NCBI GenBank assembly: GCA_030390025.1
Contig: JASTWF010000321.1
Location: 372,001 to 436,000, forward strand
Reading direction: 5' to 3'
Length of the DNA stretch: 64,000 nucleotides
From: Squalus acanthias
Lineage: Eukaryota
Part shown: positions 1 to 64,000 of the stretch, one piece after another
Position numbering within the stretch: position 1 is the first letter of the stretch
How the letters are laid out: each line of letters starts with the position of its first letter
Notes under the pieces: model-generated
Database searches by the model: none
Told to the model about the DNA's origin: nothing
What the model saw: the letters and a program-made list of their open reading frames with translations, nothing else
Position numbers and translations under genes: made by a program

Positions 1-567
1 CCTGAATTACATGCTCAACTCTCTGGAAGGGAATGTGGACCCACGATCTTCTGACTCAGAGGTGAGAGTGTTACCAACTGAGCTACAGCTGACACATGGT
101 TCTGGAGTTAGGTTCTGGAATACCACACTTGCCCTTGGTTTAATGTGTAATATATGTGGGCAGAACAAACGAAGAACAGAGACAGGATGAGTTGTTAGTC
201 AAGGTGCTTGTTTACTAGGCCAGAGCGAACTGAGCATGCTCATACTGGACCATGTGACAAATCATGTGATAATACATTACATAATGAAAACATCGACTCC
301 TTCCTATCGCCCAAAGAGTGTCCCAAGGAATTAGGGAGTAAATTTAACGTAAATTCAAAGGCCACAGCACCACATGGTGTGTGAGGAAGAGAGACAGGCA
401 GAAGAAAGAAAAAAACCAACAGGGTTAGCAAAGTAAACTGTGTCATTCTCTATGGTTTGGGATTTACGGGTGTCAGCTTAGCTCGGATCAGAGCGCACAA
501 TGTAGGCCATGTAAGAATATCAATATTTTTTTGCATTACTTTTGTTTCTAACAAAGACAAAAAAGTA

Positions 568-2552
568 ATCAAGAAACGGCTGAGTGCACTAGATCCAGCA
601 AAGGCTATGGGCCCCGACAATGTCCTGGCTGTCGTGCTGAAGACTTGTGCTCCAGGACTAGCCGCCCTTCTAGCCAAGCTGTTCCAGTACAGCTACAACA
701 CTGGCATCTACCCGACAATGTGGAAAATTGCCCAGCTATGTCCTGTCCCCCAAAAAAAAGGATAAATCCAACCCAGCCGACATTTTTTTAAATTAATTCA
801 TGGGATGTGGGCATCGCTGGCAAAGCCAGCATTTATTGCCCATCCCTTACTCACCAATAACCTGCTCATCAATGCTCAGTTTAGGTTCTGCCAGGACTAC
901 TTGGTTACAGACCTCATTACAACCTTAGTCCAAACACGGACAAAAGAGCTGAATTCCAGAGGTGAGGTGAGAGTGACTGCCCTTAACAGCAAAGCAGCAT
1001 TTGACGGAGTGTGGTATCAAGGAGTCCTAGTAACATTGAAGTCAATGGGAATCAGGGGGAAAACGCTCCACTGGCTGGAGTCATACCTAGTACAAGGGAA
1101 AATGTCAGGCATGACCTACCTTTCACAAATCCATGCTGGCTCACTTTGATCAACTAAACATTTTCAAGGTGTTCAGTCACCCTATCCTTAATTACAGACT
1201 CTAGCAATATCCCGACAACAGATATTAGGCTAACTGATCTATAATTCCCTGGTTTCCCTCTCTTGCCACTCTTAAATAGCGGAGTGACATGCATAATTTT
1301 CCAATCTAAAGGGACAATTCCTGAATCGAGAGAACTTTGGAAGATTATAGTTAGGGCATCTGCAATGTGCTCACCTACTTCCTTTAAAACCCTGGGATGG
1401 AAACCATCTGGTCCTGGGGATTTGTCACTCTTTAGTGCCATTATTTTCTTCAGTACTGTTAATTTACTTACGTTAATTTTATCGAGTCCCTGTCCCCGAT
1501 TCAATATTAGTTTCTTTGGGATTTCCAGCATGCTATCCTCTTCTACTGTAAATACTGTAGAATGGAAGATTGCTGTGGTTGTTGGAGGTCAATCATCTCA
1601 GCCCCAGGACATCGCTGCAGGAGTTCCGCAGGACAGTGTCCGAGGCCCAACCATCTTCAGCTGCTTCATCAATGACCTTCCCTCCATCATAAGTTCAGAA
1701 GTGGGGATGTTCACTGATGACTGCACAGTGTTCAGTTCCATTCGCAACTCCTCAGATAATGAAGCAGTCCATGCCCGCATGCAGCAAGACCTGGACAACA
1801 TTCAGGCTTGGGCTGATAAGTGGCAAGTAAGAGTCGCACCACACACGTGCCAGGCAATGACCATCTCCAAAAAGCGAATGTCTAATCAACTCCCCATGAC
1901 ATTCAATGGGATTACCATCGCCAAATCCCCCACCATCAACATCCTGGGGGTCACCATTGACTAGAAACTTAACTGGACCAGCCACATAAATACTGTGGCT
2001 ACAAGAGCAGGTCAGAGGCTGGATATTCTGTGGCGAGTGTCTCACCTCCTGACTCCCCAGAGCCTTTCCACCGTCTACAAGACACAAGTAAGGAGTGTGA
2101 TGGAATACTCTCCACTTGCCTGGATGAGTGCAGCTCCAACAACACTCAAGAAGCTCAACACCATCCAGAAAAAAACAGCCCCCTTGATTGGCACCCCATC
2201 CACCACCTTAAACATTCACTCCCTCCACCACCAGCGTACCGTGGCTGCAGTGTGTACCACCTACAGCTGCAACTTGCCAAGGCTTCTTCGACAGCACCTC
2301 CCAAACCCGCGACCTCTTCCGCCTATGAAGGACAATGGTTCTCCTCCAAGTCACGCATCATCCTGACCTGGAAATATATCGCCGTTCCTTCATCGTCGCT
2401 GGGTCAAGCTCCTGGAACTCCCTCCCTAACAGCCAGATGGACTGCAGCAGTTCAAGAAGGCGGCTCACCACCACTTTCTGAAGGGCAATTAGGGATGGGC
2501 AATAAATGCTGGCCTTGGTGGCGACGCACACATCCCAGGAACAATAAAAAAA
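568..2552 (+). mobile_element. Degenerate LINE (CR1/L2-type RT, 'family B') 3' fragments, interrupted by an inverted CR1 piece at ~1101-1557
   Basis: RT motifs KAMGPDN..VLKTCAP, WKIAQ, GVPQDSVRGPTIFSCFINDL, MFTDD and YKTQVRSVMEYS are spread over several frames with stops; 3' tail near 2540. Confidence 0.85.
1101..1557 (-). mobile_element. CR1 LINE ORF2 fragment
   Basis: KSPGPDGFHPRVLKEV...WKIMHVTPLFK..GNYRSVSLISVVG. Confidence 0.85.
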
Positions 2553-3797
2553 AACACTTCTCTGCGTTGAATTTTATCTGTCATGTGTCTGCCCATTCCA
2601 TCAGAGTGTCAATGTCTTCTTAAAGTCTATTGCTGTCTTCCTCGCTGTTTACTATATTTCCAAGTTTCGTGTCATGTGCAAATTTTGATATTGTGCACTG
2701 TACCCCCAAGTCCAAATCATTAATGTATATCAAAAACAGCAGTAGTCCCAGTATTAAACCTTGGGGAAAGCCACTGTATACCTCCCTCCAGTCCGAACAA
2801 CAGCCATTCACCACAACTCTGCTTTCTATCCTTTAGCCAATTTTGTATCCATGTTGCTACTGCCCCTTTTATCCCATGGGCTTCAATTTTGATAAAAAGC
2901 CGAATATGTGGTACTTTATCAATCACCTTTTGAAAGTCCATGTACACAACATCAACTGCACTGCCCTCATCCAAACTCTCCGTTATCTCATCAAAAAATT
3001 CAATCAAGATAGCCAAACACAATTTGCCCTTAACTAATCTGTGCTGGCTCTCCTTTATTAGCCCACACTTGCCCATTTTCTCCCGAATTATTATTTCTAA
3101 AAGCTTCCCCACCACCGACGTTAAATTGACTGGCCTATAATTGCCAGGTTTATCCTTCTCCCCTTTTTGAACAAGGGTGTAACATTTGCAATCCTCCAGC
3201 CCTCTGGCACCACCCCTGTATCTAAGGAGGATTGGAAGGTTGTGGCCAGTACCTTTGCAAAATCTACCCTTACTTCTCTCAGCTACCTAGGATGCATCCC
3301 ATCGTTCCGGGTGACTTATCCACTTTAATTACCGCCAGCCTTTCTAGTAGCTCCTCTTTATCTATTTTTATCTCATCCAGTATCACAGCATCCTCCTCGT
3401 TTCCCATAGCTTTGGCAAAGTCCTCTTCCTTGGTAAACTCTGATGCAAAGTACTCAGTTAGTACCTCCTGCCTCCACCAATAATTCTCCATTTTGGTCCC
3501 TAATCGGCCTCACTGCTCCTCTGACAACCCTTTTACTGTTAATATCCCTATAGAAGACCTTTGGATTCCCTCTTATGTTAGCCGCCTATCTATTCTCGTA
3601 CTCTCTTGGCCACTCTTATTTACTTTATCACTTGTCCTCTGTACTTTTTCTTCTCAGCCTGATTCTCGCTTGTATTATCAAGCTGACATCTGTCATGTGC
3701 CCCCTTTATCTGCTCCATCCTACTCTCTAACTCCCTAGTCATCCAGGGAGCTCTGGCTTTGGTTGCCCTCCCTTTCCCACTTGTGGGAACGTATCTA
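2553..3797 (-). mobile_element. Degenerate CR1 LINE ORF2 fragment
   Basis: [52 protein letters not shown], with frameshifts. Confidence 0.85.
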
Positions 3798-4039
3798 GGG
3801 AGGGAAAATGCTAGAATCTATTATTAAGGACGTAGTAATGCAGGGCACTTAGAAAATAGTAATATGATTGGGCAGAGTCAACATGGTTTTTGAGATGCTC
3901 CTTAAAACCTACATCATCTGTCCTTATATCTCCTCATGTGACTCGGTGCCACATTTTGTTTGATAACACTCCTGTGAAGCAAATTGGATCATTTTACTAT
4001 GTTAAAGGCACTATATAAATGCAAGTTGTTGTTGCTTTA

Positions 4040-4322
4040 GTGGTGTTGGTTGAGAGATTAACATTGGCCGGGATACCGTGAGAGCTCCCCTGCTCTTTTT
4101 CGAATAGTGCCATGGGATCTTTTACATCCACCTGAGAGGGGAGATGAGGAGTTGGTTTAACGTCTCATCTGAAAGACGGCACCTTTAACAGTGTAGCACT
4201 CCCTCAGTACTGCACTGGAGTGTCAGCCTGAATTACATGCTCAACTCTCTGGAAGGGAATGTGGACCCACGATCTTCTGACTCAGAGGTGAGAGTGTTAC
4301 CAACTGAGCTACAGCTGACACA
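4040..4322 (-). mobile_element. tRNA-derived SINE (SacSINE1/DeuSINE-like), 5' part; paralogous copies at 1-95 and 36910-37192
   Basis: Reverse strand begins with the tRNA-like head (GTGTCAGCTGTAGCTCAGTTGG...GGTCC) and matches the full copy at 9352-9812. Confidence 0.7.
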
Positions 4323-4730
4323 TGGTTCTGGAGTTAGGTTCTGGAATACCACACTTGCCCTTGGTTTAATGTGTAATATATGTGGGCAGAACAAACGAAG
4401 GACAGAGACAGGATGAATTGTTAGTCCATGTGCTTGTTTACGAGGCCAGAGTGAACTGAGCATGCTCATACTAAACCATGTGACAAACCATGCTGAAGAC
4501 TTGTGCTCCAGAACTAGCCGCGCCTCTAGCCAAGCTGTTCCAGTATAGCTACAACACTGGCATCTATGTGAAAAATTTCCAAGGTATGTCCTGTCCCCAA
4601 AAAAAAGGACAAATCCAACCCAGCCAACTTTTTTAAAAATTCATTCATGGGATGTGGGCGTCGCTGGCAAGGCCAGCATTTATTGCCCATCCCTTACTCA
4701 CCAATAACCTGCTCATCAATGCTCAGTTTA

Positions 4731-5111
4731 GGTGTACAAAATTATGAGGGGCATAGATAGGGTGGATAGAAAGGAACTTTTCCCCTTAGTAGAGGGGTCA
4801 ATAACCAGGGGGCATAGTTTCAAGGTAAGGGGCAGGAGGTTTAGAGGGGATTTGAGGAAAAACTTTTTCACCCAGAGGGTGGTTGGAATCTGGAACTCAG
4901 TGACTGAAAGGGTGGTAGAAGCAGGAACCCTCACAACATTCAAGAAGCATTTAGATGAGCACTTGAAACGCTATAGCATACAAGGCTACGGACCAAGTGC
5001 TGGAAAATGGGATTAGAATAGACAGGGCTTGATGGCCGGCACAGACACGATGGGCCGAAGGGTCTCTTTCTGTGCTGTATAACTTTATGACTCTATGACT
5101 CTATGATTCTA
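4731..5111 (+). mobile_element. 5'-truncated CR1 3' end with (CTATGACT)n tail
   Basis: YKIMRGIDRVD...RKNFFTQRVVGIWNS; TTTAGGT flanks both sides (4727-4733, 5112-5118); same family as 55827-56438. Confidence 0.9.
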
Positions 5112-5941
5112 TTTAGGTTCTGCCAGGACCACTTGGTTACAGACCTCATTACAACCTTAGTCCAAACACGGACAAAAGAGCTGAATTCCAGAGGTGAGGT
5201 GAGAGTTTCTGCCCTTGACATCAAGGCAGCATTTGACAGAGTGTGGCATCAAGGAGTCCTAGTAAAATTGAAGTCAATGGGAATCAGGCGGAAAACACTC
5301 CACTGGCTGGAGTCATACCTCGTACAAGGGAAGATGTCAGGCATGACCTACCTTTCACAAATCCATGCGGGCTCTCTCTGATCAACTAAAAATTTTCAAG
5401 GTGTTCAGTCACCCTATCCTTAATGACAATGTTTCTCTGAGTCAGTTGGTAGGAAATGCCTAAGGGAAGTGCCTTGATCTCACTTGGCACTGTCACAAAT
5501 GACTTTTTTGCGCAGAATACTTGTGGGCTCAATTTGAACTCTGGAAACTGACAGGATAACTGGCTTGAAGTGGAATAGTGCCACTTTTGCTTGGATTCCT
5601 CAAAGCAATTAAAAAAAGAGCCATTGAATCAAACACGGTTGAAAACTTAAACCTTGCTCAGGTTTGCGTGGACCTTTGCTAAGCCGGCTGATATTTACTA
5701 GTTGGACTCCAGGGATCGCCGTTCCTTCATCGTCGCTGGGTCAAAACTCCCTCCCTAGCAGCACTGTGCGAGTAGCTTCACCACACGGACTGCAGCGGTT
5801 CAAGAAGGCGGCTCACCACCACCTTCTCAAGGGCAACTAGGGGTGGGCAATAAATGACCGACATTGCCAGCGTCGCCCATTTCCTAAGAATGGATAACAA
5901 AAGAAAAACTTCACTCATTGCTTCCATATGTGGGGACTTAC

Positions 5942-6079
5942 CATCACAGCTCCTACCATCATTGAGAAGTTTGTACGCAGCAGGACAGGTGCAGCGGTAG
6001 GACCCAGGGATGTTTACACAGGTGTGCATGCAGAGACTGGCGAACCCTTCCAGTTGGAAAACCTCGCACTCGTTCACAT
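5942..6079 (-). CDS. FBLN7: Fibulin-7 exon, calcium-binding EGF domain (equivalent to human exon 6)
   Basis: 138 nt, cag|...|gtaagt, phase 1-1; (D)VNECEVFQLEGFASLCMHTCVNIPGSYRCTCPAAYKLLNDGRSCD matches the FBLN7 pattern VNECE....LCMH.CVN.PGSYRCTCP. Confidence 0.9.
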
Positions 6080-6296
6080 CTGTGCGGAAGAATCAAAGCA
6101 TTTCCTTAGCACAACTTTCCACACCACAACGAATACAGCCAGAGCAGTCCTGTAGGTCATGCTTTACAAGTGAACCTTGCCAGACTGGCAGTTGGTAAGA
6201 ACTTGTACTTTGCGGACACATGGGCAGACACTTCTCAATCTCATTACCTCAAGGGCGTTCCCTCCTACAGCACATGTGGTTCCCAGCCTGAGAGGT

Positions 6297-6812
6297 TATA
6301 GAATCATAGAATGACACAGCACAGAAGGAGGCCATTCGGCCCATCATGCCTGTGCCGGCTCTTTGAAAGAGCTGTCCAATTAGTCCCACTCCCCAGCTCT
6401 TTCCCGTTGGCCCTGCAAATTGTTCCCTTTCAAGTATTCATTCAATTCCCTTTTTAAGGTTATTGTTGAATCTGCTTCCACCACCCTTTCAGGCAGCGCA
6501 TTCCAGATCATAACAACTCGCTGCGTAAAAAAATTCTCCTCACGTCGCCTCTGGTTCTTTTGGCAATCACCTGAAATCTGTGACCTCAGGTTCCCAACCC
6601 TTCTGCCACTGGAAACAGTTTCTACTTATTTACTCTGTCAAAACCATTCATGATTGTGAGCACCTCTATTAAATCTCCCCGTAACCTTCTCTACTCAGAA
6701 GAGAACAACCCCAGCTTCTCTAATCTCGCCATGTAACTGATGTCCCCCATCCCTGGTACCATTCTAGCAAATCTCCTTTGCACACTCTCTAAGGCCTTGA
6801 CATCGTTCTGAA
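6297..6812 (-). mobile_element. CR1 3' end fragment
   Basis: (ATAGAATC)n tail at the left end, CR1 3' UTR and degenerate RT C-terminus. Confidence 0.75.
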
Positions 6813-8148
6813 AGGTTGAGCAGGAAATCTTATTTTCCAGTCTTCAGCCAATTCTGCTTTAAATCAGTGTGTAGGAAATGTACAGATGTGATCTGAGTTG
6901 ATTTGCCCTCGTCTCCCAGGGAATTAAGTTGTCTTCAATTGACGTAAATACAGAATGCCTTTAGTGTAGGCTACTAGTTGGTTACGTTTCAGCTCTGTCG
7001 AAAATGGCGAGGGACTAGGAATCGAGGTCAGCCTGACGAGCAAAGTGCTCTTACATTGCATGATACAGTCCATGATAGAAGCTGCAACTCTACCCAGATT
7101 AGGTTGCATCACCTTGTGTAGTGAGGCGCGCGACTTGCTCATCGGCACAATATTTATGAGGATCCTTTGCTTCATCAGCGGCCATTGACATAGTCACGAA
7201 TCAACTCAGCAGGACCTGTGGCCTTTCTGTGCCTCTGCTTGTCTTCACCCACCACCCCACCCATGATCATCCTGCGTCGCCTCATCAAACTCACTTAAGA
7301 CCCTTTGGAGGGCGTGTTTCTATTCTGGTGCCTGCTTTGAATGATGTGGGTGGTGTAGAGTTCTGAGACGCGGAGTACCAGCTTCTTTCCTTCTGGGCTT
7401 ATGCTGCGCTGTCAATATAAAAGCTAACAACATCTTTCTACAGTGCTCGTGCTGATGTACAGAGAGAAATCTCAGAGCCGAGTTGAGAGTAAAACAATGG
7501 AAACCAAACAGGATGGGAGAAGGAAATGCTGGAAAAATTAAGGGGACAGAGAATTTGTCAAAAAGGGAAAGGTTCTGAAAACAGAGAGGGAGGTGACAAG
7601 GTGGAGGAATTCAAGGAGGGAGTTCGAGGGCAGGGCCTGATGGCTGAAAGAGAGGTGCCAATGGCGGAACAGACGGAGCGGGGAACCAAGAGTTACCCAG
7701 TGTCAGCGCAGACAGGCCATGTGGTGACATTTGCCTGGAGGAGATTGCTGAGGTGGTACAGAGCAAGACCACAGATTGATTTGAAAGACAAAATGAGATC
7801 TTGAGGTCACTTCACTGGGATAGGGAGTGCCAGTGGAGCTTGAAAAGGACAGAGTGATGGGGCGTGGAACTTGGAAGATACAAGCCATGGTTTTCTGAAT
7901 AAGTTGTAGTTGGTAGATGATGGAAATAGGGAGTTTGGCTAGGAGACCATTGGAGAAGCTGAGCTTGGAGATGACAAGGACAGGAATTAGGGGTTTGCCG
8001 GGAAAGGGGAAAAGATGGGGTTGGAGAGGAGTCTAGCACAGCCGTTAACTTACAACAGAAGTAAGGCTTATATGGATTTTTGGTAATATTCCAACAATTT
8101 GTCTGTTCCACACACTACCACGTGTGTATGATAATCACGTGCACATAC

Positions 8149-8277
8149 CTTGGCACACACTGTTCTCACTGGTCCCACTCATATGGAAGCCGGCATCACA
8201 GCTGCAGTGTTGGGTCCTTTCAAACTTTGCACAGCGAGGCTTCCGACTAAAGGACAGGTCACTTAACGCACTCCATT
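8149..8277 (-). CDS. FBLN7: Fibulin-7 exon (equivalent to human exon 5)
   Basis: EWSALSDLSFSRKPRCAKFERTQHCSCDAGFHMSGTSENSVCQ, diagnostic FSR.PRCA...R.QHCSC.AGFH.SG motif; donor G|gtatgt at 8149; acceptor tgcag| at 8277 is in frame, exact acceptor uncertain. Confidence 0.88.
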
Positions 8278-9351
8278 CTGCAGCAACGGGGGCGGGGGAA
8301 ATGACATCGATTTTTGTACTGGTCTCTGTTTTTAACAGCACAACGATTACAAGAAGCCTGTAACTGCAAGTTAGGTACCTTGGGATTGAAATTCCCACTG
8401 ATGTTAAATTTTAGCAAAAGAAGTTGGCGTGAGTACAAAGGTTTTAACTAAATTTAATGATTCCCCTACCCCACACTTCTATTTATACTGGATCCTGGTT
8501 TGATATTTGTTTTGTTTGGATGATGTCACTCAATGGAGAACACGGGTTTATACTTTCCCCATCTGATTTACTGAATCATGCTGCAATGAGGTGTTATTGG
8601 GCAGAGACCCAGCCCTTTGTAGAACACATTAATGAGGTTTCTAGAAATGGGAAACACAGGAATTCATCCCACTATTTTTTGGAAGTGTTGTTAACACATT
8701 ATGAGCTCAGGGAATTGTCCTCCAGGGAAACCAAAGGGAGAGGGATGGGCAATAATTAAAATAAATCTAAAATTAAATCCTTTAAATTTAGGAATTTCAG
8801 CAACAACAACTTGCATTCACATAGCGCCTTTAACATGGTAAAGCGTCCCGAGACATTTCACAGGAGTGTAATCAGACAAAGATAGACACCGAGCCAAAGA
8901 AGGAAACATTTGGACAGGTGACCTGGTCAAAGAAGTAGGTTTTGAGGAGCTTCTTAACAGAGGAGCTAGAAGCGGTGAGGTTCAGGGCGGGAATTCCAGA
9001 GCTCAGGGTGCAGACAGCTGAAGGCATGGCCACCAATGGTGAGTCGAAGGCAGTGTGTGTGCACAAGAGGGCAGAGTTGGAGGAAGGCAGCCAGGTAGCA
9101 CAGTGGGCTGATGAGGTCGTCCATGTTTTGAGAGTCAGATTTGACTCTGCCCTGTGGATCTTACATGATCAGAGGGCTGGGGTCTGCTCCAGGGAGGAAA
9201 GACTTCGTCACCGTCTTTGAAGCTTAGGATTGTTTTGATTCAAGGGAGGGCTGTGGTAATAAAAAAAAGTGATCAGTTCTAAAATGTTTATTAACATGTT
9301 TCTGCAGCCTCTTGACTGAGCACACGCAAGATGGAAATGCTTCCAAAAGGT

Positions 9352-9812
9352 GTTAGCCGTGGCTCAGTGGGTAGCACTCTCACCTCTGAGTTAGAAGGTT
9401 GTGGGTTCATAGTCCCACTCCAGAGACTTGAGCACAAAATCGAGGCTGACACTTCAGTGCAGTACTGAGGGAGTGCTGCACTGTCGGAGCTGCCGTCTTT
9501 TGAATGAGACGTTAAACCGAGGACCCATCTGCCCTCTCAGGTGAACGTAAAAGATCCCACGGCACTATTTTAAAGAAGAGCAGGGGAGCTCTCCCCGGTG
9601 TCCTGGTCAATATGTATCTCTCCACCAACATCACTGAAACAGATCATCTGGTTATTATGTTATTGCTGTTTGTGGGAGCTTGCTGTGCACAAATTGGCTG
9701 CTGCGTTTCCTACATTACAACAGTGACTACACTTCAAAAATTGGCTGTAAAGTTCTTTGGGACATCGCAACATTGTGAAAGGTGCTATATAAATGCAAGT
9801 CTTTCTCTTTCT
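9352..9812 (+). mobile_element. Near full-length tRNA-derived SINE (SacSINE1/DeuSINE-like)
   Basis: A-box TGGCTCAGTGGG, B-box-like GGTTCATAGTCCC, conserved core, 3' end TGCTATATAAATGCAAGTCTTTC. Confidence 0.8.
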
Positions 9813-10353
9813 TAAGGTTGTGCAGATTCCAGAAGTTAACTTTGTAAAGCAAATGGATTCTATCATGAATTGCTAAGTCGGTCCCAGCTCGAGCTGTATT
9901 GTTGTAATTTAGAAATTGAGTTTTGTTGTTATGCTTTTGATGATTTAGATTCTGTCAATTTGTGTGAACTGTTAGTCACACAGTCAGGCCTCACTGTAAT
10001 ATTCAAGACTAGGCCTTAGGAGAAAGCCAGTGATGTTTAGGACCATCAGCTGAATTGTCAAATCATTTCTTTTAAAAATATATCTATTATTTGGGCAAAA
10101 ATAAAACCGTGTTCTACTTTCCAGTAGTGCTCAGCTAGAAATGAGGCTTGGGATCGCACGGTATGAGATATTATGAAATCCTGTTGCTCACTATATTAAT
10201 CAGTTAATGACTTGGTAAAAATAGCAGTGACAGGAATCTCATATGAAGCCGCTAACATTTTGTTCTAATATTGCACAGATTACACAGGTCACAAATTACT
10301 TTTTTGATTTCCAAAAAAACGTTAAACAAGTGAAATCTCAGAGCAGTCAGACA

Positions 10354-10677
10354 TTAAGGATAAGGGCTAAACCATTTTTTAAGGATAAGGGCTAAACCAT
10401 TTAGGACAGAAATGAGGGGGAATTTCTTCACTCAGAGAGTGGTGAACCTGTGGAACTCATTGCCACAGAGGGCAGTGTACGCCAGCTCATTAAATATATT
10501 TAAGAGGGAATTAGATATATTTCTACAGGCAAAAGGGGTTAAGGGTTACGGAGAGAAGGCGGGGACGGGATACTGAATTGAAGGATCAGCCATGATCTCA
10601 TTAAATGGCGGAGCAGGCTCGAAGGGCCGGATGGCCTACTCCTGCTCCTATCTTCTATGTATCTATGTATCTATGTA
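10354..10677 (+). mobile_element. Young 5'-truncated CR1 copy, same family as 30784-34828
   Basis: Almost identical to 34524-34820; (CTATGTAT)n tail. Confidence 0.9.
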
Positions 10678-11328
10678 AGGAAGGCCTTGCCAAGGAATAA
10701 TCTTTCAACGTCATCCAGTCAGTCCTGGGTTCTAAGCATCCGAAGGTTTATTGGCAGCTAAAGCACAGCCATTAGAGTTGGACTCTAATTCTCACCTGGA
10801 CATAGCTACCCAAAGGACCAGCAAACACCAGTAATTATAATCTCGGAATCGGAGCGGTGTATTGCTGAGAAACTGGCACTCAGCCTTCTCATCCTGCTCT
10901 CCGATATTTGTCTCTTAAAAACAAGTTAAAATGTTATTCACCCAACATGACCACATTCCCCGAGTGGAATGTGTGTGCGGCCCACACGATAAGAACTGCA
11001 CTTCAAAGAGAAGCTTCTGGAACGGATTCCACACGGTTTTAAAAAATAAAACCACGGCATGTGCAAAATTCCTTCATAATTCAGAGGGGGAAAACGCCAT
11101 TCAATTCTTTTTTTAGGTTAACAGATTAAATTTGATAAAGTACGCCTTTGTAAAATTCCTCCCAGCACATTCCCACGTTGATACTCTTGATGGAGTCTGA
11201 GCTGTTTGCTTCATGACTCTTGTTGAGATTTTTAACACCCCTGATTTCTAACACTCTCACTGGAACAAGATCCCGTGCTCACTTTCCCAAATCCAGCCGA
11301 TTATTTAACCTTCCCAGATGTTACAAAC

Positions 11329-11454
11329 CTGTCTGCACTGGATACCGACAGTGGCTCCGTGTCCAGCTGTTTGGGCAAGAACATGTGTATTGGTTCACAG
11401 CATCCACACACGTCCCTCCATTCTGGCAGGGGTTGCTGGCGCATTCGTTCGTTT
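11329..11454 (-). CDS. FBLN7: Fibulin-7 exon, EGF domain (equivalent to human exon 4)
   Basis: 126 nt, ttctttcatag|...G|gtttgt, phase 1-1; [41 protein letters not shown], six EGF cysteines; in frame with the next two exons. Confidence 0.88.
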
Positions 11455-12124
11455 CTATGAAAGAAATCAAACAGGTTTCAAAAAAATGGGTATGACGAAC
11501 AACATAGTCCAGGTAAAGATTTAGCCAGATCTTTTAAATCGCTTCTTGGGGCTTCCAGTGACATTTCTGAACCATAGAAGCATAGAATCATACAGCCCAT
11601 CGTGCCTGTCATGCTGTTTGAAAGAGCTCTCCAATTAGTCCCACTCCCCTGCCCTTTCCCCATAGCCCGGCAAAATTTTCCCCTTCAAGTACTTATCCAA
11701 TTCCCTTTTGAAAGTTATTATTGAACCCAACATAAAATGCAGTTCAAAAGAAAACTGGACAAAATGGAACTGTCTGGTGCTGCGACAGATTATCGTGGAT
11801 ACCTCTCCCTCCTCCTTTAAGATGCTCCTTAAAACCTACCTCATTGACCAAGCTTTTGGTCACCTGTTCTAATATCTCCTCATGTGGCTTGGTATCAAAT
11901 TTTGTTTGATAATCGCTCCTGTGAAGCACCCTGGGGAAGTTTTACTGCGTTAAAGGCACGGTATAAGTGCAAGTTGTTGCTGTTAATATTCTGATAATTG
12001 TTGCTATTCATGACCTGTTAAAATGCTGACTTCTATTTTGAATATTCACCCGATTGATCTACAATTGGATGTGTGTGAGAGGGGCCTCAGTGTGACCCAC
12101 CCTCTGATTCTCTCTGGAAATACA

Positions 12125-12838
12125 TGGAGCGAGAAATTCGGTGCATTTGCGCCTCCTGTCAGCAAATTACTTTTTGCCCGGGCGCGGCACTGCTAACGAC
12201 TCCCGCTAAATTCAGCGGGAGTTTAGCAGCGGTGGTAACCGGTAGCGCCCCGCTCTGCTGCGCAGCCGATGACAACATCATCACCGTGCGCAGCGCCCCA
12301 TTTTCGCCCCACCTGCAAAATTGGCCCGTGCCCCCTGAATCTGTGCCGGGCGATGACAGGGGGCGGGAGCGGAGCGGCAGGAGGCTCGCGGGGAGGTGGC
12401 GGGTGCGTCTAAAAAAAAAATCGGCTGACTTTCTTGTCTCAGGCCCATTGCGTCTTTAAACGCGCGGTCCGTGCCGCGATCTGGCAGCCCGGCACTCCTC
12501 TTGAGTACCGGGCTGCTGGTATGGCACCCCGCTCCCCGGTGGTCCAGGCAGGGTCCCGTAGAGTTGTGGGCTTGGGCCCTCCCCTTTAATGAGGGGAGGA
12601 GCCTTTCCATGTGGCAGCGCTACGTGGCCCAGTGCGCAGCGCTGCAGAACGCACCGCCCCGATATTTGGTGTTAGCGCTCTAAGAAGGAAGTGGAGCGCT
12701 TGAATTAGCGTTCCACCTCTAACTTGGGGCGCTAAAACTGAATTTAGCGATAATCGACGCTATTTTTCGCCGGGCGCTAAATTTAGCACCCAGGCAATGT
12801 TAGCGACCCAAAATGGCTGTTAACAAATTTTTCCCCCA
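12125..12838. mobile_element. GC/CpG-rich non-autonomous DNA element (MITE-like, probably Harbinger-derived)
   Basis: CpG-rich block in AT-rich DNA ending in AATTTTTCCCCCAT, the same terminus as the elements at 14633 and 49515; many (T)AGCGC motifs. Confidence 0.55.
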
Positions 12839-13282
12839 TGGTGTTTCCCTGGAGGTTGAGATCACGATTTGCAGCCATGTGAGGAATTGCTACTCTATAA
12901 AGCAAGCCCGACCACTGCATGGCATTGCACCTCAGGGCACCAGCATTGTACCACAATGCTGCACCAGCATGTCTGAAGCAGTGATCTGTATGAAACCAGC
13001 TCTATCCAATGAAGAGTAACAAGTAAATTGAAGATAGTAATGACACTGAGTAAAATCAGACCACCAACACTTTCGATTTCCCTCCGGAATTGACTAATCT
13101 GTCAATTCCTATCACTTTTCTGAACAACACCAGGAGGGCAGTATTTAGTTCCCATACCTCGTTGCCGTGAGTGCATTAAGAATCAACCACATTGTGTGGG
13201 ACTGGAGTCACAAGTATGCCAGACGGTGTCACGGTTCAGGATTCTGTGGTCACTTTTACACTTTTACCACCAACAGCATAAT

Positions 13283-14125
13283 GCAGATAATGAAGCAGTC
13301 CATGCCCGCATGCAGCAAGACCTGGACGACATTCAGGCTTGGGCTGATAAGTGGCAAGTAACATTCGCGCCACACAGGCAATGACTATCTCCAACAGGCG
13401 AGAGTCTAACCACCGCCCCTTGACATTCAATGGCATTACCATCGCCGAATCCCCCACTATCAACATCCTGGAGGTGACCATTGAAACTTAACTGGAACAG
13501 CCACATAAATACTGTGTCAACAAGAGCAAGTCAGAGGCTGGGTATTCTGTGGCAAGTGTCTCACCTCTTGACTCCCCAAAGCCTTTCCACCATCTACAAG
13601 GCACAAGTCAGGAGTGTGATGGAACACTCTCCACTTGCCTGGATGAGTGCAGCTCCAACAACACTCAAGAAGCTCGACACCATCCAAGACAAAGCAGGCC
13701 ACTTGATTGACACCCCATCCACCGCCTTAAACATTCACTCCCTCCACCACCGGCGTACCGTGGCTGCAGTGTGTACCATCTACAAGATGCACTGCAGCAA
13801 CTCTTAAGGCTTCTTCGACAGCACCTCTCAAGCCCACAACCTCTACCACCTAGAAGGACAAGGGCAGCATGGGAACACCACCACCTCTAAGTTCCTCTCC
13901 AAGTTACACACCATCCTGACTTAGAAATATATCGCCGTTCCTTCATCGTCGCTGGGTCAAAATCCTGGAACTCCCTCCCTAACAGCACTGTGGGAGAACC
14001 TTCACCACACGGACTGCAGCGGTTCAAGAAGGCGGCTCACCACCACCTTCTCATTGGCAACTAGGGATGGGCAATAAATGCTGGCCTTGCCGGTGACACC
14101 CACATCCCAGGAATGAGTAAAACAA
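13283..14125 (+). mobile_element. LINE family B 3' fragment
   Basis: MQQDLDDIQAWADKWQVTF, IYKAQVRSVMEHSPLAW and 3' UTR as at 1757-2545. Confidence 0.85.
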
Positions 14126-14632
14126 AAGGACCCAGACGTGAGCTGTCTTCAAATGTGATTTGAGCAGATGCACGTCTAAAGGTGGTTCGCTGCTCCAGAT
14201 GGTCCCATTGCTACGTTGTCAATCAAGCACCAGTCGAGAGGTGATCTAAATGCGGGATGGGTTATTGTATTGAAGAAATCCTCAAACAATTGGTGCACTC
14301 AAAAGCAATGCCTGGTCATTCAAGAGATATCTAGTACCTTAATGTCGACAAATTTATTTGATCTCTGCTAGTCTTAAAAGGGAGGCCTTTTAAAAATCAG
14401 CACCTGAAGAAAGAATTGGCATTTCTCCAGCACCTTTCACCACCTCAGGACGTCCCAAAGCACTTTACAGCCAATGAAGTGCTTTTGAAGTGTAGTCACT
14501 GTTGTAATGTAGGAAACGCAGCAGCCAATTTAAGTAAAGCAGTGGAAAAGCTGGAAAAGGAGTCAAGGCAGCAGAGAAACAGAGAGGGAACATGACCTCT
14601 ACACTGTCAGCAAGATCGATGCAAGAGCTAAT

Positions 14633-15320
14633 GGGGGGAAAATTCAGTTGGTTGCGCCTCCCGTTAGCGCCTTAAGATGACGCTAATGGGGCGCAAAGCA
14701 ACTAGCGCCCGGGCGCGGCGATGTTTGCGCCGCTCGCGAAATTAACTAGACATTTTGCGGCGGCGCTAAACACTACCGCCACGATCTCCTGCGCCGGCAG
14801 ATCATAGAAACATAGAAACATAGAATCTAGGAGCAGGAGTAGGCCATTCGGCCCGTCGAGCCTGCTCCGCCATTCAATACGATCATGGCTGATCATCCAA
14901 ATCCAGTACCCTGTCCCTGCTTTAATCCCCACAGTACACATATCCCACCCTACCCCCGTAACCCCACGTATTTAATTCCCCCTAACATATCCCATCCTAT
15001 CCCCATAACCCCACATATTTAATCCCCCCTAACACTAAGGGTCAATTTATCATAGCCAAATCAACCTAACCCACACATTTTTGGACTGTGGGAGGAAACC
15101 GGAGCACCCGGAGGAAACCCACGCAGACACGGGGAGAATGTGCAAACTCCACACAGACAGTCACCCGAGGTCAAGATTCGAACCCGGGTCTCTGGCGCTG
15201 TGAGGCACCAGTGCTAACCACTATGCCACCGTGACGTCAGTCGAGTGTGCAACGCCCCGGTAGCGCCCCGGAGCGGATATTGAGTGGTGCCCCCTGCCTT
15301 ACCGCCTGCCGCTAGCAACG
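14633..15320 (-). mobile_element. Half of a MITE-like element (inverse of 49265-49515), interrupted by a SINE
   Basis: GGGGGGAAAATTCAGTTG terminus; 14633-14802 plus 15232-15320 is the reverse complement of 49265-49515. Confidence 0.7.
14803..15231 (-). mobile_element. HE1-like V-SINE with CR1-derived 3' tail
   Basis: tRNA head (GGTGGCATAGTGG..GGTTCGAATC), V-domain TGTGTGGAGTTTGCACATTCTCCCCGTGTCTGCGTGGGTTTCCTCCGGGTGCTCCGGTTTCCTCCCACA, short tandem repeats, CR1-like 3' end with (TTTCTATG)n. Confidence 0.85.
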
Positions 15321-16275
15321 ACAGAGAATTCCAAAGATTCACCACCCTCTGAGTGAAAAAATTTCTCCTCATCTCAGTCCTAAATGGCTGACCCCTTATT
15401 CTGAGACTGTGACCCCTGGTTCTAGACTCCCCAGCCAGGGGAAACATCCTCCCTGCATCTACCCTGTCAAACCCTGTAAGAATTTTGTGCATTTCAATGA
15501 GATCATCGCTCATTCTTCTAAACTCTAGAGAATATAGGCCTAGTCTACTCAATCTCTCCTCATAGGACAATCCCCCCATCCCAGGAACCAGTCTGGTGAA
15601 CCTTTGTTGCACTCCCTCTATGGCAAGTATATCCTTCCTATGGCCCTATATAATTGTAGTAAGACGTCTTTACTCTTATACTCAAATCCTCTTGTAATAA
15701 AGGCCAACATATCATTTGGTTTCTTAATTGCTTGCTGTACCTGCTTGTTACCTTTCAGTGATTCGTGTACAAGGACACCCAGGTCCCTCTGAACACCAAC
15801 ATTTCCCAATCTCTCACCATTTAAAAAATACTCTGATTTTCTGTTTTTCCTACCAAAGTGGATAACTTCACATTTCTCCACATTATATTCCATGTGCCAT
15901 GTTCTTGCCCACTCACTTAGCCTGTCTATATCCCCTTGAAGCCTCCTTGCATTCTCTTCACAACTTACATTCCCACCCAGCTTTGTATCAGCAGCAAACT
16001 TGGATATATTACATTTGGTCCCCTCATCCAAATCATTGATGTAGATTGTGAATAGCTGAGGCCCAAGAACTGATCCTTGCGGTACCCCACTAGTTACAGC
16101 CTGCCAACTCCTTTATTCCTACTCTCTGTTTTCTGTCCGTTAACCAATCCTCAATCCATGCTCGTATATTAACCCAATCTCATGAGCCCTAATTTTGTTT
16201 AATAACCTATTATGTGGCACCTTATTGAATGCCATCTGAAAATCCAAATACACCACATCCACTGATTCCCCCTTA
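15320..16275 (-). mobile_element. CR1 RT fragment
   Basis: VDVVYLDFQ, ISKFAADTKLGG, QRDLGVLVH, RRNFFTQRVVNLWNSL. Confidence 0.88.
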
Positions 16276-16289
16276 ACGTAGAGAAATAC

Positions 16290-16628
16290 AGCAGCCATTT
16301 TGCACACAGCAAGGCCCCACAAACAACATGTGATAATGACCAGACATTCAGGTTTTTAGTGATGTTGGTTGAGGGATAAATATTGGTCAGGACACCGGGG
16401 ATAACTCCCCTGCTCTTCTTCGAAATAGTGCCATGGGATCTTTTATGTTCACCTGAGACGGCAGATGTGCTCAGTTTAACGTCTCATCTGAAAGACGGCA
16501 CCTCCGACATTGCAGCCCTCCCTCAGCACTGCACTGAAGTGTCAGTCTAGATTTTGTGCTCAAGTCTCTGGAGTGGACAAACTTTTGACCCAGAGGCCAG
16601 AGTGCTACCACTGAGCCACAGTTGACAC
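16290..16628 (-). mobile_element. SacSINE1-like SINE
   Basis: Reverse-complement similarity to 9352-9720. Confidence 0.75.
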
Positions 16629-16652
16629 CTACATTAGCATTTCTATTCAATG

Positions 16653-18323
16653 TGTAGAATTCGCAATATTATCGCGATTTTATATAATAAGGAGGAGACA
16701 CATAGTTTCGTACAAACAGCTTTATTTCAGCAGAATGCTGTCAGGTTGTCAAAGTGGACAGAAGCATACCTGTAAAATGGCCGCCACGCCTCGTGGCAGA
16801 ACGTTCTAGACTTTCCGATAAGCAGACAAGATGGCGTTCCAATAAACATTTGTGCGAGATCGGACGAGACTCAGCACATTTGAGATAATTCACAAGACAT
16901 AATGGGTTTGCATTTTACACATAAATACTGGAATCGGTCTCCCAGGTGCGAATAAGGGCTATTGTACCAAGCGATCAAGAACCCATCCAAAGACATTAAT
17001 ATGCAAAATCCCCACGACTCTACGATGAGAGAGCCGTTTGCGGGTAGTTACAGAAAGCATTTGGAAGCCCCAAAACCCCTCCAGGGAGACTACTAGCCGG
17101 TTCCACAATGGGAGAAGTATTAACGGGTACTCAGACAGTTACAAGTATCACCGAAACCCATTAAAGACGGAGATCACCCTATACAAGAAGTTTGAGCGCC
17201 AAAACCCTGACAAAAGATAGACATTAAGATTGGGCGGGAAAAGAGGAATTGCAGCACTATAACTGTAAGGTACAACCGTCCATCTGCCTCTTGCCGCTTG
17301 CTCTTGACTTTTGGATCCTGACTCTTGCTGCTCGACTTGCTAGAAGACTTTTGAACTTTCTGATCCGCCAGGATCAACCTCGTGGCTTGCCGCGAAGATC
17401 TGTGGAGAACTGGGCTGTGAAGCCTTGAAACGGGCACACCATCCCGAGAAGTCGGTAAACGGTGTTGGAACCGAAGGCCCGAGATGAGATGAGATGAGAT
17501 GAGATGAGATGAGAAGAGAAGAAGACGACCATACGTATCGCCACGGTCAGTAAGCCCCGACCGCGCCTGTAGGTCGAATAAACACTTTTCTTGCCCAGGA
17601 AGACTATTCTTTGAGTTTTACAAACTGGCGTGAGGGCACAGGAAGACCATTCTTCGAGTTTTATCGCATCGGTGCGAGGGCACAGGAAGACTATTTTTCG
17701 AGTCGTGTCGGAACTCCGAGGACAACACAGATCTTCATGACAGCAGACGGTCCAGCCTGCTAGCCGGAGCAGAAACGAGTAAACAAGTGGGGTACAGAGA
17801 CCCCTGATCAACACGTGGGTGGTCAGGTGCTGCGGTAAAAACATCCGAGCAGAGTTTCGTAATTCTCCGAGTTATCACGAGTGGTGAGCATGAGTCTCGA
17901 TCCTACAAATCTAGTTTAGGACAGGTATTGATAGGGGAGGGTTTAAGTTTTAAGGATAATTGTAATGTGTGTCCCCTTTTACCTTTTACGATGTGTCGTG
18001 CGCTCCTCGTTTCCCTAAAATTAGTTACATAACTGCGTGTAAGATTGTACTGTCATTAATCTGTGCTTATGACATGTATTTCGTAATCTTGAATAATATG
18101 CAATAAAGATTTTCCATTTCACACTATTCAACCGGGTCTACCTGAGTTTTCTCATCATTATTGCTCTCGCACCTAAGTCCAGTGTCAGAACCGTAAGGGC
18201 GAGTGGGTCGAACCACTCACAGGTGCTTATTGCAACAAGGCTGGCCGGAGACCAGAGCAAGCAATAGTATTAGGCAACGAAGGCCTAACCCCGCACAAGC
18301 ACCACGAACCGTAACCCCTTACA
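16653..18323 (+). repeat. 5' LTR (1671 bp)
   Basis: Starts TGTAGAATTCGC, ends CCCCTTACA; homologous to 24339-28522 and, inverted, to 25481-27118; internal (GAGAT)n near 17480; AATAAA at 18102. Confidence 0.92.
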
Positions 18324-18328
18324 GAAAA

Positions 18329-18346
18329 TGGCGACCGCGGCAGGAC
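18329..18346 (+). promoter_or_regulatory. Primer-binding site, tRNA-Arg(UCG)
   Basis: TGGCGACCGCGGCAGGAC is the reverse complement of the vertebrate tRNA-Arg(UCG) 3' end GTCCTGCCGCGGTCG-CCA as I recall it; 5 nt after the LTR. Confidence 0.88.
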
Positions 18347-18381
18347 ATTGACAGCGAGAGAATAATGTGTTAGACCCTGGT

Positions 18382-20133
18382 ATGAATGGGCGAAATGTCA
18401 TGGAAGAGAGAATAGCAGATTATGTGTTTGGAAAAGTGAATTTGACTAAGAAATGGATAAGTGACCTGCTGGTTGATAAGCGTCCACTAGAGGCAGCCGA
18501 GAGGTGGACAGATAGCAAGGAACATAAAAAGGCAGTGGAGAAAGCGGTCTGGCTGATGTGCTATAAAAGATAAGTCCAAATTTCGGACCAGGTCATCTTA
18601 GCACAGGCAGCTCAGATCAAGAGTTTAGATGTGGAAATGGACGAGAAGGTCGCGGGGGGGCAGCAGCTCATCACGACTTTAAATGCGTTGCATCAAGAAC
18701 GCCAGTTAGTCGCCAACCACCATGAGGCAAAAATAGATTACCTCGAGTGCCAGGTCACTGAGGCAAAGTTAAATGAGGGCAGATTAAAGGAACGATGTGC
18801 CCGCCTAGCTGCCCAAATAAAAGTCCAGGAAGAGAGCTTAACGGGGGTTAGGGCGGCATATAAGATGGCCCTCGAGGATAAATTTCAGGGGGCCGATCAC
18901 AGCGTCTGCCAAAAAGAGATAGGGAACCTTAAAAAGGCCTTGAAGAAAGCGCACGGCATGGTGTGCCTTATCAGCCCGTCAGCACACCAGCCGCTAGTGG
19001 ATGAGGGATTTCAGAAATCCCCACCGAACAAAGCAGAGGAAGTATTAGCCACTGTGCCCTCCACGCCACCCAGCTATTCGGCAACCTGGGTGAGGGAGGA
19101 AGTGGTAGAAGTAGAGAAAGAGCCCACTGAGGTAGAAGTGAAGCCGGGACCGTTGTGTCCGGTCACGGGTATCAAGAGGGGCCCGAACAGAGACGGTGGG
19201 GCACAGGGGGATCTCCTCAACCAGCTTGTGTTGCCTCACAGCTCACACCAGCTGAGGGTTATGATCAGTCATGTACGGAAGCTGGCCGAGTCAGACGACC
19301 CTTCCGTACATTTCAGGGAAGTAGAGCAAACCGCAGCCATTAACGGCTGCGACGATGGGGAAAAAGCAAAAATGCTGTTATTCTCATTAGACAGCTCGAT
19401 CCTTCAGTGTCTCTCAGACGAGAGCAAGAGGGGAACTAATACCTATGGGGAGCTAAGAGATGAGGTCCTAGAAGTGTTGGGAATGGACGATGAAGGTCCG
19501 TTCGTTCGATTGGGACGAACAGTGCAGATGGAGGGAGAACCCCCGAAGGTTTTCGCCGACAGGCTGTGGCCAGTATACCAGCGTAGCTGCCCAGGCGCGC
19601 CAGCGCGTCACCGCATAGACGGTGTCGGTTTAACTCATTGGCTCAGGTGTATAGTAGCCAACAGTTTGCCAGCCGTCAGGGAGCAGGCCAAAGCATGGTT
19701 TGATCCCACTAACCCCGCCACTACAGAGGAGTCGGTCCTAAATCGACTCACGGTAGGGTACCGTAATACCAGGAGTACGGGAGCACGTCCCCTTAAGGGA
19801 AAGGTGCATGAGGCACGACCCGCAGCCCCGGCTCAAAAGGAGTGGCATCAGGAGGGTAACCGCGCCCCGCAGGCCAGTAATGCTTGTTACGGGTGTGGGA
19901 AGACAGGGCATTGGCGCAAGAACTGCAGGAACCCTTGGAAGGAGTCCAGGGATAAAAATCCCGCAGTCCGAGCCCAGGCGCCTATCTCCGATAGGGGAGC
20001 TAGTGCACCCATCCATCCCGATGCGATCGAATCAGTGTTGGGAGCCATGCGCACCCTCATGATTTCGCATGGAAGGGTGGCAGTTGCTACCGGCCCCACA
20101 GATGCCGCAGCCCCGTCCAACAGTACCCAATGA
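18382..20133 (+). pseudogene. gag: gag (~583 codons) with one premature TAA at 18571-18573
   Basis: ORFs 18367-18573 and 18631-20133 share a frame with a single stop between them; N-terminal coiled coil, MHR-like QMEGEPPKVFADRL (19525-19566), zinc knuckle CYGCGKTGHWRKNC (19885-19926). Confidence 0.85.
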
Positions 20134-21243
20134 CTAGAGCCCACGCAGCCTGCCTACCTGTGTCCTTTTAAAAGACACACACAGGAGGGGGTCTCTGGTA
20201 GGGAGGCCAGGTTAGAAGAGCAGGCCTTGCGGGAGGAGAACGCCCGTTTAATCGGGAAAGTAGATGGGCTGGAAGGGCAGCTTAGAGAGCAGGCCCTGCG
20301 GGAGGAGAACGCCCGCTTAATGGGAAAGTTAGACGTGCTCATGCTAGAAGCACAGCTTAGAGAGATAAAAGCAGCCTACAAGGTAGCCAGAAGCAGGGAT
20401 TTAAATCAGTGCAAACTGTATAAGCCGGGTGCACAAGGGCCAACCACAGGGGCCAAACCTGCGAGTGGGGACTCGCAGCCCCAGGTAGGGCCACAGGGCA
20501 CACAGGCAGGCAAAGCAGCTTGCATCAGGGGAGAGGACATCCTAGAAAAATGTGAGATATTTTATTGGGGTTGGGAGACAGATGAGGAAGAGTTCGAGGA
20601 GCTCGACGAAGATAGTGACACTAGCGAGGAGGAGCTGGAATCGGAGGACGAAAGGGTCGCCCCCGATTCAGGTATAGGGGAGACAGGGGCTGCAGATAGA
20701 GATCCACAAAGGGTGGAGGCCGAAGCTGCAGGTCCCGAACGCAGGGGGGCGGAGCTAGAGGAGGCGGAGCCAGCTGCTGTGGTGGGACCACAGGGCGTGG
20801 TGATGGAAGCCTCAGAGCCCGAGCCGCCCGCCTTGAACGTCTTGCCCTCGAGGGAGGTAGGGACTGCGAGTGAAGGGCCGCCTACTGGGCCAAGTAGGGC
20901 GGTGCCACAAGCTGCAGATCCCGAGTTCAGGGAGGCGGAGTCAGGGGAGGCGGAGCCAGCGACTGTGGTGGGACCACGGGTCGCCACGCTGGAAGTCTCG
21001 AAACCCGGTCCGTCAGTCCTGGAGTTCCTGCCCCCGGTAGTTCCCCGTAGGTCAAGTCGGAAACCCCAGCCCAGAAGGATATGGGTAAGTCCCCCGTATG
21101 TCCCCAGGCGTAAGTTCAAGGTCAAGGCAGCTCAGGGAGATCCCAGTCCCAGCGCAGCAGTGACAGGCTGCGGCAGATCAAAGGGAGGGGTCAATGCCCT
21201 CCCACCGTTGGGAGAAGCCTGCGGCAGCAACCGCAGAATTTGA
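20134..21243 (+). CDS. ORF X: in-frame gag read-through extension (369 aa; coiled coil, acidic tract, Pro/Ala/Glu repeats, basic tail), function unknown
   Basis: Open from the codon after gag TGA to 21243 in the gag frame; no protease/RT/RNase H/IN motifs. Confidence 0.65.
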   Translation, partial: LEPTQPAYLCPFKRHTQEGVSGREARLEEQALREENARLIGKVDGLEGQLREQALREENARLMGKLDVLMLEAQLREIKAAYKVARSRDLNQCKLYKPGAQGPTTGAKPASGDSQPQVGPQGTQAGKAACIRGEDILEKCEIFYWGWETDEEEFEELDEDSDTSEEELESEDERVAPDSGIGETGAADRDPQRVEAEAAGPERRGAELEEAEPAAVVGPQGVVMEASEPEPPALNVLPSREVGTASEGPPTGPSRAVPQAADPEFREAESGEAEPATVVGPRVATLEVSKPGPSVLEFLPPVVPRRSSRKPQPRRIWVSPPYVPRRKFKVKAAQGDPSPSAAVTGCGRSKGGVNALPPLGEACGSNRRI

Positions 21244-21540
21244 GTAGGCCGCCCTGGGAACAGGCGGCACTGTACAGTTATTAAGAAGAGTGATATGTTT
21301 AGGATGAGTTTATAAGTTTGAGTTTATAGTTTTAAATCAGGTTAAGTCGGTAGTTTAATTTTGTTAACAGAAAAAGGTAAAATGATGGGAGTTTTAGAGA
21401 TAGGAATAGTTAAAGTCTATCCAGCGCACATGTCTTCTTACGTGAGGCGAGGTCAGGGGACCCGCTCACCCTTCACAAAAGCCAGAGACTCTTGGGAGGC
21501 TGGCTACCTCATTCTATCTGATCACAGGAACCAAGGAAGG

Positions 21541-23892
21541 ATGGAACGAATTCTAGTGGTGCTCACGGCAATCGGATGTGGACTGGCCTATCGAGGCCGC
21601 ACCAAGGACGTCGTGGTGTTTGGATGCTCCGGGGACACGGCCCCCATCGCGGTGGATGGGACCGGAAGGCGAGAGGCTGAGGAGACCGCCACTTATTTCC
21701 ACAAGGGAAGGTGGCCAGGATGGCTGGGAACGAATTCAACTGAGTATTCCAGTACATCGGGTTTTGCCTACCAAGAGACTTCTTTAATGTGCCCCAAAGT
21801 GAGGATCATCGCACCCAGAGGCAGCGTCACCGTCGGCAAACGGATTTGTTTGACTTGTAGTGGGAATGTCCCATTGAGCCGATGGTGGTGGCTGCGAAAG
21901 CTGAGTAAAAACATGAGGAACTCTTCAGTCGAGTGGGAGCGACTGGGTAATAATACCCATCGGACAATTACGGGGACAAACGGACAAGTGAGAGTCTGTT
22001 GGGACAAATGGTGGGAACCGGATGAGGGAATTTATGTATGTATGTGGGGATCAAAGCACGTTTGCCCCAAAGGCATCTCCATATTTTTCATCAATCAATG
22101 GCAGGATAACGGACAGGGGATGAGGTGGGATGCGAGCACCAGGGGATGCGGAGCTCCATACTCTCCGATCCCGGTAAATGCCACTGAACTCATTACGCGC
22201 CCACGCAAAGCCCCGCCCACGATTCCGGTGGTTCTAGCTAAGGAAGAAGGGTGCCCTAAAACCAGTAAGGGACCCGGGAATGGTTTGGTACTGGTCCCCA
22301 CAGACCAGATACTATTTCAGGGGGTACATTACGCGGTGGCCTCGGTGATTTTAAATCTCACCGAGGTGCGGTTACCAGAGTGGTGCCCCAAAAAGACGGA
22401 ACAGTTATATCAGGTCCTGTTGACCAAGATGTTTAGGCAATTTTATGAGTTCGATTTCGCGGAAATTGATAAAACAAGTTTGTACACCGCACCACATGAA
22501 GTTTTGGGTCAGGTGGGGAGGCAAAGAAGGGGTGTTGTGAACGACATGTTCACTGCTTTCAATACAGGTACATCTGTGGTCAACGCTCTAGACAGCGTGG
22601 AGCTGCAGACCCAGATTAATGGTTTAAAAACACAATTAAAAAGCATTCTCACAGATGAAAATAAGGTGGTTGGGTCTGGGTTACACGAGGACCAGGCCAT
22701 GACTCTCCATTTAAAAGAAATAATATCTGAACTAGAGAAACATGCGCGTACGGTAAACGCCCTGATCAGGGAAGATCGGAATGCGTCCGATCAGGCTGCG
22801 CAGAACGATGTGTGCGTGCTTTACGGGGCGTGGTTACTGGGCGAGGGCCGCAGTAATTTGGAGGATTTAAAACAAGGTTTGGTCCCGTCCTGGATAAGTA
22901 ACAAACACCTGCAGGCGCTCCACCCTTTTCAGAACGCTTTAAGCCCGTGCCAGCTCAGACTAGCTTCAGAAGCATACCCAGTCCCCGTGGACTGCGGACG
23001 ATCAAACCATACCATCATGGGTATAGTATTACGTATGCCGGTTTTGGGCGACACAGCAAAGCCCGCCCCGGTGTATCGGGTAGAGAACATTGGTGTCATT
23101 CAGGGGGGAGCCCACATTCGCTATGCAGCGGTTCCACCTTACGTCATCCGCTGGGAGCAAACGATGACAGGTACAGATCTCTCTGGTTGTCGTGGCCGGG
23201 GAGCCCACATAATACTGTGTCCCCAGCACTTGAATGCCTTTTTAACACCGCAGTGCGGGTTCAGAACGGCTGGCGCCAAGCCCATGAATTGCACCATGGA
23301 GGCAATGGCGCAAGATCATGTGCCTCCGCAGGTAGCATACATCGGGGGTGGAACATATTGTGTTACCACTGCAGCGCAACACTACCAGCATGGAAACCGT
23401 AGCCGGTGTCCGGTGAGTGACAGCAGTTTCTGTTTTAAACCCAGGGCGGAAGCTCAAGTAGCACAACAGCGAATTGTCCCGATCCCTGAACCATCCACTG
23501 TTCATCTCACAGTAAAGGAGAATTTTACCGACTTGCAGCGATTCGTCGCGCATTTCGGATACCTCATTCCCCCTCTCCCTGAACACCTCACCAAACTTTT
23601 GAAAGCCGTCGCGGTATCGCAAAAACATTTTTACACACTAGAGCAAAAGACTGTCGAGATAGGGACAGAAATTCTGGACATAGTAATTCCACCATGGTGG
23701 GATCTGTTCGCCAACATTGAAGTCCCTTCCTGGATCAGAATAACCTCCCACATTTTAGTTGTATGCCAAGTGTTTATTGTGATATACTTATTGGTTGTGC
23801 ATTGTAAGAGAGGCAAACGCCTCACCAAGAACGAAAACATGGGAGAGTGGCGAGAACGTTACGTGTGCATGCACGATGAAAGCACCGCGTAA
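21541..23892 (+). CDS. env: Envelope glycoprotein, 783 aa: signal peptide, Ig-like domain, F-type class I fusion protein, TM
   Basis: MERILVVLTAIGCGLA signal; ICLTC..WWW..DEGIYVC; RQRR|GVVNDMFTAFNTGTSVVNALD (22519-22530); heptad repeat; Cys-rich region; TM ILVVCQVFIVIYLLVV; splice acceptor ..tctgatcacag| at 21527. Confidence 0.85.
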   Translation: MERILVVLTAIGCGLAYRGRTKDVVVFGCSGDTAPIAVDGTGRREAEETATYFHKGRWPGWLGTNSTEYSSTSGFAYQETSLMCPKVRIIAPRGSVTVGKRICLTCSGNVPLSRWWWLRKLSKNMRNSSVEWERLGNNTHRTITGTNGQVRVCWDKWWEPDEGIYVCMWGSKHVCPKGISIFFINQWQDNGQGMRWDASTRGCGAPYSPIPVNATELITRPRKAPPTIPVVLAKEEGCPKTSKGPGNGLVLVPTDQILFQGVHYAVASVILNLTEVRLPEWCPKKTEQLYQVLLTKMFRQFYEFDFAEIDKTSLYTAPHEVLGQVGRQRRGVVNDMFTAFNTGTSVVNALDSVELQTQINGLKTQLKSILTDENKVVGSGLHEDQAMTLHLKEIISELEKHARTVNALIREDRNASDQAAQNDVCVLYGAWLLGEGRSNLEDLKQGLVPSWISNKHLQALHPFQNALSPCQLRLASEAYPVPVDCGRSNHTIMGIVLRMPVLGDTAKPAPVYRVENIGVIQGGAHIRYAAVPPYVIRWEQTMTGTDLSGCRGRGAHIILCPQHLNAFLTPQCGFRTAGAKPMNCTMEAMAQDHVPPQVAYIGGGTYCVTTAAQHYQHGNRSRCPVSDSSFCFKPRAEAQVAQQRIVPIPEPSTVHLTVKENFTDLQRFVAHFGYLIPPLPEHLTKLLKAVAVSQKHFYTLEQKTVEIGTEILDIVIPPWWDLFANIEVPSWIRITSHILVVCQVFIVIYLLVVHCKRGKRLTKNENMGEWRERYVCMHDESTA

Positions 23893-24326
23893 ATAGATAA
23901 AATGGTGTCACTCCAGTTTTTCCACGTGCGCCTCAGAATTGTTGTAATTGATCGTGATTTTTCTCAGAAACTGTAATTAAGTTTGGAACTCTACATGTTT
24001 AAGAGTTGGTTTTGATTATTTTCATTTGGTGTTGTTGAATATGATTGTTTGGTTGTTTTTTGTTTTCTTTTTCCTTGAATAAAAAAATATGCATATGCAG
24101 GTGGTGCGAGAGGCATCGGCCTGGTTACACCTGGAAGGAAATACACGCGGTGTAAGTTAAAGGCAAATGCTGCCTACGGTGTTATAAGAATGTAATTTTC
24201 CTGGGAAATAAGGACGACACGGAGACCCTAGATAGTTTTAAGTTATGGGAATTTTTGGATATGGAGAATCGAGATAATATTGCTCACCACAATGTTTTTG
24301 ATACAATAAGCGGAGTTATTCGCATC

Positions 24327-24338
24327 AACAGGAGGGAC
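24327..24338 (+). promoter_or_regulatory. Polypurine tract
   Basis: AACAGGAGGGAC directly before the 3' LTR TG. Confidence 0.7.
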
Positions 24339-24506
24339 TGTAGAATTCGCAAAATTATCGCGATTTTATAAAAATAAGAAGGAGACATAAAGTTTCGTAT
24401 AAACAGCTTTATTTCAGCAGAATGCTGTCAGGTTTCAAAACGGACACAAACAGCCTGTAAAATGGCCGCCACGCCTCGTGGCAGAAAGTTCTAGACTTTC
24501 AGTAGG

Positions 24507-25413
24507 CATAGAAACATAGAAACATAGAAAATAGGTACAGGAGTAGACCATTCGGTCCTTCGAGCCTGCACCGCCATTCAATGCGTTCATGGCTGAACAT
24601 GCTACCTCAGTACCCCATTCCTGCTTTCTCGCCATACCCCTTGATCCCCTTAGTTGTGAGTATTATATCTAACTCCCTTTTGAATATATTTAGCGAACTG
24701 GCCTCAACAACCTTCTGTGGAAGAGAATTCCATAGATTCACCACTCTCTGGGTGAAGAAGTTCCTCCTCAGCTCAGTCCTAAATGGCTTCCCCTTAATCC
24801 TTAGACTGTGACCCCTGGTTCTAGTTTTCCCTACCATTGGGAACATTCTGCCCGCATCTAATTTGTCTAAACCAGTCAGGATTTTAAATGTCTCTATAAG
24901 ATCCCCCCTCATTCTTCTGAACTCCAGAGGATACAAGTTCAGTTGACCCAATCTTTCTTGATATGTCAGTCCGGCCATCCCAGGAATCAATCTAGTGAAC
25001 CTTCGCTGCACTCCCTCAATAGCAAGAATGTCCTTCCTTAAGTTAGGAGACCAAAACTGCGCACAATACTCCAGGTGTGGCCTCACCAAGGCCCTGTACA
25101 ACTGTAGCATCACCTCCCTACTCCTGTACTCAAATCCCCTTGCTATGAAGGCCATCATTCCGTTTGCTTTCTTGACTGCCTGCTGCACTTGCATTCCCAC
25201 CTTCAGTGACTGATGTACCATGACGCCCAGGTCTCGTTGCACGTCCCCTTTCCCTAATCTGCCACCATTCAGGTAATAGTCCGCCTCTCTATTTTTACCA
25301 CCAAAGTGGATAACCTCACATTTATCCACATTGTACTTCATCTGCCATACATTTGCCCATTCACTCAACCTGTCCAAGTCACTCTGTAGCCTCCTAGCAT
25401 CCTCCTCATTGTT
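24507..25413 (-). mobile_element. 5'-truncated CR1 inserted in the 3' LTR
   Basis: Uninterrupted RT C-terminal ORF (LQSDLDRLSEW...KGYGEKAGMGY) and (TTTCTATG)n tail. Confidence 0.92.
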
Positions 25414-25480
25414 CAGACAAGATGGCGTTCCAATAAGCATTTGTGCAAGATCGAAAAGATCCAACATGATGAGATAATGA

Positions 25481-27118
25481 TGTAAGGGATTCTGACCCTG
25501 CGTGTCTCGCAGCCTGTGAGATTCACGCGGCTCTGTGCAGCCTGTATGTCAGTGCGGGTCTAGGCCTTGTTGCCTGTTCTGGTCTCCAGCCAGTCTGGGA
25601 ACACTAGACACACCTGTGAGTGGTTCGAATCACTCTCCCTTACGGTTCTCGACACTGGACTTAGATGCGAGAGCAGTAATGGAGATGAAACTCATGTAGA
25701 CTCGGTTTGAATGGTACGAAATGGAAAATCTTTATTGCATGATACTTAAGATTATGAAATACATGTCATAAGCACAGATTAATGACAGTACAATCTTACA
25801 AACAGTTATATAGTCGATCTTAGGGAAACGAGGAACGAACGGCACATAGTAAATAGGGGCACACATTACAAATATCCTTAATCCTTAAACCCTCCCCTAT
25901 CAATATCTATCCTAAACTAGATTCGTAGGATTTCGAGACTCATGCTCACCACTCGTGATAACTCGGAGAAATTCCGAATAGCTGATCGGATGTTTTTCAC
26001 CGCAGCACCCACGTGTCAGTCAGGAGATCTCCTGGTCCCACTTGTTTACTTGCTTCTGCTGCTCCGGCTAGCAGGCTGGAACGTCTGCTGTGATGAAGAC
26101 CTGTGTTGGTTGGTTTAACAGGTACTTTCGAGCACAGTCCAGTTATATCATCGATGCGATATGTTTCGTTACAAGTTCGAAGAAGTCTTCCTGGCAAGGA
26201 AAACTTGGCTAATCGACCTACAGGCGCGGTCGGGATTTACTGACCGTGGCGATGGATATGGTCTTCCTCTCTTCTCATCTCATCTCATCTCATCTCATCT
26301 CATCTCGGGCCTTTGGTTCCGCTGCCAGTTACCAACATAGGTCTTCGTTACGCGACACGAGGTAGATCCGAACGGATCAGAAAGTTCAACAGTCCTTTTC
26401 AAAAGAGACAACAGGCAAGCAGGAGCGAGCCCAACTACGAGTACACAGGAGCAGCCACGAGGTTACGAATCGATCGGATAAGAGAAAGATGGACGGTTTG
26501 GAGCCTGCAATTATAGTGCAAAAATCTTCCGTTTCCCGCCCAACTATAATGTCCATTCTTTTGTTTAAGGTCTGGCGCTCAAAATGTCTTGTATGGGTGA
26601 TCTCCGTTCTTAATGGGTTTCGGGGCTACTCGTAAATGTCTGAGTACCTGTTAATATTTCTCCCATTGTTAAATCGGTCGGCGTTCTCCCTGGAGGGGTT
26701 TTGGGGCTTCCAAGTGTCCTGTATAACTACCTGCTAACGGCTCTCTCATCGTAGAGTCGTTGGGATTTTACATATTAATGTCTTTTGGATGGGCCCTTGA
26801 TTACTCGGTACAATGGCTTTCCTTTGTACCTGGGAGACCGATTTCAGTATTTATGTGTATACTGCAAACCCATAATGTCTCGTGTATTATCTTCACTGTG
26901 CTGAATCTTAATCGATCTTGCACAAATGTTTATTGGAACGCCATCTTGTCTGCCTGTTGAAAAGTCTAGAATGTTCTGTCACGAGGTGCGGCGGCCATTT
27001 TACAGGCTGCTTGTGTCCACTTTAAACCTGTCAGCATTCTGCTGAAATAAAAGCTGTTTGAACGAAACTCTGTGTTTTCTCCTTATTAATAAAATCGCGA
27101 TATATTGCGAATTCTACA
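25481..27118 (-). mobile_element. Solo LTR of a related subfamily, inverted inside the 3' LTR
   Basis: Reverse strand TGTAGAATTCGC...CCCTTACA, 1638 bp; flanked by ATGA/GTGA (4-bp TSD with one mismatch). Confidence 0.9.
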
Positions 27119-28522
27119 GTGACAAGACGCGATGGGTTTACATTTTAAACATGAATACTGAAATCGGTCTCCCAGGTGCAAACAAGGGCTATTGTACTGA
27201 GCGATCAAGGACCCATCCAAAGACATTAATATGCAAAATCCCCACGACTCTACGATGAGAGAGCCGTTTGCGGGTACTTACAGCAAGCATTTGGAAGCCC
27301 CAAAACCCCTCCAGGGAGACTACTAGCCGGTTCCACAATGGGAGAAATATTAACGGGTACTCAGACAGTTACAAGTGTCACCGAAACCCATTAAAGACTG
27401 AGATCACCCTATACAAGAAGTTTGAGCGCCAAAACCCTGACAAAAGATAGACATTAAGATTGGGCGGGAAAAGAGGAATTACAGCACTATAACTGTAAGG
27501 TACAACCGTCCATCTTTCTCTTGCTGCTTTGACTCGCTGGAAGGCTGCTGAACTTTTATTCTCTTGCCTGACGGCTCTGCACTCTGATCCGCTAGGATCA
27601 ACCTCGTGGCTTGCCGCGAAGATCTGTGGAGAACTGGGCTGTGAGGCCTGGAAGCGGGCGCACCATCCCGAGGGGTCGGTAAACGGAGTTGGAACCGAAG
27701 GCCCGAGAGGAGATGAGATGAGATGAGATGAGATGAGAAGAGAAGAAGACGACAATACGTATCGCCACGGTCAGTAAGCCCCGACCGCGCCTGTAAGTCG
27801 AATAAACACTTCTTTGAATTCTATCGGCTACTCCACAACTGGCCCAGGAAGACCCTTCTTCAAGTTCTATCGAATCGGTGTAGGGCACAGGAAGACTTTT
27901 TTTTGAGTAGTATCAGAACTCCAAGGGCAACACAGATCTTCATGACAGCAGACGGTCCAGCCAGCTAGCCGGAGCAGAAACGAGTAAACAAGTGGGGTAC
28001 AGAGACCCCTGATCAACACGTGGGTGGTCAGGTGCTGCGGTAAAAACATCCGAGCAGAGTTTCGGAATTCTCCGAGTTATCACGAGTGGTGAGCATGAGT
28101 CTCGATCCTACAAATCTAGATTAGGACAGGTATTGATAGGGGAGGGTTTAAGTTTTAAGGATAATTATAATGTGTGTCCCCTTTTACGATGTGTCGTGCG
28201 CTCCTCGTTTCCCTAAAATTAGTTTCATAACTGTGTGTAAGATTGTACTGTCATTAATCTGTGCTTATGACATGTATCTCGTAATCTTGAATAATATGCA
28301 ATAAAGATTTTCCATTTCGCACTATTCAACCGGGTCTGCCTGAGTTTTCTCTCCATTACTGCTCTCGCACCTAAGTCCAGTGTCAGAACCGTAAGGGCGA
28401 GTGGGTCGAACCACTCACACGTGTCTAGTGTTACCAGGCTGGCTGGAGACCAGAACAGGCAACAAGGCCTAACCTCGCACTAGCACCCAGGCTAAGCACA
28501 GAGCCACAGGTCACCCCTTACA

Positions 28523-30520
28523 ACAGTAAACTGGGCAAATCAGTTAATGGGTAAAACGACAAAAGATCAGTGGGAGATGTTTAAAAAATAATTTAAGGTG
28601 TTACAGAACCAGTTTATACCCCTGAGGGGCAAGAGCTCTACTTGCCAAAAAAGCCCATCCATGGACAACTAAAGAGGTAAAGGCCAGCATAAAACTAGAA
28701 AGGAAAGGGCATACAAAAATGCAAAAAATAGCACCGATCCTGGCGAATGGGAAAGATACAACGAACAGCAAAGGGTCACACAACAGTTAGTAAGAGCTAC
28801 AAAAAGGGAGTATGAAAAGAAACTTGCAAGGGATATCAAAATCAATGCGAAGAATTTTTACAATTACATTGGGAAAAAGAGGGTGGTCAGGAGCAAAGTT
28901 GGCCCCTTAAAAACAAAGTGGTGATATTGTCAATGACAATGGGGAAATGGCAGGCATGTTGAATAATTACCTTGCGTCAGTATTTACAGTAGAGAAAGAG
29001 GACAGCATGCCGGAAATCCTAAAGAAACTAATATTGAATCGGGGACAGGGGCTCAATAAAATTAACGTAAGTAAAGCAACAGTAATGAAGAAAATAATGG
29101 CACTAAAGAGTGACAAATCCTCAGGACCAGATGGTTTCCATCCCAGGGTTTTAAAGGAAGTAGGAGCACATTGCAGATGCCCTAATTATAATCTTCCAAA
29201 GTTCTCTAGATTCAGGAACCGTCCTTTCGTTTGGAAAATTGTACATGTTACTCCGCATTTTAAGAATGGCGAGAGAGGGAAACCAGTGAATTATAAACCA
29301 GTTAGCCTAACATCTGTTGTCGGGAAATGACTAGAGTCTATAATTAAGGATAGGGTGACTGAACAGCTCGAAAATTTTCAGCTGATCAGAGAGAGCCAGC
29401 ATGGATTTGTGAAAGGTACCATTAATTGGAGGGAAACTAAAATAAATCAAGGGAATGCACTTATTGTATTCAATATTAGTAATAAAATGGTAATGGAGAA
29501 AATAATGAGACTAGGTTAGATAAATCACCAGGACCTGATGGTTTCCATCCCACGGTATTAAAAGAAGTGGGGAAATTGCAGAAGCATTAGCTATAATCAT
29601 TCAAACTCTTGATTTGGGAACTATGCTGTTAAACTCAAAAATTGCAAATGTCAGTCCATTATTTAAGAAGGGTGGGAGAGAGAAAGCAGGTAACTACAGG
29701 CCTGTGAATTTAAAATCAATTGTGGGGACGCTACTAGAATCTCTCATTAGGGATAAAGTGACTGAGCACTTGTCCAAATATGAGCTGATCAGAGAGAGCC
29801 AGCATGGTAAGACTTGGGTTGGAAATTGGTTGGGAGGTAGGAGACAGTGATTGGGGATAAAGGGTTTGTACTCAGATTGGCAGAATGTGACAAGTGGATC
29901 TGTTCTGGAGCCTCAACTTTTTCCCATATTTATTACTTACTTGGATCAAGGAATAGAGCTGTATATCCAAGTTTCCAGAGGACACTAAAGTCAGAGACAC
30001 AGTAAGTAGTGCAGCTGGGAGCAGGAAGTTGCAAAACTATGTCAGATGGACAAGTGTGAGGTCGTCCACTTTGGACCTAAGAAAACTACATTTTCCAAAT
30101 GTTGGGAAACTAGGAACTGTAGAGGAGCAAAGAGATTTGGGAGTCTAACTCCACAAATCATTTAAAACTAGTCGACAGGTACAAAAAGTAATAAATAAGG
30201 CCAATGGAAATTTGGCCTTTATCTTAAGATGGCTGGATTACAAATAGGAAGAGTTGTAATCTTAACATTTGAACCATTTAGGATGAAAATCATGAAGTAC
30301 CTTTTCACACAAGTTATTAGAAATCTGGAATTCTCTCCCCAAACGGCTGTGGATTCTCGGACAAGTGGAGCTTCTAAGACTGAGATTGATAGATTTTAGT
30401 TGGGAAAGGCTAACAAGGGACATGGAGCAAAGGTGGGTAAATAGATTTGAGGCACAGATCAGCAATGATCTAATTGATTCGCATTGGAGGCTCGAGGGGC
30501 TGAATGGCCGACTCCTGTTC
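28523..30520 (+). mobile_element. Two or more degenerate CR1 ORF2 fragments
   Basis: LNNYLASVFTVE, KSSGPDGFHPRVLKEV, GNYRPV motifs repeated, with a decayed 3' UTR. Confidence 0.8.
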
Positions 30521-30832
30521 CTATCTTCCTTTCAATCTGCTTGGTTTCCAGTCAGGTTTCAGTGGCAAGTAACATTCGTGCCACACAAGTGCCAGGCAAT
30601 GACCATCTCCAAGAGAAAGTCTAACCACCACCCCTTGACATTCAATGGCATTACCATCGTCAAATCCCCCACCAACAACATCCTGGGGGTCACCATTGAC
30701 CAGAAACTTAACTGGACCAGCCACATAAATACTGTGGCAACAAGAGCGGGTCAGAGGCTGGGTATTCTGTGGCGAGTGTCTCAATAAATAAACTAAAACT
30801 AGAAAATTAATAAGTAATATAAGGGTTAAGTC

Positions 30833-31780
30833 ATGGCAGTAGAGCTCGGACCTGTGTCATGCTCCTCCTGTAACATGTGGGAAATCATGGACGCTTCCTG
30901 TGTCCCTGACAACCATGTGTGCGGGAAGTGTGTCCAGCTGCAGCTCATGTGGGACCGCATGACGGCCCTTGAGCTGCGGATGGACTCACTTTGGAGCATC
31001 CACGATTCTGAGAGGGTTGTGAATAGCACATTTAGTGAGTTGGTCACACCGCAGGTTAAGGCCAGAGTAGATAGTACATGGGTGACCAAAAGGCAGAGCA
31101 AGGGCAGGAAGGTAGTGCAGGAATCCCCTGGGGTTGTCTCCCTCAGCAACAGGTTCACCGCCTTAGGTGCTGTTGTCGGGGGGGATGACTCATCGGGGGA
31201 AGGCACCAGCAGCCAGGCTCATGGCACCATGACTGGCTCTGTTGCAAAGAAGGGAGGGAAAAAGAGTGGCAGGGCTATAGTAATAGGGGATTTGATTGTA
31301 AGGGGAATAGATAGGAGTTTCTGTGGTCGCGACCGAGACTCCAGGATGGTAATTTGCCTCCCTGGTGCAAGGGTCAAGGATGTCTCGGCGCGGGTGCAGA
31401 ACATTCTGGAGGGGGAGGGGGAACAGCCAGTTGTCGTGATACATGTTGGTACCAACGACGTAGCTAAAAAAAGGGAAGAGGTCCTACAAGTAGAATTTAG
31501 GGAGTTAGGAGCCAAGCTAAAAAGTAGGACCTCGAAGGTAGTAATCTCTGGATTACTACCAGTGCCACGTGCTAGTAAGAGTACAGAGAACAGGATAGTT
31601 AGGCTAAATACGTGGCTTGAGCAGTGGTGTAAGAGGGAGGGTTTTAAATTTTTGAGGCATTGGGACCAGTTTTGTGGTAGGTGTGACCTATACAAAAGGG
31701 ACGGTCTACACCTGTGCAAAGGTGGAACTGATGTTCTCGGGGTAAATTTTGATAAAGCAGTTCGGGAGCATTTAAACTAG
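30833..31780 (+). CDS. CR1 ORF1p (zinc finger, coiled coil, SGNH/GDSL esterase-like domain), 315 aa
   Basis: CSSC..CGKC; VIGD.IVR, CLPGARV, HVGTND and DGLHL blocks. Confidence 0.92.
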   Translation: MAVELGPVSCSSCNMWEIMDASCVPDNHVCGKCVQLQLMWDRMTALELRMDSLWSIHDSERVVNSTFSELVTPQVKARVDSTWVTKRQSKGRKVVQESPGVVSLSNRFTALGAVVGGDDSSGEGTSSQAHGTMTGSVAKKGGKKSGRAIVIGDLIVRGIDRSFCGRDRDSRMVICLPGARVKDVSARVQNILEGEGEQPVVVIHVGTNDVAKKREEVLQVEFRELGAKLKSRTSKVVISGLLPVPRASKSTENRIVRLNTWLEQWCKREGFKFLRHWDQFCGRCDLYKRDGLHLCKGGTDVLGVNFDKAVREHLN

Positions 31781-34722
31781 TATGGCAGGGGGCTAGAAAC
31801 CCATGTAGTGAAATAGAGGAAAGTGAAAGGCAGACAGAAATAAATGGTAAAAAGGAGAGGAACAAAAAACAAAGGGCCAAACTAATTCATAAAAAATGTG
31901 AGCATAAAAAAAGCCTGAGGGTTTTATACCTTAATGCGAGAAGCATCAGGAACAAGGTAGATGAATTAGCTGTGGAAATAGAGGTTAATAATTATGATCT
32001 AATTGGGATTACGGAAACATGGTTGCAGGGTGAGCAGGGCTGGGAGCTTAACATACAGGGGTATTCAGTATTTAGGAAGGATCGACAAAAAAGAAAGGGA
32101 GGAGGGGTAGCATTGCTGGTAAAAGAGGGGATAAATGCAATTGAAAGGAAGGATATTAACTCAGTTAATACAGAATCTATATGGGTGGAGCTAAGAAATA
32201 GCGAGGGGCGAAAAACATTAATAGGAGTGGTATATAGGCCTCCAAATAGTAAAATAGAGGTTGGGGAGGGCATCACGAGGGAAATTAGAGAAGCGTGCAA
32301 TAAGAGCACAGCTGTCATCATAGGTGACTTTAACTTACATATAGATTGGACTAGCCTAATCAGTAAAAATAATGAGGAGGAGGAATTCCTTGAGTGTTTA
32401 AGGGATGGTTATCTGGATCAATATGTCGAGGAACCAACTCGGGAACAGGCTATATTGGACTGGGTACTGTGCAATGAGAAGGGACTAATTAGTAATCTTG
32501 TTGTACGGGGACCCTTGGGTCAGAGCGATCATAACATGATCGATTTCTCACTCGAAATGGAGAGCGAAGAAATTGACTCAGAGACTCAGGTCCTGAATTT
32601 AAACAAGGGGAATTATGATGCCATTAGACGGGAACTGAGTAGGTCTGATTGGACAACGTTCCTGGGAGGACTGGAGGTAGATAAACAATGGCAAGCATTT
32701 AAAGATAGAATGACAAAATTGCAAAAATTGTTTATACCAATCTGGCATAAAAGGAAATCTAAAAAGGTGACTCAACCGTGGATAACAGGGGAAATTAGAG
32801 ACAGCATAAAATCCAAAGATAGGGCGTATAAAATAGCCAAAAAACGCGCCAGAGCGGAAGATTGGGAACAGTTTAAGATAGAGCAAAGGAGGGCAAAGGG
32901 CTTAATCAAGAAGGGCAAAATAGCTTACGAAAGCAAGCTGGCGGAAAATATAAAAACTAACTCCAAAAGCTTTTATAAGTATATCAAGAGGAAAAGACTG
33001 GTGAAAACCAAAGTTGGTCCATTGCAGTCAGATACGGGGGAATATATAATGGGAAATAAGGAAATGGCAGACCAACTAAATGCATACTTTGGGTCAGTCT
33101 TTACGAAGGAAGACACAAAAAACCTCCCTGGGATATCGGGAAAAATAGGGACATTGGCAAAGGAGGAACTGACGCAAATCAATATCTCTAAGGATATGGT
33201 GTTAAGGAAGCTAAAGGGATTGAAGGCGGACAAATCCCCAGGGCCTGATAACATGCATCCTAGGGTACTGAAGGAGGTGGCCCTAGAGATAGCGGATGCA
33301 CTAAGCATGATTTTTCAGAATTCATTAGACTCGGGAACAGTGCCCATGGATTGGAGGGTAGCTAACGTTACCCCACTATTCAAAAAGGGGGGTAGGGAAA
33401 AAGCAGGTAATTACAGACCTGTAAGCCTTACATCAGTTGTGGGCAAAATGCTGGAGTCCATCATTAAGGATGAAATAGCCGAGCACTTAGCAAATGGGGA
33501 CAGGATAGGACAGAGTCAACATGGATTTACAAAGGGTAAATCGTGCTTGACTAATCTATTGGAATTTTTTGAGGGAGTAACTGGTAAAATAGATGGGGGA
33601 GAGCCAGTAGATGTGGTGTACCTGGACTTCCAAAAGGCCTTCGATAAGGTCCCACATAAAAGATTAGCATGGAAAATTGAAGCTCATGGGATAAAGGGGA
33701 AAGTATTGACGTGGATAGAGAACTGGCTGTCAGATAGAAAACAGAGAGTTGGAATAAACGGCTCATTTTCTGAATGGCAGGCAGTAACAAGTGGGGTACC
33801 ACAGGGATCTGTCCTGGGTCCCCAGCTGTTCACAATTTATATTAATGACCTGGATCAGGGAGTCGAATGCAGCATTTCCAAATTTGCAGACGACACTAAA
33901 CTAGGAGGGGGGGTGGGCTCAGAGGAGGAGACCAGGAAGCTCCAGAGCGATTTGGACAGACTGGGTGATTGGGCGGATAAATGGCAGATGCACTATAATG
34001 TGGACAAGTGCGAAGTTATCCACCTTGGGTGCAGGAACGGGAGGGCAAATTATTATTTAAATGGCAATAAATTGGGAGAGGGGGAAGTACAGAGAGACCT
34101 GGGTGTTCTTGTACACCAGTCACTGAAGGCGAGCATGCAGGTGCAACAGGCGGTCAAGAAGGCAAACGGTATGCTGGCCTTCATAGCAAAAGGGTTGGAA
34201 TACAGGAACAGGGATACCTTGCTGCAGCTGTACAGGGCACTGGTGAGACCACACCTCGAGTACTGTGTACAGTTTTGGTCGCCTCATCTGAGGAAAGATG
34301 TTCTTGCCATGGAGGGGGTGCAGCGGCGATTCACCAGGCTGATACCAGGAATGGCGGGATTGACCTATGAGGAGAGACTATGTAGTTTAGGGATGTACAC
34401 ACTGGAGTTTAGAAGATTGAGAGGGGACCTCATAGAAGTGTATAAAATTCTGACAGGTCTAGACAGATTAGATGCAGAAGGAATGTTTCCCTTGGCGGGT
34501 GAGAACAGAACTAGAGGACATAATTTAAGGATAAGGGCTAAACCATTTAGGACAGAAATGAGGGGGAATTTCTTCACTCAGAGAGTGGTGAACCTGTGGA
34601 ACTCATTGCCACAGAGGGCAGTGTACGCCAGCTCATTAAATATATTTAAGAGGGAATTAGATATATTTCTACAGGCAAAAGGGGTTAAGGGTTACGGAGA
34701 GAAGGCGGGGACAGGATACTGA
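31756..34722 (+). CDS. CR1 ORF2p (APE endonuclease plus reverse transcriptase)
   Basis: Stop-to-stop frame open from 31756; YLNARS, ITETW, YRPP, GDFN, SDH; QHGF, LDFQKAFD, GVPQGSVLGP, FADD. Confidence 0.95.
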   Translation, partial: SSSGAFKLVWQGARNPCSEIEESERQTEINGKKERNKKQRAKLIHKKCEHKKSLRVLYLNARSIRNKVDELAVEIEVNNYDLIGITETWLQGEQGWELNIQGYSVFRKDRQKRKGGGVALLVKEGINAIERKDINSVNTESIWVELRNSEGRKTLIGVVYRPPNSKIEVGEGITREIREACNKSTAVIIGDFNLHIDWTSLISKNNEEEEFLECLRDGYLDQYVEEPTREQAILDWVLCNEKGLISNLVVRGPLGQSDHNMIDFSLEMESEEIDSETQVLNLNKGNYDAIRRELSRSDWTTFLGGLEVDKQWQAFKDRMTKLQKLFIPIWHKRKSKKVTQPWITGEIRDSIKSKDRAYKIAKKRARAEDWEQFKIEQRRAKGLIKKGKIAYESKLAENIKTNSKSFYKYIKRKRLVKTKVGPLQSDTGEYIMGNKEMADQLNAYFGSVFTKEDTKNLPGISGKIGTLAKEELTQINISKDMVLRKLKGLKADKSPGPDNMHPRVLKEVALEIADALSMIFQNSLDSGTVPMDWRVANVTPLFKKGGREKAGNYRPVSLTSVVGKMLESIIKDEIAEHLANGDRIGQSQHGFTKGKSCLTNLLEFFEGVTGKIDGGEPVDVVYLDFQKAFDKVPHKRLAWKIEAHGIKGKVLTWIENWLSDRKQRVGINGSFSEWQAVTSGVPQGSVLGPQLFTIYINDLDQGVECSISKFADDTKLGGGVGSEEETRKLQSDLDRLGDWADKWQMHYNVDKCEVIHLGCRNGRANYYLNGNKLGEGEVQRDLGVLVHQSLKASMQVQQAVKKANGMLAFIAKGLEYRNRDTLLQLYRALVRPHLEYCVQFWSPHLRKDVLAMEGVQRRFTRLIPGMAGLTYEERLCSLGMYTLEFRRLRGDLIEVYKILTGLDRLDAEGMFPLAGENRTRGHNLRIRAKPFRTEMRGNFFTQRVVNLWNSLPQRAVYASSLNIFKRELDIFLQAKGVKGYGEKAGTGY

Positions 34723-34828
34723 ATTGAAGGATCAGCCATGATCTCATTAAATGGCGGAGCAGGCTCGAAGGGCCGGATGGCCTACTCCTGCTCCTATCTT
34801 CTATGTATCTATGTATCTATCTATGTAT

Positions 34829-37800
34829 CTCCTGACTCCCCAAAGACTTTCCACCATCTACAAGGCACAAGTCAGGAGTGTGATGGAATACTTTCCACTT
34901 GCCTGGATGAGTGCAGCTCCAGTAACACTCAAAAAGCTCAACACCATCCAAGACAAAGCAGCCCGCTTGATTGGCATCTCATCCACCACCTTAAACATTC
35001 ACTCCCTCCACCACCTTAAACATTCACTCCCTCCACCGCCAGCGTACCGTGGCTGCAGTGTGTACCATCTACAAGATGCACTGCAGCAACTCATCAAGGC
35101 TTCTTTGACAGCACCTTCCAAACCCGCGACCTCTACCAGCTAGAAGGACAAGTGCAGGAGACGCATGGGAACACCATCACCTTCAAGTTCCCCTCCAAGT
35201 TACACACCATCCTGATTTGGAGATATATCACTGTTCCTTCATCGTCGTTGGGTCAAAATCCTGGATCTCCATCCCTAACAGCACTGTGGGAGTACCTTCA
35301 CCACAAGGACTGCAGCGGTTCAAGAAGGCGGCTCACCACCACCTTCTCAAGGGCAATTAGGGATGGGCAATAAATGCTGGCCTTGCCAGCGATGCCCACA
35401 TCCCAGGAACAAATAAAAAAAACCTCTTCTCTGCGTTGAATTTTATCTGTCATGTGTCCGCCCATTCCATTAGCCTGTCAATGTCTTCTTAAAGTCTATT
35501 GCTGTCTTCCTCGCTGTTTACTATATTTCCAAGTTTCGTGTCATCTGCCAATTTCGAAATTGTGCACTGTACCCCCCAAGTCCAAATCATTAATGTATAT
35601 CAAAAACAGCAGTAGTCCCAGTATTAAACCTTGGGGAAAGCCACTGTATACCTCCCTCCAGTCCGAACAACAGCCATTCACCACAACTCTGCTTTCTATC
35701 CTTTAGCCAATTTTGTATCCATGTTGCTACTGCCCCTTTTATCCCATGGGCTTCAATTTTGATAAAAAGCCGAATATGTGGTACTTTATCAATCACCTTT
35801 TGAAAGTCCATGTACACAACATCAACTGCACTGCCCTCATCCAAACTCTCCGTTACCTCATCAAAAAATTCAATCAAGATAGCCAAACACAATTTGCCCT
35901 TAACTAATCTGTGCTGGCTCTCCTTTATTAGCCCACGCTTGCCCATTTTCTCCCGAATTATTATTTCTAAAAGCTTCCCCACCACCGACGTTAAACTGAC
36001 TGGCCTATAATTGCCAGGTTTATCCTTCTCCCCTTTTTGAACAAGGGTGTAACATTTGCAATCCTCCAGCCCTCTGGCACCACCCCTGTATCTAAGGAGG
36101 ATTGGAAGGTTGTGGCCAGTACCTTTGCAAAATCTACCCTTACTTCCCTCAGCTACCTAGGATGCATCCCATCGTTCCGGGTGACTTATCCACTTTAATT
36201 ACCGCCAGCCTTTCTAGTAGCTCCTCTTTATCTATTTTTATCTCATCCAGTATCACAGCATCCTCCTCGTTTACCATAGCTTTGGCAAAGTCCTCTTCCT
36301 TGGTAAACTCTGATGCAAAGTACTCAGTTAGTACCTCCTGCCTCCACCAATAATTCTCCATTTTGGTCCCTAATCGGCCTCACTGCTCCTCTGACAACCC
36401 TTTTACTGTTAATATCCCTATAGAAGACCTTTGGATTCCCTCTTATGTTAGCTGCCTATCTATTCTCGTACTCTCTTGGCCACTCTTATTTACTTTATCA
36501 CTTGTCCTCTGTACTTTTTCTTCTCAGCCTGATTCTCCCTTGTTATTATCAAGCTGACATCTGTCATGTGCCCCCTTTATCTGCTCCATCCTACTCTCTA
36601 ACTCCCCAGTCATCCAGGGAGCTCTGGCTTTGGTTGCCCTCCCTTTCCCACTTGTGGGAACGTATCTAGGGAGGGAAAATGCTAGAATCTATTATTAAGG
36701 ACGTAGTAATGCAGGGCACTTAGAAAATAGTAATATGATTGGGCAGAGTCAACATGGTTTTTGAGATGCTCCTTAAAACCTACATCATCTGTCCTTATAT
36801 CTCCTCATGTGACTCGGTGCCACATTTTGTTTGATAACACTCCTGTGAAGCAAATTGGGTCATTTTACTATGTTAAAGGCACTATATAAATGCAAGTTGT
36901 TGTTGCTTTAGTGGTGTTGGTTGAGAGATTAACATTGGCCGGGATACCGTGAGAGCTCCCCTGCTCTTTTTCGAATAGTGCCATGGGATCTTTTATATCC
37001 ACCTGAGAGGGGAGATGAGGAGTTGGTTTAATGTCTCATCTGAAAGACGGCACCTTTAACAGTGTAGCACTCCCTCAGTACTGCACTGGAGTGTCAGCCT
37101 GAATTACATGCTCAACTCTCTGGAAGGGAATGTGGACCCACGATCTTCTGACTCAGAGGTGAGAGTGTTACCAACTGAGCTACAGCTGACACATGATCCT
37201 GGAGTTAGGTTCTGGAATACCACACTTGCCCTTGGTTTAATGTGTAATATATGTGGGCAGAACAAACGAAGAACAGAGACAGGATGAGTTGTTAGTCAAG
37301 GTGCTTGTTTACTAGGCCAGAATGAACTGAGCATGCTCATACTAAACCATGTGACAAACCATGTGATAATACATTACATAATGCAAACATCGACTCCTTC
37401 CTATCGCCCAAAGAGTGTCCCAAGGAATTAGGGAGTAAATTTCACGTAAATTCAAAGGTCACAGCACCACATGGTGTGTGAGGAAGAGACACAGGCAGAA
37501 GAAGGAAAAAAAACAACAGGGTTAGCAAAGTAGTCTGTGTGATTGTCTATGGTTTGGGGTTTACGGGTGTCAGCTTAGCTCGGATCAGAGCGCACAATGT
37601 AGGCCATGTAAGAATATCGATATGTTTTTGCATTACTTGTGTTTCTAACAAAGACAAAAAAGAAATCAAGAAACGGCTGAGTGCACTAGATCCAGCAAAG
37701 GCTATGGGCCCCGACAACATCCTGGCTGTCGTGCTGAAGACTTGTGCTCCAGGACTAGCCGCCCTTCTAGCCAAGCTTTTTCCAGTACAGCTACAACACT

Positions 37801-39178
37801 GGCATCTACCCGACAATGTGGAAAATTGCCAAGGTATGTCCTGTCCACAAAAAAAAGGACAAATCCAACCCAGCCAACTTTTTCTTTTATTCATTCATGG
37901 GATGTGGGCGTCGCTGGCAAGGCCAGCATTTATTGCCCATCCCTTACTCACCAATAACCTGCTCATCAATGCTCAGTTTAGGTTCTGCCAGGACCACTTG
38001 GTTACAGACCTCATTACAACCTTAGTCCAAACACGGAAAAAAAAACGGATTCCAGAGGTGAGGTGAGAGTGACTGCCCTTGACATCAAGGCAGCATTTGA
38101 CGGAGTGTGGTATCAAGGAGTCCTAGTAAAATTGAAGTCAATGGGAATCAGGGGGAAAACTCTCCACTGGCTGGAGTCATACCTAGTACAAGGGAAAATG
38201 TCAGGCATGACCTACCTTTCACAAATCCATGCGGGCTCTCTCTGATCAACTAAAAATGTTCAAGGTGTTCAGTCACCCTATCCTTAATTATAGACTCTAG
38301 CAATTTCCCGACAACAGATATTAGGCTAACTGGTCTATAATTCCCTGGTTTCCCTCTCTTGCCATTCTTAAATAGCGGAGTGACATGCATAATTTTCCAA
38401 TCTAAAGGGACGGTTCCTGAATCGAGAGAACTTTGGAAGATTATAGTTAGGGCATCTGCAATGTGCTCACCTACTTCCTTTAAAACCCTGGGATGGAAAC
38501 CATCTGGTCCTGGGGATTTGTCACTCTTTAGTGCCATTATTTTCTTCATTACTGTTAATTTTATCGAGTCCCTGTCCCCGATTCAATATTAGTTTCTTTG
38601 GGATTTCCAGCATGCTATCCTCTTCTTCTACTGTAAATACTGTAGAATGGAACATGGTTGTGGTTGTTGGAGGTCAATCATCTCAGCCCCAGGACATCGC
38701 TGCAGGAGTTCCGCAGGACAGTGTCCGAGGCCCAACCATCTTCAGTTGCTTCATCAATGACCTTCCCTCCATCATAAGTTCAGAAGTGGGGATGTTCACT
38801 GATGACTGCGCAGTGTTCAGTTCCATTCGCAACTCCTCAGATAATGAAGCAGTCCATGCCTGCATGCAGCAAGACCTGGAAAACTTTCAGGCTTGGGCTG
38901 ATAAGTGGCAAGTAACAGTTGCGCCACACAAGTGCCAGGCAATGAATATCTTCAAAAAGCGAATGTCTAACCAACTCCCCATGACATTCAATGGGATTAC
39001 CATCGCCAAATCCCCCACCATCAACATCCTGGGGGTCACCATTGACTAGAAACTTAACTGGACCAGCCACATAAATACTGTGGCTACAAGAGCAGGTCAG
39101 AGGCTGGGTATTTTGTGGCGTGTGTCTCACCTCATGACTCCCCAAAGCTTTTCCACCATCTACAAGACACAAGTAAGG
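34829..39178 (+). repeat. Segmental duplicate of the block at 1-5425
   Basis: 35410-37370 matches 2545-4490 and 37098-39178 matches 1-2091, including non-repeat sequence and identical TE junctions. Confidence 0.9.
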
Positions 39179-39549
39179 AGGATAGCATGCTGGAAATCCC
39201 AAAGACACATTAACCAACTTTTTTATCATGGCAATCGCTCGATTGGGCTGAATGCTTCTTCATGTGTACAAACAATGATCCAATCAGATTCATAAATCAC
39301 TAAAAGTAGCGACGCAGCATAACAAAGCCATAAAACATGCAAACAAAGCATTGGGGCTGAATTCTAGAGGGATAGAATTGAACAGGGGAGTTTTCAACTT
39401 GTATGGATCCCTGGTTAGACCACACTTGGAGGATTTTGCACAGATCTGGTCTCCAGAAACCCCGATATACAGCCAGTCTATTCGTGTGTTAACCATGAAT
39501 CAGGTCAGAGCACATTCCTGAGATGTTTTATGGTGGTCCTCCCCAGCAT

Positions 39550-40285
39550 CTGTCTGAGGCTGAACCAGACTGTTCACAACCTGGGTGTCATATTTGACCC
39601 TGAAATGAGCTTCTGACCACCTATCCACGCCATCACTCAGACCGCCTATTTCCACCTCCATAACATCGCCCAACTCCGCCCCACCTCAGCTCATCTGCTG
39701 CTGAAACCCTCAGCCATGCCTTTGTTAACTCAAGACTTGACTATTCCAACGCAATCCTATCTGGCCTCACACATTCTCCCCTCCGTAAACTTGAGGTCAG
39801 ACAAAACTCAGCCGCCCGTGTCCTAACTCGCACCAAGTCCCGTTCACCCATCACCCCAGTGCTCGCTGACCTACATTGGCTCCCGGTTATGCAAAGACTC
39901 AATTTTCAAATTCTCATTCTTGTTTTCAAATCCTTCCATGGCCTCGCCCCTCCCGAATCTCCTCCAGCCCCCAATCCTCCTGCGCTCCTCAAATTCTGGC
40001 TTCTTGAGCATCTCTGATTATAATCGCTCAATCATCGGTGTCCGTGAATTCAGCTGCCAATGCCCTAAGCTCTGGAATTCCCCCCCTAACCCTCTCCGCC
40101 TCTCTATCTCTCTCCTCCTTTAAGACGCTCCTTAGAACCTACCTCTTTGACCAAGCTTTTGGTCATCTGCCCTAATATCTACTTGTGTGGCTCATTGTCA
40201 AATTTTGTTTTATAACGTTCCTGTGAAGTGCCTTGGGATGATTTACTACGTTAAAGGCACAATATAAATACAAATTTTTGTTGTT
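39550..40285 (+). mobile_element. L2-clade LINE 3' end
   Basis: NLGVIFD...AYFHLHNIA...HAFVNSRLDYSNAIL...LHWLP motifs and an L2-like 3' UTR. Confidence 0.8.
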
Positions 40286-40632
40286 GTTGCATTTCTCCTA
40301 ACCAATAAAAACAGTGATAATAATAATTGAAATATTCCTAAAAAGTGCGTCTTGTCATTTGGGCCTGCAAGCCCCGGCCATATTACTTTCTCAAAACATT
40401 CCCACATGACAGGGTCGATGGTAAATGTTATTGTCAACAGGTCATCTCACACATGTAGAATGCTGAACTATTTAGCCTAAACAATACAGTAAATCGGAGG
40501 ATGTGACGCTACGCTGTGGCCACGCCGTACCTTGAGCACTGGGCCCTGTTCTGGTCATTAAGACATCAAGGGAGTTTTTCAATACCAGGATGCACTGGAT
40601 GAGACTGATCCTTGGGGGAAAAGGACTGAATT

Positions 40633-43600
40633 TCTCCCCAGAGCCCCCTTTCCCCAGTCTCCCTCTCTCCCCGAGTCCCCATTCCCCAGTCTCCCTCTCT
40701 CCCCGAGCCCCCATTCCCCCTCTATCCCCGAGCCCCCATTTCCCAGTCTCCATCTCTCCCCGAGCCCCCATTCCCCAGTCTCCCTCTCTCCCCGAGCCCC
40801 CATTCCCCAGTCTCTCTCTCTCCCCGAGCCCCCATTCCCAGTCTCCCTCTCTCCCGAGCCCCCATTCCCCAGTCTCCCTCTCTCCCGAGCCCCATTCCCC
40901 AGTCTCTCTCTTTCTCCCCTGAGCCCCCATTCCCCAGTCTCCTCTATCTCCCCGAGCCCCCATTCCCAGTCTCCCTCTCTCCCCGAGCCCCCATTCCCCA
41001 GTCTCTCTCTCTCCCCGAGCCCCCAATCCCAGTCTCCTCTCTCCCACGAGCCCCCATTCCCCAGTCTCTCTCTCTTCCCCGAGCCCCCATTCCCCAGCTC
41101 TCCCTCTCTCCCCGAGCCCCCATTCCCCAGTCTCCCTCTCTCCCCGAGCCCCCATTCCCAGTCTCTCTCTCTCCCGAGCCCCATTCCCCAGTCTCCCTCT
41201 CTCCCCGAGCCCCCATTCCCCAGTCTCTCTCTCCCCGAGCCCCCATTCCCCAGTCTCCTCTCTCCCCTGAGCCCCCCATTCCCCAGTCTCCCTCTCTCCC
41301 CGAGCCCCCATTCCCAGTCTCTCCTCTCTCCCCGAGCCCCCATTCCCCAGTCTCCCTCTCTCCCCGAGCCCCCTATCTCCAGTCTACCTCTCTCCCCGAG
41401 CCCCCATTCTCCAGTCTCCCTCTCTCCCCGAGCCCCCATTCCCCAGTCTCCCTCTCTCCCCGAGCCCCCATTCTCCAGTCTCCCTCTCTCCCCGAGCCCC
41501 CATTCTCCAGTCTCCCTCTCTCCCCGAGCCCCCATTCCCCAGTCTCTCTCTCTCCCCCGAGCCCCCATTCCCCAGTCTCCCTCTCTCCCCGAGCCCCCAT
41601 TCCCAGTCTCTCTCTCTCTCCCCGAGCCCCCATTCTCCAGTCTCTCTCTCTCCCCGAGCCCCCATTCCCCAGTCTCCCTCTCTCCCCGAGCCCCCATTCT
41701 CCAGTCTCACTCTCTCCCCGAGCCCCCATTCCCCAGTCGCTCTCTCTCCCCGAGCCCCCATTCCCCAGTCTCCCTCTCTCCCCGAACCCCCATTCCCCAG
41801 TCTCCCTCTCTCCCCGAGCCCCCATTCCCCAGTCTCCCTCTCTCCCCGAGCCCCCATTTCCCAGTCTCTCCTCTCTCCCCGAGCCCCCCATTTCCCAGTC
41901 TCTCTCTTCCCGAGCCCCCATTCCCCGGTCTCACTCTCTCCCCGAGCTCCCATTCCCCAGTCTCCCTCTCTCCCCGAGCTCCATTCCCCAGTCTCCCTCT
42001 CTCCCCGAGCCCCCATTCCCCAGTCTCTCTCTCTCTCCCCGAGCCCCCATTCCCCAGTCTCTCTCTCCCCGAGCCCCCATTCCCAGTCTCCTCTCTATCC
42101 CCGAGCCCCCATTCCCCAGTCTCTCTCTCTCCCCCCGAGCCCCATTCCCCAGTCTCCCTCTCTCCCGAGCCCCATTCCCCAGTCTCCCTCTCTCCCCGAG
42201 CCCCCATTCCCCAGTCTCTCACTCTCCCCGAGCCCCCATTCCCCAGTCTCCCTCTCTCCCCGACCCCCATTCCCCAGTCTCCCTCTCTCCCCGAGCCCCC
42301 ATTCCCCAGTCTCCCTCTCTCCCGAGCCCCCATTTCCCAGTCTCACACTCTCTCCCCGAGCCCCCATTCCCCAGTCTCTCTCTTCCCCGAGCCCCCATTC
42401 CCCAGTCTCACTCTCTCCCCGAGCTCCCCATTCCCCAGTCTCCCTCTCTCCCCGAGCCCCCATTCCCCAGTCTCCCTCTCTCCCCGAGCCCCCATTCCCC
42501 AGTCTCTCTCTCTTCCCCGAGCCCCCATTCCCCAGTCTCTCTCTCCCCGAGCCCCCATTCCCCAGTCTCTCTCTCTCCCCGAGCCCCCATTCCCCAGTCT
42601 CTCTCTCTCCCCCGAGCCCCCATTCCCCAGTCTCCCTCTCTCCCCGAGCCCCCATTCCCCAGTCTCCCTCTCTCCCCGAGCCCCCATTCCCCAGTCTCTC
42701 ACTCTCCCCGAGCCCCCATTCCCCAGTCTCTCTCTCTCTCTCCCCGAGCCCCCATTCCCCATTCTCCCTCTCTCCCCGAGCCCGCATTCCCCAGTCTCTC
42801 TCTCTCCCCCGAGCCCCCATTCCCCAGTCTCCCTCTCTCCCCGAGTCCCCCATTCCCCAGTCTCCCTCTCTCCCCGAGCCCCCATTCCCCAGTCTCTCTC
42901 CCCCTGAGCCCCCATTCCCCAGTCTCCCTCTCTCCCCGAGTCCCCATTCCCCAGTCTCCCTCTCTCCCCGAGCCCCCATTCCCCAGTCTCCCTCTCTCCC
43001 CGAGTCCCCATTCCCCAGTCTCCCTCTCTCCCCGAGCCCCCATTCCCCCTCTATCCACGAGCTCCCATTCCCCAGTCTCCATCTCTCCCCGAGCCCCCAT
43101 TCCCCAGTCTCCCTCTCTCCCCGAACCCCCATTCCCCAGTCTCTCTCTCTCCCCGAGCCCCAATTCCCCAGTCTCCCTCTCTCCCCGAGCCCCCATTCCC
43201 CAGTCTCCCTCTCTCCCCGAGCCCCCATTCCCCAGTCTCTCTCTCTCCCCGAGCCCCAATTCCCCAGTCTCCCTCTCTCCCCGAGCCCCCATTCCCCAGT
43301 CTCCCTCTCTCCCCGAGCCCCCATTCCCCAGTCTCTCTCTCTCCCCCCGAGCCCCCATTCCCCAGTCTCTCTCTCTCCCGAGCCCCCATTCCCCAGTCTC
43401 TCTCTCTCCCCGAGCCCCCATTCCCCAGTCTCTCTCTCTCCCCGAGCCCCCATTCCCCAGTCTCTCTCTCTCCCCGAGCCCCCATTCCCCAGTCTCTCTC
43501 TCTCCCCGAGCCCCCATTCCCCAGTCTCCCTCTCTCCCCGAGCCCCCATTCCCCAGTCTCTCTCTCTCCCCCGAGCCCCCATTCCCCAGTCTCCCTCTCT

Positions 43601-46600
43601 CCCCGAGCCCCCATTCCCCAGTCTCCCTCTCTCCCCGAGCCCCCATTCCCCAGTCTCCCTCTCTCCCCGAGCCCCCATTCCCCAGTCTCTCTCTCTCCCC
43701 GAGCCCCCATTCCCCAGTCTCTCCTCTCTCCCCGAGCCCCCATTCCCCAGTCTCCTCTCTCTCCCCGAGCCCCCATTCCCCAGTCTCTCTCTCTCCCCGA
43801 GCCCCCATTCCCCAGTCTCCTCTCTCTCCCCGAGCCCCCATTCCCCAGTCTCTCCTCTCTCCCCGAGCCCCCATTCCCCAGTCTCCCTCTCTCCCCGAGC
43901 CCCCATTCCCCAGTCTCCCTCTCTCCCCGAGCCCCCATTCCCCAGTCTCCCTCTCTCCCCGAGCCCCCATTCCCCAGTCTCCCTCTCTCCCCGAGCCCCC
44001 ATTCCCCAGTCTCCCTCTCTCCCCGAGCCCCCATTCCCCAGTCTCTCTCTCTCCCCGAGCCCCCATTCCCCAGTCTCTCTCTCTCCCCCGAGCCCCCATT
44101 CCCCAGTCTCTCTCTCTCCCCGAGCCCCCATTCCCCAGTCTCCCTCTCTCCCCGAGCCCCCATTCCCCAGTCTCCCTCTCTCCCCGAGCCCCCATTCCCC
44201 AGTCTCTCTCTCTCCCCGAGCCCCCATTCCCCAGTCTCCCTCTCTCCCCGAGCCCCCATTCCCCAGTCTCCCTCTCTCCCCGAGCCCCCATTCCCCAGTC
44301 TCTCCTCTCTCCCCGAGCCCCCATTCCCCAGTCTCTCTCTCTCCCCGAGCCCCCATTCCCCAGTCTCCCTCTCTCCCCGAGCCCCCATTCCCCAGTCTCT
44401 CTCTCTCTCCCCGAGCCCCCATTCCCCAGTCTCTCCTCTCTCCCCGAGCCCCCATTCCCCAGTCTCTCTCTCTCCCCCGAGCCCCCATTCCCCAGTCTCT
44501 CTCTCTCCCCCGAGCCCCCATTCCCCAGTCTCCCTCTCTCCCCGAGCCCCCATTCCCCAGTCTCTCCTCTCTCCCCGAGCCCCCATTCCCCAGTCTCCCT
44601 CTCTCCCCGAACCCCCATTCCCCAGTCTCTCTCTTCCCCCGAGCCCCCATTCCCCAGTCTCCCTCTCTCCCCGAGCCCCCATTCCCCAGTCTCTCTCTCT
44701 CCCCGAGCCCCCATTCCCCAGTCTCCTCTCTCCCCCGAGCCCCCATTCCCCAGTCTCTCTCTCCCCGAGCCCCATTCCCCAGTCTCCCTCTCTCCCCGAG
44801 CCCCCATTCCCCAGTCTCCCTCTCTCCCCGAGCCCCCATTCCCCAGTCTCTCCTCTCTCCCCGAGCCCCCATTCCCCAGTCTCTCCTCTCTCCCCGAGCC
44901 CCCATTCCCCAGTCTCCCTCTCTCCCCGAGCCCCCATTCCCCAGTCTCTCTCTCTCCCCGAGCCCCCATTCCCCAGTCTCCTCTCTCCCCCGAGCCCCAT
45001 TCCCCAGTCTCCCTCTCTCCCCGAGCCCCCATTCCCCAGTCTCTCTCTCTCCCCGAGCCCCCATTCCCAGTCTCCCTCTCTCCCCGAGCCCCCATTCCCC
45101 AGTCTCACTCTCTCCCCGAGCCCCCATTCCCCAGTCTCCCTCTCTCCCCGAGCCCCCATTCCCCAGTCTCCTCTCTCCCCGAGCCCCCATTCCCCAGTCT
45201 CACTCTCTCCCCGAGCCCCCATTCCCCAGTCTCCCTCTCTCCCCGAGCCCCCATTCCCCAGTCTCTCTCTCTCCCCGAGCCCCCATTCCCCAGTCTCCTC
45301 TCTCCCCGAGCCCCCATTCCCCAGTCTCTCTCTCTCTCCCCGAGCCCCCATTCCCCAGTCTCCCTCTCTCCCCGAGCCCCCATTCCCCAGTCTCCTCTCT
45401 CCCCGAGCCCCCATTCCCCAGTCTCCCTCTCTCCCCGAGCCCCCATTCCCCAGTCTCCCTCTCTCCCCGAACCCCCATTCCCCAGTCTCTCCCTCTCCTC
45501 CGAGCCCCCATTCCCCAGTCTCTCACTCTGTCCCTGAGCCCCCATTTCCCAGTCTCCCTCTCGCCCCGAGCCCCCATTCCCCAGTCTCTCCCTCTCCTCC
45601 GAGCCCCCATTCCCCAGTCTCTCTCTCTCTCCCCGAGGCCCCATTTCCCTGTCTCTCTCTCTCTCCCCGAGCCCCCATTCCCCAGTCTCTCTCTCTCTCC
45701 CCGAGCTCCCATTCCCCAGTCTCTCTCTCTCTCCCCGAACCCCCATTCCCCAGTCTCTCTCTCTATCCCCGAGCCCCCATTCCCCAGTCTCTCTCTCTCT
45801 CCCCGAACCCCCATTCCCCAGTCTCCCTCTATCCCCGAGCCCCATTCCCCAGTCTCTCTCTCTCCCCGAGCCCCCATTCCCCAGTCTTCCTCTCTCCCCG
45901 AGATCCCATTCCCCAGTCGCTCTCTCTATCCCCGAGCCCCCATCCCCAGTCTCTCTCTCTCTCCCCGAGCCCCCATTCCCCAGTCTCTCTCTCTCCCCGA
46001 GCCCCCATTCCCCAGTCTCCCTCTCTCCCCGAGCCCCCATTCCCCAGTCTCTCTCTCCCCCCGAGCCCCCATTCCCCAGTCACCCTCTATCCCCGAGCCC
46101 CCATTCACCAGTCTCTCCCTCTCTCCCCGAACCCCCATTCCCCAGTCTCCCTCTCTCCCCGAACCCCCATTCCCCAGTCTCTCTTTCCCCCGAGTCCCCA
46201 TTCCCCAGTCTCCCTCTCTCCCCGAGTCCCCATTCCCAAGTCTCTCTCTCTCCCCGAGTCCCCATTCCCCAGTCTCCCTCTCTCCCCGAGCCCCCATTCC
46301 CCAGTCTCCCTCTCTCCCCGAGTCCCCATTCCCCAGTCTCCCTCTCTCCCCGAGTCCCCATTCCCCAGTCTCTCTCTCTCCCCGAGCCCCCATTCCCCAG
46401 TCTCCCTCTCTCCCCGAGTCCCCATTCCCCAGTCTCCCTCTCTCCCCGAGTCCCCATTCCCCAGTCTCTCTCTCTCTCCCCGAACCCCCATTCCCCAGTC
46501 TCCCTCTCTCCCTGAGCCCCCATTCCCCAGTCTCCCTCTCTCCCCGAGCCTCCATTCCCCAGTCTCCCTCACTCCCCGAGCCCCCATTCCCCAGTCTCCC

Positions 46601-48380
46601 ACTCTCCCCGAGTCCCCATTCCCCAGTCTCCCTCTCTTCCCGAGTCCCCATTCCCCAGTCTCCCTCTCTCCCCGAGCCCACATTCCCCAGTCTCTCTCTC
46701 TCTCCCCGAGCCCCCATTCCCCAGTCTCTCTCTCTCTCTCCGAGCCCCCATTCCCCAGTCTCACTCTCTCCCCGAGCCCCCATTCCCCAGTCTCCCTCTC
46801 TCCCCGAGCCCCCATTCCCCAGTCTCCCTCTCTCCCCGAGCCCCCATTCCCCAGTCTCCCTCTCTCCCCGAGCCCCCATTCCCCAGTCTCTCTCTCTCCC
46901 CCCGAGCCCCCATTCCCCAGTCTCCCTCTCTCCCCGAGCCCCCATTCCCCAGTCTCTCTCTTTTTCTCCCCGAGCCCCCATTCCCCAGTCTCCCTCTCTC
47001 CCCGAGCCCCCATTCCCCAGTCTCTCCCTCTATCCCCGAGCCCCATTCCCCAGTCTCTCTCTCTCCCCGAGCCCCCATTCCCCAGTCTTCCTCTCTCCCC
47101 GAGATCCCATTCCCCAGTCGCTCTCTCTATCCCCGAGCCCCCATCCCCCAGTCTCTCTCTCTCTCCCCGAGCCCCCATTCCCCAGTCTCTCTCTCTCCCC
47201 GAGCCCCCATTACCCAGTCTCCCTCTCTCCCCGAGCCCCCATTCCCCAGTCTCTCTTTCCCCCCGAGCCCCCATTCCCCAGTCACCCTCTATCCCCGAGC
47301 CCCCATTCACCAGTCTCTCCCTCTCTCCCCGAACCCCCATTCCCCAGTCTCCCTCTCTCCCCGAACCCCCATTCCCCAGTCTCTCTTTCCCCCCGAGTCC
47401 CCATTCCCCAGTCTCCCTCTCTCCCCGAGTCCCCATTCCCAAGTCTCTCTCTCTCTCCCCGAGTCCCCATTCCCCAGTCTCCCTCTCTCCCCGAGCCCCC
47501 ATTCCCCAGTCTCCCTCTCTCCCCGAGTCCCCATTCCCCAGTCTCCCTCTCTCCCCGAGTCCCCATTCCCCAGTCGCTCTCTCTATCCCCGAGCCCCCAT
47601 CCCCCAGTCTCCCTCTCTCCCCGAGTCCCCATTCCCCTGTCTCCCTCTCTCCCCGAGTCCCCATTCCCCAGTCTCTCTCTCTCTCCCCGAACCCCCATTC
47701 CCCAGTCTCCCTCTCTCCCTGAGCCCCCATTCCCCAGTCTCCCTCTCTCCCCGAGCCTCCATTCCCCAGTCTCCCTCACTCCCCGAGCCCCCATTCCCCA
47801 GTCTCCCACTCTCCCCGAGTCCCCATTCCCCAGTCTCCCTCTCTTCCCGAGTCCCCATTCCCCAGTCTCCCTCTCTCCCCGAGCCCACATTCCCCAGTCT
47901 CTCTCTCTCTCCCCGAGCCCCCATTCCCCAGTCTCTCTCTCTCTCTCCGAGCCCCCATTCCCCAGTCTCACTCTCTCCCCGAGCCCCCATTCCCCAGTCT
48001 CCCTCTCTCCCCGAGCCCCCATTCCCCAGTCTCCCTCTCTCCCCGAGCCCCCATTCCCCAGTCTCCCTCTCTCCCCGAGCCCCCATTCCCCAGTCTCTCT
48101 CTCTCCCCCCGAGCCCCCATTCCCCAGTCTCCCTCTCTCCCCGAGCCCCCATTCCCCAGTCTCTCTCTTCTCCCCGAGCCCCCATTCCCCAGTCTCCCTC
48201 TCTCCCCGAGCCCCCATTCCCCAGTCTCTCCCTCTATCCCTGAGCCCCCATTCCCCAGTCTCCCTCTGTCCCCGAGCCCCCATTCCCCAGTCTCCCTCTC
48301 TCCCCGAGCCCCCATTCCCCAGTCTCCCTCTCTCCCCGAACCCCCATTCCCCAGTCTCTCTCTCTCCCCGAGACCCCACT
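40633..48380. repeat. Minisatellite, ~32-bp unit CCCCGAGCCCCCATTCCCCAGTCTCCCTCTCT, about 240 copies
   Basis: Direct tandem repetition with a variable (CT)n segment. Confidence 0.97.
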
Positions 48381-48633
48381 TCAAATGTACTTCATTGGCT
48401 GTAAAGCACTTTGGGACGTCCTGAGGTGGTGAAAGGCACTGTATAAATGCAAGATCTTTCTTTCTACCTATTTTAGATCAATGGCCCAGAAATCGCAGCA
48501 AAATAGACTGGCATTATTTAGAAGTTTACTCAGTAAATGCGATTCTCTGTTGCTTCATTGACACAAGTGAAATTTAGCAAAATAAACCAATGCAACTGAC
48601 AAGTGACTGAATGTAAAGAGTTAATAGAGTCAT

Positions 48634-49515
48634 GGGGGAGGAATTTGGTATCGCCCTGTTTGGGGCGCAATTATTGGTCGGGCGCAAAGTTTAGTGCCTG
48701 CCGCTAATTATCGTCTCTGACTGCAAACTTGGCTTCTATCGCCCCTGGAGGTGATTGGAGCGCTAAATCAGGCGCTACACACCTCTCTTAAGGCGCAAAG
48801 GCCGAGGAGCGAGGCGCTAACTCAGAGCGCTGGCGAAGCTCATGTGATGTCAGTCAGCGATGGAACACAGATACACTGGCGCCGGCCAGTTCTTAAAGGG
48901 GAGGGTCGATCTTGCTTTCCATCCACACCCTGCTCATTGCAGCCTTGAATCTCGGCCTGGAGAGACCTGTACATCAAATCTGCTGGAAAAAACAATGGAG
49001 AGGCCCAGGGAAAGAACTCAGAGTGCAGCCCCCGAAGTCTCTTCTAAATCGATGCAACGAAGGTCAAATCAAAATGAACCTCCAAAGTGCTGCTCAGTAC
49101 CCAAAACTCCTTCATACAGCATTGAATCTCTCCAGAAGTCTCTCTCTCTCTCTCTTAGAATGCGTGGTGCAAAAATGTCGCCGACAAAAAAAGGCAGGAA
49201 GAGGCCGCCTTTAAATAGCGCTCCCCCAGTCCCTTCCCGACTGCAAAACTATCCCCTCAACCTGTCGTTGCTAGCAGCAGGCGGAAAGGCAGGGGGCGCC
49301 ACTCAATATCCGGTCCGGGCGCTACCGGGGCATTGCACGCTCGACTGACGTCATGATTTGCGTGCGCAGGAGATCGTGGCGGTAGTGTTTAGCACTGCCG
49401 CAAAATGTCTGGTCAATTTCGCGAGCGACACAAACATCGCCGCGCCCGGGCGCTAGTTGCTTTGCGCCCCATTAGCGTGATAACAGGAGGCGCAAAGCAA
49501 CTGAATTTTTCCCCC
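48634..49515. mobile_element. MITE-like non-autonomous DNA transposon with imperfect TIRs (probably Harbinger-derived)
   Basis: GGGGGAGGAATTT...AATTTTTCCCCC termini; CpG-rich; right end also present at 14633-15320. Confidence 0.65.
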
Positions 49516-49794
49516 ATATGCTTTGTTAACCACTCTCTCAATATATCCTGCCACTTTCAGGGACCTCTGCACATTAACTCCCAGGTCCCTTTATCCCTGC
49601 ACACTCTTTAAAACTGCACCATTAAGTGTATATTGCCTTTCCCTGTTCCCTCTGCCAAAATGCATCACCTCACACTTCTCTGCATTAAATTCCAGCTGCC
49701 ACTTGTCTGCCCATTCTTAACAATAACTTGACAATAACGTGTTAATAGCAAGCGGCAGCAGGGGGTGGGACACAACTGTGTCCACCTGATTGAC

Positions 49795-50000
49795 AATCAA
49801 ACGGGCCAATGAGAATCGGCAGGCAGTCTCCGGCAAGGTTCCGATACAGTGTTCCGGCCAATCAGGGTGTGGTGTGGGCGGGGCCTCGGGCCTGGGCCGC
49901 GCGCTGTGTTGCTGAGTGTCAGAAAGTGGGCGGGGCTGAGCTGCTGCAGTGGCCGCGGACAAGCAGAGAGTCGCTGCTCTTCACCATCGGCTCCAATCAC
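49795..50000 (+). promoter_or_regulatory. Candidate CpG-rich promoter with CCAAT and GC boxes
   Basis: GGCCAATGAG (49806), GGCCAATCAG (49858), GGGCGGGG (49876, 49928). Confidence 0.45.
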
Positions 50001-52114
50001 ACTCACTGCATCGCCCACTTCCTCACTGCTCCCCACCGCTTCCCCAAGTGGCAGCGGCTGTGCTGCAAAGAAACTGCAGCAGGATCAAATGGATCAGCAA
50101 TTGGAATGGGGGCCGTTGAGCGTTTTACCGGGGCTTTTGATCCCCAGTAAAAGTGATGTTACCCACAGCCCTTATACCAGGGAGTCCAACACACGGATCC
50201 GGCCCGGGGAACAGTTTAATCCGGTCCGCAGACTTCCCCTCAGAGGCGGACTGACTATCGGGATATTTTCCCCAGTGGCCCCTGAATTTGACATCATGGA
50301 GCCAGTTCAACCTCTCCCTGTGAGCCCTGCAATGGAAAGTGTGGAGGGAAGGAGCGCCCGACCCTGCTTCGGTGGAAATTTGAACGAGTGAAGGAAAGGG
50401 GTGGAGACCCGGAATAACCAGGTCCCACCCCAGATTCCTCCCCTGCCCGCCCAGATTGCGGGATTTTCTAATAAAGGAATTTCACAACAACAGGTCCGTG
50501 ATTGATCCATGAATTGTTGTCTGTTGGTCTCTGTCTATCCTGTGATTTCAGTAGTGAAATCCCATTGCCAGAGTTAGAAACACTCTTCAGAGTGGAGTTT
50601 GACAGATTCAAGTGTCAGGCTGCACGGGGATGTGAGCTGTCACCTGAAGAATATGGAGCCCACTCTCCAAGTGCTGCGACTCTCAATAAATTACTCTCTG
50701 TCTCTTCATTCTTTCTCATTCTTTACTTTTACACTTCAATATTTTGAAAGAATCATTTCACTGAAATGTGAAAAATTTATCTAATATGAAACTAGTGATT
50801 TGATCAGTGATCAGTTTTGTTTCTGAGTAAGAATCTAACATGAGACCAAGTGTTGTGATGCATCACCCTCTTTATTTCACAGTGAGAATACATTCCCAGC
50901 AGTTTGAAAAACAAAAGACAATCAAAGGCTAGAAGACAATGGCTTATTTACTCCACCAGAGAAGCTCTTCCTACAGTGCACAGCGTGCAGTCGACACAGT
51001 CTGTTTTAAAGTCCATTCCCATTATATTTCAGAGTACAGGAGACACAACAATTTAAACACGGAAGGACATTCTTCAAGGTGATGTGATGAAAGCCTCAAC
51101 ATTTTACAAATGGTGAACACACTGCGTCTTTTACACTTTAAACATTCCCGTGTAATTAAATGATTCAGTGTTGAACTAACTTGTGGTTAAAAATGCACAT
51201 TTTTTTATACATTCATGGGATGTGGGCTCTTTTCACATCACCTTTAAATGTTCTGGTCAGCATGACTGGGATAAGCATAAACATAATCCATCGCTGTCTG
51301 AAAATAGAACATCCTGGAACTATATCTGGCAGCAGAACCATCTCAATCTCAGTCTGTGCACGATTCATTTAAAGCAAGGTTACAGAAAAGGGAAATTACT
51401 GCGGTGATTAATCCCTGTTGCCTAAAGGAGGGCCGACCACCCGTGTACAACTGAGTTTAGCCCTGTGTATGTGCAGTATGGAGACTTTAAACAAATATCT
51501 GTGACTTGATGGCTCTTTTTTCAAAACCCCCAGATTTCTAACCAGAAATGGTTAAATGTGGAGCTTCCTATTACTGGCTGAGTAATTCTCCTTTATCCTT
51601 CAGTGTGGTTTCTCCGCACTTACACAACTGGTAGATCACCAAAGCTGCCCCTCAGAGGTGGTCGGTCAGCAATGAATCTGGGACATTGGCAAATAACTTG
51701 GAATTGAAGGGGGCACCTAATTATAAACAATATTAAAAGGAGCAACAGCAGCCAGGACTCCTCTGCCGGGGCAGTCCGATCTGCCAGGGCCGGAGCCGAA
51801 TGTCTGGTTAACGTGTGGGTGGAAGTCAACGTGGCTCCCCAACATATTTCATCTGGGGAATGACAAGGAGATCCACCCCCTGGTGAAAACCAGGGACTAT
51901 CTGCCACAGGACGATAAGAGGTGATACATTGAACTGGGCACCTGGAAAGAGCCGTTGTTTAGACTCATCGCACAAAACCAAATAATGTAAAATAAAAACC
52001 AGAAAATGGGAAAGAAAACCTCAGTGTTGGAGTTAACGGAGCTGAATAATTGTGAATGAAGAAGTTCCACCTCACAGTGCAGCAGTGTGGGTGGGAGACA
52101 AAAACTGTCAACTG

Positions 52115-52128
52115 CCAGTAGAGGGCAG
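52115..52128 (+). promoter_or_regulatory. Candidate CTCF site
   Basis: CCAGTAGAGGGCAG fits the consensus CCASYAGRKGGCRS, in non-repeat DNA. Confidence 0.4.
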
Positions 52129-52577
52129 TATTTATAAACAGGGTCACCATGCACAGAGCTCTGGAGATGGGGCCTGGGGGGAATCGTTCCAAATCCCAAC
52201 ACTGCCACATGCACAGGGTTAAATCCAATGTGTACCTAAGTGCCTTACGTTTAAGGCGCTATATAAATGCAAGTTGTTTTGTCATTGTACTAAGTGGGAG
52301 GCCCAAATTGAAGTTAAGAATAGAGTTAAGCACATCTCACTGTTTGAAAGCTGGAACAGAAGCTTTCAGAAATAAGTTCTGTTTCATTTCTTCAGAAAGC
52401 TAATTTGCATCATCCCATGTGTGTTATACCAACCGATGAAAAATACATTTTTGTCAAAGGTACGATTGTCTTGGTCCAAGTCCTTTATGAATTCATTGAG
52501 GAGGCTGCCATACTCTTGGTTATCTTGCGTGAAAGTCCTGCAAAACAAGACATTGAAAGGGAATAAAGAGACTTTAT

Positions 52578-55314
52578 GGCCTAGAAATTCGATAAGGCCT
52601 GGAAACGGGCGATGGCACCGCGGGACGAGATTTGCTCGCGCCCGTTTAAAAAGCACAGGCAGCATGTTATTTTGGTGCTGCCTGCTGATTTGAATGGTTT
52701 TAGCGCACAGCCCAGCCACGAACGCGCTGCTTCAGGATGTGCGCGCAGCAGGAAGCCCAACGTCACATCACTGTAGCGTCCCAGGAGCGAGGCTGCATTC
52801 TATTAAAGAAGGCTGTCATTTTAGAAAGCAGTCTCTACCCCCTTCAAGCTCAACAGGCCAGGGAAAGGGCACTCAGGGTCTCGCACACAGCATTCGAGCT
52901 TTGTGCAGGAGGTCAACAGCAGAAGAGAGGTTCTTGCACCAGGGACGCTACAGCGAGCCAAAGGGGACCAGGAGGCCCTCCAGAAAATAAGATGTGGGAC
53001 CAGATCACCGAGGCCCTCACTGTCAGCAGTGTTGCCCCCAGGACCTGGCTCCAGTGCCCAAAGAAGTTTCATGACCTCAGACCAGTGGTCAAGGTCAGTG
53101 AATGCATCTTCAAAAGCCATCTCCTACCAACTGCACCACTAGCCTCACACACTGCTCAGTGCACGATGCCCCCCCATCACTTACCTACCAACAATCTCAA
53201 CCAAACACGAGGCACACCTCACATGTCAGTTGGCATGCAGCGCCCACTTAACGTCACGTTCTGTGAACTTCAACCTTAGCGCTGAGTTTAGCGCTGGGTC
53301 CCAAGCTTGCTCTGAAAGTGAGTGTGCAGCAGACTGACAGAGATGCTGTCAGCACTTCTTAAAAGGGCGCACACATCTTTCAGATAAGTTTGCATTTAAG
53401 CTTCTGGACTGGATTTTTTAAAATTTTATTGAAGTCGTGGCTTGGTGCAATACATGCTAAAAGTTTTTAAGCGTGCAGGGAGTTCTGCTGGATGTTTACA
53501 AGGCCTCGGATGGTGAAGGAAGGTCTCTGAGAAGACAGAACATGCTGGAAATACTCAGCAGGTCAGGCAGCATCCAAGTTCACGTCTCAGGTCGAGATGC
53601 TGCCTGACCTGGTGAGTATTTCCAGCATTTTATGCTTTTATTTTAGATTTACAGCATGCGCTCACAGAAGGAAGAGGAAGACACAGAAGAGGAATACGCA
53701 GAAGAGGAGGAAGCAGAAGAGTAGGAAGGAGAAGGAAAGATGCATCCCAGACAGTCCCTTTCTGGCCGGGATATCCGGGTTGGAATCATCCGTTGCGGTA
53801 CCAGTGACCACAACCCCAATTCCCTTTTCAACATTTGTCCCACACCTTACCTTCCCTCCAACACAAAGCAAATTTTCCAATCCAACTTTATACATCTATC
53901 CATTCAATATGACATCAAGAAATCAACTCATCTTCTATTTGTGACTGTCTTGTGTGTGCCTTTGCCTATCCTACTGATGTCACGCCGTGCTACCCCAGTG
54001 GCTGCAGCATGGCTGGTGGAAGGCTGCTGACTTTCAGTGGGGGACACTGCAAATGGCCTTGCTGGTCGACCTTGAGGAGCTGGTGGCTGGGAGTGTGAAA
54101 TCGAGTGATGGTGTTTCTTCTTCTTCTTCTTCTTCACTCTCCTCTCCCTCTTCTTAGTCAACCACTGGCTGGGCAGGCAGCATTTTTTGGATGTGTGAAA
54201 TGAGGAAGGCACAAGGGTGGAGTTGTGGTGAGGGGAGGGCAGGAAAGCAAGAGGTGCATGCCAGAAGGAGGATAACGTATGAGGATACCAGCATCTTGTA
54301 TCCTTTCAGCCGCACCACCCCCCCCATCCCCCCCACCAACGCTGGCCAAGGGCTCAGCCATGCCCCTGCCAAGAATGGCCTGCGCCATCTCCTCCAAGGG
54401 GGTGAGGTGAAGCTAGGAATAGGAGGTGTGCCTCGTGTATGGTACAGATTGTTGGTAGGTGAATGATTGGCGGGGGGAGTCGTGCACTGAGCAGTGTGTG
54501 AGGCTAGTGGTGCAGTTGGTAGGAGACGGCTTTTGAAGACGCATTCACTGACCTTGGCTAGTGGTCTGAGGTCATGAAACTTCTTTTGGACACTGGAGCC
54601 AGGTGGTGGGGGGCGACACTGTTGGCAGTGACGACCTCGGTGATGTGGTCCCACATTCTTCTTTCTGGAGGGCCTCCTTGCCCCTGTGGGTAGAGGACCT
54701 CTCTTGCAGTATTGACCCCCTGCACAAAGCTGGAGTGCTGCATGTGAGACCCTGGGTGCCCCTTCCCTGGCCTGCTGAGCCATTTGTATTTTTTCCATTT
54801 TTCCTTAGGTGCGGAAGGCAATTTAGCTTTAGGAGCTGAAGACTCCCATTTGGGAACTCTTTTTAACATTAAATTTTTTCTTCAGAAGGCAGTTGAGCTC
54901 TAAGGGCTAAAAACGACCTATTTTTACATGATTTACTTGGGTTAGTCCATTAAAAGAAAGACTTTGTACAGTCCCACCAGTGACGTCGCATTGCCTCATT
55001 CATTGGCTCCTCAGAGTTTCATAGTAACTGTATTCTAATTCAGAAGTCCCTTTCAGGGTCCGAACTGCTTTTTGAAATGACAGCCTTGCTTTAAGAGAAG
55101 GTTGTACTTGCTGCAATGACACTATGGACATGCTAACTCCTGCTGGGACTAACGCCACCAGAACGGTGTTGCTCGATACATTTAACGCTGGGCTAATGTT
55201 AATTAGTCACTAGCGCCAATTTACCGGTCCTGCCAGCGCTATCATTTTCGGCAGCCGGTAACACCAGCCCACGCTGGCACCGGCAGGTTTTTACTGATAT
55301 CGGATTTTGAGGCC
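52578..55314. mobile_element. Decayed PIF/Harbinger-type element with Myb/SANT remnants
   Basis: Termini GGCCTAGAAATTC / GGATTTTGAGGCC; WDQITEALTVSSVAPRTWLQCPKKFHDL trihelix motif, present in both orientations; acidic ORF tail near 53665. Confidence 0.6.
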
Positions 55315-55826
55315 ATTGTATTTTGGGTGTGACACTGATCAAAGAAAGTAAAGTGTTTTTCCAAAAATACAGAATGTGGTGTATGTGAGAATGTCTGATA
55401 AACAGGAGCCAGCCCTATTATTGTTACAACAGGGGAGTCTAATACTAATGGGACATGCCAGCAGAGAAAAGCCCAACTACTTTAGTTACAAGGTGTCGAA
55501 TTCACATCCTGGGATCGCGTCCCGAGGAATTGTGGGTCTGCCATGTCCAGTGCTCGATCTGAACCTGAGTGATGTGAGTGTGGAGGTCCGGCCGTGGCCT
55601 CAGAGGAAGGGACTGAAGGTTGTGAGACACGAACCAACTCATTAGATGATTGATGTTGGCCAACGTCCCCACCTGACTGGTTGCAGTCTCACTACAGGTT
55701 GAGTGATGTTGGGAAGGCAGCCAATGTAAAGCAGTTTTCGTCACGATAAACCACCAACTCATCTCACCTGATGTAAAAAGAATGAGGCAGGTTAGCTTGG
55801 GGGCTGGGGGGAAGCACACTTGCTCC

Positions 55827-56438
55827 TATAAGAGCAGGGAGGTTATGATGGAGCTGTACAAAACGCTAGTTAGGCCACAGCTGGAATACTGTGTGCAGTT
55901 CTGGTCGCCACACTATAGGAAGGATGTGATTGCATTGGAGAGGGTGCAGAGGAGATTCACCAGGATGTTACCTGGGCTGGAGCGCTTCAGCTATGAAGAG
56001 AGACTGGACAGGCTGGGGTTGTTTTCCTCAGAGCAGAGAAGGCTGAGGGGGGACCTGATTGAGGTGTACAAAATTATGAGGGGCATAGATAGGGTAGATA
56101 GAAAGGAACTTTTCCCCTTAGTAGAGGGGTCAATAACCAGGGGGCATAGTTTCAAGGTAAGGGGCAGGAGGTTTAGAGGGGATTTGAGGAAAAACTTTTT
56201 CATCCAGAGGGTGGTTGGAATCTGGAACTCACTGCCTGAAAGGGTGGTAGAGGCAGGAACCCTCACAACATTCAAGAAGCATTTAGATGAGCACTTGAAA
56301 CGCCATAGCATACAAGGCTACGGACCAAGTGCTGGAAAATGGGAATAAAATAGACAGGGCTTGATGGCCGGCGCGGACACGATGGGCCGAAGGGCCTCTT
56401 TCTGTGCTGTATAACTCTATGACTCTATGACTATGACT
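55827..56438 (+). mobile_element. CR1 3' fragment
   Basis: LYKTLVRPQLEYCVQFWSP...FFIQRVVGIWNSLP; (CTATGACT)n tail. Confidence 0.9.
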
Positions 56439-58124
56439 CCTACTGGCCCACAAGCTGGAAAGGCACTTCCAGCCTGTTCCTGTTCCATGCAGCACCATCC
56501 CTTTAGCACCCGGGGAAACCCGGCCAGCCAGCGTTAAAGCTGGACGAGAGATAATATCTGAGGCACACATCCTCATTAAAATATTTAAATCAGCAACCTG
56601 CCTCCTGGGAGCGGGTTGGTTGCCCGTCCCCCGTCCCACCACCGTTAACACTGGAAGTGGGCGGGCTCGAGGCGGGTTTGACAATTTTTAAATTTTCACA
56701 TCCCACCCGAAACCCACCCGTTTTGCGGGGTTAGAATTACCCCCCAAAGATGCTGCCTGACCTGCTGAGTGTTACCAGCCTTTTCTGTTTTTATTTCTGA
56801 TTTCCAGCATCCGCAGTATTTGGCTTTTGACTCACTTGCTTACTTGATGTAGCACGGGAATACACAGCTAATAAACTGCCAACACCTGACAACCTATGTG
56901 CAAGATCCTTGATCAGAACCAAGTAAAATTGGTTCCACATCCCCAATGGCCTAGTGAGTCTATGCCGACTGGGACAGGCCCAGGCCCAGGCCCAATCCCC
57001 GTCTGTGCGGAGTTAGCTGGCGTCCAACTGGACAGCGGTAACAGGGCGACAGTACCTCTGGGATCGGAAATGGGAAATCAGCCAGGGTTCCCCGCTGCTG
57101 ATTGCTATCCGGCAAACTCTGCTGGAAGCGGACCTGTGTAGATGTTAGGAAAGGAGATGATTGGGCTCCGCCGTGATGCCCCTTGTGGTCAAATAGCCTA
57201 CCAACACTAACTGTCAAAGCTCACACACGATTAATGGGTAAGGTACCAGGGAGAGACCAGCTCTCAAAGAACTAAAGTCAATGCCTTTAAGAGGAGTGGG
57301 AAGAAAAAGAAAATTGTTCTAATTTTCATCCAGTAAAAATGAATGCACCAGAGGACTGACAGTTCCACACGGCTAATGCAACTTATATCTTTAAGAAACA
57401 AATTGTCTACTATTTAGCAGTTTTGATTTAATGAAATCTTTACCTTTTTTTAATAAATTGATGGTGTCCTGTATTTATTCTTAATTCTTCACACGGTCTA
57501 ATTCTAATCATTAACAATGCTTTTTTTCCCAGCTTTTTGAATTTGACAGGTCGCCCACCAGTTTCCCGCAGTGCCTAGACCTTGTCTTTGAAGCTGAGGC
57601 AGGAGGTCACTTGCCATTGAATCAGATGTTGAGTTGACAGCTTCAGATGTCAAGTCAAAGCTCCCCGCTGATTGAGAAATGTTCCCTTAACCACTAGTTT
57701 CTCTAAATTGCATTTCCATTACAGATTCACAACTCTCCATCCAGTCTGACCTCATTACCTCTCCCACCATTGACAGATCGCTTCTGTCATCTCTATTTCA
57801 CCTGCCATCTATTCCATCAGCATGGGTGTACTTTATATTGTCTCACCTTGGTCCTCAGAATCTGACCACGATCAGCCCCAACACCAGCATCACCAGACAC
57901 ACCAGCAGCACCAACAATCGCACCAACCTTCTCCGCAATCACCTGATGCTGCACAGGACAGAGGGCATCAGCACCCGACCACATTTCTGCCGGGACGCCA
58001 GGGATGGCCTCAACAGTGCCACATTTACTTCACTTGACGCTGCACACCCTGGCTGCCACATGATGTGCCAGGTTGGCACCATCCCACACCAACAACATAA
58101 TGCATCCCTACAATGCCCAAGCCA

Positions 58125-58905
58125 TAGAAAAGCAGAGTCTTTTTTGAATGGTGAGAGATTGGGAAATATTGGTATTCAGAGGGACCTGGGTGTCCTTGTA
58201 CATGAATCACTGAAAGTTAACATGCAGGTACAACAGCAAGCAATTAGGAAAGCAAATGGTATGTTGGCCTTTATTACAAGAGGATTTGAGAATAAGAGTA
58301 AAGACGTCTTACTGCAATTATATAGGGCCCTGGTGAGACCACACCTGGAGTATTGTGTACAGTTTTGGTCTCCTTACCTAAGGAAGGATATACTTGCCAT
58401 AGAGGGAGTGCAACGAAGGTTCACCAGACTGGTTCCTGGGATGGGGGATTGTCCTATGAGGACAGATTGAGTAGACTAGGCCTACATTCTCTAGAGTTTA
58501 GAAGACTGAGAGGTGATCTCATTGAAACATACAAAATTCTTACAGGGCTTGACAGGGTAGATGCAGGGAGGATGTTTCCTCTGGCTGGGGAGTTTAGAAC
58601 CAGGGGTCACAGTCTCAGAGTATGGTGTCGGCCATTTAGGACAGAGATGAGGAGAAATTTCTTCACTCAGAGGGTGGTGAATCTTTGGAATTCTCTACAC
58701 CAGAGGGTTGTGGAGGCTCAGTCGTTGAGTATATTCAAGACAGAGATCGATAGATGTTTGAATATTAAGGGAATCAAGGGATATGGGGATAGTGCAGGAA
58801 AGTGGAGATGAGGTAGAAGATCAGCCATGATCTTATTGAATGGCGGAGCAAGCTGAAAGGGCCGAATTGCTTACTCCTGCTCCTATTTCTGATGTTCTTA
58901 TGTTC
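58125..58905 (+). mobile_element. CR1 3' fragment
   Basis: QRDLGVLVH...LYRALVRPHLEYCVQFWSP...FFTQRVVNLWNSL, with one frameshift. Confidence 0.9.
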
Positions 58906-59600
58906 TTATTCCTATCACACTCATCACCATTGCGGGGGGTACCGTTATGTCTCACCATTCACTGCAACTCACTAAGCCACTTCCAAAGGTGCGCACAAAT
59001 CTGTCCAAGAACGCAAAGTGTTGAAAATAAAGATTTCAATGTTTGACGGCACATTAACAGAAACTTCACATGAACATTGGCTCAAACACACAAGTGCCTA
59101 CCCTTGTGTGTTGTTAGTTAGTATGATTGGACTAGGATGAGGGTGAGTGTGAGGGGTGGCTAGTGAGATGGGGATGTGATAATATAGATAGAGAGGGATG
59201 GGTGGAGTTGCAAGGTAAGTTGGTGTGCGTAAGGATGTGCAGGAGTTGGGTAGGGAAGGCAGAGTGATGGGGATGTAATGAGTGGCACAGCAGGATAAGG
59301 TTGAGTGTGGCTTTGCAGTAACGATTCGTGATCTACTGAGATCATTGAAAGGTTTGCGCCACTGCAGCCTGGTCCTCCTGATGATGCTCCTGCTTGTGTC
59401 CTCCTATGCAATGTGCAACCAGGCTGCGTTGGTGTCCTGGGGAGGTCTCTTCCGCCCATTGGAAGGGAAGAGGACTTCCTTGCGTGCTGTGACTCCCTCC
59501 ATAAGCATATGGAGGGAGTCATGGAAGAGCCTGGGTGCAGCCGTACACCTCTGTGCAGTGCTTGTCAGTGTTTGCAGCACTTCAATGCTGTAGAACACTG
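58905..59600 (-). mobile_element. Harbinger Myb/SANT-like ORF remnant
   Basis: AAPRLFHDSLHMLMEGVTARKEVLFP..GRKRP....AAWLHIA, followed by QWRKPFNDL. Confidence 0.6.
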
Positions 59601-60139
59601 AAAGCACAAATGTCAAAGTAAATGTTGTTATAAAACACATTTTGTTGTGCACTTGAGTAGTAACAAATTCAGTCTTCTGGTTATAATCATTTTATTCTTT
59701 AACTTCAGTATTAAAAGCAATTTACAACCTGAGTATTGTCACAGATAAGTGTGCGAACCTAGGCATGGGTCCTGTCTCGTACTGCTTAAACAAATGAAAA
59801 AGCTTATATTTATACACTGTTTTCTTATCAAACTGGAACTGGCATTGCCTAATATGGTAGTCTCTGGCTACAGCATAGTCCAGAGATACAAGGCTACATT
59901 TTCTTCAACATGCTGTGGTAAGCCTAACCCTTCTAGTTTCTAGACATTCTTACCATAAATAAACATATCCAAGGCTGGTTGGTTGCGAACACCAGCAGTT
60001 GCTAAGTGAAATCTGTATCTCTCTCTAACTCTATCTCTCTCTCTCTCTAATGATGCCATCCACCTTTTTTTCCTATATTCAATGAACTAAACATGAACAC
60101 CTTTCAGAAGCTGAATTAACCGAGTTCCATATGCCAACA

Positions 60140-63100
60140 CTTTGTATCTCACTCATGCTGTACCTGCCTTGGGAGTGTTTGATGGGATAGTGTAGAGGGA
60201 GCTTTACTCTGTATCGAACCGTGTTGCAGCTGGCCTGGGAGTGTTTGATAGGACAGTGTAGAGGGAGCTTTACTCTGTATCTACTCATGCTGTACCTGCC
60301 CTAGGAGTGTTTGATGGGATAGTGTAAAGAAAGACTTGCATTTACATAGCGCCTTTCACGACCACCGGATATCTGAAAGCTCTTTACAGCCAATGAAGTA
60401 CTTTTGAAGTGGAGTCACTGTTGTAATGTGGGAAAACGCGGCACAGCAAGCTCCCACAAACAGCAATGTAAAAATGACCAGATAATCTGTTTTTGTTACG
60501 TTGGTTGAGGGAGAAATATTAGCCACGACACCGGGGATAACTCCCCTACTCTTTTTCAAAACAGTGCCATGGGATCTTTTACGTCCACCGGAGAGCAGAC
60601 AGGGCCTCGGTTTAACGTCTCACCTGAAAGACTGCACCTCCGACAGTGCAGCACTCCCTCAGTACTGCACTGGAGTGTCAACCTAGCTTTATGTGCGCAA
60701 GTTCCTGGAGTGGGACTTGAACCCACAACCTCCTAACTCAGAGGCGAGTGTGCTACCAACTGAGCCACAGCTGACACTGTAGGGGAGCTTTACTCTGTAT
60801 CTAACCCGTGCTGTAGCTGGCCTTGGAGTGTTTGAAGGGACAGTGTAGAGGGAGCTTTACTCTGTATCTAACCCATGCTGTACCAGGCCTGGGAGTGTTT
60901 GATGGGCTAGTACAGAGGGAGCTTTACCCCATTATTACCCATGATGCACCCTCCAATTAATGCTCCGATGGTCCCTCTCTTTGATACCCTGAAGATCCCT
61001 CCACTTATTGCTTCTGACACTATTCCTGTTACAGGGAATAGACTTGTTTCGGAGCACAAAGGAGGTTGTGATATCCTTGCCTCATCCCAAACACCATTTC
61101 CACAAACTGCCTCTCTGTTTGTTTCCTGGCTCCTTTGTGATGTCACCTGGAGACAGGTTTACGCCCCTGGTTACACAGCATCAGTGGGAGTCACTGTGGG
61201 AGGAGCTGGACTTGGCAGCTAACACTGTGAGTGTGTTTAGTCCCTATAAATTTAATATTAAGGTAAGTAATTCAACCAAATGTCATACAGTCATAGTATG
61301 GTTACAGTACAGAAGGAGGCCATTCAGCCCATCGAGCCTGTCCCACTCCCTCGCCCTTTCCCCTAGCTTGCAAATTTTTTCCTTCAGATACTTATCCAAT
61401 TCCCTTTTGAAAGACATTAATTACAAATATATTCACATTAAATATAATCATAGTAACAAAAATAGTCCAATTGTATTCCACTTAAATTCTAGAATTAATA
61501 TTCATTTTTAGATTCGAAGATTCTTGGCATGAACAGTATCTCTGGAAGGTGGAGAGAGAGGAGTCGAATCATCGTCACACTTACTGGGACTGGAAAAGGT
61601 CGCTGGATTCACAGAGAAGATCTGGTGGGAACAAGAACCCCAGAGGTGAGAGTCTAACCAGCTGCTGGGAGCTGTCTGACAGCTGCCATAAGGCTCAGCC
61701 TTTGATGCGACAAGTTGACCTGAATTTAACTCGAATGTAAAGCTAGCCAATACCTCACCTGGGAGTGCTTGACACTTACATGTAGAGGAAGTTTTATTCT
61801 GTGTTCTTACAGTGCAGTACCTGAGCTGGTGTGCTTCATTGGATAGTTTCAGAGGAGCTGCACGTAGCAGTTAACACATGCTGGATCTGAGTTGGCTGTG
61901 TTTGGTGAACCAATTTAGAGAGAGCTTCACTCTGTATCTAACCCGTGCTCAGCCTGCCCTGGGAGTGTTTCATGGGAAAGTGTAGATGGAGCATTACTCA
62001 CTATACAACCACATGCTGTACCTGCTCTGGGAGTGTTTGATGGGATAGTGTAGATGGAGCTTTCCTCTGTATCTAACTCATGCTGCACCTGCCCCTGGGA
62101 GTGTTTGATGGGATAGTGTAGATCAAGCTTTACTCTGTATCTAACCCATGCTCTGCCTGCCCAGGGAGTGTTTGATCAGACAGTGTAGAGGGAGCTATAC
62201 TCTGTACCTAAACTGTGCTTTACCTGGCCTGGGAGTGTCTTATGGGATAGTACAGAGGGAGCTTTACCCCATTATTGTCCATGATGCACCCTCCAAGTAA
62301 TCCTTTGATGATCCCACCACTTGATACCCCTGAAGATCCCTCCACTTATTGCCTATGACGCCCTTCCTGTTACAGGGAATAGACTTGTTTCAGAGCACAA
62401 AGGAGGTTGTAATATCATTGCCCCATCCCAAACACCATTCCCACAAACTGCCTCACTCTGCCAAAGCAGGAGGGAGACACACTGGCTGATATAAAGAGAA
62501 GGGATACTTTCTGGTGTACAAAGCAAGAGGTAGACATGGGGGCCATTGAATAGTGGGACCTCACATTTGGAAGATGGGAGGGATAATTTATCAGTGGTAA
62601 TTTTGGGAGTCTGTGCTCCCTGCTTGGAGTCTTTGTACATGGGATTGGGTTGGAGACGGGACTGTTTGTACAACCTGCGTTCATGCCCAGTGAGACTGCA
62701 CACCAGGAGCACAGCCTGGTCATGTGACCCTGTAATACCTTGAGTGGGAGGGGCTTGGGCTGCTTTTTGACATGTTTCCTGGCTCCTTCGGGTTTACGCC
62801 CCTGGTTACACAGCATCAGTGGGAGTCACTGTGAGAGGAGCTGGACTTGGCAGCTGACACTGCCAGTGAGTTTAGTCCTTATAAATAGGGGAAATAATAG
62901 AACAATTTAATATTAAGGTAAGTAATTCAACCAAATGTCATTAATTACAAACATATTCAAAGTAAATATAATCATAGTCACAAAAATAGACCGAATGTAT
63001 TCCAATTACAGATTCTAGAATTAATATTAATTTTTATATTAAATGTTTCATGTAGTGAAGAGTATCTCAGGAGGGTGGGAGAGAGTGGAGCCGAACCATC

Positions 63101-63690
63101 ATCACACTAACTGGGACTGGAGAAATGTCGCTGGATTCACAGAGCAGATCTGGTGGGACCAAGACCCTCAATGTCAAAGACGGGATGAAACAAGAAGCCC
63201 CAAGAATGATTGTAAAGGTGAGGAACTTTACTGAGGATCCCATCAGTCCAGGATTTTGCCAAGGTGAGAGTCTAACCATCTACTGGGTGCTTCTTCGACA
63301 AATGCCATAAGGGACTGCCTTTGATGCGACTAGTACAACAGAGCTCAACTTGTCTGTAAAGCTAGCCCATACCTGGGACTGCTTGACACTTACATGTAGT
63401 GGGATTTTTATTCTAAGTTCATCCCATGCTGTACCTGAGCTGTTGTGCTTCATTGGGTAGTGTCAGAGGAGCTGTACGCTGAATTTAAAACATGCTGGAT
63501 CTGAGTTGGCTGTGTGTGATCAACCAATTTAGAGAGAGCTTTACACTTCATCTAAGTTGTACTGTACCTGGCCTGGGAGTGTTAGATGGTAATGTAAAGT
63601 GGGAGGCTTTACTCTGTATCTAAGCAGCGCTATACCAGGCCTGGGAGTGTTTAATGGGACACTGTAGAAGGAACTTTACTCTATATCTAA
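60140..63690. repeat. Degenerate ~60-bp satellite clusters (CTGTACCTGCCCTGGGAGTGTTTGATGGGATAGTGTAGAGGGAGCTTTACTCTGTATCTAACCCATG-like) within a local duplication
   Basis: Units at 60140-60327, 60775-60930, 61750-62270 and 63370-63690; intervening DNA duplicated. Confidence 0.8.
60330..60777 (-). mobile_element. SacSINE1-like SINE inserted in the satellite
   Basis: Reverse complement of the 9352-9812 type, head to tail. Confidence 0.8.
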
Positions 63691-64000
63691 CTGAGACTGA
63701 CTGATTGACTTTCTTTCATATACCCAGCATGGGCTTGAACTCAGATACTTTCCGCATACTCACAGAGATCAGCGCGAGAGCACAAAACATCCCAAACACA
63801 GGAGCTGACCCTGAGATGGTGCGACACTATCTCTGCAGCTACATTAGCAACCTTTAGAGATGAACCCCTGTCCGCGCCCATCCTACTTTATCATTTTCTT
63901 GTGGTTACAGTTGGAATATTGCAGGTGTGTGACGTCAAGCCTAAGGAATTTCCCACCTTTGACCTCTTCAATTATTTTATTTCAGCTCAGCTTTGAAGAC

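Follow-up and report, generated by a model that had tools for sequence, protein, structure and literature searches.

Probable trans-mobilised, pol-deleted derivative in a young and very abundant class-I-like endogenous retrovirus family

The retroelement at positions 16653 to 28522 of the window (the whole analysed stretch of 64,000 nucleotides) is very probably a non-autonomous, pol-deleted or "D-type" derivative, mobilised in trans, of an endogenous retrovirus (ERV) family that is class-I-like, young and very abundant. Its order of gag, ORF X and env, without protease, reverse transcriptase (RT), RNase H or integrase, is real; the pol-less element measures 9.2 kb, and full-length relatives in the same genome measure 12.7 kb. 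What, then, became of pol? A preliminary description of this DNA had proposed that a different protein took its place, without a scar. Most likely the lifestyle is instead a known one, in which a Pol-deleted copy spreads with enzymes borrowed from its full-length relatives, the window copy being a decayed and probably hybrid member of the pol-deleted lineage.

The window copy and its nested insertions

The element lies on the forward strand and opens with a 5′ long terminal repeat (LTR; 16653–18323) that begins with TGTAG, ends in CCCCTTACA and is colinear with the LTRs of L031 and L063, two pol-less copies, and of L033+L035, a full-length copy on C17. At about 1.64–1.67 kb, these LTRs are long. 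Five nucleotides past the LTR comes a primer binding site (PBS)-like 18-mer (18329–18346), whose primer we take to be tRNA-Arg; 4 of its 18 positions do not match TGGCGACCACGAAGGGAC, which is common to L031, L063 and the C17 copy. The 583-codon gag (18382–20133) carries one CCHC zinc knuckle (zf-CCHC profile match with E 0.0015; nucleocapsid matches are weak) and terminates in a TGA at 20131–20133, its frame being broken by a TAA at 18571–18573. In the pol-less copy L031, this position holds a glutamine codon and the 583-codon gag is open. ORF X follows the gag TGA in frame and is open over 369 codons (20134–21243).

Next comes an open env of 783 codons (21541–23892), the product of which has a signal-peptide-like start, 10 N-glycosylation sequons, an RQRR cleavage-like site and a C-terminal membrane anchor. 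About 455 aa lie past RQRR, which makes for an unusually long membrane subunit; the 783 residues contain no CX6CC and no CC motif and have no sequence match in Pfam or the PDB. The polypurine tract (PPT) AACAGGAGGGAC (24327–24338) stands immediately 5′ of the 3′ LTR, as does an identical 12-mer in L031, L063 and the C17 full-length copy. The window copy also has the LTR ends of these three.

The 3′ LTR is in three pieces. The first (24339–24502, LTR positions 1–164) is followed by a nested, 5′-truncated LINE fragment of 0.9 kb on the minus strand (24503–25413), which bears an RT-like minus-strand ORF and is 75–84% identical to the window's other LINE copies. The second piece (25414–25480, LTR positions about 171–238) is followed by an inverted solo LTR of 1.64 kb, again on the minus strand (25481–27118), from a more distant subfamily (83–85% identical) and flanked by ATGA and GTGA around a TTGA target. 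The third piece (27119–28522) terminates in CCCCTTACA, after which comes ACAG; its identity is about 96% with the LTRs of L031 and of the C17 copy, and 98% with that of L034. Further LTR pieces flank the locus. The inverted copy had prompted a DIRS-like reading of the element, which was rejected: it is a solo LTR nested inside the 3′ LTR, clean copies have direct LTRs, and the partner encodes a DDE integrase as opposed to the tyrosine recombinase of DIRS elements.

Much of the anatomy first described thus stands, namely the 5′ LTR start, the PBS-like 18-mer, a gag with one stop, an open X, an intact env and the PPT. The accompanying statement that all cis signals are intact, with an end at 24506, does not: the 3′ LTR is interrupted and the true end is at 28522, the two LTRs of the window copy are only ~91% identical, the flanks (AATG and ACAG) form no target duplication, and the PBS has the four changes mentioned above.

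ORF X and the missing pol segment

Of the four 10-kb copies that were fetched, L031 is colinear with the window, and the other three (L032–L034) hold an additional 3.6 kb where the window passes from 20165 to 20402. This segment encodes the domains RVP, RVT_1, RT_RNaseH_2, RNase_H, Integrase_H2C2, rve and an SH3-like domain. In the window, profiles for protease, RT, RNase H and integrase found no Pfam match in gag, X, env or 13 further ORFs on both strands, and the preliminary description was right that the enzymatic core is absent. It had also claimed that no remnant of pol exists, and here the comparison with full-length copies gives a different picture.

ORF X is made of three parts. The first (20134–20165) holds the first 11 pro codons (LEPTQPAYLCP), and the same residues open the protease ORF of the full-length copy L032; a gag ending in ...STQ, one stop, and LEPxQP... 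in the same frame are found in L032, the C17 copy and the pol-less copies alike. The second (20166–20401) is a 236-nt junction specific to pol-less copies and absent in L032–L034, which encodes a coiled-coil-like peptide of ~78 aa and includes a 69-nt tandem duplication. The third (20402–21243) is the acidic, proline-rich C-terminal tail of Pol that lies behind the integrase SH3-like domain: X residues 88–368 match the end of the L032 Pol at 253 of 281 positions (90%). With a dN/dS of 0.62, where the off frames give 0.70 and 0.84, this tail is weakly constrained and evolves almost neutrally. Homology with full-length copies thus runs up to 20165 and resumes at 20402; the pol-less form derives from its partner by deletion, and ORF X is the deletion scar rather than a foreign replacement protein.

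Could X nevertheless be a different, functional protein for which pol was exchanged, in a satellite lineage that supplies capsid and envelope and borrows Pol? This is quite unlikely, although the junction lends the idea some substance. Its peptide has no homolog among 1450 candidates and resembles gag or Pol no more than shuffled sequences do. In frame, its dN/dS is 0.33, compared with 0.67 and 2.9 off frame, a signal that comes from 36 pairs among nine related copies and about 70 codons. Indel variants of the junction are largely multiples of three (about 6 of 7 are in frame), ORF X keeps an open frame in 8 of 11 pol-less copies and in every case continues the frame of gag past its TGA, and the lineage is multi-copy with target duplications of its own. 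Against this, 281 of the 369 residues of X are the nearly neutral Pol tail, residues 1–11 are the start of pro, and env is common to pol-bearing copies. Moreover, the pol-less variant L030 retains the last ~70 aa of integrase, which shows that pol was deleted stepwise, and the junction DNA shows a weak but position-consistent similarity to the integrase linker (score 37, for a shuffle mean of 30 and maximum of 40), a hint that the junction itself may be rearranged pol.

If any part of ORF X has a new function, it would be the short junction peptide. Its dN/dS, its in-frame indels and the open X, which a purely passive scar would not predict, suggest that the Gag-X read-through product may matter. 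It is conceivable, if unlikely, that the pol-less lineage has evolved its own read-through protein, made of Gag, a new coiled-coil module and the Pol tail, which would replace Gag-Pol in particles and give the defective genome an advantage over its helpers in packaging or spread. If true, the lineage, as a "parasite of the parasite", would possess an adapted gene and would also feed working Gag and Env into the pool of particles that it shares with them.

Pol-less and pol-bearing copies in the genome

Among the 30 env loci closest to the env of the window, a sample that makes the ratio a rough figure, 11 are pol-less and 19 pol-bearing, and the 5′ breakpoint is identical in all 11 pol-less copies. 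In a search with the junction, 40 of the 1455 first-look candidates were scored, and all 40 match at 94–100% identity at different places, so that the lineage has at least 40 loci. Target duplications were confirmed in two pol-less copies: L031 has a perfect 4-bp duplication (GGAA) and an LTR pair 99.39% identical, and L063 a perfect AACT. The multiple gag-X-env copies with their own target duplications that the preliminary description had suggested looking for do exist. A pol-encoding partner with the same termini and PBS, likewise suggested there, exists in L033+L035, the LTR ends, PPT, gag and env of which match the window element and the PBS of which is that of pol-less L031; the LTR ends TGTAGAATTC...CCCCTTACA, the PBS TGGCGACCACGAAGGGAC and the PPT AACAGGAGGGAC are common to L031, L063 and this copy. 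The full-length copy has no clear target duplication (GCAC and AGAC). All 150 scored matches to the RT core are 100% identical to it, and 59 of them lie in open frames of at least 1400 aa, and potential helpers are thus plentiful. The ERV family looks very young and very numerous, and the coexistence of a multi-copy pol-less lineage with pol-encoding partners fits a helper-dependent life cycle.

The irregularities of the window copy, with its dissimilar LTRs, missing target duplication and nested insertions, would suit a deletion, rearrangement or assembly artefact that affects this one locus alone. That reading is refuted by the junction census across many contigs, by the junction in 11 of 30 env loci and by the clean target duplications of L031 and L063; a public-run contig from another sample (X3, record 18; window 20130–20394) also spans the 5′ breakpoint, and the chance that this locus stands alone is negligible. 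It is also very improbable that the pol-less copies owe their number to segmental or tandem duplications in the host genome and not to reverse transcription and integration. Some junction matches do lie close together (for example two each on C1725, C661, C16 and C4), and the LTR pieces around the window locus point the same way, but copies occur on many chromosomes, L031 and L063 differ in their 4-bp target duplication and flanks, and the L031 LTRs are far closer to each other than the 3–6% difference found between copies. Furthermore, env dS values of 0.06–0.12 with dN/dS of 0.1–0.18 indicate divergence under selection, not decay after insertion.

In the dN/dS comparison across copies that had been suggested, env is under strong purifying selection, with a dN/dS of 0.18 (435 pairs, 30 loci) and of 0.10 in an independent sample picked by junction DNA and not by env (21 pairs); gag has values of 0.31–0.47 (3 pairs), and the X tail and junction those given above. 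None of the 30 env loci has an indel past the start codon, and in the unbiased sample 3 of 10 pol-less copies have a fully open env. The pol-less lineage is not independent, its env sequences being interleaved with those of pol-bearing copies: they do not form one clade in the env tree, eight changes are required, at least four of them forced by starred branches, monophyly is rejected (p-AU 8.5e-93), and there is no clustering relative to shuffles. Such an intermixed tree points to recombination with helpers, which in turn lends indirect support to co-packaging.

A possible life cycle and its known counterparts

The trans-mobilised, pol-deleted lineage would go back to one ancestral internal deletion that took out protease from its codon 12 on, together with RT, RNase H and integrase (the last entirely or for the most part), and spared gag, the weakly constrained Pol C-terminal tail, env and all terminal cis elements. 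The pol-less RNA, transcribed from the LTR, would be packaged together with full-length ("P-type") RNA in particles of Gag, Gag-Pol and Env, and the helper's enzymes would reverse-transcribe and integrate it, leaving a 4-bp target duplication. Frequent recombination with helper genomes during reverse transcription would keep gag and env in one gene pool, and spread would take place through an Env-dependent, infectious step. We infer this trans-complementation, co-packaging and Env-dependent spread from the features described above.

In its LTR-gag-pol-env-LTR layout, with gag and pro-pol in one frame and a single stop between them, and in the 4-bp target duplication of L031 and L063, the family resembles gamma- and epsilon-like (class I) retroviruses. 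The best solved-structure matches of its RT are MLV/XMRV RT (E 1e-60 to 1e-62), then foamy virus RT (1e-54 to 1e-57). It departs from these viruses in its long LTR, in the 281-aa tail after integrase and, compared with gamma-type retroviruses, in an Env with a long membrane subunit and neither CX6CC nor a Pfam match such as a TLV_coat-like TM. Derivatives with a deleted or replaced segment that rely on the proteins of full-length relatives are familiar from ETn/MusD, IAP I-delta-1/IAP, RecKoRV/KoRV-A and HERV-K type 1/type 2; IAP I-delta-1 likewise encodes a fusion protein across its deletion, and most of ETn, IAP I-delta-1, RecKoRV and HERV-K type 1 have lost env. To our knowledge, none of these pairs comes from cartilaginous fishes.

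In Tang et al. (2024; PMC10924933), the same four pairs serve as examples of trans-complementation, and bovine ERVK[2-1-LTR] is described as two morphs of one clade, D-type and C-type, which differ in their central segment and of which only one has the enzymes. Evidence of recombination between the morphs is read there as co-packaging, and the numerous D-type copies, without any intact ORF, are inferred to be trans-complemented (PMC10924933). The present pair is similar in that LTRs and flanking gag and env are common to both forms and the enzymes belong to one. It differs from that account in that many pol-less copies have open gag and env, with env under purifying selection, in that the host is cartilaginous-fish-like and the virus class-I-like, and in that mobilisation is here deduced from sequence. 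Chicken EAV-HP, as described in PMC3554524, is an LTR-gag-env-LTR provirus of about 4.2 kb, with several independent insertions, that lacks the whole of pol and also parts of gag and env. Relative to that description, the 9.2-kb element studied here has complete gag and env and keeps the Pol tail.

The claim that a retrovirus swapped pol for another gene thus fails, and what remains is a clear natural pair of defective and helper ERVs in a cartilaginous-fish-like genome. Its defective partner keeps gag and env open, has an env under strong purifying selection and exchanges sequence with its helper, and sequence searches assign its Env to none of the described classes. The family is therefore a candidate system for how defective genomes affect an ERV invasion outside mammals as it rises and declines, for why a high-copy ERV retains env, and for the nature of this unclassified Env.

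Organization of the window copy

The element holds a gag, ORF X and env array on the forward strand, and its layout was drawn from a self-comparison of the window together with direct reading of the sequence. The 5′ LTR of ~1.67 kb (16653–18323) is separated by 5 nt from a PBS-like site of 18 nt (18329–18346). The gag frame starts at 18382 and is broken by a single premature TAA (18571–18573), after which a gag-like ORF with a CCHC knuckle occupies 18574–20133, measured stop to stop as are the other frames. ORF X, of 369 codons, lies directly behind the TGA in the gag frame (20134–21243), and the env ORF (21346–23892) encodes 783 aa counted from the Met at 21541. In L031, another pol-less copy in the same genome, a Gln stands where the window gag has its TAA, and gag is open over 583 codons. 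Pfam searches of gag, X, env and 13 further ORFs on both strands gave no match to a protease, RT, RNase H or integrase; the gag-X-env layout lacking an enzymatic core that the preliminary description had proposed is therefore correct, as is its single stop in gag.

The 3′ end is less simple. A PPT (24327–24338) adjoins the 3′ LTR, which begins at 24339 on the same strand and runs up to a 5′-truncated LINE fragment (24503–25413), resumes at 25414–25480, is broken again where a solo LTR from a more distant subfamily has inserted in inverse orientation (25481–27118; target TTGA, flanks ATGA and GTGA), and closes with a last piece at 27119–28522. The end once placed at 24506 thus marks the start of the LINE insertion. 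Nor are all cis signals intact, as had been claimed: besides the interrupted 3′ LTR, the LTR pair is only ~91% identical (148/161, 55/66 and 1266/1388 positions compared) and the 4-bp flanks are unlike (AATG vs. ACAG). Compared with other copies, the 5′ half (LTR and gag) shows 91–93% identity and the 3′ half ~97%. Both LTRs of a fresh provirus are identical whereas these differ, so the window copy is most likely a post-integration hybrid of two elements, formed by recombination or conversion. A DIRS-like or inverted-repeat element was also considered and rejected, since the inverted copy is a solo LTR nested in the 3′ LTR, clean copies have direct LTRs, and the full-length partner has a DDE integrase.

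The PBS is putatively one for tRNA-Arg. A tRNA with a 3′ end complementary to it was sought in the genome: the pattern, when not followed by C, occurs in 16 places, and none of the 13 examined yielded a tRNA with ARAGORN. Two places that were read are PBS-like sites of another repeat. At L054 and L056, on contig C2450, a repeat family other than that of the element (at least five copies on one contig) carries a reverse-oriented PBS-like site that agrees with this tRNA 3′ end over its first 15 letters. Elsewhere in the window, a LINE at 30830–34722 keeps both an ORF1-like frame (316 aa) and an endonuclease/RT frame (988 aa) open, and has many truncated relatives across the window, including the fragment within the element's 3′ LTR. 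A 7.7-kb satellite at 40633–48378 (32-bp unit, ~240 copies, 92% match) is free of stop codons and therefore yields giant ORFs in all six frames.

Origin of ORF X

Four copies (L031–L034) were fetched as 10-kb stretches, and the full-length comparisons rest on few copies. L031 is colinear with the window, while in the pol-bearing L032–L034 the window coordinates 20165 and 20402 flank 3.6 kb of extra DNA, which encodes an SH3-like domain besides RVP, RVT_1, RT_RNaseH_2, RNase_H, Integrase_H2C2 and rve. The first 11 residues of ORF X (LEPTQPAYLCP) are the start of the protease ORF, and residues 88–368 match the last 281 residues of Pol in the full-length copies (253/281 identical, 90%). Only ~78 residues (20166–20401), which include a 69-nt tandem duplication, are specific to the pol-less form, and on these alignments ORF X is thus a deletion scar and not a foreign gene. 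The idea that a different protein had taken the place of pol is not supported by this composition of protease start, junction and Pol tail. The tail itself corresponds to a 281-aa acidic, proline-rich extension after the integrase SH3-like domain (window 20402–21243; ~4007–4848 at the Pol end of L032); it is only weakly constrained and holds an internal 141-nt repeat (20710–20850 and 20896–21036, 74% identical).

All 11 pol-less copies have the same 5′ breakpoint. The 3′ side of the junction varies among them, with one or two 69-nt units and indels of 3, 6 or 9 nt; L030 retains the last ~70 aa of integrase and L003 is a hybrid form. ORF X is open (344–423 aa) in 8 of the 11. Two candidate sources for the junction were compared with it. 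BLASTP linked the junction peptide to the gag coiled coil in one pair (E 4e-4), but with phmmer gag only equals the top-scoring of 1000 shuffles. The integrase linker aligns with it at the DNA level in a position-consistent manner, with a score of 37 against a shuffle mean of 30 and a maximum of 40. The junction peptide had no match among the longer proteins of a 5.8-billion-protein set.

Pol-less copies and their pol-bearing relatives

The 3.7-Gb genome gave at least 53 scored env matches with 96–100% amino-acid identity, 31 of them without a stop by our own count. Of these loci, 30 came with their flanking DNA; 11 were pol-less and 19 had the integrase end. The junction DNA, with 1455 first-look candidates, matched separate places at 94–100% identity in 40 of 40 scored cases. 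Target duplications frame L031 (a perfect GGAA, with LTRs 99.39% identical) and the pol-less L063 (AACT), and the gag-X-env copies accordingly represent independent insertions. The L063 5′ LTR (840–2018) measures only ~1.18 kb, and its similarity to the standard LTR is confined to stretches close to either terminus, which marks an internal deletion or replacement; the target duplication is nevertheless perfect.

A pol-encoding partner was also found: the 12.7-kb full-length copy L033+L035 has the LTR ends and PPT of the pol-less copies and the PBS of L031. All 150 scored matches to the 170-aa RT core were 100% identical; 59 of them lie in open frames of at least 1400 aa (our own count from the table), and many within complete pol-length open frames. 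For a vertebrate ERV that retains env, the full-length family (for example L032–L035) looks extremely young and abundant. Both checks suggested in the preliminary description, for independent gag-X-env copies and for a pol-encoding partner with matching termini and PBS, thus gave a positive result. The pol-less form is supported as a lineage with likely helpers in the same genome, and this helper-dependent lineage is the part of the initial interpretation that stands, the replacement of pol by another protein being the part that falls.

The pol-less copies are dispersed through the env tree, interspersed with pol-bearing ones: 8 changes are needed, at least 4 of them forced by the starred branches, no clustering appears against shuffles (126/500 as low), and a single pol-less clade is rejected (p-AU 8.5e-93). 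Because one breakpoint is common to copies whose env genes scatter in this way, the simplest reading is that the two forms recombine frequently. Recombination of this kind is also reported for the C- and D-type forms of bovine ERVK[2-1-LTR] (PMC10924933).

The env gene is under purifying selection. Across the 30 loci its dN/dS is 0.18 (435 pairs), there is no indel downstream of the start codon in any of the 30, and 25 have no internal stop. This set was picked by protein similarity to the window env, and env was therefore also taken from 10 copies picked by junction DNA: dN/dS is 0.10 there (21 pairs, 7 copies; 0.104 including the window). In these 10, env is fully open in three and open across the 2322 nt fetched in one; three have 1–2-nt deletions, one carries a stop along with an insertion of 228 nt and a deletion of 1 nt, one has no env at the expected place, and one matches only to nt 1484. 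Values for gag are 0.31–0.47 (3 pairs). The Pol tail, which is most of X, gives 0.62 (off frames 0.70 and 0.84; 435 pairs) and the junction peptide 0.33 (off frames 0.67 and 2.9; 36 pairs, 9 copies, ~70 codons).

Env and placement among helper-dependent elements

Env starts with a signal-peptide-like segment and contains ten N-x-S/T sequons; behind its RQRR site lies a very long membrane-anchored subunit (~455 aa), and the membrane anchor is C-terminal. The CX6CC motif is absent from its 783 aa, and no sequence match was found in Pfam or PDB. Contigs of uncertain kind from four sequencing runs showed no splice joint for env, a result that speaks neither for nor against expression. Its only database homologs by sequence are two partial annotated proteins, from skate and sawshark, one labeled “Niban 1-like” and probably a mis-annotated fusion. 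A single-sequence AlphaFold2 model of the 400-aa ectodomain after RQRR was unusable (mean pLDDT 36), and the sole result of the ESM Atlas was a chordate cluster without a name, whose 0.84 is under the Atlas trust level. Env thus appears to fall outside any class recognizable by the searches made. Our impression is that its layout may resemble paramyxovirus-type F proteins or the “lokiretrovirus” Env. The family as a whole looks class-I-like, since the closest solved RT structure is that of MLV/XMRV, the gag stop is in frame and the target duplication is 4 bp. Literature searches of limited coverage found no published description of it, and one may exist.

Helper-dependent pol-less ERVs are a well-known kind. 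Bovine D-type and C-type ERVK form the same kind of defective/competent pair in PMC10924933, which also names ETn/MusD, IAP I-delta-1 and RecKoRV; chicken EAV-HP is likewise pol-less, described without the whole pol gene in PMC3554524. Unlike these systems, the defective form in Squalus acanthias retains open gag and env frames, belongs to a different host group, and has an Env of no class recognized by the searches. The pol-less copies have kept their cis elements, gag and env and lost the enzymes; they have inserted independently with 4-bp duplications, and they share a gene pool with the full-length copies. Their RNA would be co-packaged with helper RNA, then reverse-transcribed and integrated by the helper Gag-Pol, and an Env-dependent step may be part of their spread.

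Follow-up and report, generated by a model that had tools for sequence, protein, structure and literature searches.

Type II read-through, in which a UGA stop codon and its 3' context CUA precede an in-frame downstream ORF, is known from alphaviruses and from human genes carrying UGACUAG. In the available text of a 2026 review of viral read-through (PMC13517186), UGACUA is assigned to CHIKV, SINV, PSIV and host genes, the read-through given for UGACUAG is at least about 1.3%, and a downstream structure is described as only conditionally required for UGACUA. The retroviral contexts given in that text are UAG, UGAAGA, UGACGA and UGAAGU, and the term 'loki' is absent from it. In gamma- and epsilonretroviruses (MoMLV, WDSV, SSSV and ZFERV; PMC13517186, same text), an in-frame stop codon meters the C-terminal extension of Gag into Gag-Pol. 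A related arrangement is that of the mouse IAP 1-delta-1, a non-autonomous deletion derivative in which leftover pol is fused in frame to Gag, and this fusion aids retrotransposition in cis, as described in the accessible part of PMC6466679. Finally, the lokiretroviruses, a sister lineage of retroviruses, are marked by their RT grouping, a tether plus RNase H, a CGIN1-like integrase and, in some members, an SMC-like coiled coil, and their capsid is similar to the CA of MLV and Ty3 (PMC7947760, available sections). The words 'stop codon', 'readthrough' and 'read-through' do not occur in those sections, and the accessible part of a paper on a foamy-like ERV (PMC5512871) similarly holds nothing on read-through.

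Here we analyze a UGA-CUAG stop at the end of a gag frame in Squalus acanthias. The window, i.e. the whole stretch of DNA that was analyzed, comprises 64,000 nucleotides (contig JASTWF010000321.1, positions 372,001 to 436,000, forward strand). Similar to the type II sites, the stop codon is followed by the 3' context and an in-frame ORF; however, it is located at a retroviral gag end, where a stimulatory structure is unsupported. With the gamma- and epsilonretroviruses it shares an in-frame stop ahead of a C-terminal Gag extension, while the stop context is different, no pseudoknot is seen after the gag stop, and the extension is devoid of enzymes. In contrast to IAP 1-delta-1, which lacks env and has a constitutive fusion, the element in the window keeps Gag and env, and a leaky stop would ration the extension.

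Results and Discussion

The element and its parts

The element is organized as LTR-gag-X-env, lacks pol and resembles the lokiretroviruses. Two LTRs, a primer-binding-site-like stretch and a polypurine tract were identified, and only gag, X and env are located between the LTRs, as is the case for non-autonomous (pol-less) endogenous retroviruses. Protease, RT and integrase core are absent between the LTRs, and none of the three ORFs matched an enzyme family. The features are as follows:

16653..18323, + strand: 5' LTR (TGT...ACA), 92% identity to 24339-24500 plus 27122-28522
18329..18346, + strand: primer-binding-site-like stretch, assigned by its position directly after the LTR, overlapping an ATG in the gag frame
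18328..20133, + strand: gag frame with a long coiled coil, a retroviral-type capsid and one CCHC knuckle, with stops at 18349 and 18571 (frame reading, alignment, structure model)
20131..20137, + strand: UGA stop of gag followed by CUAG, predicted read-through signal (sequence; stop column common to P0001, P0004, P0005 and P0006)
20134..21243, + strand: ORF X, which extends the gag frame by 369 codons; its first ATG lies at 20320
20148..20207, + strand: stem-loop proposed in the initial annotation, arms 20148-20158 and 20197-20207, inner hairpin 20159-20179 (UGUGUC/GACACA), weakly supported
20201..20412, + strand: coiled-coil part of X with a 69-nt in-frame duplication, residues 47-93 like the Gag coil (profile comparison)
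20407..21243, + strand: probable integrase C-terminal tail (one contig of run X16, by eye)
21346..23892, + strand: env-like ORF, likely start 21541, with an RQRR cleavage site, heptads and a C-terminal membrane segment (ORF list; colinearity by eye with lokiretrovirus Env)
24330..24337, + strand: polypurine tract
24339..28522, + strand: 3' LTR in two pieces (24339-24500 and 27122-28522), with CR1-like pieces and a related LTR in inverted orientation (25529-27120) in between

The two LTRs of the element thus differ by 8%. The primer-binding-site-like stretch may correspond to tRNA-Arg. No tRNA gene was found in the window, and the available part of the lokiretrovirus supplement (PMC7947760) gave no clear match to the same primer-binding site. 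Homologous Gag models begin with MATAAG or MATTKG, and in the window (18328-18346) the primer-site-like stretch overlaps an ATG in the gag frame. The inverted LTR within the 3' LTR is more diverged (75-83%). At its break, the 3' LTR lacks about 76 nt, and no matching pair of target-site duplications was found at the element ends; thus, the two LTR ends may derive from different insertions. An identity with Troyka (PMC12440569, available text) was ruled out by the TG...CA termini of the element. For run X3, 2304 contig records cover a 2.2-kb stretch, which indicates many diverged copies, in a form from which the copy number is not derivable. The named Gag and Env homologs come from skate and sharks, with the exception of one distant Xenopus Gag.

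The likeness to the lokiretroviruses (PMC7947760, as available) comprises the layout LTR-gag-(pol)-env, a coiled coil, present in some members, ahead of an MLV-like capsid, an Env that is colinear by eye, an integrase-end-like motif, and an in-frame UGA-CUA following gag in seven sequences. In contrast, the element in the window is devoid of pol, so the likeness rests on features other than RT; its host is a cartilaginous fish, a group absent from the accessible text of that study, and its Env possesses about 240 extra N-terminal residues. In the model of Gag, a helix of 103 residues (pLDDT about 90) forms a coil that precedes the capsid, and the structure matches to this coil are generic coiled coils. 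The best match of the modeled capsid is the MLV capsid (Foldseek E 9.7e-4), and its alignment with the C-domain of the latter (Z 11.9, rmsd 2.3, 85 aligned) shows a likeness that is not specific to lokiretroviruses. Lokiretrovirus Env proteins are similar to the Mononegavirales F protein and have an RxKR site (PMC7947760, available part); the Env in the window has an RQRR site and is colinear by eye with the published proteins. Searches of Env returned no Pfam or PDB sequence match, a profile search found no solved relative, and the structure model (pLDDT 33) was unusable. With 76% identity in skate versus 56% for Gag, Env is the better conserved of the two proteins. At about 21810-22050, ahead of the F-like part, Env exhibits a Cys/Trp pattern that is immunoglobulin-domain-like by eye. 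A sawshark gene model, P0119, joins a piece of the same Env to a Niban-like protein, probably as a result of mis-joining or of an exonised insertion.

Elsewhere in the window, positions 40600-48000 are occupied by a long C-rich tandem array with a period of 32 nt and a strong strand skew, and 60100-63700 by a degenerate array with units of about 67 nt. A near-identical segment is repeated about 32.9 kb apart at 1-4000 and 35500-39000 (300-nt blocks 93-100% identical), and is a recent duplication or a young repeat.

The gag stop codon and the open frame

The gag frame is terminated on the + strand by TGA at 20131-20133 within CAA TGA CTA GAG, and the frame of X is flush with this stop. The initial annotation had noted the end of gag at CAA TGA CTA G and the open frame of 369 codons behind it, and both were confirmed: not one of 5000 dinucleotide shuffles of the X span was stop-free (mean 13.5 stops), and the remaining two + frames across the span harbor 20 and 15 stops. 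Among the 992 TGA triplets of the window, CTAG follows in four cases and CTA in twelve, which renders a chance occurrence of this context at the gag stop unlikely. A -1 slippery heptamer in the X frame near 20165 was rejected, as by eye the X_XXY_YYZ register was not matched.

Judged by alignment, the position of the gag stop is native. The terminal Gln of the skate Gags P0001, P0004 and P0005 (56-57% identical) and that of P0006 (47% identical) reside in the same alignment column as that of the Gag in the window, such that four other Gags end at this column, where the homologs give protein ends and not codons. In the Gags P0007 and P0115 (36%), the end is displaced from the stop by no more than about three columns, and three distant Gags (18-22%) end elsewhere. 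At the DNA level, data from four sequencing runs are compatible with a conservation of TGACTAG in other copies: no difference falls within 20131-20137 among the 40 of 426 differences listed, and neither does an indel or loose end among the 12 of 32 indels and 24 of 188 loose ends listed. Among the contigs listed, none bridges the gag stop by 31 letters on each side.

The two premature stops at 18349 and 18571 in the gag frame of the present copy had been overlooked in the initial annotation. Translation initiated at either of the likely starts, 18328 or 18400, would end before 20131, and full Gag-X cannot be made by this copy. Thus, all statements on read-through concern the family and not the present copy.

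Gag/pol junctions of lokiretroviruses

The accessible part of the PMC7947760 supplement covers 24 sequences and, with six junctions outside those viewed, gave seven clear gag/pol stops. All seven, from two subclades, are in-frame UGA-CUA, with TGA-CTA-G in Ofa, Pyo, Sau and Cne and TGA-CTA-A in Bsp, Dcl and Lro, and by eye all seven frames continue into pol sequence. The junction of Sau, CAA TGA CTA G, is identical to that in the window. In Bsp the frame of the stop reaches a conserved leader motif, whereas the authors begin pol in another frame, and for Cne gag carries no separate annotation. The Tfu junction reads TGN-CTA-A. Ten of the 24 sequences are annotated as continuous gag-pol; of these, Pfl was viewed, in which CTA-A follows a sense codon. 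In the same supplement, pol is annotated from downstream near-start codons. The residues past the gag stop in the window display no visible match to the lokiretrovirus pol leader in the sequences available. Where the initial annotation had proposed to look for TGACTAG before protease in autonomous relatives, TGA-CTA is indeed present in seven lokiretrovirus sequences, in part with G and in part with A as the next letter, none of them from the family in the window itself. DNA of a pol-bearing relative was not found in metagenome contigs, viral contigs or prokaryote genomes.

By analogy, these junctions are the strongest support for an inherited site. With seven of seven clear stops in the accessible supplement being UGA-CUA, we consider it rather probable that the UGA-CUAG in the window was inherited from a lokiretrovirus-like ancestor, in which it served as the read-through site for Gag-Pol, and that in intact members of the family a few per cent of the ribosomes would pass through it into X. 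According to this model, the ancestor would have made Gag-Pol through read-through of UGA-CUA, and a deletion would then have taken the enzymes while the frame was retained, leaving, as X, a short leader followed by a Gag-like coil in duplicate and by the integrase tail. Read-through would be driven mostly by the CUAG context, the proposed stem-loop being minor or accidental, and intact copies would produce a few per cent of Gag-X, a low-abundance fusion that might be carried into capsids. The initial annotation had similarly postulated a low-abundance Gag-X fusion made by the mechanism that meters Gag-Pol. The mechanism is likely to be correct, given the stop column common to four other Gags and the UGA-CUA of the seven lokiretrovirus sequences available; full fusion, however, is beyond the present copy with its two additional stops.

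Composition of X

Residues 47-93 of X match a profile of the Gag coil that was built without the row of the window (E 7e-5), and none of 1000 shuffles scored as high, which for coils is a lenient control. Pairwise, X and skate Gag showed no significant similarity (E 0.09). An acidic tract extends over about 20575-20652, and a second in-frame duplication with a period of 186 nt covers 20710-20850 and 20896-21036. In run X16, a single contig meets the window at 20407, and its upstream sequence is, by eye and in frame, similar to the last part of the C-terminal domain of integrase in the lokiretrovirus sequences available. Based on the coil profile and this join, X probably consists of a leader, the Gag-like coil in duplicate and the integrase tail, and would accordingly represent a leftover pol frame and not a new gene.

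It might be argued that the UGA-CUAG was inherited as outlined above while Gag-X is idle, X being open only as recently stranded pol sequence. Several observations are in line with this view. In the searches run X has no homolog (8000 candidates of 202-646 aa were scored), an atlas search gave no usable match, and Pfam gave only a weak coiled-coil match; parts of the frame are acidic and Pro-rich low-complexity sequence. The third-position share of the differences listed, a selected subset, is 6 of 17 for X, compared to 7 of 11 for gag and 4 of 8 for env, so that X displays no third-position excess and no sign of constraint at the protein level in this subset. The instability of the outer stem described below points in the same direction. 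However, the Gag-like coil and both duplications are in frame, the latter (69 and 186 nt) being multiples of three, and runs X9 and X16 carry compensated +1/-1 indels at 20914-20919 by which the frame of X is kept. In addition, X is free of stops although the present gag has two and the LTRs have diverged. Taken together, we regard an idle Gag-X as unlikely.

The proposed stem-loop

Another explanation would place the signal in the RNA behind the stop, with read-through driven by the specific stem-loop at 20148-20207 in an alphavirus-like manner. The initial annotation had described a stem of GCC-UG-CCUACC and GGUAGG-GA-GGC enclosing the UGUGUC/GACACA hairpin and had proposed it as a helper of read-through. 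The pairs do exist: in short windows, arms and inner hairpin together make up the fold of lowest energy, the structure starts 14 nt past the stop, and complementary stretches occur, by eye and unfolded, at some of the lokiretrovirus junctions in the accessible supplement. The fold was not confirmed to exceed chance expectation, however. For the 85 nt starting from the stop the folding z was -0.20, with 78 of 200 shuffles as good, for windows of 70-113 nt it ranged from -0.5 to -1.4, and only for 60 nt cut by hand did it reach -2.14 (12 of 300 shuffles). In 153 nt another fold wins with a z of -2.17. For 166 windows of 70 nt taken from the element, z had a 5th percentile of -2.48 and a 25th of -1.28, so that roughly 5 to 10% of these windows reach a value of -2.17. 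Within a context of 241 nt, all nine outer-stem pairs had a probability of 0.0, and six inner pairs one of 0.51-0.61. Moreover, the base at position 20201, within the 3' arm, is in nearly all of the depth and in four of four runs one that is unable to pair with 20154; no compensating change for it was present among the differences listed. There is also an overlap between the 3' arm and the beginning of the coil duplication of X, and Rfam returned no match within 18200-21600. The RNA folding that the initial annotation had suggested as a check thus gave z values from -0.2 to -2.1 with loss of the outer stem in longer context, and the proposed role as a helper is poorly supported. While some 3' structure after the gag stop is possible, the stem-loop at 20148-20207 is not supported, and we deem it distinctly improbable that it drives read-through.

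Other routes to X

In retroviruses, 3' genes are commonly expressed from spliced RNA. X might similarly be made alone, by splicing or by initiation at the internal ATG 20320, in which case the leaky context would be incidental; in-frame ATGs are in fact present at 20320, 20341 and 20803. This appears very unlikely, as 62 open codons precede the first of these ATGs in a frame that directly adjoins the gag stop, and no joint into X was listed in the one of the 22 listed runs that is guessed to be RNA (X10, consisting of contigs only and hence weak in this respect). That the TGA is a decay mutation within a formerly continuous Gag-X frame, as might be suspected from the two further premature gag stops of the present copy and the sense codon at the matching site of Pfl in the accessible supplement, is hardly credible given the end column common to four independent Gags.

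Implications

An inherited Gag-Pol read-through site, the reading that we favor, points to the route by which Pol is expressed in lokiretroviruses. The UGA-CUA signal is familiar from alphaviruses and host genes and is not among the retroviral contexts in the available text of PMC13517186. While this type of recoding is familiar, we found no description of UGA-CUA read-through at a retrovirus-like gag/pol border in the open literature, including the accessible parts of PMC7947760, PMC9040795, PMC13517186 and 10.1101/2023.10.26.564294. Gag-X may be a working protein, acting for example in cis like the fusion of IAP 1-delta-1 (PMC6466679, accessible part), or it may be a vestige. It might further be speculated, tentatively and with some doubt on our part, that lokiretroviruses meter Gag-Pol by an alphavirus-type UGA-CUA and that selection has preserved this switch in a pol-less derivative in cartilaginous fish, where it rations a new extension of Gag without enzymatic function, consisting of a second coil and an acidic integrase tail, which works in the capsid. 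If the Gag-X frame is indeed under selection, the element would represent a satellite retroelement that reuses the dosage switch of Gag-Pol for a non-enzymatic protein.

Follow-up and report, generated by a model that had tools for sequence, protein, structure and literature searches.

Open Reading Frame in the pol Slot of an Enzyme-less, env-bearing LTR Element of Squalus acanthias, Apparently Assembled from a Gag Coiled Coil and an Integrase Tail

RESULTS

Organization of the Element

The DNA analyzed here (the window) is a stretch of 64,000 nucleotides from Squalus acanthias. Open reading frame X lies within an element of the form LTR-gag-X-env-LTR, which is itself embedded in repeat-rich vertebrate DNA and is read from the forward (+) strand. 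The marks of an LTR retroelement are present. The 5′ LTR (16653–18323, ∼1.67 kb) has TG...CA ends and contains a (GAGAT)n tract; a sequence resembling a primer-binding site, beginning with TGG, is located 5 nt past this LTR (18329–18346); and a short purine tract (24330–24338) stands ahead of the 3′ LTR. The primer-binding-site-like sequence presumably resembles tRNA-Arg, and no tRNA gene was found within the 64-kb window. Between the LTRs, gag comprises 577 codons from the ATG at 18400 (18400–20133), with a second in-frame ATG at 18382, and is followed by X (20134–21243), by a spacer (21244–21540) in which candidate splice acceptors end at 21370 and 21527 and by an unbroken env-like frame of 783 residues (21541–23892). 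Although gag, X and env all occupy one reading frame (18325–23892), several stops separate X from env, and the shared frame is probably due to chance. No Pfam pol family corresponding to protease, reverse transcriptase, RNase H or integrase was detected in any of the six frames of 18324–24338 at E values up to 0.5.

The 3′ LTR (24339–28522) is 89–91% identical to the 5′ LTR and is divided into three pieces by a LINE fragment (∼24507–25410) and an inverted solo LTR of the same family (25481–27118). The latter, which inserted within another LTR, is ∼76–85% identical to the 5′ LTR and has flanks that agree in 3 of 4 bases. No target-site duplication is formed by the sequences bordering the whole element (16649–16652 and 28523–28526), which belong to different repeats. 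The two LTRs may thus derive from different insertions joined through recombination, in which case their divergence provides no date for this copy.

Elsewhere in the window, an apparently young LINE, which we take to be CR1-like, was observed at 30830–34722 with two long open frames of 316 and 988 codons. A minisatellite of 7.7 kb (40633–48378; 32-nt unit, ∼240 copies, 92% matches) has an extreme strand skew that gives rise to long spurious ORFs. Two segments separated by 32.87 kb (2703–3972 and 35573–36843) share at least two blocks of 300 nt at 100% identity, as would result from a recent local duplication or from an assembly repeat.

gag and env-like Frames

The gag of this copy is broken by an in-frame stop at 18571–18573, and X and env are intact; given the break upstream, this copy is unable to make a full Gag-X product. 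The Gag protein has an N-terminal coiled coil, a capsid and one CCHC knuckle (E 0.0015). A structural model based on 11 sequences shows an N-terminal helix of 100 residues together with a domain that matches the C-terminal domain of the murine leukemia virus (MLV) capsid (VIA Z of 11.8 and rmsd of 2.5 over 86 aligned residues). MLV capsid was likewise the best Foldseek match of the model (E 1.2e-3). The end of the Gag coiled coil (18847–18870) carries a family motif that recurs as X residues 78–85.

Relatives of this Gag were named from catshark, whale shark and horn shark. Among more distant relatives, P0019 and P0029 include a Xenopus tropicalis protein (25% identity), and the lineage may thus extend outside cartilaginous fish. 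In three whale-shark gene models (P0012, P0014 and P0022), pieces of Gag appear by eye to be joined straight to env-like pieces, hinting at further pol-less derivatives or at gene-model artifacts.

The env-like protein has a hydrophobic N terminus, an RQRR site at residue 327 and a transmembrane stretch near residues 730–758, and its relatives were found in skate (76%) and sawshark (58%). Its likeness to the fusion (F) protein of paramyxo- and pneumoviruses was noted by eye; searches returned neither a Pfam F match nor a PDB sequence match. A single-sequence model (pLDDT 34) was too poor for structure searching, and one chordate cluster retrieved from the ESM Atlas at 0.84 is a lead only. Approximately 250 extra N-terminal residues (21541–22300) are retained in the skate relative and have weak immunoglobulin-like matches (Pfam Ig_3, E 0.51; junction adhesion molecule, E 0.67), from which a receptor-binding add-on is possibly to be read. 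A link to the syncytin-like env of chondrichthyans (10.64898/2026.05.06.723177) was rejected, given that the protein described in the available part of that preprint is a classical retroviral Env.

Frame, Repeats and Tracts of X

ORF X (20134–21243, + strand) is a single stop-free frame of 369 codons. This length was reached in none of 2,000 first-order and none of 2,000 second-order Markov simulations of the same DNA, in which the longest frames were 261 and 304 codons, respectively. X is a stop-to-stop frame with its earliest methionine at residue 63 (20320).

An earlier note, made from the sequence alone, had described X as a modular protein with a tandem 23-residue repeat, an acidic tract, a second duplication and a basic tail, and all four were found. 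They are distributed over three segments: a stub (residues 1–25, 20134–20208), presumed from its position to be the N terminus of pol; a coiled-coil piece apparently derived from Gag (residues 26–88, 20209–20397); and what aligns as an integrase C-terminal tail, from the last SH3/GPY-type strand to the stop (residues 90–369, 20401–21243), which is of low complexity and likely disordered. The 69-nt (23-residue) tandem duplication lies in the coil, where 15 of 18 residues are identical between 20217–20270 and the sequence 69 nt further on. Within the tail, the acidic tract spans residues 148–173 (20575–20652), and a 186-nt (62-residue) duplication without gap or stop extends over 20710–21036; its copies, 20710–20850 and 20896–21036, are 74% identical and align gaplessly. 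A basic motif, RRSxKxxPR, follows (21037–21114; basic stretch at residues 302–327). The same note had held that both duplications keep the frame, which was borne out by their lengths of 69 and 186 nt and extends to a third: at 21163–21193, other copies of the element carry a 39-nt (13-codon) tandem duplication in four of four runs. All three lengths are multiples of 3.

Origin of the Coiled Coil

A Gag profile constructed without X scored X residues 26–93 at 19.7 bits. This value was reached by none of 1,000 plain, 1,000 heptad-keeping and 1,000 block shuffles (maxima of 4.9, 8.1 and 19.0 bits, respectively), and the best frame other than gag and X among the 368 ORFs of the window scored 2.2 bits. 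In pairwise tests of the coil, none of 500 shuffles scored as well as 6 of 14 Gag relatives or as the Gag of the element itself; P0011, P0026, P0030 and the control P0002 clearly failed. An 8-residue motif is common to X and the element's own Gag and recurs in 8 of the 31 proteins fetched, each of them a Gag relative. A Pfam match of the coil to Rab11-FIP3 (E 0.019, below the cut-off) was rejected as generic given the match to Gag. Residues 26–88 are thus, by homology, a Gag coiled-coil fragment, and the coiled coil itself is inferred from homology to a region of Gag predicted as one long helix.

The best partner of the coil is a whale-shark Gag fragment, P0023, with a score of 80 versus 60 for the element's own Gag, and no DNA-level match to the latter gene was found; the capture would therefore be old or from a sister lineage. 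The 69-nt repeat was absent from all nine Gags tested.

Origin of the Tail

An exhaustive phmmer search with Gag and X as the query yielded 27 matches, the best stretch of which fell in Gag for 26 and in X for P0007 alone. This protein aligned to X residues 90–358 with an E value of 9e-32 and 34% identity. Block scores exceeded the shuffle maxima both for residues 90–150 (179 versus 53) and for residues 301–369 (112.5 versus 56), and P0007 shares with X the acidic character of the tract and the basic motif but not the 62-residue duplication. Residues 12–49 of P0007 match SH3_Tf2-1 (E 0.0022, below the curated cut-off), and by eye its first 49 residues resemble integrase ends in the part of the lokiretrovirus supplement available (PMC7947760). 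Given that P0007 aligns to X directly behind this SH3/GPY-type domain, residues 90–369, acidic tract and basic motif included, are by homology to this one protein an integrase tail. The integrase end of P0007 thus carries the tail seen in X, which bears on whether an autonomous partner exists.

Contig positions place a joint at the start of the tail. A contig from one run (X16) departs from the window at 20407, at most two codons from the start of the P0007 match, with 101 unrelated letters on its 5′ side, and at least five contigs from another run (X3) depart at 20399 on the 3′ side (both among the rows listed, 24 of 259). By position, the two departures are the same joint.

Wider searches were made for X and for a pol-bearing partner. 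Metagenome and viral collections queried with env, gag, P0007 and a Gag alignment returned no confirmed relative or pol-bearing locus, and a word-indexed protein search returned no match to X among 8,000 candidates and no longer Gag-Pol forms. The ESM Atlas gave no usable match to X, and the single PDB sequence match (E 0.51) was rejected.

By sequence homology, ∼345 of the 369 residues of X can be assigned to known components of this element's own family. The earlier description of X as an unknown protein therefore no longer applies, and its coil is a Gag fragment. The suggestion that X occupies the pol position and keeps an integrase tail without the enzymes held up, with an aligned tail (residues 90–369) far larger than had been supposed. 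In all, a patchwork origin, in which a deleted pol was patched with a fragment of Gag, is very probable.

The Stop between gag and X

The gag stop, TGA (20131–20133), is followed by CTAG (20131–20137 for the whole context), and X begins one base after the TGA in gag's own frame, such that 369 open codons lie behind UGA-CUAG. Of the 2,081 TGAs in the window, 5 have this context, and none of the copy differences listed (40 of 511) falls within it. UGA CUAG is a readthrough context according to the available part of a previous report (10.1101/2021.04.18.440353). No stable RNA structure was predicted past the gag stop (z −1.56, with 17 of 200 shuffles equally good).

The same context recurs in the lokiretrovirus supplement (PMC7947760), the available part of which has at least 17 places reading TGACTAG, a count in which line breaks can mask matches. 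Four of these were placed by eye at a gag-pol boundary, three of them with a protease motif visible downstream. In the main text of that article, as far as available, the words readthrough, suppression and frameshift are never used; UGA-CUAG readthrough at lokiretrovirus gag-pol joints is thus suggested here and goes unmentioned there (PMC7947760).

X does not behave as a free-standing gene, given that its earliest methionine is at residue 63 and that residues 26–88 and 90–369 trace to Gag and to an integrase tail. As judged from the reading frame, X would most simply be an in-frame extension of Gag made through candidate readthrough, and not a free protein. Of the earlier proposal that X may act as an accessory protein, a trans-acting form survives as a rival explanation (see "Discussion").

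Spread of the Element

Part of the element was present in 20 of 22 listed runs, representing at least six organisms and nine studies. X itself was covered in 30 of 30 bins in each of four read runs from four organisms, stub and coil included, and two pieces bridge the stub and the coil without gaps. Among the pieces listed (32 of 3,957), none spans gag-X-env, and none crosses either the gag stop or the junction of coil and tail with 31 letters on both sides. Contigs that match residues 90–369 may derive from pol-bearing partners, and the 186- and 39-nt duplications may therefore date to selection on a full Pol.

DISCUSSION

Proposed Explanation

The explanation to which we assign an even chance is that X arose when a deleted pol was patched with gag sequence and is expressed as a minor Gag-X readthrough product, which would act in cis and whose frame would have been kept by selection. 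Template switches during reverse transcription would have removed protease, reverse transcriptase, RNase H and the integrase core, and the same switches would have brought in the piece of Gag, nearest to that of a sister lineage. Ribosomes would pass the UGA at a low rate, as in the parent they presumably did for Gag-Pol. By analogy with the mouse intracisternal A particle (IAP) element 1Δ1 only, Gag-X would act in cis, and, on the same analogy, an additional coil resembling that of Gag would, together with the disordered tail, anchor the RNA-protein complex in helper particles. Gag-X might in this way help an enzyme-less element to be packaged and copied by intact relatives. That the frame was kept by selection as the family spread is read from the duplications and from the scarcity of indels.

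Selection on Frame and on Residues

Whether the product is selected at all is the point on which the next explanation differs. Here, the patchwork origin is the same, and X is a passive leftover: the frame of the tail would be inherited from pol, the joints would be in frame by chance, and the region would be retained for RNA signals, such as an env splice acceptor, or for genome length. We consider this possible but clearly less probable than the selected readthrough product. The candidate splice acceptors directly 3′ of X favor it, as do other non-autonomous endogenous retroviruses that, in the available part of a published study, retain the flanks round a swapped center without functional genes (PMC10924933). 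In addition, X was picked for being open, and random double junctions would both be in frame in one case in nine.

The copies of the two duplications give different pictures of the residues. The 62-residue copies have a dN/dS of 1.01, indicating no amino acid constraint and fitting a passive region; the 23-residue copies have a dN/dS of 0.23 (4 of 8 differences synonymous, p 0.08), which is a trend only. Among the copy differences listed (40 of 511), 8 of 21 in X were synonymous, no better than the 34% expected, and this lack of a synonymous excess also fits passive retention. Given that gag fared no better in the same list (3 of 11), the synonymous test has little power.

The frame itself gives more support to selection. 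The 69-nt repeat, specific to X and in frame, is old, with its copies differing at 37% of synonymous sites (CI 11–69%). At the rate of frame-breaking gaps found in the LTRs (10 per 102 mismatches), 4.9 frameshifts would be expected in stub and coil, with a lower bound of 1.4, and none was seen (P 0.24–0.008). Indel events overall were fewer in X than in the spacer (2 versus 6, p 0.001; among the rows listed, 12 of 37), a comparison to be read with the AT-rich nature of the spacer. For uncompensated indels the contrast was not significant (1 versus 2, p 0.10; among the same 12 of 37 rows), which again favors a passive region. Amino acid constraint on X is thus weak or absent, and the overall pattern is that expected where the frame counts for more than the residues it encodes. 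Selection on the protein, as argued in the earlier note from the duplications, is accordingly visible at the level of the frame and is not clear at that of the residues (dN/dS of 1.0 in one duplication; 0.23 with p 0.08 in the other).

Action in trans and a Simple Deletion

An accessory or interference factor acting in trans is unlikely, although several features would suit it. Gag-X, an X freed by the helper's protease or a product initiated at Met-63 would enter particles via the Gag-like coil, and a nuclear or chromatin-binding tail would steer the helper's integration complex or compete with it. The integrase tails of MLV and Ty5 are, in the available part of the literature cited, short disordered tethers to chromatin proteins (PMC4176367), so that the nuclear or chromatin targeting proposed in the earlier note may still apply; X retains a full tail with the basic motif that is common to P0007; and the 23-residue repeat of the coil trends toward constraint. 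Against this, a tail severed from its integrase would have no direct grip on viral DNA, a benefit in trans would be common to all copies and hence weakly selected, and no match to a targeting domain was obtained from Pfam, PDB or the Atlas.

Least probable, and by a long way improbable in itself, is a single deletion that joined two ends of pol without any capture from gag, the coil having already stood at the N terminus of the intact partner's Pol: that no match at the DNA level links the coil to the element's own gag is in its favor, but the coil contains the family motif of Gag, and its highest-scoring partner is the whale-shark Gag fragment P0023. In the available lokiretrovirus sequences, moreover, protease begins no more than ∼60–75 codons past the readthrough stop, with no coil seen by eye (PMC7947760).

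Comparison with Known Systems

The closest parallel to the selected Gag-X readthrough product is mouse IAP 1Δ1, in which, according to the available parts of two reports, the Gag-Pol fusion created by a deletion promotes retrotransposition in cis, with the enzymes supplied in trans (PMC6466679, PMC7411935). The two share an internal deletion, an open frame from gag into a pol remnant, a need for enzymes in trans and, presumably, spread as a family. In the present element, gag, its stop and X likewise lie in one frame, and the fusion requires readthrough of that stop. The present element differs in retaining a full-length gag, the stop with its readthrough context and env, in having no detectable enzyme domain and in carrying an inserted, duplicated piece of the Gag coil. 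Moreover, the cis function is reported for IAP 1Δ1 and is proposed for X by inference only.

Several features are shared with lokiretroviruses, as far as these can be compared from the available text and supplement (PMC7947760): a Gag with an N-terminal coiled coil ("smc") and an MLV-like capsid, a combination that is not unique to lokiretroviruses; TGA-CTAG at the gag-pol boundary in four places of the supplement; by eye, the same integrase end motif as in P0007; and an env with a basic cleavage site and a layout that is similar by eye. By contrast, lokiretroviruses are unreported from cartilaginous fish in that source although three such genomes are in the study's list, their integrases end ∼10–25 residues past the domain (six passages) versus ∼220 in P0007, and the present Gag has a CCHC knuckle (PMC7947760). 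The BHIKHARI elements are described, in the available part of the report, as pol-less lokiretrovirus derivatives, of which Bik-2 lacks env as well as pol (10.1101/2024.03.25.586437).

The replacement of the center of pol by a piece of another retroelement, with the gag and env flanks retained and mobilization in trans, has a counterpart in the swapped-center non-autonomous endogenous retroviruses covered in the available part of a published study, namely the bovine ERVK D-type, RecKoRV of koala and ETn/MusD of mouse (PMC10924933). The bovine D-type has no intact ORFs there (PMC10924933), whereas the present element has an open env and an in-frame replacement that a readthrough context connects to gag.

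Ty3/gypsy elements that carry an F-type env share the LTR-gag-pol-env layout and, through P0007, an SH3/GPY-type integrase end (10.1101/2023.10.26.564294). According to the available part of that report, no intact vertebrate element is homologous to its invertebrate set (10.1101/2023.10.26.564294), and an F-type env is supported by no tool for the element described here. Given that the element has no reverse transcriptase, it is filed neither under lokiretroviruses nor under Gypsy. Troyka was also considered and does not fit, its ends being CG in the available description (PMC12440569) and those of the present element TG...CA.

A broader reading, which we put forward as speculation, is that env-bearing, enzyme-less proviruses across several cartilaginous fish have converted the pol slot to encode a readthrough adaptor, maintained by selection, through which the defective genome outcompetes its helper for Pol. 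Such an adaptor would consist of Gag, extra copies of its own coil and a 280-residue integrase tail, and, as part of the same doubtful reading, the parent would belong to a loki-like or F-env lineage of sharks and rays that has yet to be described and whose integrase tails are unusually long.

Significance

If the frame of X has truly been selected, the element would represent a second example, of independent origin, in which a defective retroelement benefits from the in-frame fusion of Gag to a pol remnant. It would stand in contrast to IAP 1Δ1 in having retained env and the readthrough stop and in having rebuilt the slot from the Gag coil. If the frame is passive, the element would be an ordinary deletion derivative. 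The element also indicates that sharks and skates harbor an env-bearing LTR lineage, for which a literature search of sources other than subscription journals and Repbase listed no published description.

Follow-up and report, generated by a model that had tools for sequence, protein, structure and literature searches.

The env gene of a retroviral element in the spiny dogfish Squalus acanthias probably encodes a fusogen with an F-type core and an N-terminal extension of about 220 residues, whose degenerate immunoglobulin (Ig) domain would act as a receptor-binding module. On this reading it is a gene of a young family of cartilaginous-fish endogenous retroviruses (ERVs), kept by reinfection, and not a host gene; the same judgement covers the placing of the family in a basal part of the canonical retroviruses, outside class I, the foamy viruses and the lokiretroviruses. 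The element lies in the window, a 64,000-nucleotide stretch of contig JASTWF010000321.1 (Table 1).

Table 1. Features of the element, in window positions
Feature	Position	Strand	Remarks
5' LTR, about 1.67 kb, of a sub-type differing from the 3' LTR	16652-18325	+	87-89% identical to LTRs of 8/8 sister copies compared
gag, encoding a coiled coil, a capsid region and a single CCHC knuckle	18328-20133	+	Terminates at the in-frame TGA found between gag and pol across the family
Primer-binding site complementary to tRNA-Arg(TCG)	18329-18346	+	From sequence
Premature stop in gag	18571-18573	+	From sequence
pol remnant: Gag-like coiled-coil insert foreign to pol (about 270 nt), then Pol C-terminal tail	20134-21243	+	PR, RT, RH and IN deleted
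Probable env splice acceptor (AG), putative use	21526-21527	+	Inferred from sequence; just 5' of env ORF
env ORF	21541-23892	+	783 aa, open; 10 N-glycosylation sequons
Signal peptide, residues 1-16	21541-21588	+	Inferred, judged by eye
Conserved N-terminal segment, residues 17-83	21589-21789	+	52-79% identity across species; pLDDT <50
Probable Ig-superfamily domain, residues 84-172	21790-22056	+	C106, W115-117, D161-x-G-x-Y-x-C167
Cys/Trp segment and Pro-rich linker, residues 173-237	22057-22251	+	Low model confidence
F2-equivalent part of fusion core, residues 238-330	22252-22530	+	Ends in furin site RQRR
Furin site RQRR, residues 327-330	22519-22530	+	From sequence
F1-equivalent ectodomain	22531-23727	+	Fusion peptide and Cys-rich domains, with heptad repeats A at 333-444 and B at 681-708
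Transmembrane helix and short cytoplasmic tail	23728-23889	+	Model and hydrophobicity
3' LTR in three pieces (24338-24508, 25406-about 25460, 27120-28522)	24338-28522	+	Broken by two insertions
LINE fragment inside 3' LTR	about 24503-25407		
Inverted LTR of related sub-family inside 3' LTR	about 25529-27118		

The env frame is intact over its 783 codons. The layout given in the first-pass annotation, with an Ig-type motif set after the signal peptide and then a mid-protein RQRR, fusion peptide, heptad repeat, Cys-rich region and transmembrane segment, was found in that order. The post-cleavage subunit, put there at ~450 aa and likened to F1, measures 453 aa, and the CX6CC motif of gamma-type Envs is, as it had said, absent from the ORF. 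The hydrophobic transmembrane stretch covers about residues 730-757, and the model predicts helices at 333-444 and 681-708 plus a Cys-rich beta region. The fusion peptide is weakly hydrophobic (best 19-residue Kyte-Doolittle mean 0.59). Fourteen sequencing runs from seven studies contain 24-34% of the query words and contigs of four runs cover the element; none of these runs is recorded as RNA, and no joint at 21527 is among the joints listed.

Foldseek searches bore out the proposal of an F-type fusogen. The predicted env core (pLDDT 70-94) matched hPIV3 F (1ZTM) with an E-value of 2.4e-12, and RSV F (3RKI) and NDV F (3MAW) were also recovered. VIA gave a Z of 11.2 with NDV F (rmsd 18.1, 382 aligned) and 9.1 with foamy Env (rmsd 7.7, 294 aligned). 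The model shows the core fold formed by domains I-III in paramyxo/pneumovirus F, and the match is far beyond chance. As modelled, env encodes a class I fusogen built on the F plan of paramyxo- and pneumoviruses (class Ib), and fusion activity is predicted for it. The Pfam-type sequence search gave no match to PF00523, and phmmer and profile searches of the PDB with the env sequence returned coiled-coil noise and no F fold. The core fold, furin site, heptad repeats and Cys-rich domains are shared with paramyxo/pneumovirus F, but identity is 9-16% and the env fusion peptide is more polar. Viruses with those F proteins also use a separate attachment protein, unlike the retroviral env described here.

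Residues 84-172 hold SVTVGKRICLTC (C106), W115-W117 and DEGIYVC (D161-C167). The B-strand Cys, C-strand Trp and F-strand D-x-G-x-Y-x-C occur in the order expected of an Ig fold, the cysteines being spaced by 61 residues, and the Ig core residues are kept in 19-20 of 20 family copies. Pfam Ig_3 was matched in four of five family members (best E 7.6e-4) and is the only Pfam family matched by any member in this region, with all scores below the curated cut-off (17 bits for the window env against 30). Six of nine PDB profile matches of the domain are IgSF adhesion proteins; a profile built from the entire N-terminal region of env had no PDB match. Nearly all of the 50 Foldseek rows listed for the domain model (pLDDT about 50) are antibody or nanobody chains, with E-values of 0.03-0.09 against V domains. 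The best VIA Z is 4.9, and FnIII and C2 domains hold equal or better ranks; the top Atlas matches are Ig (0.91). The signal is weak in each single test, none of which is significant, yet four kinds of sequence and model test agree, and residues 84-172 are a probable, rather than proven, degenerate Ig-superfamily domain. What stands of the Ig domain first proposed is thus its canonical Cys, Trp and D-x-G-x-Y-x-C set; firm assignment of the fold does not, given a profile below cut-off and a low-confidence model.

The N-terminal position of this domain is a slot that varies among related Envs. In P0036 and P0048 the core directly follows the signal peptide, P0012 and P0023 carry another domain in the slot, and P0034 has a V-set-like domain for which no PDB relative was found. 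P0034 and P0036 are sisters, yet differ in slot content. Since relatives without it exist, the slot is evidently not required for the core. The other slots gave marginal scores with the family Ig profile: the number of shuffles per 200 reaching the score was 1 for P0019, 2 for P0013, 7 for L032 and 11 for P0051; it was 41 for P0023, 42 for P0012 (whole protein scored) and 59 for P0034. A common origin of the Ig-like domains in these Envs is suggested, not shown, by these comparisons, and the Env tree, poorly supported at its deep nodes and with two long branches, accommodates both one gain with losses and several gains.

Three other views of the tip were weighed. The Ig label would be wrong if residues 84-172 were a virus-specific beta-sandwich mimicking Ig motifs. 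This is unlikely: the sub-threshold scores throughout, the mixed folds at a Z of at most 4.9, and Cys103, Cys153 and Trp-rich strands that are atypical for Ig all favour it, whereas the correct order and spacing of the motifs, their retention across copies and the lack of any Pfam match other than Ig_3 speak against it. The domain might instead act on virions and infected cells as an immune decoy or an aid to adhesion, with attachment through the F core or other N-terminal segments. Relatives that keep the core without the slot fit this view, as do loki Envs, which have no such extension in the three full Env proteins available, and the weak matches to IgSF adhesion proteins. However, the place before a Pro-rich linker is that of gamma-type receptor-binding domains (RBDs; bioRxiv 10.1101/2024.03.17.585361), no likeness to one specific immune receptor was found in the PDB profile search or among longer proteins, and domain and core are conserved to a similar degree (71% and 77-84% identity, respectively, to a skate protein), so a decoy or adhesion role is also improbable. 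Least probable of all is the view that the family recently acquired an IgSF exon from its host. Captures of a SIRP IgV domain (bioRxiv 10.1101/2024.03.17.585361) and of nectin3 (PMC4299795) have been reported, but the Ig domain is common to skate and sawshark elements (64-75% identity) and is weakly matched in Envs with only 19-28% core identity. No cellular donor was found in the PDB profile search or among longer proteins (a search that needs shared 5-mers), where all eight domain-profile matches resemble fragments of retroviral Env or gene models into which such fragments are fused. A recent acquisition of the module, which its description as captured might have implied, is not supported.

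The window copy is defective outside env. As first described, its gag is stopped and its LTRs have diverged (89-91% identity). Positions 20402-21243 are 97% identical to the end of pol, and the insert in the pol remnant weakly matches a related Gag-like fragment (E 0.01). The window copy belongs to a pol-less sub-family with about 1,500 marker matches. Genome-wide, the env-marker 23-mer had 3,700 matches, the RT-marker 2,182 and the deletion-marker 1,510 (controls 0); an LTR marker had 7,313 at one mismatch, which is a floor and not comparable with the two-mismatch marker counts. Pol is present in 11 of 20 fetched copies, in the full order PR-RT-tether-RH-IN, and nine share the pol deletion. 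Among the top-scoring matches, 51 of 57 have env without a stop. LTR pairs are 98.5-99.5% identical in five of seven sister copies, and pairwise pN/pS is 0.13 over 21 env copies, values biased up and down, respectively, by the picking of 20 copies by protein score; pN/pS was also 0.13 against a 93%-identical copy not chosen by score. The env family has been recently amplified and is under purifying selection, in line with the recent activity first proposed.

An open env beside a stopped gag, a missing pol and LTRs only 89% identical had also raised host co-option, the locus being a syncytin-like gene or restriction factor kept open during decay. This is highly improbable, as an open frame is usual in a family with about 3,700 paralogues and the same pol deletion occurs in about 1,500 copies. 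The 3' LTR is nearer to other copies' LTRs (89-97%) than is the 5' LTR (87-89%), and no target-site duplication was seen around the copy. The divergent LTRs look recombinant, not old, and their divergence is not an age signal here. Affinity to lokiretroviruses, whose RT clade is sister to the canonical retroviruses, would make this the first lokiretrovirus in cartilaginous fishes; it fared no better and is largely refuted. An F-type Env and dual RNase H, a loki feature (PMC7947760), are in its favour, as is a tether similar by eye; the tether and second RNase H of the family Pol are shared with all retroviruses and so are not diagnostic. RT motifs differ (L[PS]QGFHNSP/QYVDD in the family, PFGY[AS]NSPAEF/IYVDD in loki), a 100/96 branch parts the family from loki-motif elements and their grouping is rejected (AU p=0.018), the loki stand-ins in these trees being three contigs found by the loki motif and not the published set. 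The motif had no match in viral contigs, and the supplement of the loki surveys (PMC7947760; PMC9040795) lists lokiretroviruses in none of six chondrichthyan genomes screened.

Other classes were likewise rejected. The family RT lies outside the foamy clade (100/100) and its Gag carries a CCHC knuckle, unlike a spumaretrovirus. A 99/99 class I clade excludes it, and env has no CX6CC. ERV3 and ERV4 lack a Gag zinc finger and a GPY/F motif according to Table 1 of PMC4299795, whereas the family has the knuckle and a GPY after integrase; this exclusion rests on motifs, as the trees hold no ERV3/4 rows. The RT trees hold class I, foamy, SnRV and loki-motif rows but no ERV-L, ERV4 or class II references, with P0075, P0150 and P0172 dropped, and P0074 changes place between them, a result of the choice of two distinct RT stretches.

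The family probably belongs to the snakehead-retrovirus (SnRV) group. SnRV uses an arginine tRNA as primer, and the element's own primer-binding site fits tRNA-Arg; the window contains no tRNA gene. Judged by RT, SnRV is the nearest exogenous relative found among the 19 viral loci compared (record L043, 41%; its length equals the 10,688 nt given for SnRV in PMC12193657). The SnRV Env core is homologous to that of the family (86%, E 5e-6, 357 columns). Both have a gag with a coiled coil and one CCHC knuckle, an in-frame stop before pol and, tentatively, an Ig-like N-terminal stretch, but SnRV Env exceeds 1,100 codons against 783, has a tail of 136 residues against a short one, and is about 20% identical. 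Evidence for an Ig-like tip on SnRV Env is weak (V-set hint E 0.095; among 500 shuffles, 4 scored as high or higher against the family Ig profile). SnRV was not grouped with the family in the RT trees and was drawn towards class I at 89/96 in one; monophyly is not rejected (AU p=0.226). SnRV-like ERVs include lineage I of elephant-shark CmiERV (PMC4422223), and an SnRV env frameshift mutant is described as failing to spread (PMC12193657).

By analogy with F proteins and foamy Env, a spliced env mRNA would give rise to a protein assembling as a trimer, furin would cleave it at RQRR into an Ig-plus-F2 subunit and the 453-aa F1 subunit, and heptad-repeat refolding would drive membrane fusion. A retrovirus has no separate attachment protein, which is why the Ig-containing extension, in a slot otherwise filled or empty in relatives, is taken as the putative receptor-binding module. 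Env-dependent reinfection would have spread the family, with selection keeping the modular tip; this spread and the youth of the family may account for the open env frame. The window copy would have travelled without a pol of its own, as a passenger mobilised in trans, and would since have undergone recombination and breakage.

Retroviral Envs of the F type are known from foamy viruses, lokiretroviruses and errantiviruses, and RBDs with an Ig fold from gamma-type Envs. Their combination was not found in open-access full texts and is not described in the parts covered of PMC11521997, PMC12440569, PMC13709493, PMC8672886, PMC8278194, PMC12583693, PMC10435555 and PMC13524379. Foamy Env (PDB 8RM0/8RM1; PMC11468914) is likewise a retroviral Env with a modular RBD added to an F scaffold, but its RBD has a fold of its own and is inserted inside the scaffold, whereas the module here is N-terminal and Ig-like. 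The gamma-type Ig-fold RBDs (MLV/FeLV RBD-C, Env-Pb1 and the SIRP-like Env-Dbi; bioRxiv 10.1101/2024.03.17.585361) resemble it in position, in the Pro-rich linker and in RBD exchange between Envs. They differ in sitting on a short CX6CC-type TM subunit, and for the family Ig domain no cellular donor is identifiable; MLV/FeLV RBD-C is described there as without the B-F disulfide, whose cysteines the family domain has.

It is conceivable, though rather doubtful as a whole, that SnRV-like retroviruses, SnRV included, carry an F-type Env in which attachment falls to an IgSF domain captured long ago; the domain would sit in an N-terminal slot open to exchange and would have been gained, replaced and lost repeatedly in hosts ranging from sharks to frogs. 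Taken with the Envs of foamy viruses, lokiretroviruses and walleye virus, the F scaffold would then be the ancestral retroviral Env. In this reading the family may still be infecting the host germ line anew: copies that encode Env number in the thousands, and 40% are passengers that lack pol and have kept env. The pairing of an F core with a probable Ig tip extends the model of a minimal F scaffold with a swappable RBD to a basal orthoretroviral lineage, bears on the origin of retroviral env and yields a prediction on the attachment site of a culturable fish retrovirus, SnRV. The family also documents a very large burst of env-retaining ERVs in a cartilaginous fish, in which amplification of pol-less copies that keep env suggests spread by infection, not intracellular copying.

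The envelope protein (Env) of the provirus has a hydrophobic N-terminus on inspection of the sequence, ten sequons and a TM segment at approximately residues 730-757. Ig-type motifs (C106, W115-117 and D161-E-G-I-Y-V-C167) lie in residues 84-172, while RQRR at residues 327-330 would leave a subunit of 453 residues after cleavage. The motif CX6CC is absent from the whole 783-codon ORF. The first-pass annotation had described this layout, including the open frame and the long post-cleavage subunit, accurately. An AlphaFold2 model of Env, built on a 30-sequence alignment, had high confidence across most of the stretches 240-310 and 420-650. Its best Foldseek matches in the PDB were the paramyxo/pneumovirus fusion (F) proteins of hPIV3 (E 2.4e-12), Langya, RSV and NDV, and among predicted viral proteins it also matched baculovirus F, walleye-retrovirus Env (E 4.7e-10) and feline foamy Env. 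The top 14 VIA-align rows were all F proteins or foamy Env (NDV F: Z 11.2, rmsd 18.1, 382 aligned; foamy Env: Z 9.1, rmsd 7.7, 294 aligned). The Env core is an F-type fusogen, as securely as a prediction allows, and the matches to hPIV3, RSV and NDV F bear out the fold that had been proposed. Foldseek rows for the model further include the predicted Env structures of walleye epidermal hyperplasia virus and walleye dermal sarcoma virus.

Residues 84-172 quite probably adopt an IgSF fold. The Ig domain proposed earlier has the Cys, Trp and D-x-G-x-Y-x-C motifs, and its sole Pfam match is Ig_3. In isolation it matched Ig_3 with E 0.0087 and 17 bits, below the cut-off of 30, and four of five family members matched Ig_3 (best E 7.6e-4). 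A family profile retrieved nine PDB sequences (E 0.08-3.3), six of them IgSF adhesion proteins. Language-model neighbours were Ig clusters (0.88-0.91, about 150 shared features), which is a lead rather than proof. The isolated-domain model was a beta-sandwich with pLDDT of about 50; its Foldseek rows were almost all antibody V domains (E 0.03-0.09), and VIA gave Z ≤ 4.9 with FnIII and C2 folds level. Skate and sawshark elements carry the domain at 64-75% identity, and PDB and protein profile searches found no cellular donor, so any capture of it would be ancient.

All related Envs have a common core beginning at C-P-x(n)-G-L, and the slot N-terminal to it is variable. Four relatives (P0013, L032 and the frog proteins P0019 and P0051) have Cys-Trp-Cys patterns there, Ig-like by eye with marginal statistics; P0034 has a V-set-like domain lacking cysteines (E 0.045), P0012 and P0023 carry a Cys-rich domain unrelated to these, and in P0036 and P0048 a signal peptide is all that precedes the core. 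The core tree pairs P0034 with P0036 as sisters (100/99), so slot content varies between close relatives. The two frog proteins also carry a second basic cleavage-like site ahead of the Ig-like domain, and the one from Mantella has 16 cluster members. Older F-type env families, at least two of them, are also present in the host genome, mostly broken (loci L029-L038; 83 and 66 among the matches listed); in L032 an Ig-like pattern lies within a frame of 784 codons. Sawshark gene models P0003 and P0004 join env-family pieces to Niban-like and zinc-finger gene models, by either exonisation or annotation artefact.

The copy in the window lacks PR, RT, RH and IN (Table). The 369-codon frame is not a separate gene; on sequence comparison it is a remnant ending in the pol tail. 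The sequence filling the pol deletion shows weak similarity (E 0.01) to a related family's Gag. Several more LINE fragments lie elsewhere in the window.

Features of the provirus and other sequences (window coordinates unless another record is named)
Feature	Position	Strand	Remarks
Provirus 5' end, 5' LTR start	~16652	+	
Primer-binding site	18329-18346	+	complement is the 3' end of genomic tRNA-Arg(TCG)
gag	after primer-binding site	+	premature stop 18571-18573; one zinc knuckle; then in-frame TGA
Fill of pol deletion	20134-20402		~270 nt; two tandem coiled-coil repeats
369-codon frame	3' of in-frame TGA	+	last 842 nt 97% identical to pol tail of sister copies
env ORF	21541-23892	+	open, 783 codons
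3' LTR	24338-28522	+	three pieces, split by LINE fragment and inverted related LTR
LINE	30830-34722		esterase-like ORF1 piece; 988-codon endonuclease-RT frame
Satellite	40500-48400		32-bp unit; GC 65-67%, strongly strand-skewed; several frames open
Repeat clusters	60100-63700		67-bp repeat
Tandem arrays	host assembly, C26, ~39.0-42.2 Mb		1.62-kb period; hold tRNA-Arg(TCG) gene
Ig-like N-terminal stretch of Env	L043, 6131-6450		

The open env, beside a stopped gag and diverged LTRs, had been taken as a sign of recent activity or host co-option. The 5' and 3' LTRs are 89-91% identical, and the inverted LTR, from a related sub-family, shares 76-83% identity with the 5' LTR. In 8/8 comparisons the 3' LTR was closer to LTRs of other copies (89-97%) than was the 5' LTR (87-89%), and no target-site duplication was seen in the flanks. 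These comparisons suggest recombination between LTR sub-types, in which case LTR divergence gives no date for the insertion. When the 3.7-Gb host assembly was searched with the protein, 57 of 12,966 candidates were scored; all 57 were full-length env matches of 96-100% identity, 51 of them stop-free. Exact-motif searches allowing two mismatches (reversed control 0 for each) found 3,700 matches to a 23-mer from the Ig region, 2,182 to an RT marker and 1,510 to a marker for the insert in the pol deletion, the last two summing to approximately the first. Among the 20 top-scoring copies, pol was present in 11 (its 1,496-codon frame being uninterrupted in two) and the deletion was common to nine. 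LTR pairs were 98.5-99.5% identical in five of seven comparable copies, with one at 94.9% and one rearranged; in this sample, which leans young, such pairs would be roughly 11-34 million years old at the slow rate assumed in PMC4422223, or 1-3 million at a tenfold faster rate. Recent activity of the family is thus upheld by its LTR pairs and stop-free envs. An open env is what a young family ordinarily shows, so the argument for co-option fails.

Selection on env was evident from a pairwise pN/pS of 0.13 (21 copies, the choice of which biases the figure), compared with 0.34 for gag (16 copies). A value of 0.13 was also obtained against a 93%-identical env found by chance in one locus (110.5 changes in 539 synonymous and 47.5 in 1,807 non-synonymous sites), the Ig domain alone giving 0.24 from few changes. 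Named homologues occur in skate (76%), sawshark, other sharks and frogs; they make a cartilaginous fish the most likely host and give no sign of a placental one.

The first-pass annotation had noted that a layout of this kind is reported for lokiretrovirus Env; affinity of the element with lokiretroviruses was not supported. Pol has the order PR, RT, tether, RNase H, integrase, and its RT motifs, L(P/S)QGFHNSP and QYVDD, are as in canonical retroviruses, whereas those of lokiretroviruses in the supplement of PMC7947760 are PFGY(A/S)NSPAEF and IYVDD. An RT-plus-tether tree, including three contigs found by the lokiretrovirus motif and foamy-like, class I and gypsy sequences, placed the element among the canonical retroviruses (100/96) and clear of both class I (99/99) and foamy (100/100). 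Its companions there, in a basal group whose branching order the tree does not settle, are coelacanth and frog elements 42-44% identical to it. With the RT-only set, a clade with lokiretroviruses could be rejected (p = 0.018); monophyly with snakehead retrovirus (SnRV) was neither shown nor rejected (p = 0.226). The best viral RT match, record L043, is as long as SnRV is stated to be in PMC12193657 (10,688 nt). Its Env core aligns with that of the family (86%, E 5e-6, 357 columns), and the N-terminal part of that Env contains V-x-V-x-x-G-x-x-V-x-L-T-C, Trp and T-Y-Q-C (V-set, E 0.095), a stretch of which we found no description in the open-access literature searched. SnRV-like ERVs are known from elephant shark (PMC4422223). 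We regard the element as SnRV-like and a candidate member of the SnRV clade.

Primer-binding sites differ between copies in a way that two tRNA-Arg(TCG) isodecoders explain, as would follow if each round copies the site anew from its primer. In the window copy and loci L009-L026 compared, 14 copies match a tRNA that the search pattern retrieved a single time, the window copy and L026 match one that lies in large tandem arrays, and the site of L016 is a mix of both. The tRNA-Arg(TCG) pattern has 431 matches genome-wide. The family may spread through reinfection, pol-less copies drawing on Pol in trans; purifying selection on env and its retention in those copies fit this, and mechanisms are listed in PMC10435555. 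In F proteins and foamy Env, cleavage primes the trimer; the fusion peptide is then extended on the first heptad repeat, and the second folds back. The paper describing this presents F as a minimal scaffold that takes up receptor-binding modules N-terminally or inside (PMC11468914). Gamma-type Envs bear N-terminal Ig-like receptor-binding domains (bioRxiv 10.1101/2024.03.17.585361), a precedent for the extension here. Each half has precedent; an F-type Env with an Ig tip was not found in the open-access text searched. The Ig-bearing extension would be a putative receptor-binding module added to the F scaffold.

Follow-up and report, generated by a model that had tools for sequence, protein, structure and literature searches.

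In Squalus acanthias, the reverse transcriptase of a CR1-clade LINE probably arises through programmed -1 ribosomal frameshifting where open reading frame 1 (ORF1) ends, which, judged from the sequence and its relatives, would join the products of ORF1 and ORF2 in a fusion protein of 1296 residues. The element lies on the plus strand of a 64,000-nt stretch of contig JASTWF010000321.1 (assembly GCA_030390025.1, positions 372,001 to 436,000), hereafter called the window, and all coordinates given here refer to it. We infer that ribosomes translate ORF1 until tRNA-Leu and tRNA-Asn occupy its last two sense codons, UUA and AAC, after which a fraction would slip one base back onto UUU AAA, read CUA (31777..31779) in place of the stop codon, and continue through a linker into the endonuclease and reverse transcriptase (315 + 981 residues). 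The remaining ribosomes would terminate at once and deliver free ORF1 protein (ORF1p), as in retroviral Gag versus Gag-Pol. Such a fusion had been proposed, together with a stimulatory RNA stem, in a preliminary description of this DNA; comparison across five groups of related elements supports the fusion well but not the stem.

The junction has the canonical layout of a -1 frameshift site: a heptamer phased on the zero frame, located inside an overlap of two ORFs and conserved at the nucleotide level. The slippery heptamer TTTAAAC (U_UUA_AAC, 31771..31777) is read as T TTA AAC on the last two ORF1 codons and is directly followed by the ORF1 stop TAG (UAG, 31778..31780), as had been described before. 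Tandem TGA TAA stops (31750..31755) close the -1 frame upstream and limit the overlap to 31756-31780. Of the 313 codon positions in the window's ORF1, 3 carry an in-phase heptamer of the X XXY YYZ type, as do 5 of 986 in ORF2, from which we calculate a chance of a few percent that one falls within the 25-nt overlap. A single copy with the heptamer is weak evidence, and its conservation is strong evidence; the junction is raised above chance because the heptamer is conserved in distant relatives. None of the 40 listed of 152 differences in sequencing reads falls within 31771-31777, one read set (X21) leaves the junction uncovered, and another (X22) gave no alignment.

ORF2 is in the -1 frame relative to ORF1 and is open over 31756..34722, which agrees with the preliminary description, as does the position of its first in-frame ATG (32536, codon 261), behind the SDH motif (32524-32532) of the endonuclease. 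The whole APE endonuclease domain (31933..32532; PF03372 and PF14529; motifs LNARS, ITETW, YRPP, GDFN, and SDH) lies upstream of that ATG, and the reverse transcriptase domain (33391..34023; PF00078, E 1.5e-31; PQGS and FADD motifs) follows. Between the shift site and the LNARS motif, a charged linker (31777..31929) is free of stops in the -1 frame and contains 3 and 8 stops in the other two frames. ORF2 is open from the shift site but has no usable start of its own: the AUGs nearest the ORF1 stop open ORFs of 4, 1, and 13 codons, all outside the ORF2 frame, and the closest of them (31782..31796, +1 frame) cannot give ORF2.

The element itself (30783..34827) has both ORFs open and is set within an older repeat. 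Its boundaries were derived, with an accuracy of 1-2 nt, from the comparison of its flanks with three uninterrupted copies of that repeat in the window (1819-2335, 13350-13904, and 38904-39180), which match both flanks; no clear target-site duplication was found around 30783..34827. The AT-rich 5' leader of about 50 nt (30783..30832) is probably a 5'-truncated UTR. CR1 LINEs end in short tandem repeats and not in poly(A), and the 3' UTR (34723..34827) likewise ends in a short tandem-repeat tail, located at 34794-34830. A 300-nt 3' fragment at 10378-10677 is 99.3% identical to the 3' end of the LINE, and the window contains neither a second ORF1 nor a second ORF1/ORF2 junction.

ORF1 (30833..31780) encodes 315 residues ending in Leu-Asn, with an N-terminal CX2CX16CX2C finger and a C-terminal SGNH esterase (PF13472, E 4.5e-10), whose residues 149-311 match the ORF1 esterase of PDB 4c1b (E 3.4e-29). 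Among named proteins, its best relatives come from sharks and rays. The kinship of ORF1 with proteins of sharks, turtles, snakes, and birds, together with known CR1 motifs, suggests the CR1-clade assignment, and the domain order agrees with it (Cys finger and SGNH esterase in ORF1; APE endonuclease, then reverse transcriptase in ORF2). At the place of the block-I Ser of the esterase, the window copy carries a Leu codon (31292..31294, translation VIGDLIVRGI); across 29 aligned relatives, this residue (Ser154) hardly varies.

Conservation of the heptamer and of the frame among relatives, which the preliminary description had named as a check, was found across five groups, in which heptamer, phase, stop, and -1 ORF2 are kept. 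From 91 loci, leaving out duplicates and those missing the ORF1 end, 48 rows were obtained, 38 of which, all distinct, could be scored (in the other 10 the contig breaks off at the junction). An unaltered TTTAAAC stands in 28 of these 38 junctions, 4 differ from it by a single letter, and 6 divergent esterase-bearing elements are without it. The codon after the exact heptamers is TAG in 25 cases, TGA in 2, and AAG in 1, and among 37 alignment rows, the window being one of them, 27 finish in phase with TTA AAC and a stop. The carriers, together with the window copy, fall into five groups. For four of these the endonuclease was measured and is 30-44% identical from group to group; for the fifth it was the esterase, which shows approximately 14-46% identity to that of the others. 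These groups do not represent five origins, because they are linked by common ancestry or by ORF1 exchange. In 16 chosen representatives, TTAAACT is invariant with variable flanks, while elsewhere in their ORF1s only 0.13 of Leu codons are TTA and 0.45 of Asn codons AAC, which argues that the constraint acts on nucleotides. Important to note here is that the representatives were hand-picked from heptamer-bearing loci and that two of them (L002 and L039) were anchored on the motif itself, so that this set describes the motif and the count of 38 junctions is the fairer measure.

Protein ends point in the same direction. Among 136 of 208 ORF1 proteins (those with a motif found and a tail of at most 45 residues), 75 end in LN and 18 in GN, as U_UUA_AAC and G_GGA_AAC would predict. 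A residue that lacks a U-ending codon precedes LN in 1 of 75 ends (p 9e-6), and one that lacks a G-ending codon precedes GN in 0 of 18 (p 0.018), both p-values being optimistic because the protein rows are related. Searches including viral contigs and plasmids returned no DNA for the GN-ending group, so G_GGA_AAC is deduced from protein ends; the only deep heptamer substitution seen in DNA is G_UUA_AAC (L001). Relatives of the element were likewise absent from viral contigs (three scans) and plasmids.

The -1 frame downstream is kept as well. It reaches the first endonuclease motif in 20 of the 25 in-phase junctions with an endonuclease in reach (17 of them stop-free), over linkers of 89-257 nt; the indels (5/25) and stops (3/25) in these linkers are read as decay. 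Upstream, closure of the -1 frame comes to within 13 nt of the ORF1 stop in L009, L010, and L014, which brackets the heptamer. In two copies (P0030 and P0039) ORF1 runs into the -1 frame (FKL); these fit the junction but are not products of frameshifting. A natural in-frame protein joining esterase, endonuclease, and reverse transcriptase was not present among the four longer matches from 8000 scored candidates, which is a weak test.

Downstream of the heptamer, the comparison indicates that the conserved 3' element is an unstructured G-run at fixed spacing, which the preliminary description did not contain. In the window, GGGGG (31788..31792) starts 10 nt after the heptamer, and at least four G of five are found at this offset in all 28 exact junctions, while the seven bases in between vary among the 16 representatives. 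Synonymous sites are fixed, with third-position G in CAG, AAG, AGG, and TCG, plus GGG. The UAUGG (31781-85) and CCAUG (31801-05) that had been proposed to form a stimulatory stem are present, but the predicted fold uses other pairing, and folding is no better than that of shuffled sequences: with energies of -7.6 to -7.8 kcal/mol and z between -0.21 and -0.95, the four folds 3' of the heptamer are weak, and the wider region 31740-31830 gives z +0.78. Only 2 of 32 folds of the 16 representatives reach z < -2, with no helix in common, and an alignment of nine junctions yields no consensus base pairs. The five Rfam matches (E up to 5) all lie far below the gathering scores. No stimulatory stem-loop or pseudoknot was found 5-9 nt downstream by tools that are blind to pseudoknots, and the junction is therefore not classed as a structure-stimulated frameshift site. 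A long-range contact between the G-run and the 3' UTR, as in frameshifting of the umbravirus type, was also considered: sites in the 3' UTR are among the five best partners for the window and for several loci of one group, but not for L001, L005, and the two bird-like loci that have a 3' UTR (L002 and L018), and upstream control sites pair about equally well or better. The geometry is of the protein-stimulated type, namely a short unstructured motif behind a fixed spacer of approximately 10 nt. We infer that the stimulator is probably this G-run and not a local stem or pseudoknot, perhaps with help from the adjacent stop; efficiency could be low because a conventional stimulatory structure is lacking.

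The main alternative is that ORF2 is reached by termination at UAG and reinitiation in the -1 frame, either on the CUA/CUG that overlaps the stop or on an AUG close by, with the G-run as an aid, as established for the silkworm LINE SART1 and proposed for mammalian L1 (PMC5972666 and PMC3708506, in the sections available). A missing AUG alone does not exclude this route, because L1 ORF2 translation is AUG-independent, as stated in an excerpt of PMC5009743. Moreover, an in-frame AUG stands 2 nt behind the stop (+5) in 4 of 29 heptamer junctions (L002, L008, L010, and L018), and the stop-overlapping codon in the -1 frame is CTG in L029 and L039. Nevertheless, we regard reinitiation as unlikely, as it leaves unexplained why the seven bases before the stop are conserved in the form of a phased X XXY YYZ and why LN and GN ends covary with the preceding residue. 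Furthermore, a conserved ORF2-frame AUG that overlaps the ORF1 stop or closely follows it was not found in the window or in 25 of the 29 junctions (none within 30 nt). The four loci that do have the AUG all belong to one bird-like group and keep the heptamer, which would fit a combination of both routes, with frameshifting ancestral and general and the AUG used also or instead in some bird-like subfamilies. That combination seems very unlikely to us: the sister loci L009, L014, and L022 have no such AUG, so the Met may be an ordinary internal residue, and the idea is inapplicable to the window's element.

Two further readings explain the conserved letters by other functions. If only the protein were constrained, with the terminal Leu-Asn of ORF1p and Gly residues in the linker conserved and the slippery appearance incidental, the near invariance of Asn315 in ORF1 alignments would be accounted for, but not the fixation of synonymous positions (TTA, AAC, the preceding T, the third-position G, and GGG), nor the terminal position of LN or GN despite a tail behind the DGxH motif that varies from 25 to 39 residues. 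The codon invariance largely refutes this reading, which we hold to be highly improbable. G-runs are known splicing elements, and the TAG after 25 of the 28 exact heptamers has the YAG ending of a splice acceptor, so that ORF2 might be translated from a processed RNA. Two of the 28 junctions have TGA instead, an upstream polypyrimidine tract is lacking in the 16 representatives, none of the nine read joints listed ends at 31781, and the strict codon phase and the covariation would stay unexplained; RNA processing at this site is thus scarcely credible.

Programmed frameshifting at the heptamer remains the probable route, and it would matter beyond this copy. The way in which LINEs translate ORF2 has been settled only in part, with reinitiation indicated in the cases studied (L1 and SART1). 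Should frameshifting hold, a vertebrate-wide LINE family would follow the Gag-Pol strategy of retroviruses, with an ORF1-ORF2 fusion as its ORF2 protein; annotations starting ORF2 at the first AUG would lose the endonuclease, and the junction would have to be included in expression constructs. CR1 is one of the major classes of repeats: in chicken it accounts for over 410,000 fragments and for 11.8% of the chromosomes (PMC11835228, in excerpt). The unstructured G-run at fixed distance is a candidate stimulator of frameshifting that would be of a new kind and is open to direct test. We put forward tentatively, and with more doubt than confidence, that esterase-bearing CR1 LINEs possess an ancient, structure-free, protein-stimulated -1 frameshift, in which a factor bound to the G-run (ORF1p of the element or a host G-run-binding protein) would make the ribosome stall and control the ratio of ORF1p to ORF1p-ORF2p. 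A trans-activated frameshift would then exist outside the RNA viruses, and the CR1 polymerase would come with an esterase and finger module of its own.

The element's closest described counterpart is CR1 subgroup 7 with ORF1 type IVB (zinc finger/leucine zipper and esterase) of Metcalfe and Casane 2014 (PMC4120745), which shares the Cys finger and SGNH esterase of ORF1 and the APE and RT of ORF2. Subgroup 7 is called exclusively vertebrate there, whereas two heptamer groups found here do not have a named vertebrate as best match. The word "frameshift" does not occur in the main text of that paper, nor in Schneider 2013, Odon 2013, or Galbraith 2021, and no report of CR1 frameshifting was found in the literature searched, a set to which Haas 1997, Kajikawa 1997, Kapitonov and Jurka 2003, and Kojima 2005 did not belong; the heptamer and G-run kept in very distant relatives point to a retrovirus-like strategy in the CR1 family that the searched literature does not describe. 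For mammalian ribosomes, few heptamers are as prone to shifting as U_UUA_AAC and G_GGA_AAC, according to the same excerpt of PMC5009743. Like retroviral gag-pol and coronavirus 1a/1b (U_UUA_AAC as in IBV), the CR1 junction has a phased heptamer ending the upstream ORF and a -1 polymerase without a start of its own; it differs in that no 3' stem-loop or pseudoknot was found, the stop directly follows the heptamer, and the carrier is a non-LTR element. The Dictyostelium non-LTR elements TRE5-A and TRE3-A, which belong to another clade and kingdom, are comparable by description only, with neither a shift site nor an experiment seen in the part of the source available. Mammalian L1 and silkworm SART1 share with CR1 a bicistronic LINE RNA, and their ORF2 output is low in the excerpts available; in L1 there is a 63-nt spacer, and in SART1 a UAAUG stop-start followed by a downstream structure, whereas CR1 has overlapping frames, no AUG, and a conserved slippery heptamer. 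In geometry only, there is a likeness to the -2/-1 frameshift in PRRSV nsp2, which nsp1beta and a poly(C)-binding protein stimulate and which is efficient only at spacers of 9-11 nt (PMC4937337, in excerpt): both have a heptamer, a 10-nt spacer, and a short unstructured motif, but the CR1 motif is G-rich instead of C-rich, the heptamer is another one, and a trans-acting protein is known for PRRSV and not for CR1.

The CR1-type LINE at window positions ~30783–34827 (forward strand) is inserted in an older repeat, of which three uninterrupted copies are found elsewhere in the window. Its ORF1 (315 aa) carries a CX2CX16CX2C finger together with an SGNH esterase (PF13472; PDB 4c1b, E 3.4e-29), ORF2 contains APE and RT domains, each with its own motifs, and shark and ray proteins are the best named relatives. 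The layout fits CR1 subgroup 7 with a type IVB ORF1 as described in PMC4120745; the probable place in the CR1 clade is based on the kinship of ORF1 to shark, turtle, snake and bird proteins and on CR1 motifs. The copy is intact except that the block-I serine (the esterase nucleophile position, nearly invariant in relatives) is replaced by leucine at 31292–31294. Since a 300-nt 3′ fragment within 10354–10677, whose 5′ junction is preceded by a tandem duplication of 25 bp, is 99.3% identical to the element, the family has been recently active. Between 30700 and 34800, 0.70–0.87 of the element's sampled 31-letter words are present in sequencing runs of nine differently coded organisms (A–I); near-identical copies seem to be spread over many organism labels, for which the candidate causes are a slowly evolving element, shared activity in the recent past, horizontal transfer or the labels themselves. 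The window also contains a 7.7-kb minisatellite (40633–48378; a C-rich 32-bp unit, strongly GC-skewed, repeated about 240 times) and several arrays with a repeat unit of 66–67 bp (59900–62300).

ORF1 ends in CAT TTA AAC TAG, and the heptamer U_UUA_AAC occupies 31771–31777, exactly as in the preliminary description. ORF2 was likewise correctly placed in the −1 frame, which is open from 31756 to 34722, is closed upstream by TGA TAA at 31750–31755 and overlaps ORF1 by 25 nt. It also holds that no in-frame AUG precedes the end of the endonuclease: the earliest ATG in the ORF2 frame lies at 32536 (its codon 261), and a protein begun there would miss the entire endonuclease. The AUGs that follow ORF1 lead into short ORFs (4, 1 and 13 codons) in a different frame. 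Phased slippery heptamers occur at 3 of 313 positions in ORF1 and 5 of 986 in ORF2, so that a single copy is little evidence.

The conservation of heptamer and frame, proposed earlier as a check, was examined in relatives, whose loci were gathered by a mid-esterase peptide pattern independent of the junction in partly overlapping sets (51 loci came from metagenomes, 10 from contigs of genomes, and three handles supplied 30). The end of ORF1 is reached in 48 rows, 10 of which end at a contig edge; among the 38 scorable junctions, TTTAAAC is present in 28, four are one letter off and six show nothing similar. ORF1 ends in phase on TTA AAC plus a stop in 27 of 37 rows (window counted), and the codon behind the 28 exact heptamers is TAG (25), TGA (2) or AAG (1). 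The carriers and the window element divide into five groups (the window element itself, which is shark-like, a bird-like one, a reptile- or bird-like one, locus L001 and one without assigned host), with a between-group endonuclease identity of 30–44% for the four measurable groups. In 16 representatives, chosen by us, TTAAACT is invariant, the initial T is kept in 15 and the flanks vary; elsewhere in these ORF1s TTA makes up 13% of Leu and AAC 45% of Asn codons. The exception is L001 with G_UUA_AAC, and PMC5009743 cites G_UU(A) from equine arteritis virus as a naturally occurring variant.

The protein ends agree. LN terminates 30 of 44 close ORF1 relatives and 75 of 136 scorable termini, turtle, snake and bird proteins included, followed by GN (18), SN (3) and KN, EN and FN (one each). 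U_UUA_AAC encodes LN and G_GGA_AAC encodes GN. Before LN, only one residue in 75 has no codon ending in U, against a background of 18% (p 9e-6); before GN, where 15 of the 18 residues are Gln, each has a codon ending in G (p 0.018). As the rows are related, both p values overstate the significance. DNA of the GN-ending group was looked for and none was found, G_GGA_AAC being read from protein ends. Other related proteins (P0223, P0225, P0226, P0227, P0129, P0229; P0149, P0176, P0179) have alternative ORF1 ends: X XXU UUZ heptamers could underlie GFFR, GFLG, MFF, RFFR and GLGF, and in several ends with a longer tail KN (A_AAA_AAC) lies internally, the usual distance being kept; both are protein-level hints.

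The six loci without heptamer are divergent. At two of them, L036 and L037, which we take to resemble fish L2-type elements, an ATG overlaps the last ORF1 codons (CATGACTGA at L036:4415–4430 and L037:735–750), possibly a stop-start junction and a natural control. Such loci show that not every esterase-bearing LINE carries the signal. Some esterase-type CR1 loci (L001, L003–L006, L053, L056) have unnamed rather than vertebrate proteins as best matches; the available text of PMC4120745 confines this ORF1 type to vertebrate subgroups. Three genomes filed as bacterial MAGs, G001 (L052–L055, L057, L059–L061), G002 (L056) and G003 (L058), yet contain eukaryote-type CR1 LINEs. G001 (17.8 Mb, 30 esterase matches) looks heavily contaminated with host DNA, and similar contamination probably accounts for P0011, an "SGNH hydrolase" of Pseudomonas aeruginosa with 56% identity to the window ORF1.

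Most likely, some of the ribosomes shift by −1 on U_UUA_AAC and would yield a 1296-residue ORF1–ORF2 fusion (315 + 981), while the remainder would release ORF1p. The endonuclease lies within reach at 25 in-phase junctions; at 20 of these the −1 frame runs into its first motif, 17 times stop-free; linkers to the endonuclease measure 89–257 nt and are dissimilar between groups, and their indels (five) and stops (three) are read as decay. In X12 record 4, a diverged contig of a sequencing run compared with the window, the linker has 214 letters versus 172 at 31865–32038; as the difference of +42 is a multiple of three, the frame is kept. Loci L009, L010 and L014 have a −1 frame that is shut 13 nt ahead of the ORF1 stop, which leaves the heptamer, its immediate neighbourhood or a position further downstream as the point of entry. 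A downstream restart in the −1 frame after termination, independent of AUG, is unlikely. An in-frame AUG lies within 30 nt at only 4 of 29 junctions, all bird-like, and is the chief support for a reinitiation route in part of the family. That bird-like subfamilies use both routes is very unlikely. Constraint at the protein level is slighter still in probability, and splicing is the least credible reading.

The slippage reading gains a second candidate signal: at least four G in five positions, starting 10 nt behind the heptamer, are present in 28 of 28 exact junctions (31788–31792 in the window, forward strand; 3 nt closer in L001). The run is a nucleotide signal because third codon positions of differing amino acids in the ORF2 frame are fixed; we infer its role in slippage. 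Structure prediction does not return the UAUGG/CCAUG stimulatory stem of the preliminary description, and the region is no more stable than shuffled sequence (z −0.21 to −0.95). No common local structure was found (z below −2 in 2 of 32 folds), RNAalifold gave 0 pairs on nine junctions, and no Rfam match came near the gathering score. For pairing of the G-run with the 3′ UTR, sites in that UTR were among the five best for the window and for several loci of one group, but not for L001, L005, L002 or L018, and control sites upstream paired about equally well or better. The proposed fusion keeps its heptamer, phase and frame and loses its stem; by these folds the junction, with its G-run at a fixed distance, does not qualify as a structure-stimulated site. 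Judged by its conservation, we regard the heptamer as a real, deeply conserved recoding signal in an element otherwise of known kind.

No report on CR1 frameshifting was found in the searched literature on CR1 and non-LTR frameshifting, outside which fall the primary CR1 descriptions, the SART1 paper and Repbase, which may already call the overlap a frameshift. The word "frameshift" is absent from the available main text of PMC3905857, PMC3708506, PMC4120745 and PMC8665684, and "CR1" from the first 300,000 characters of PMC5009743. A published precedent for −1 frameshifting in a LINE exists in Dictyostelium, for TRE5-A and TRE3-A (figure legend of PMC5911963). The available text of PMC5009743 adds that in pea enation mosaic virus a stop close to the shift site can itself matter. 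The junction would act like the −1 frameshift of gag-pol, and its G-run shares the geometry of the PRRSV nsp2 signal, an unstructured motif behind a 10-nt spacer; the PRRSV motif is C-rich, binds nsp1beta and PCBP and is functional at 9–11 nt only (PMC4937337).
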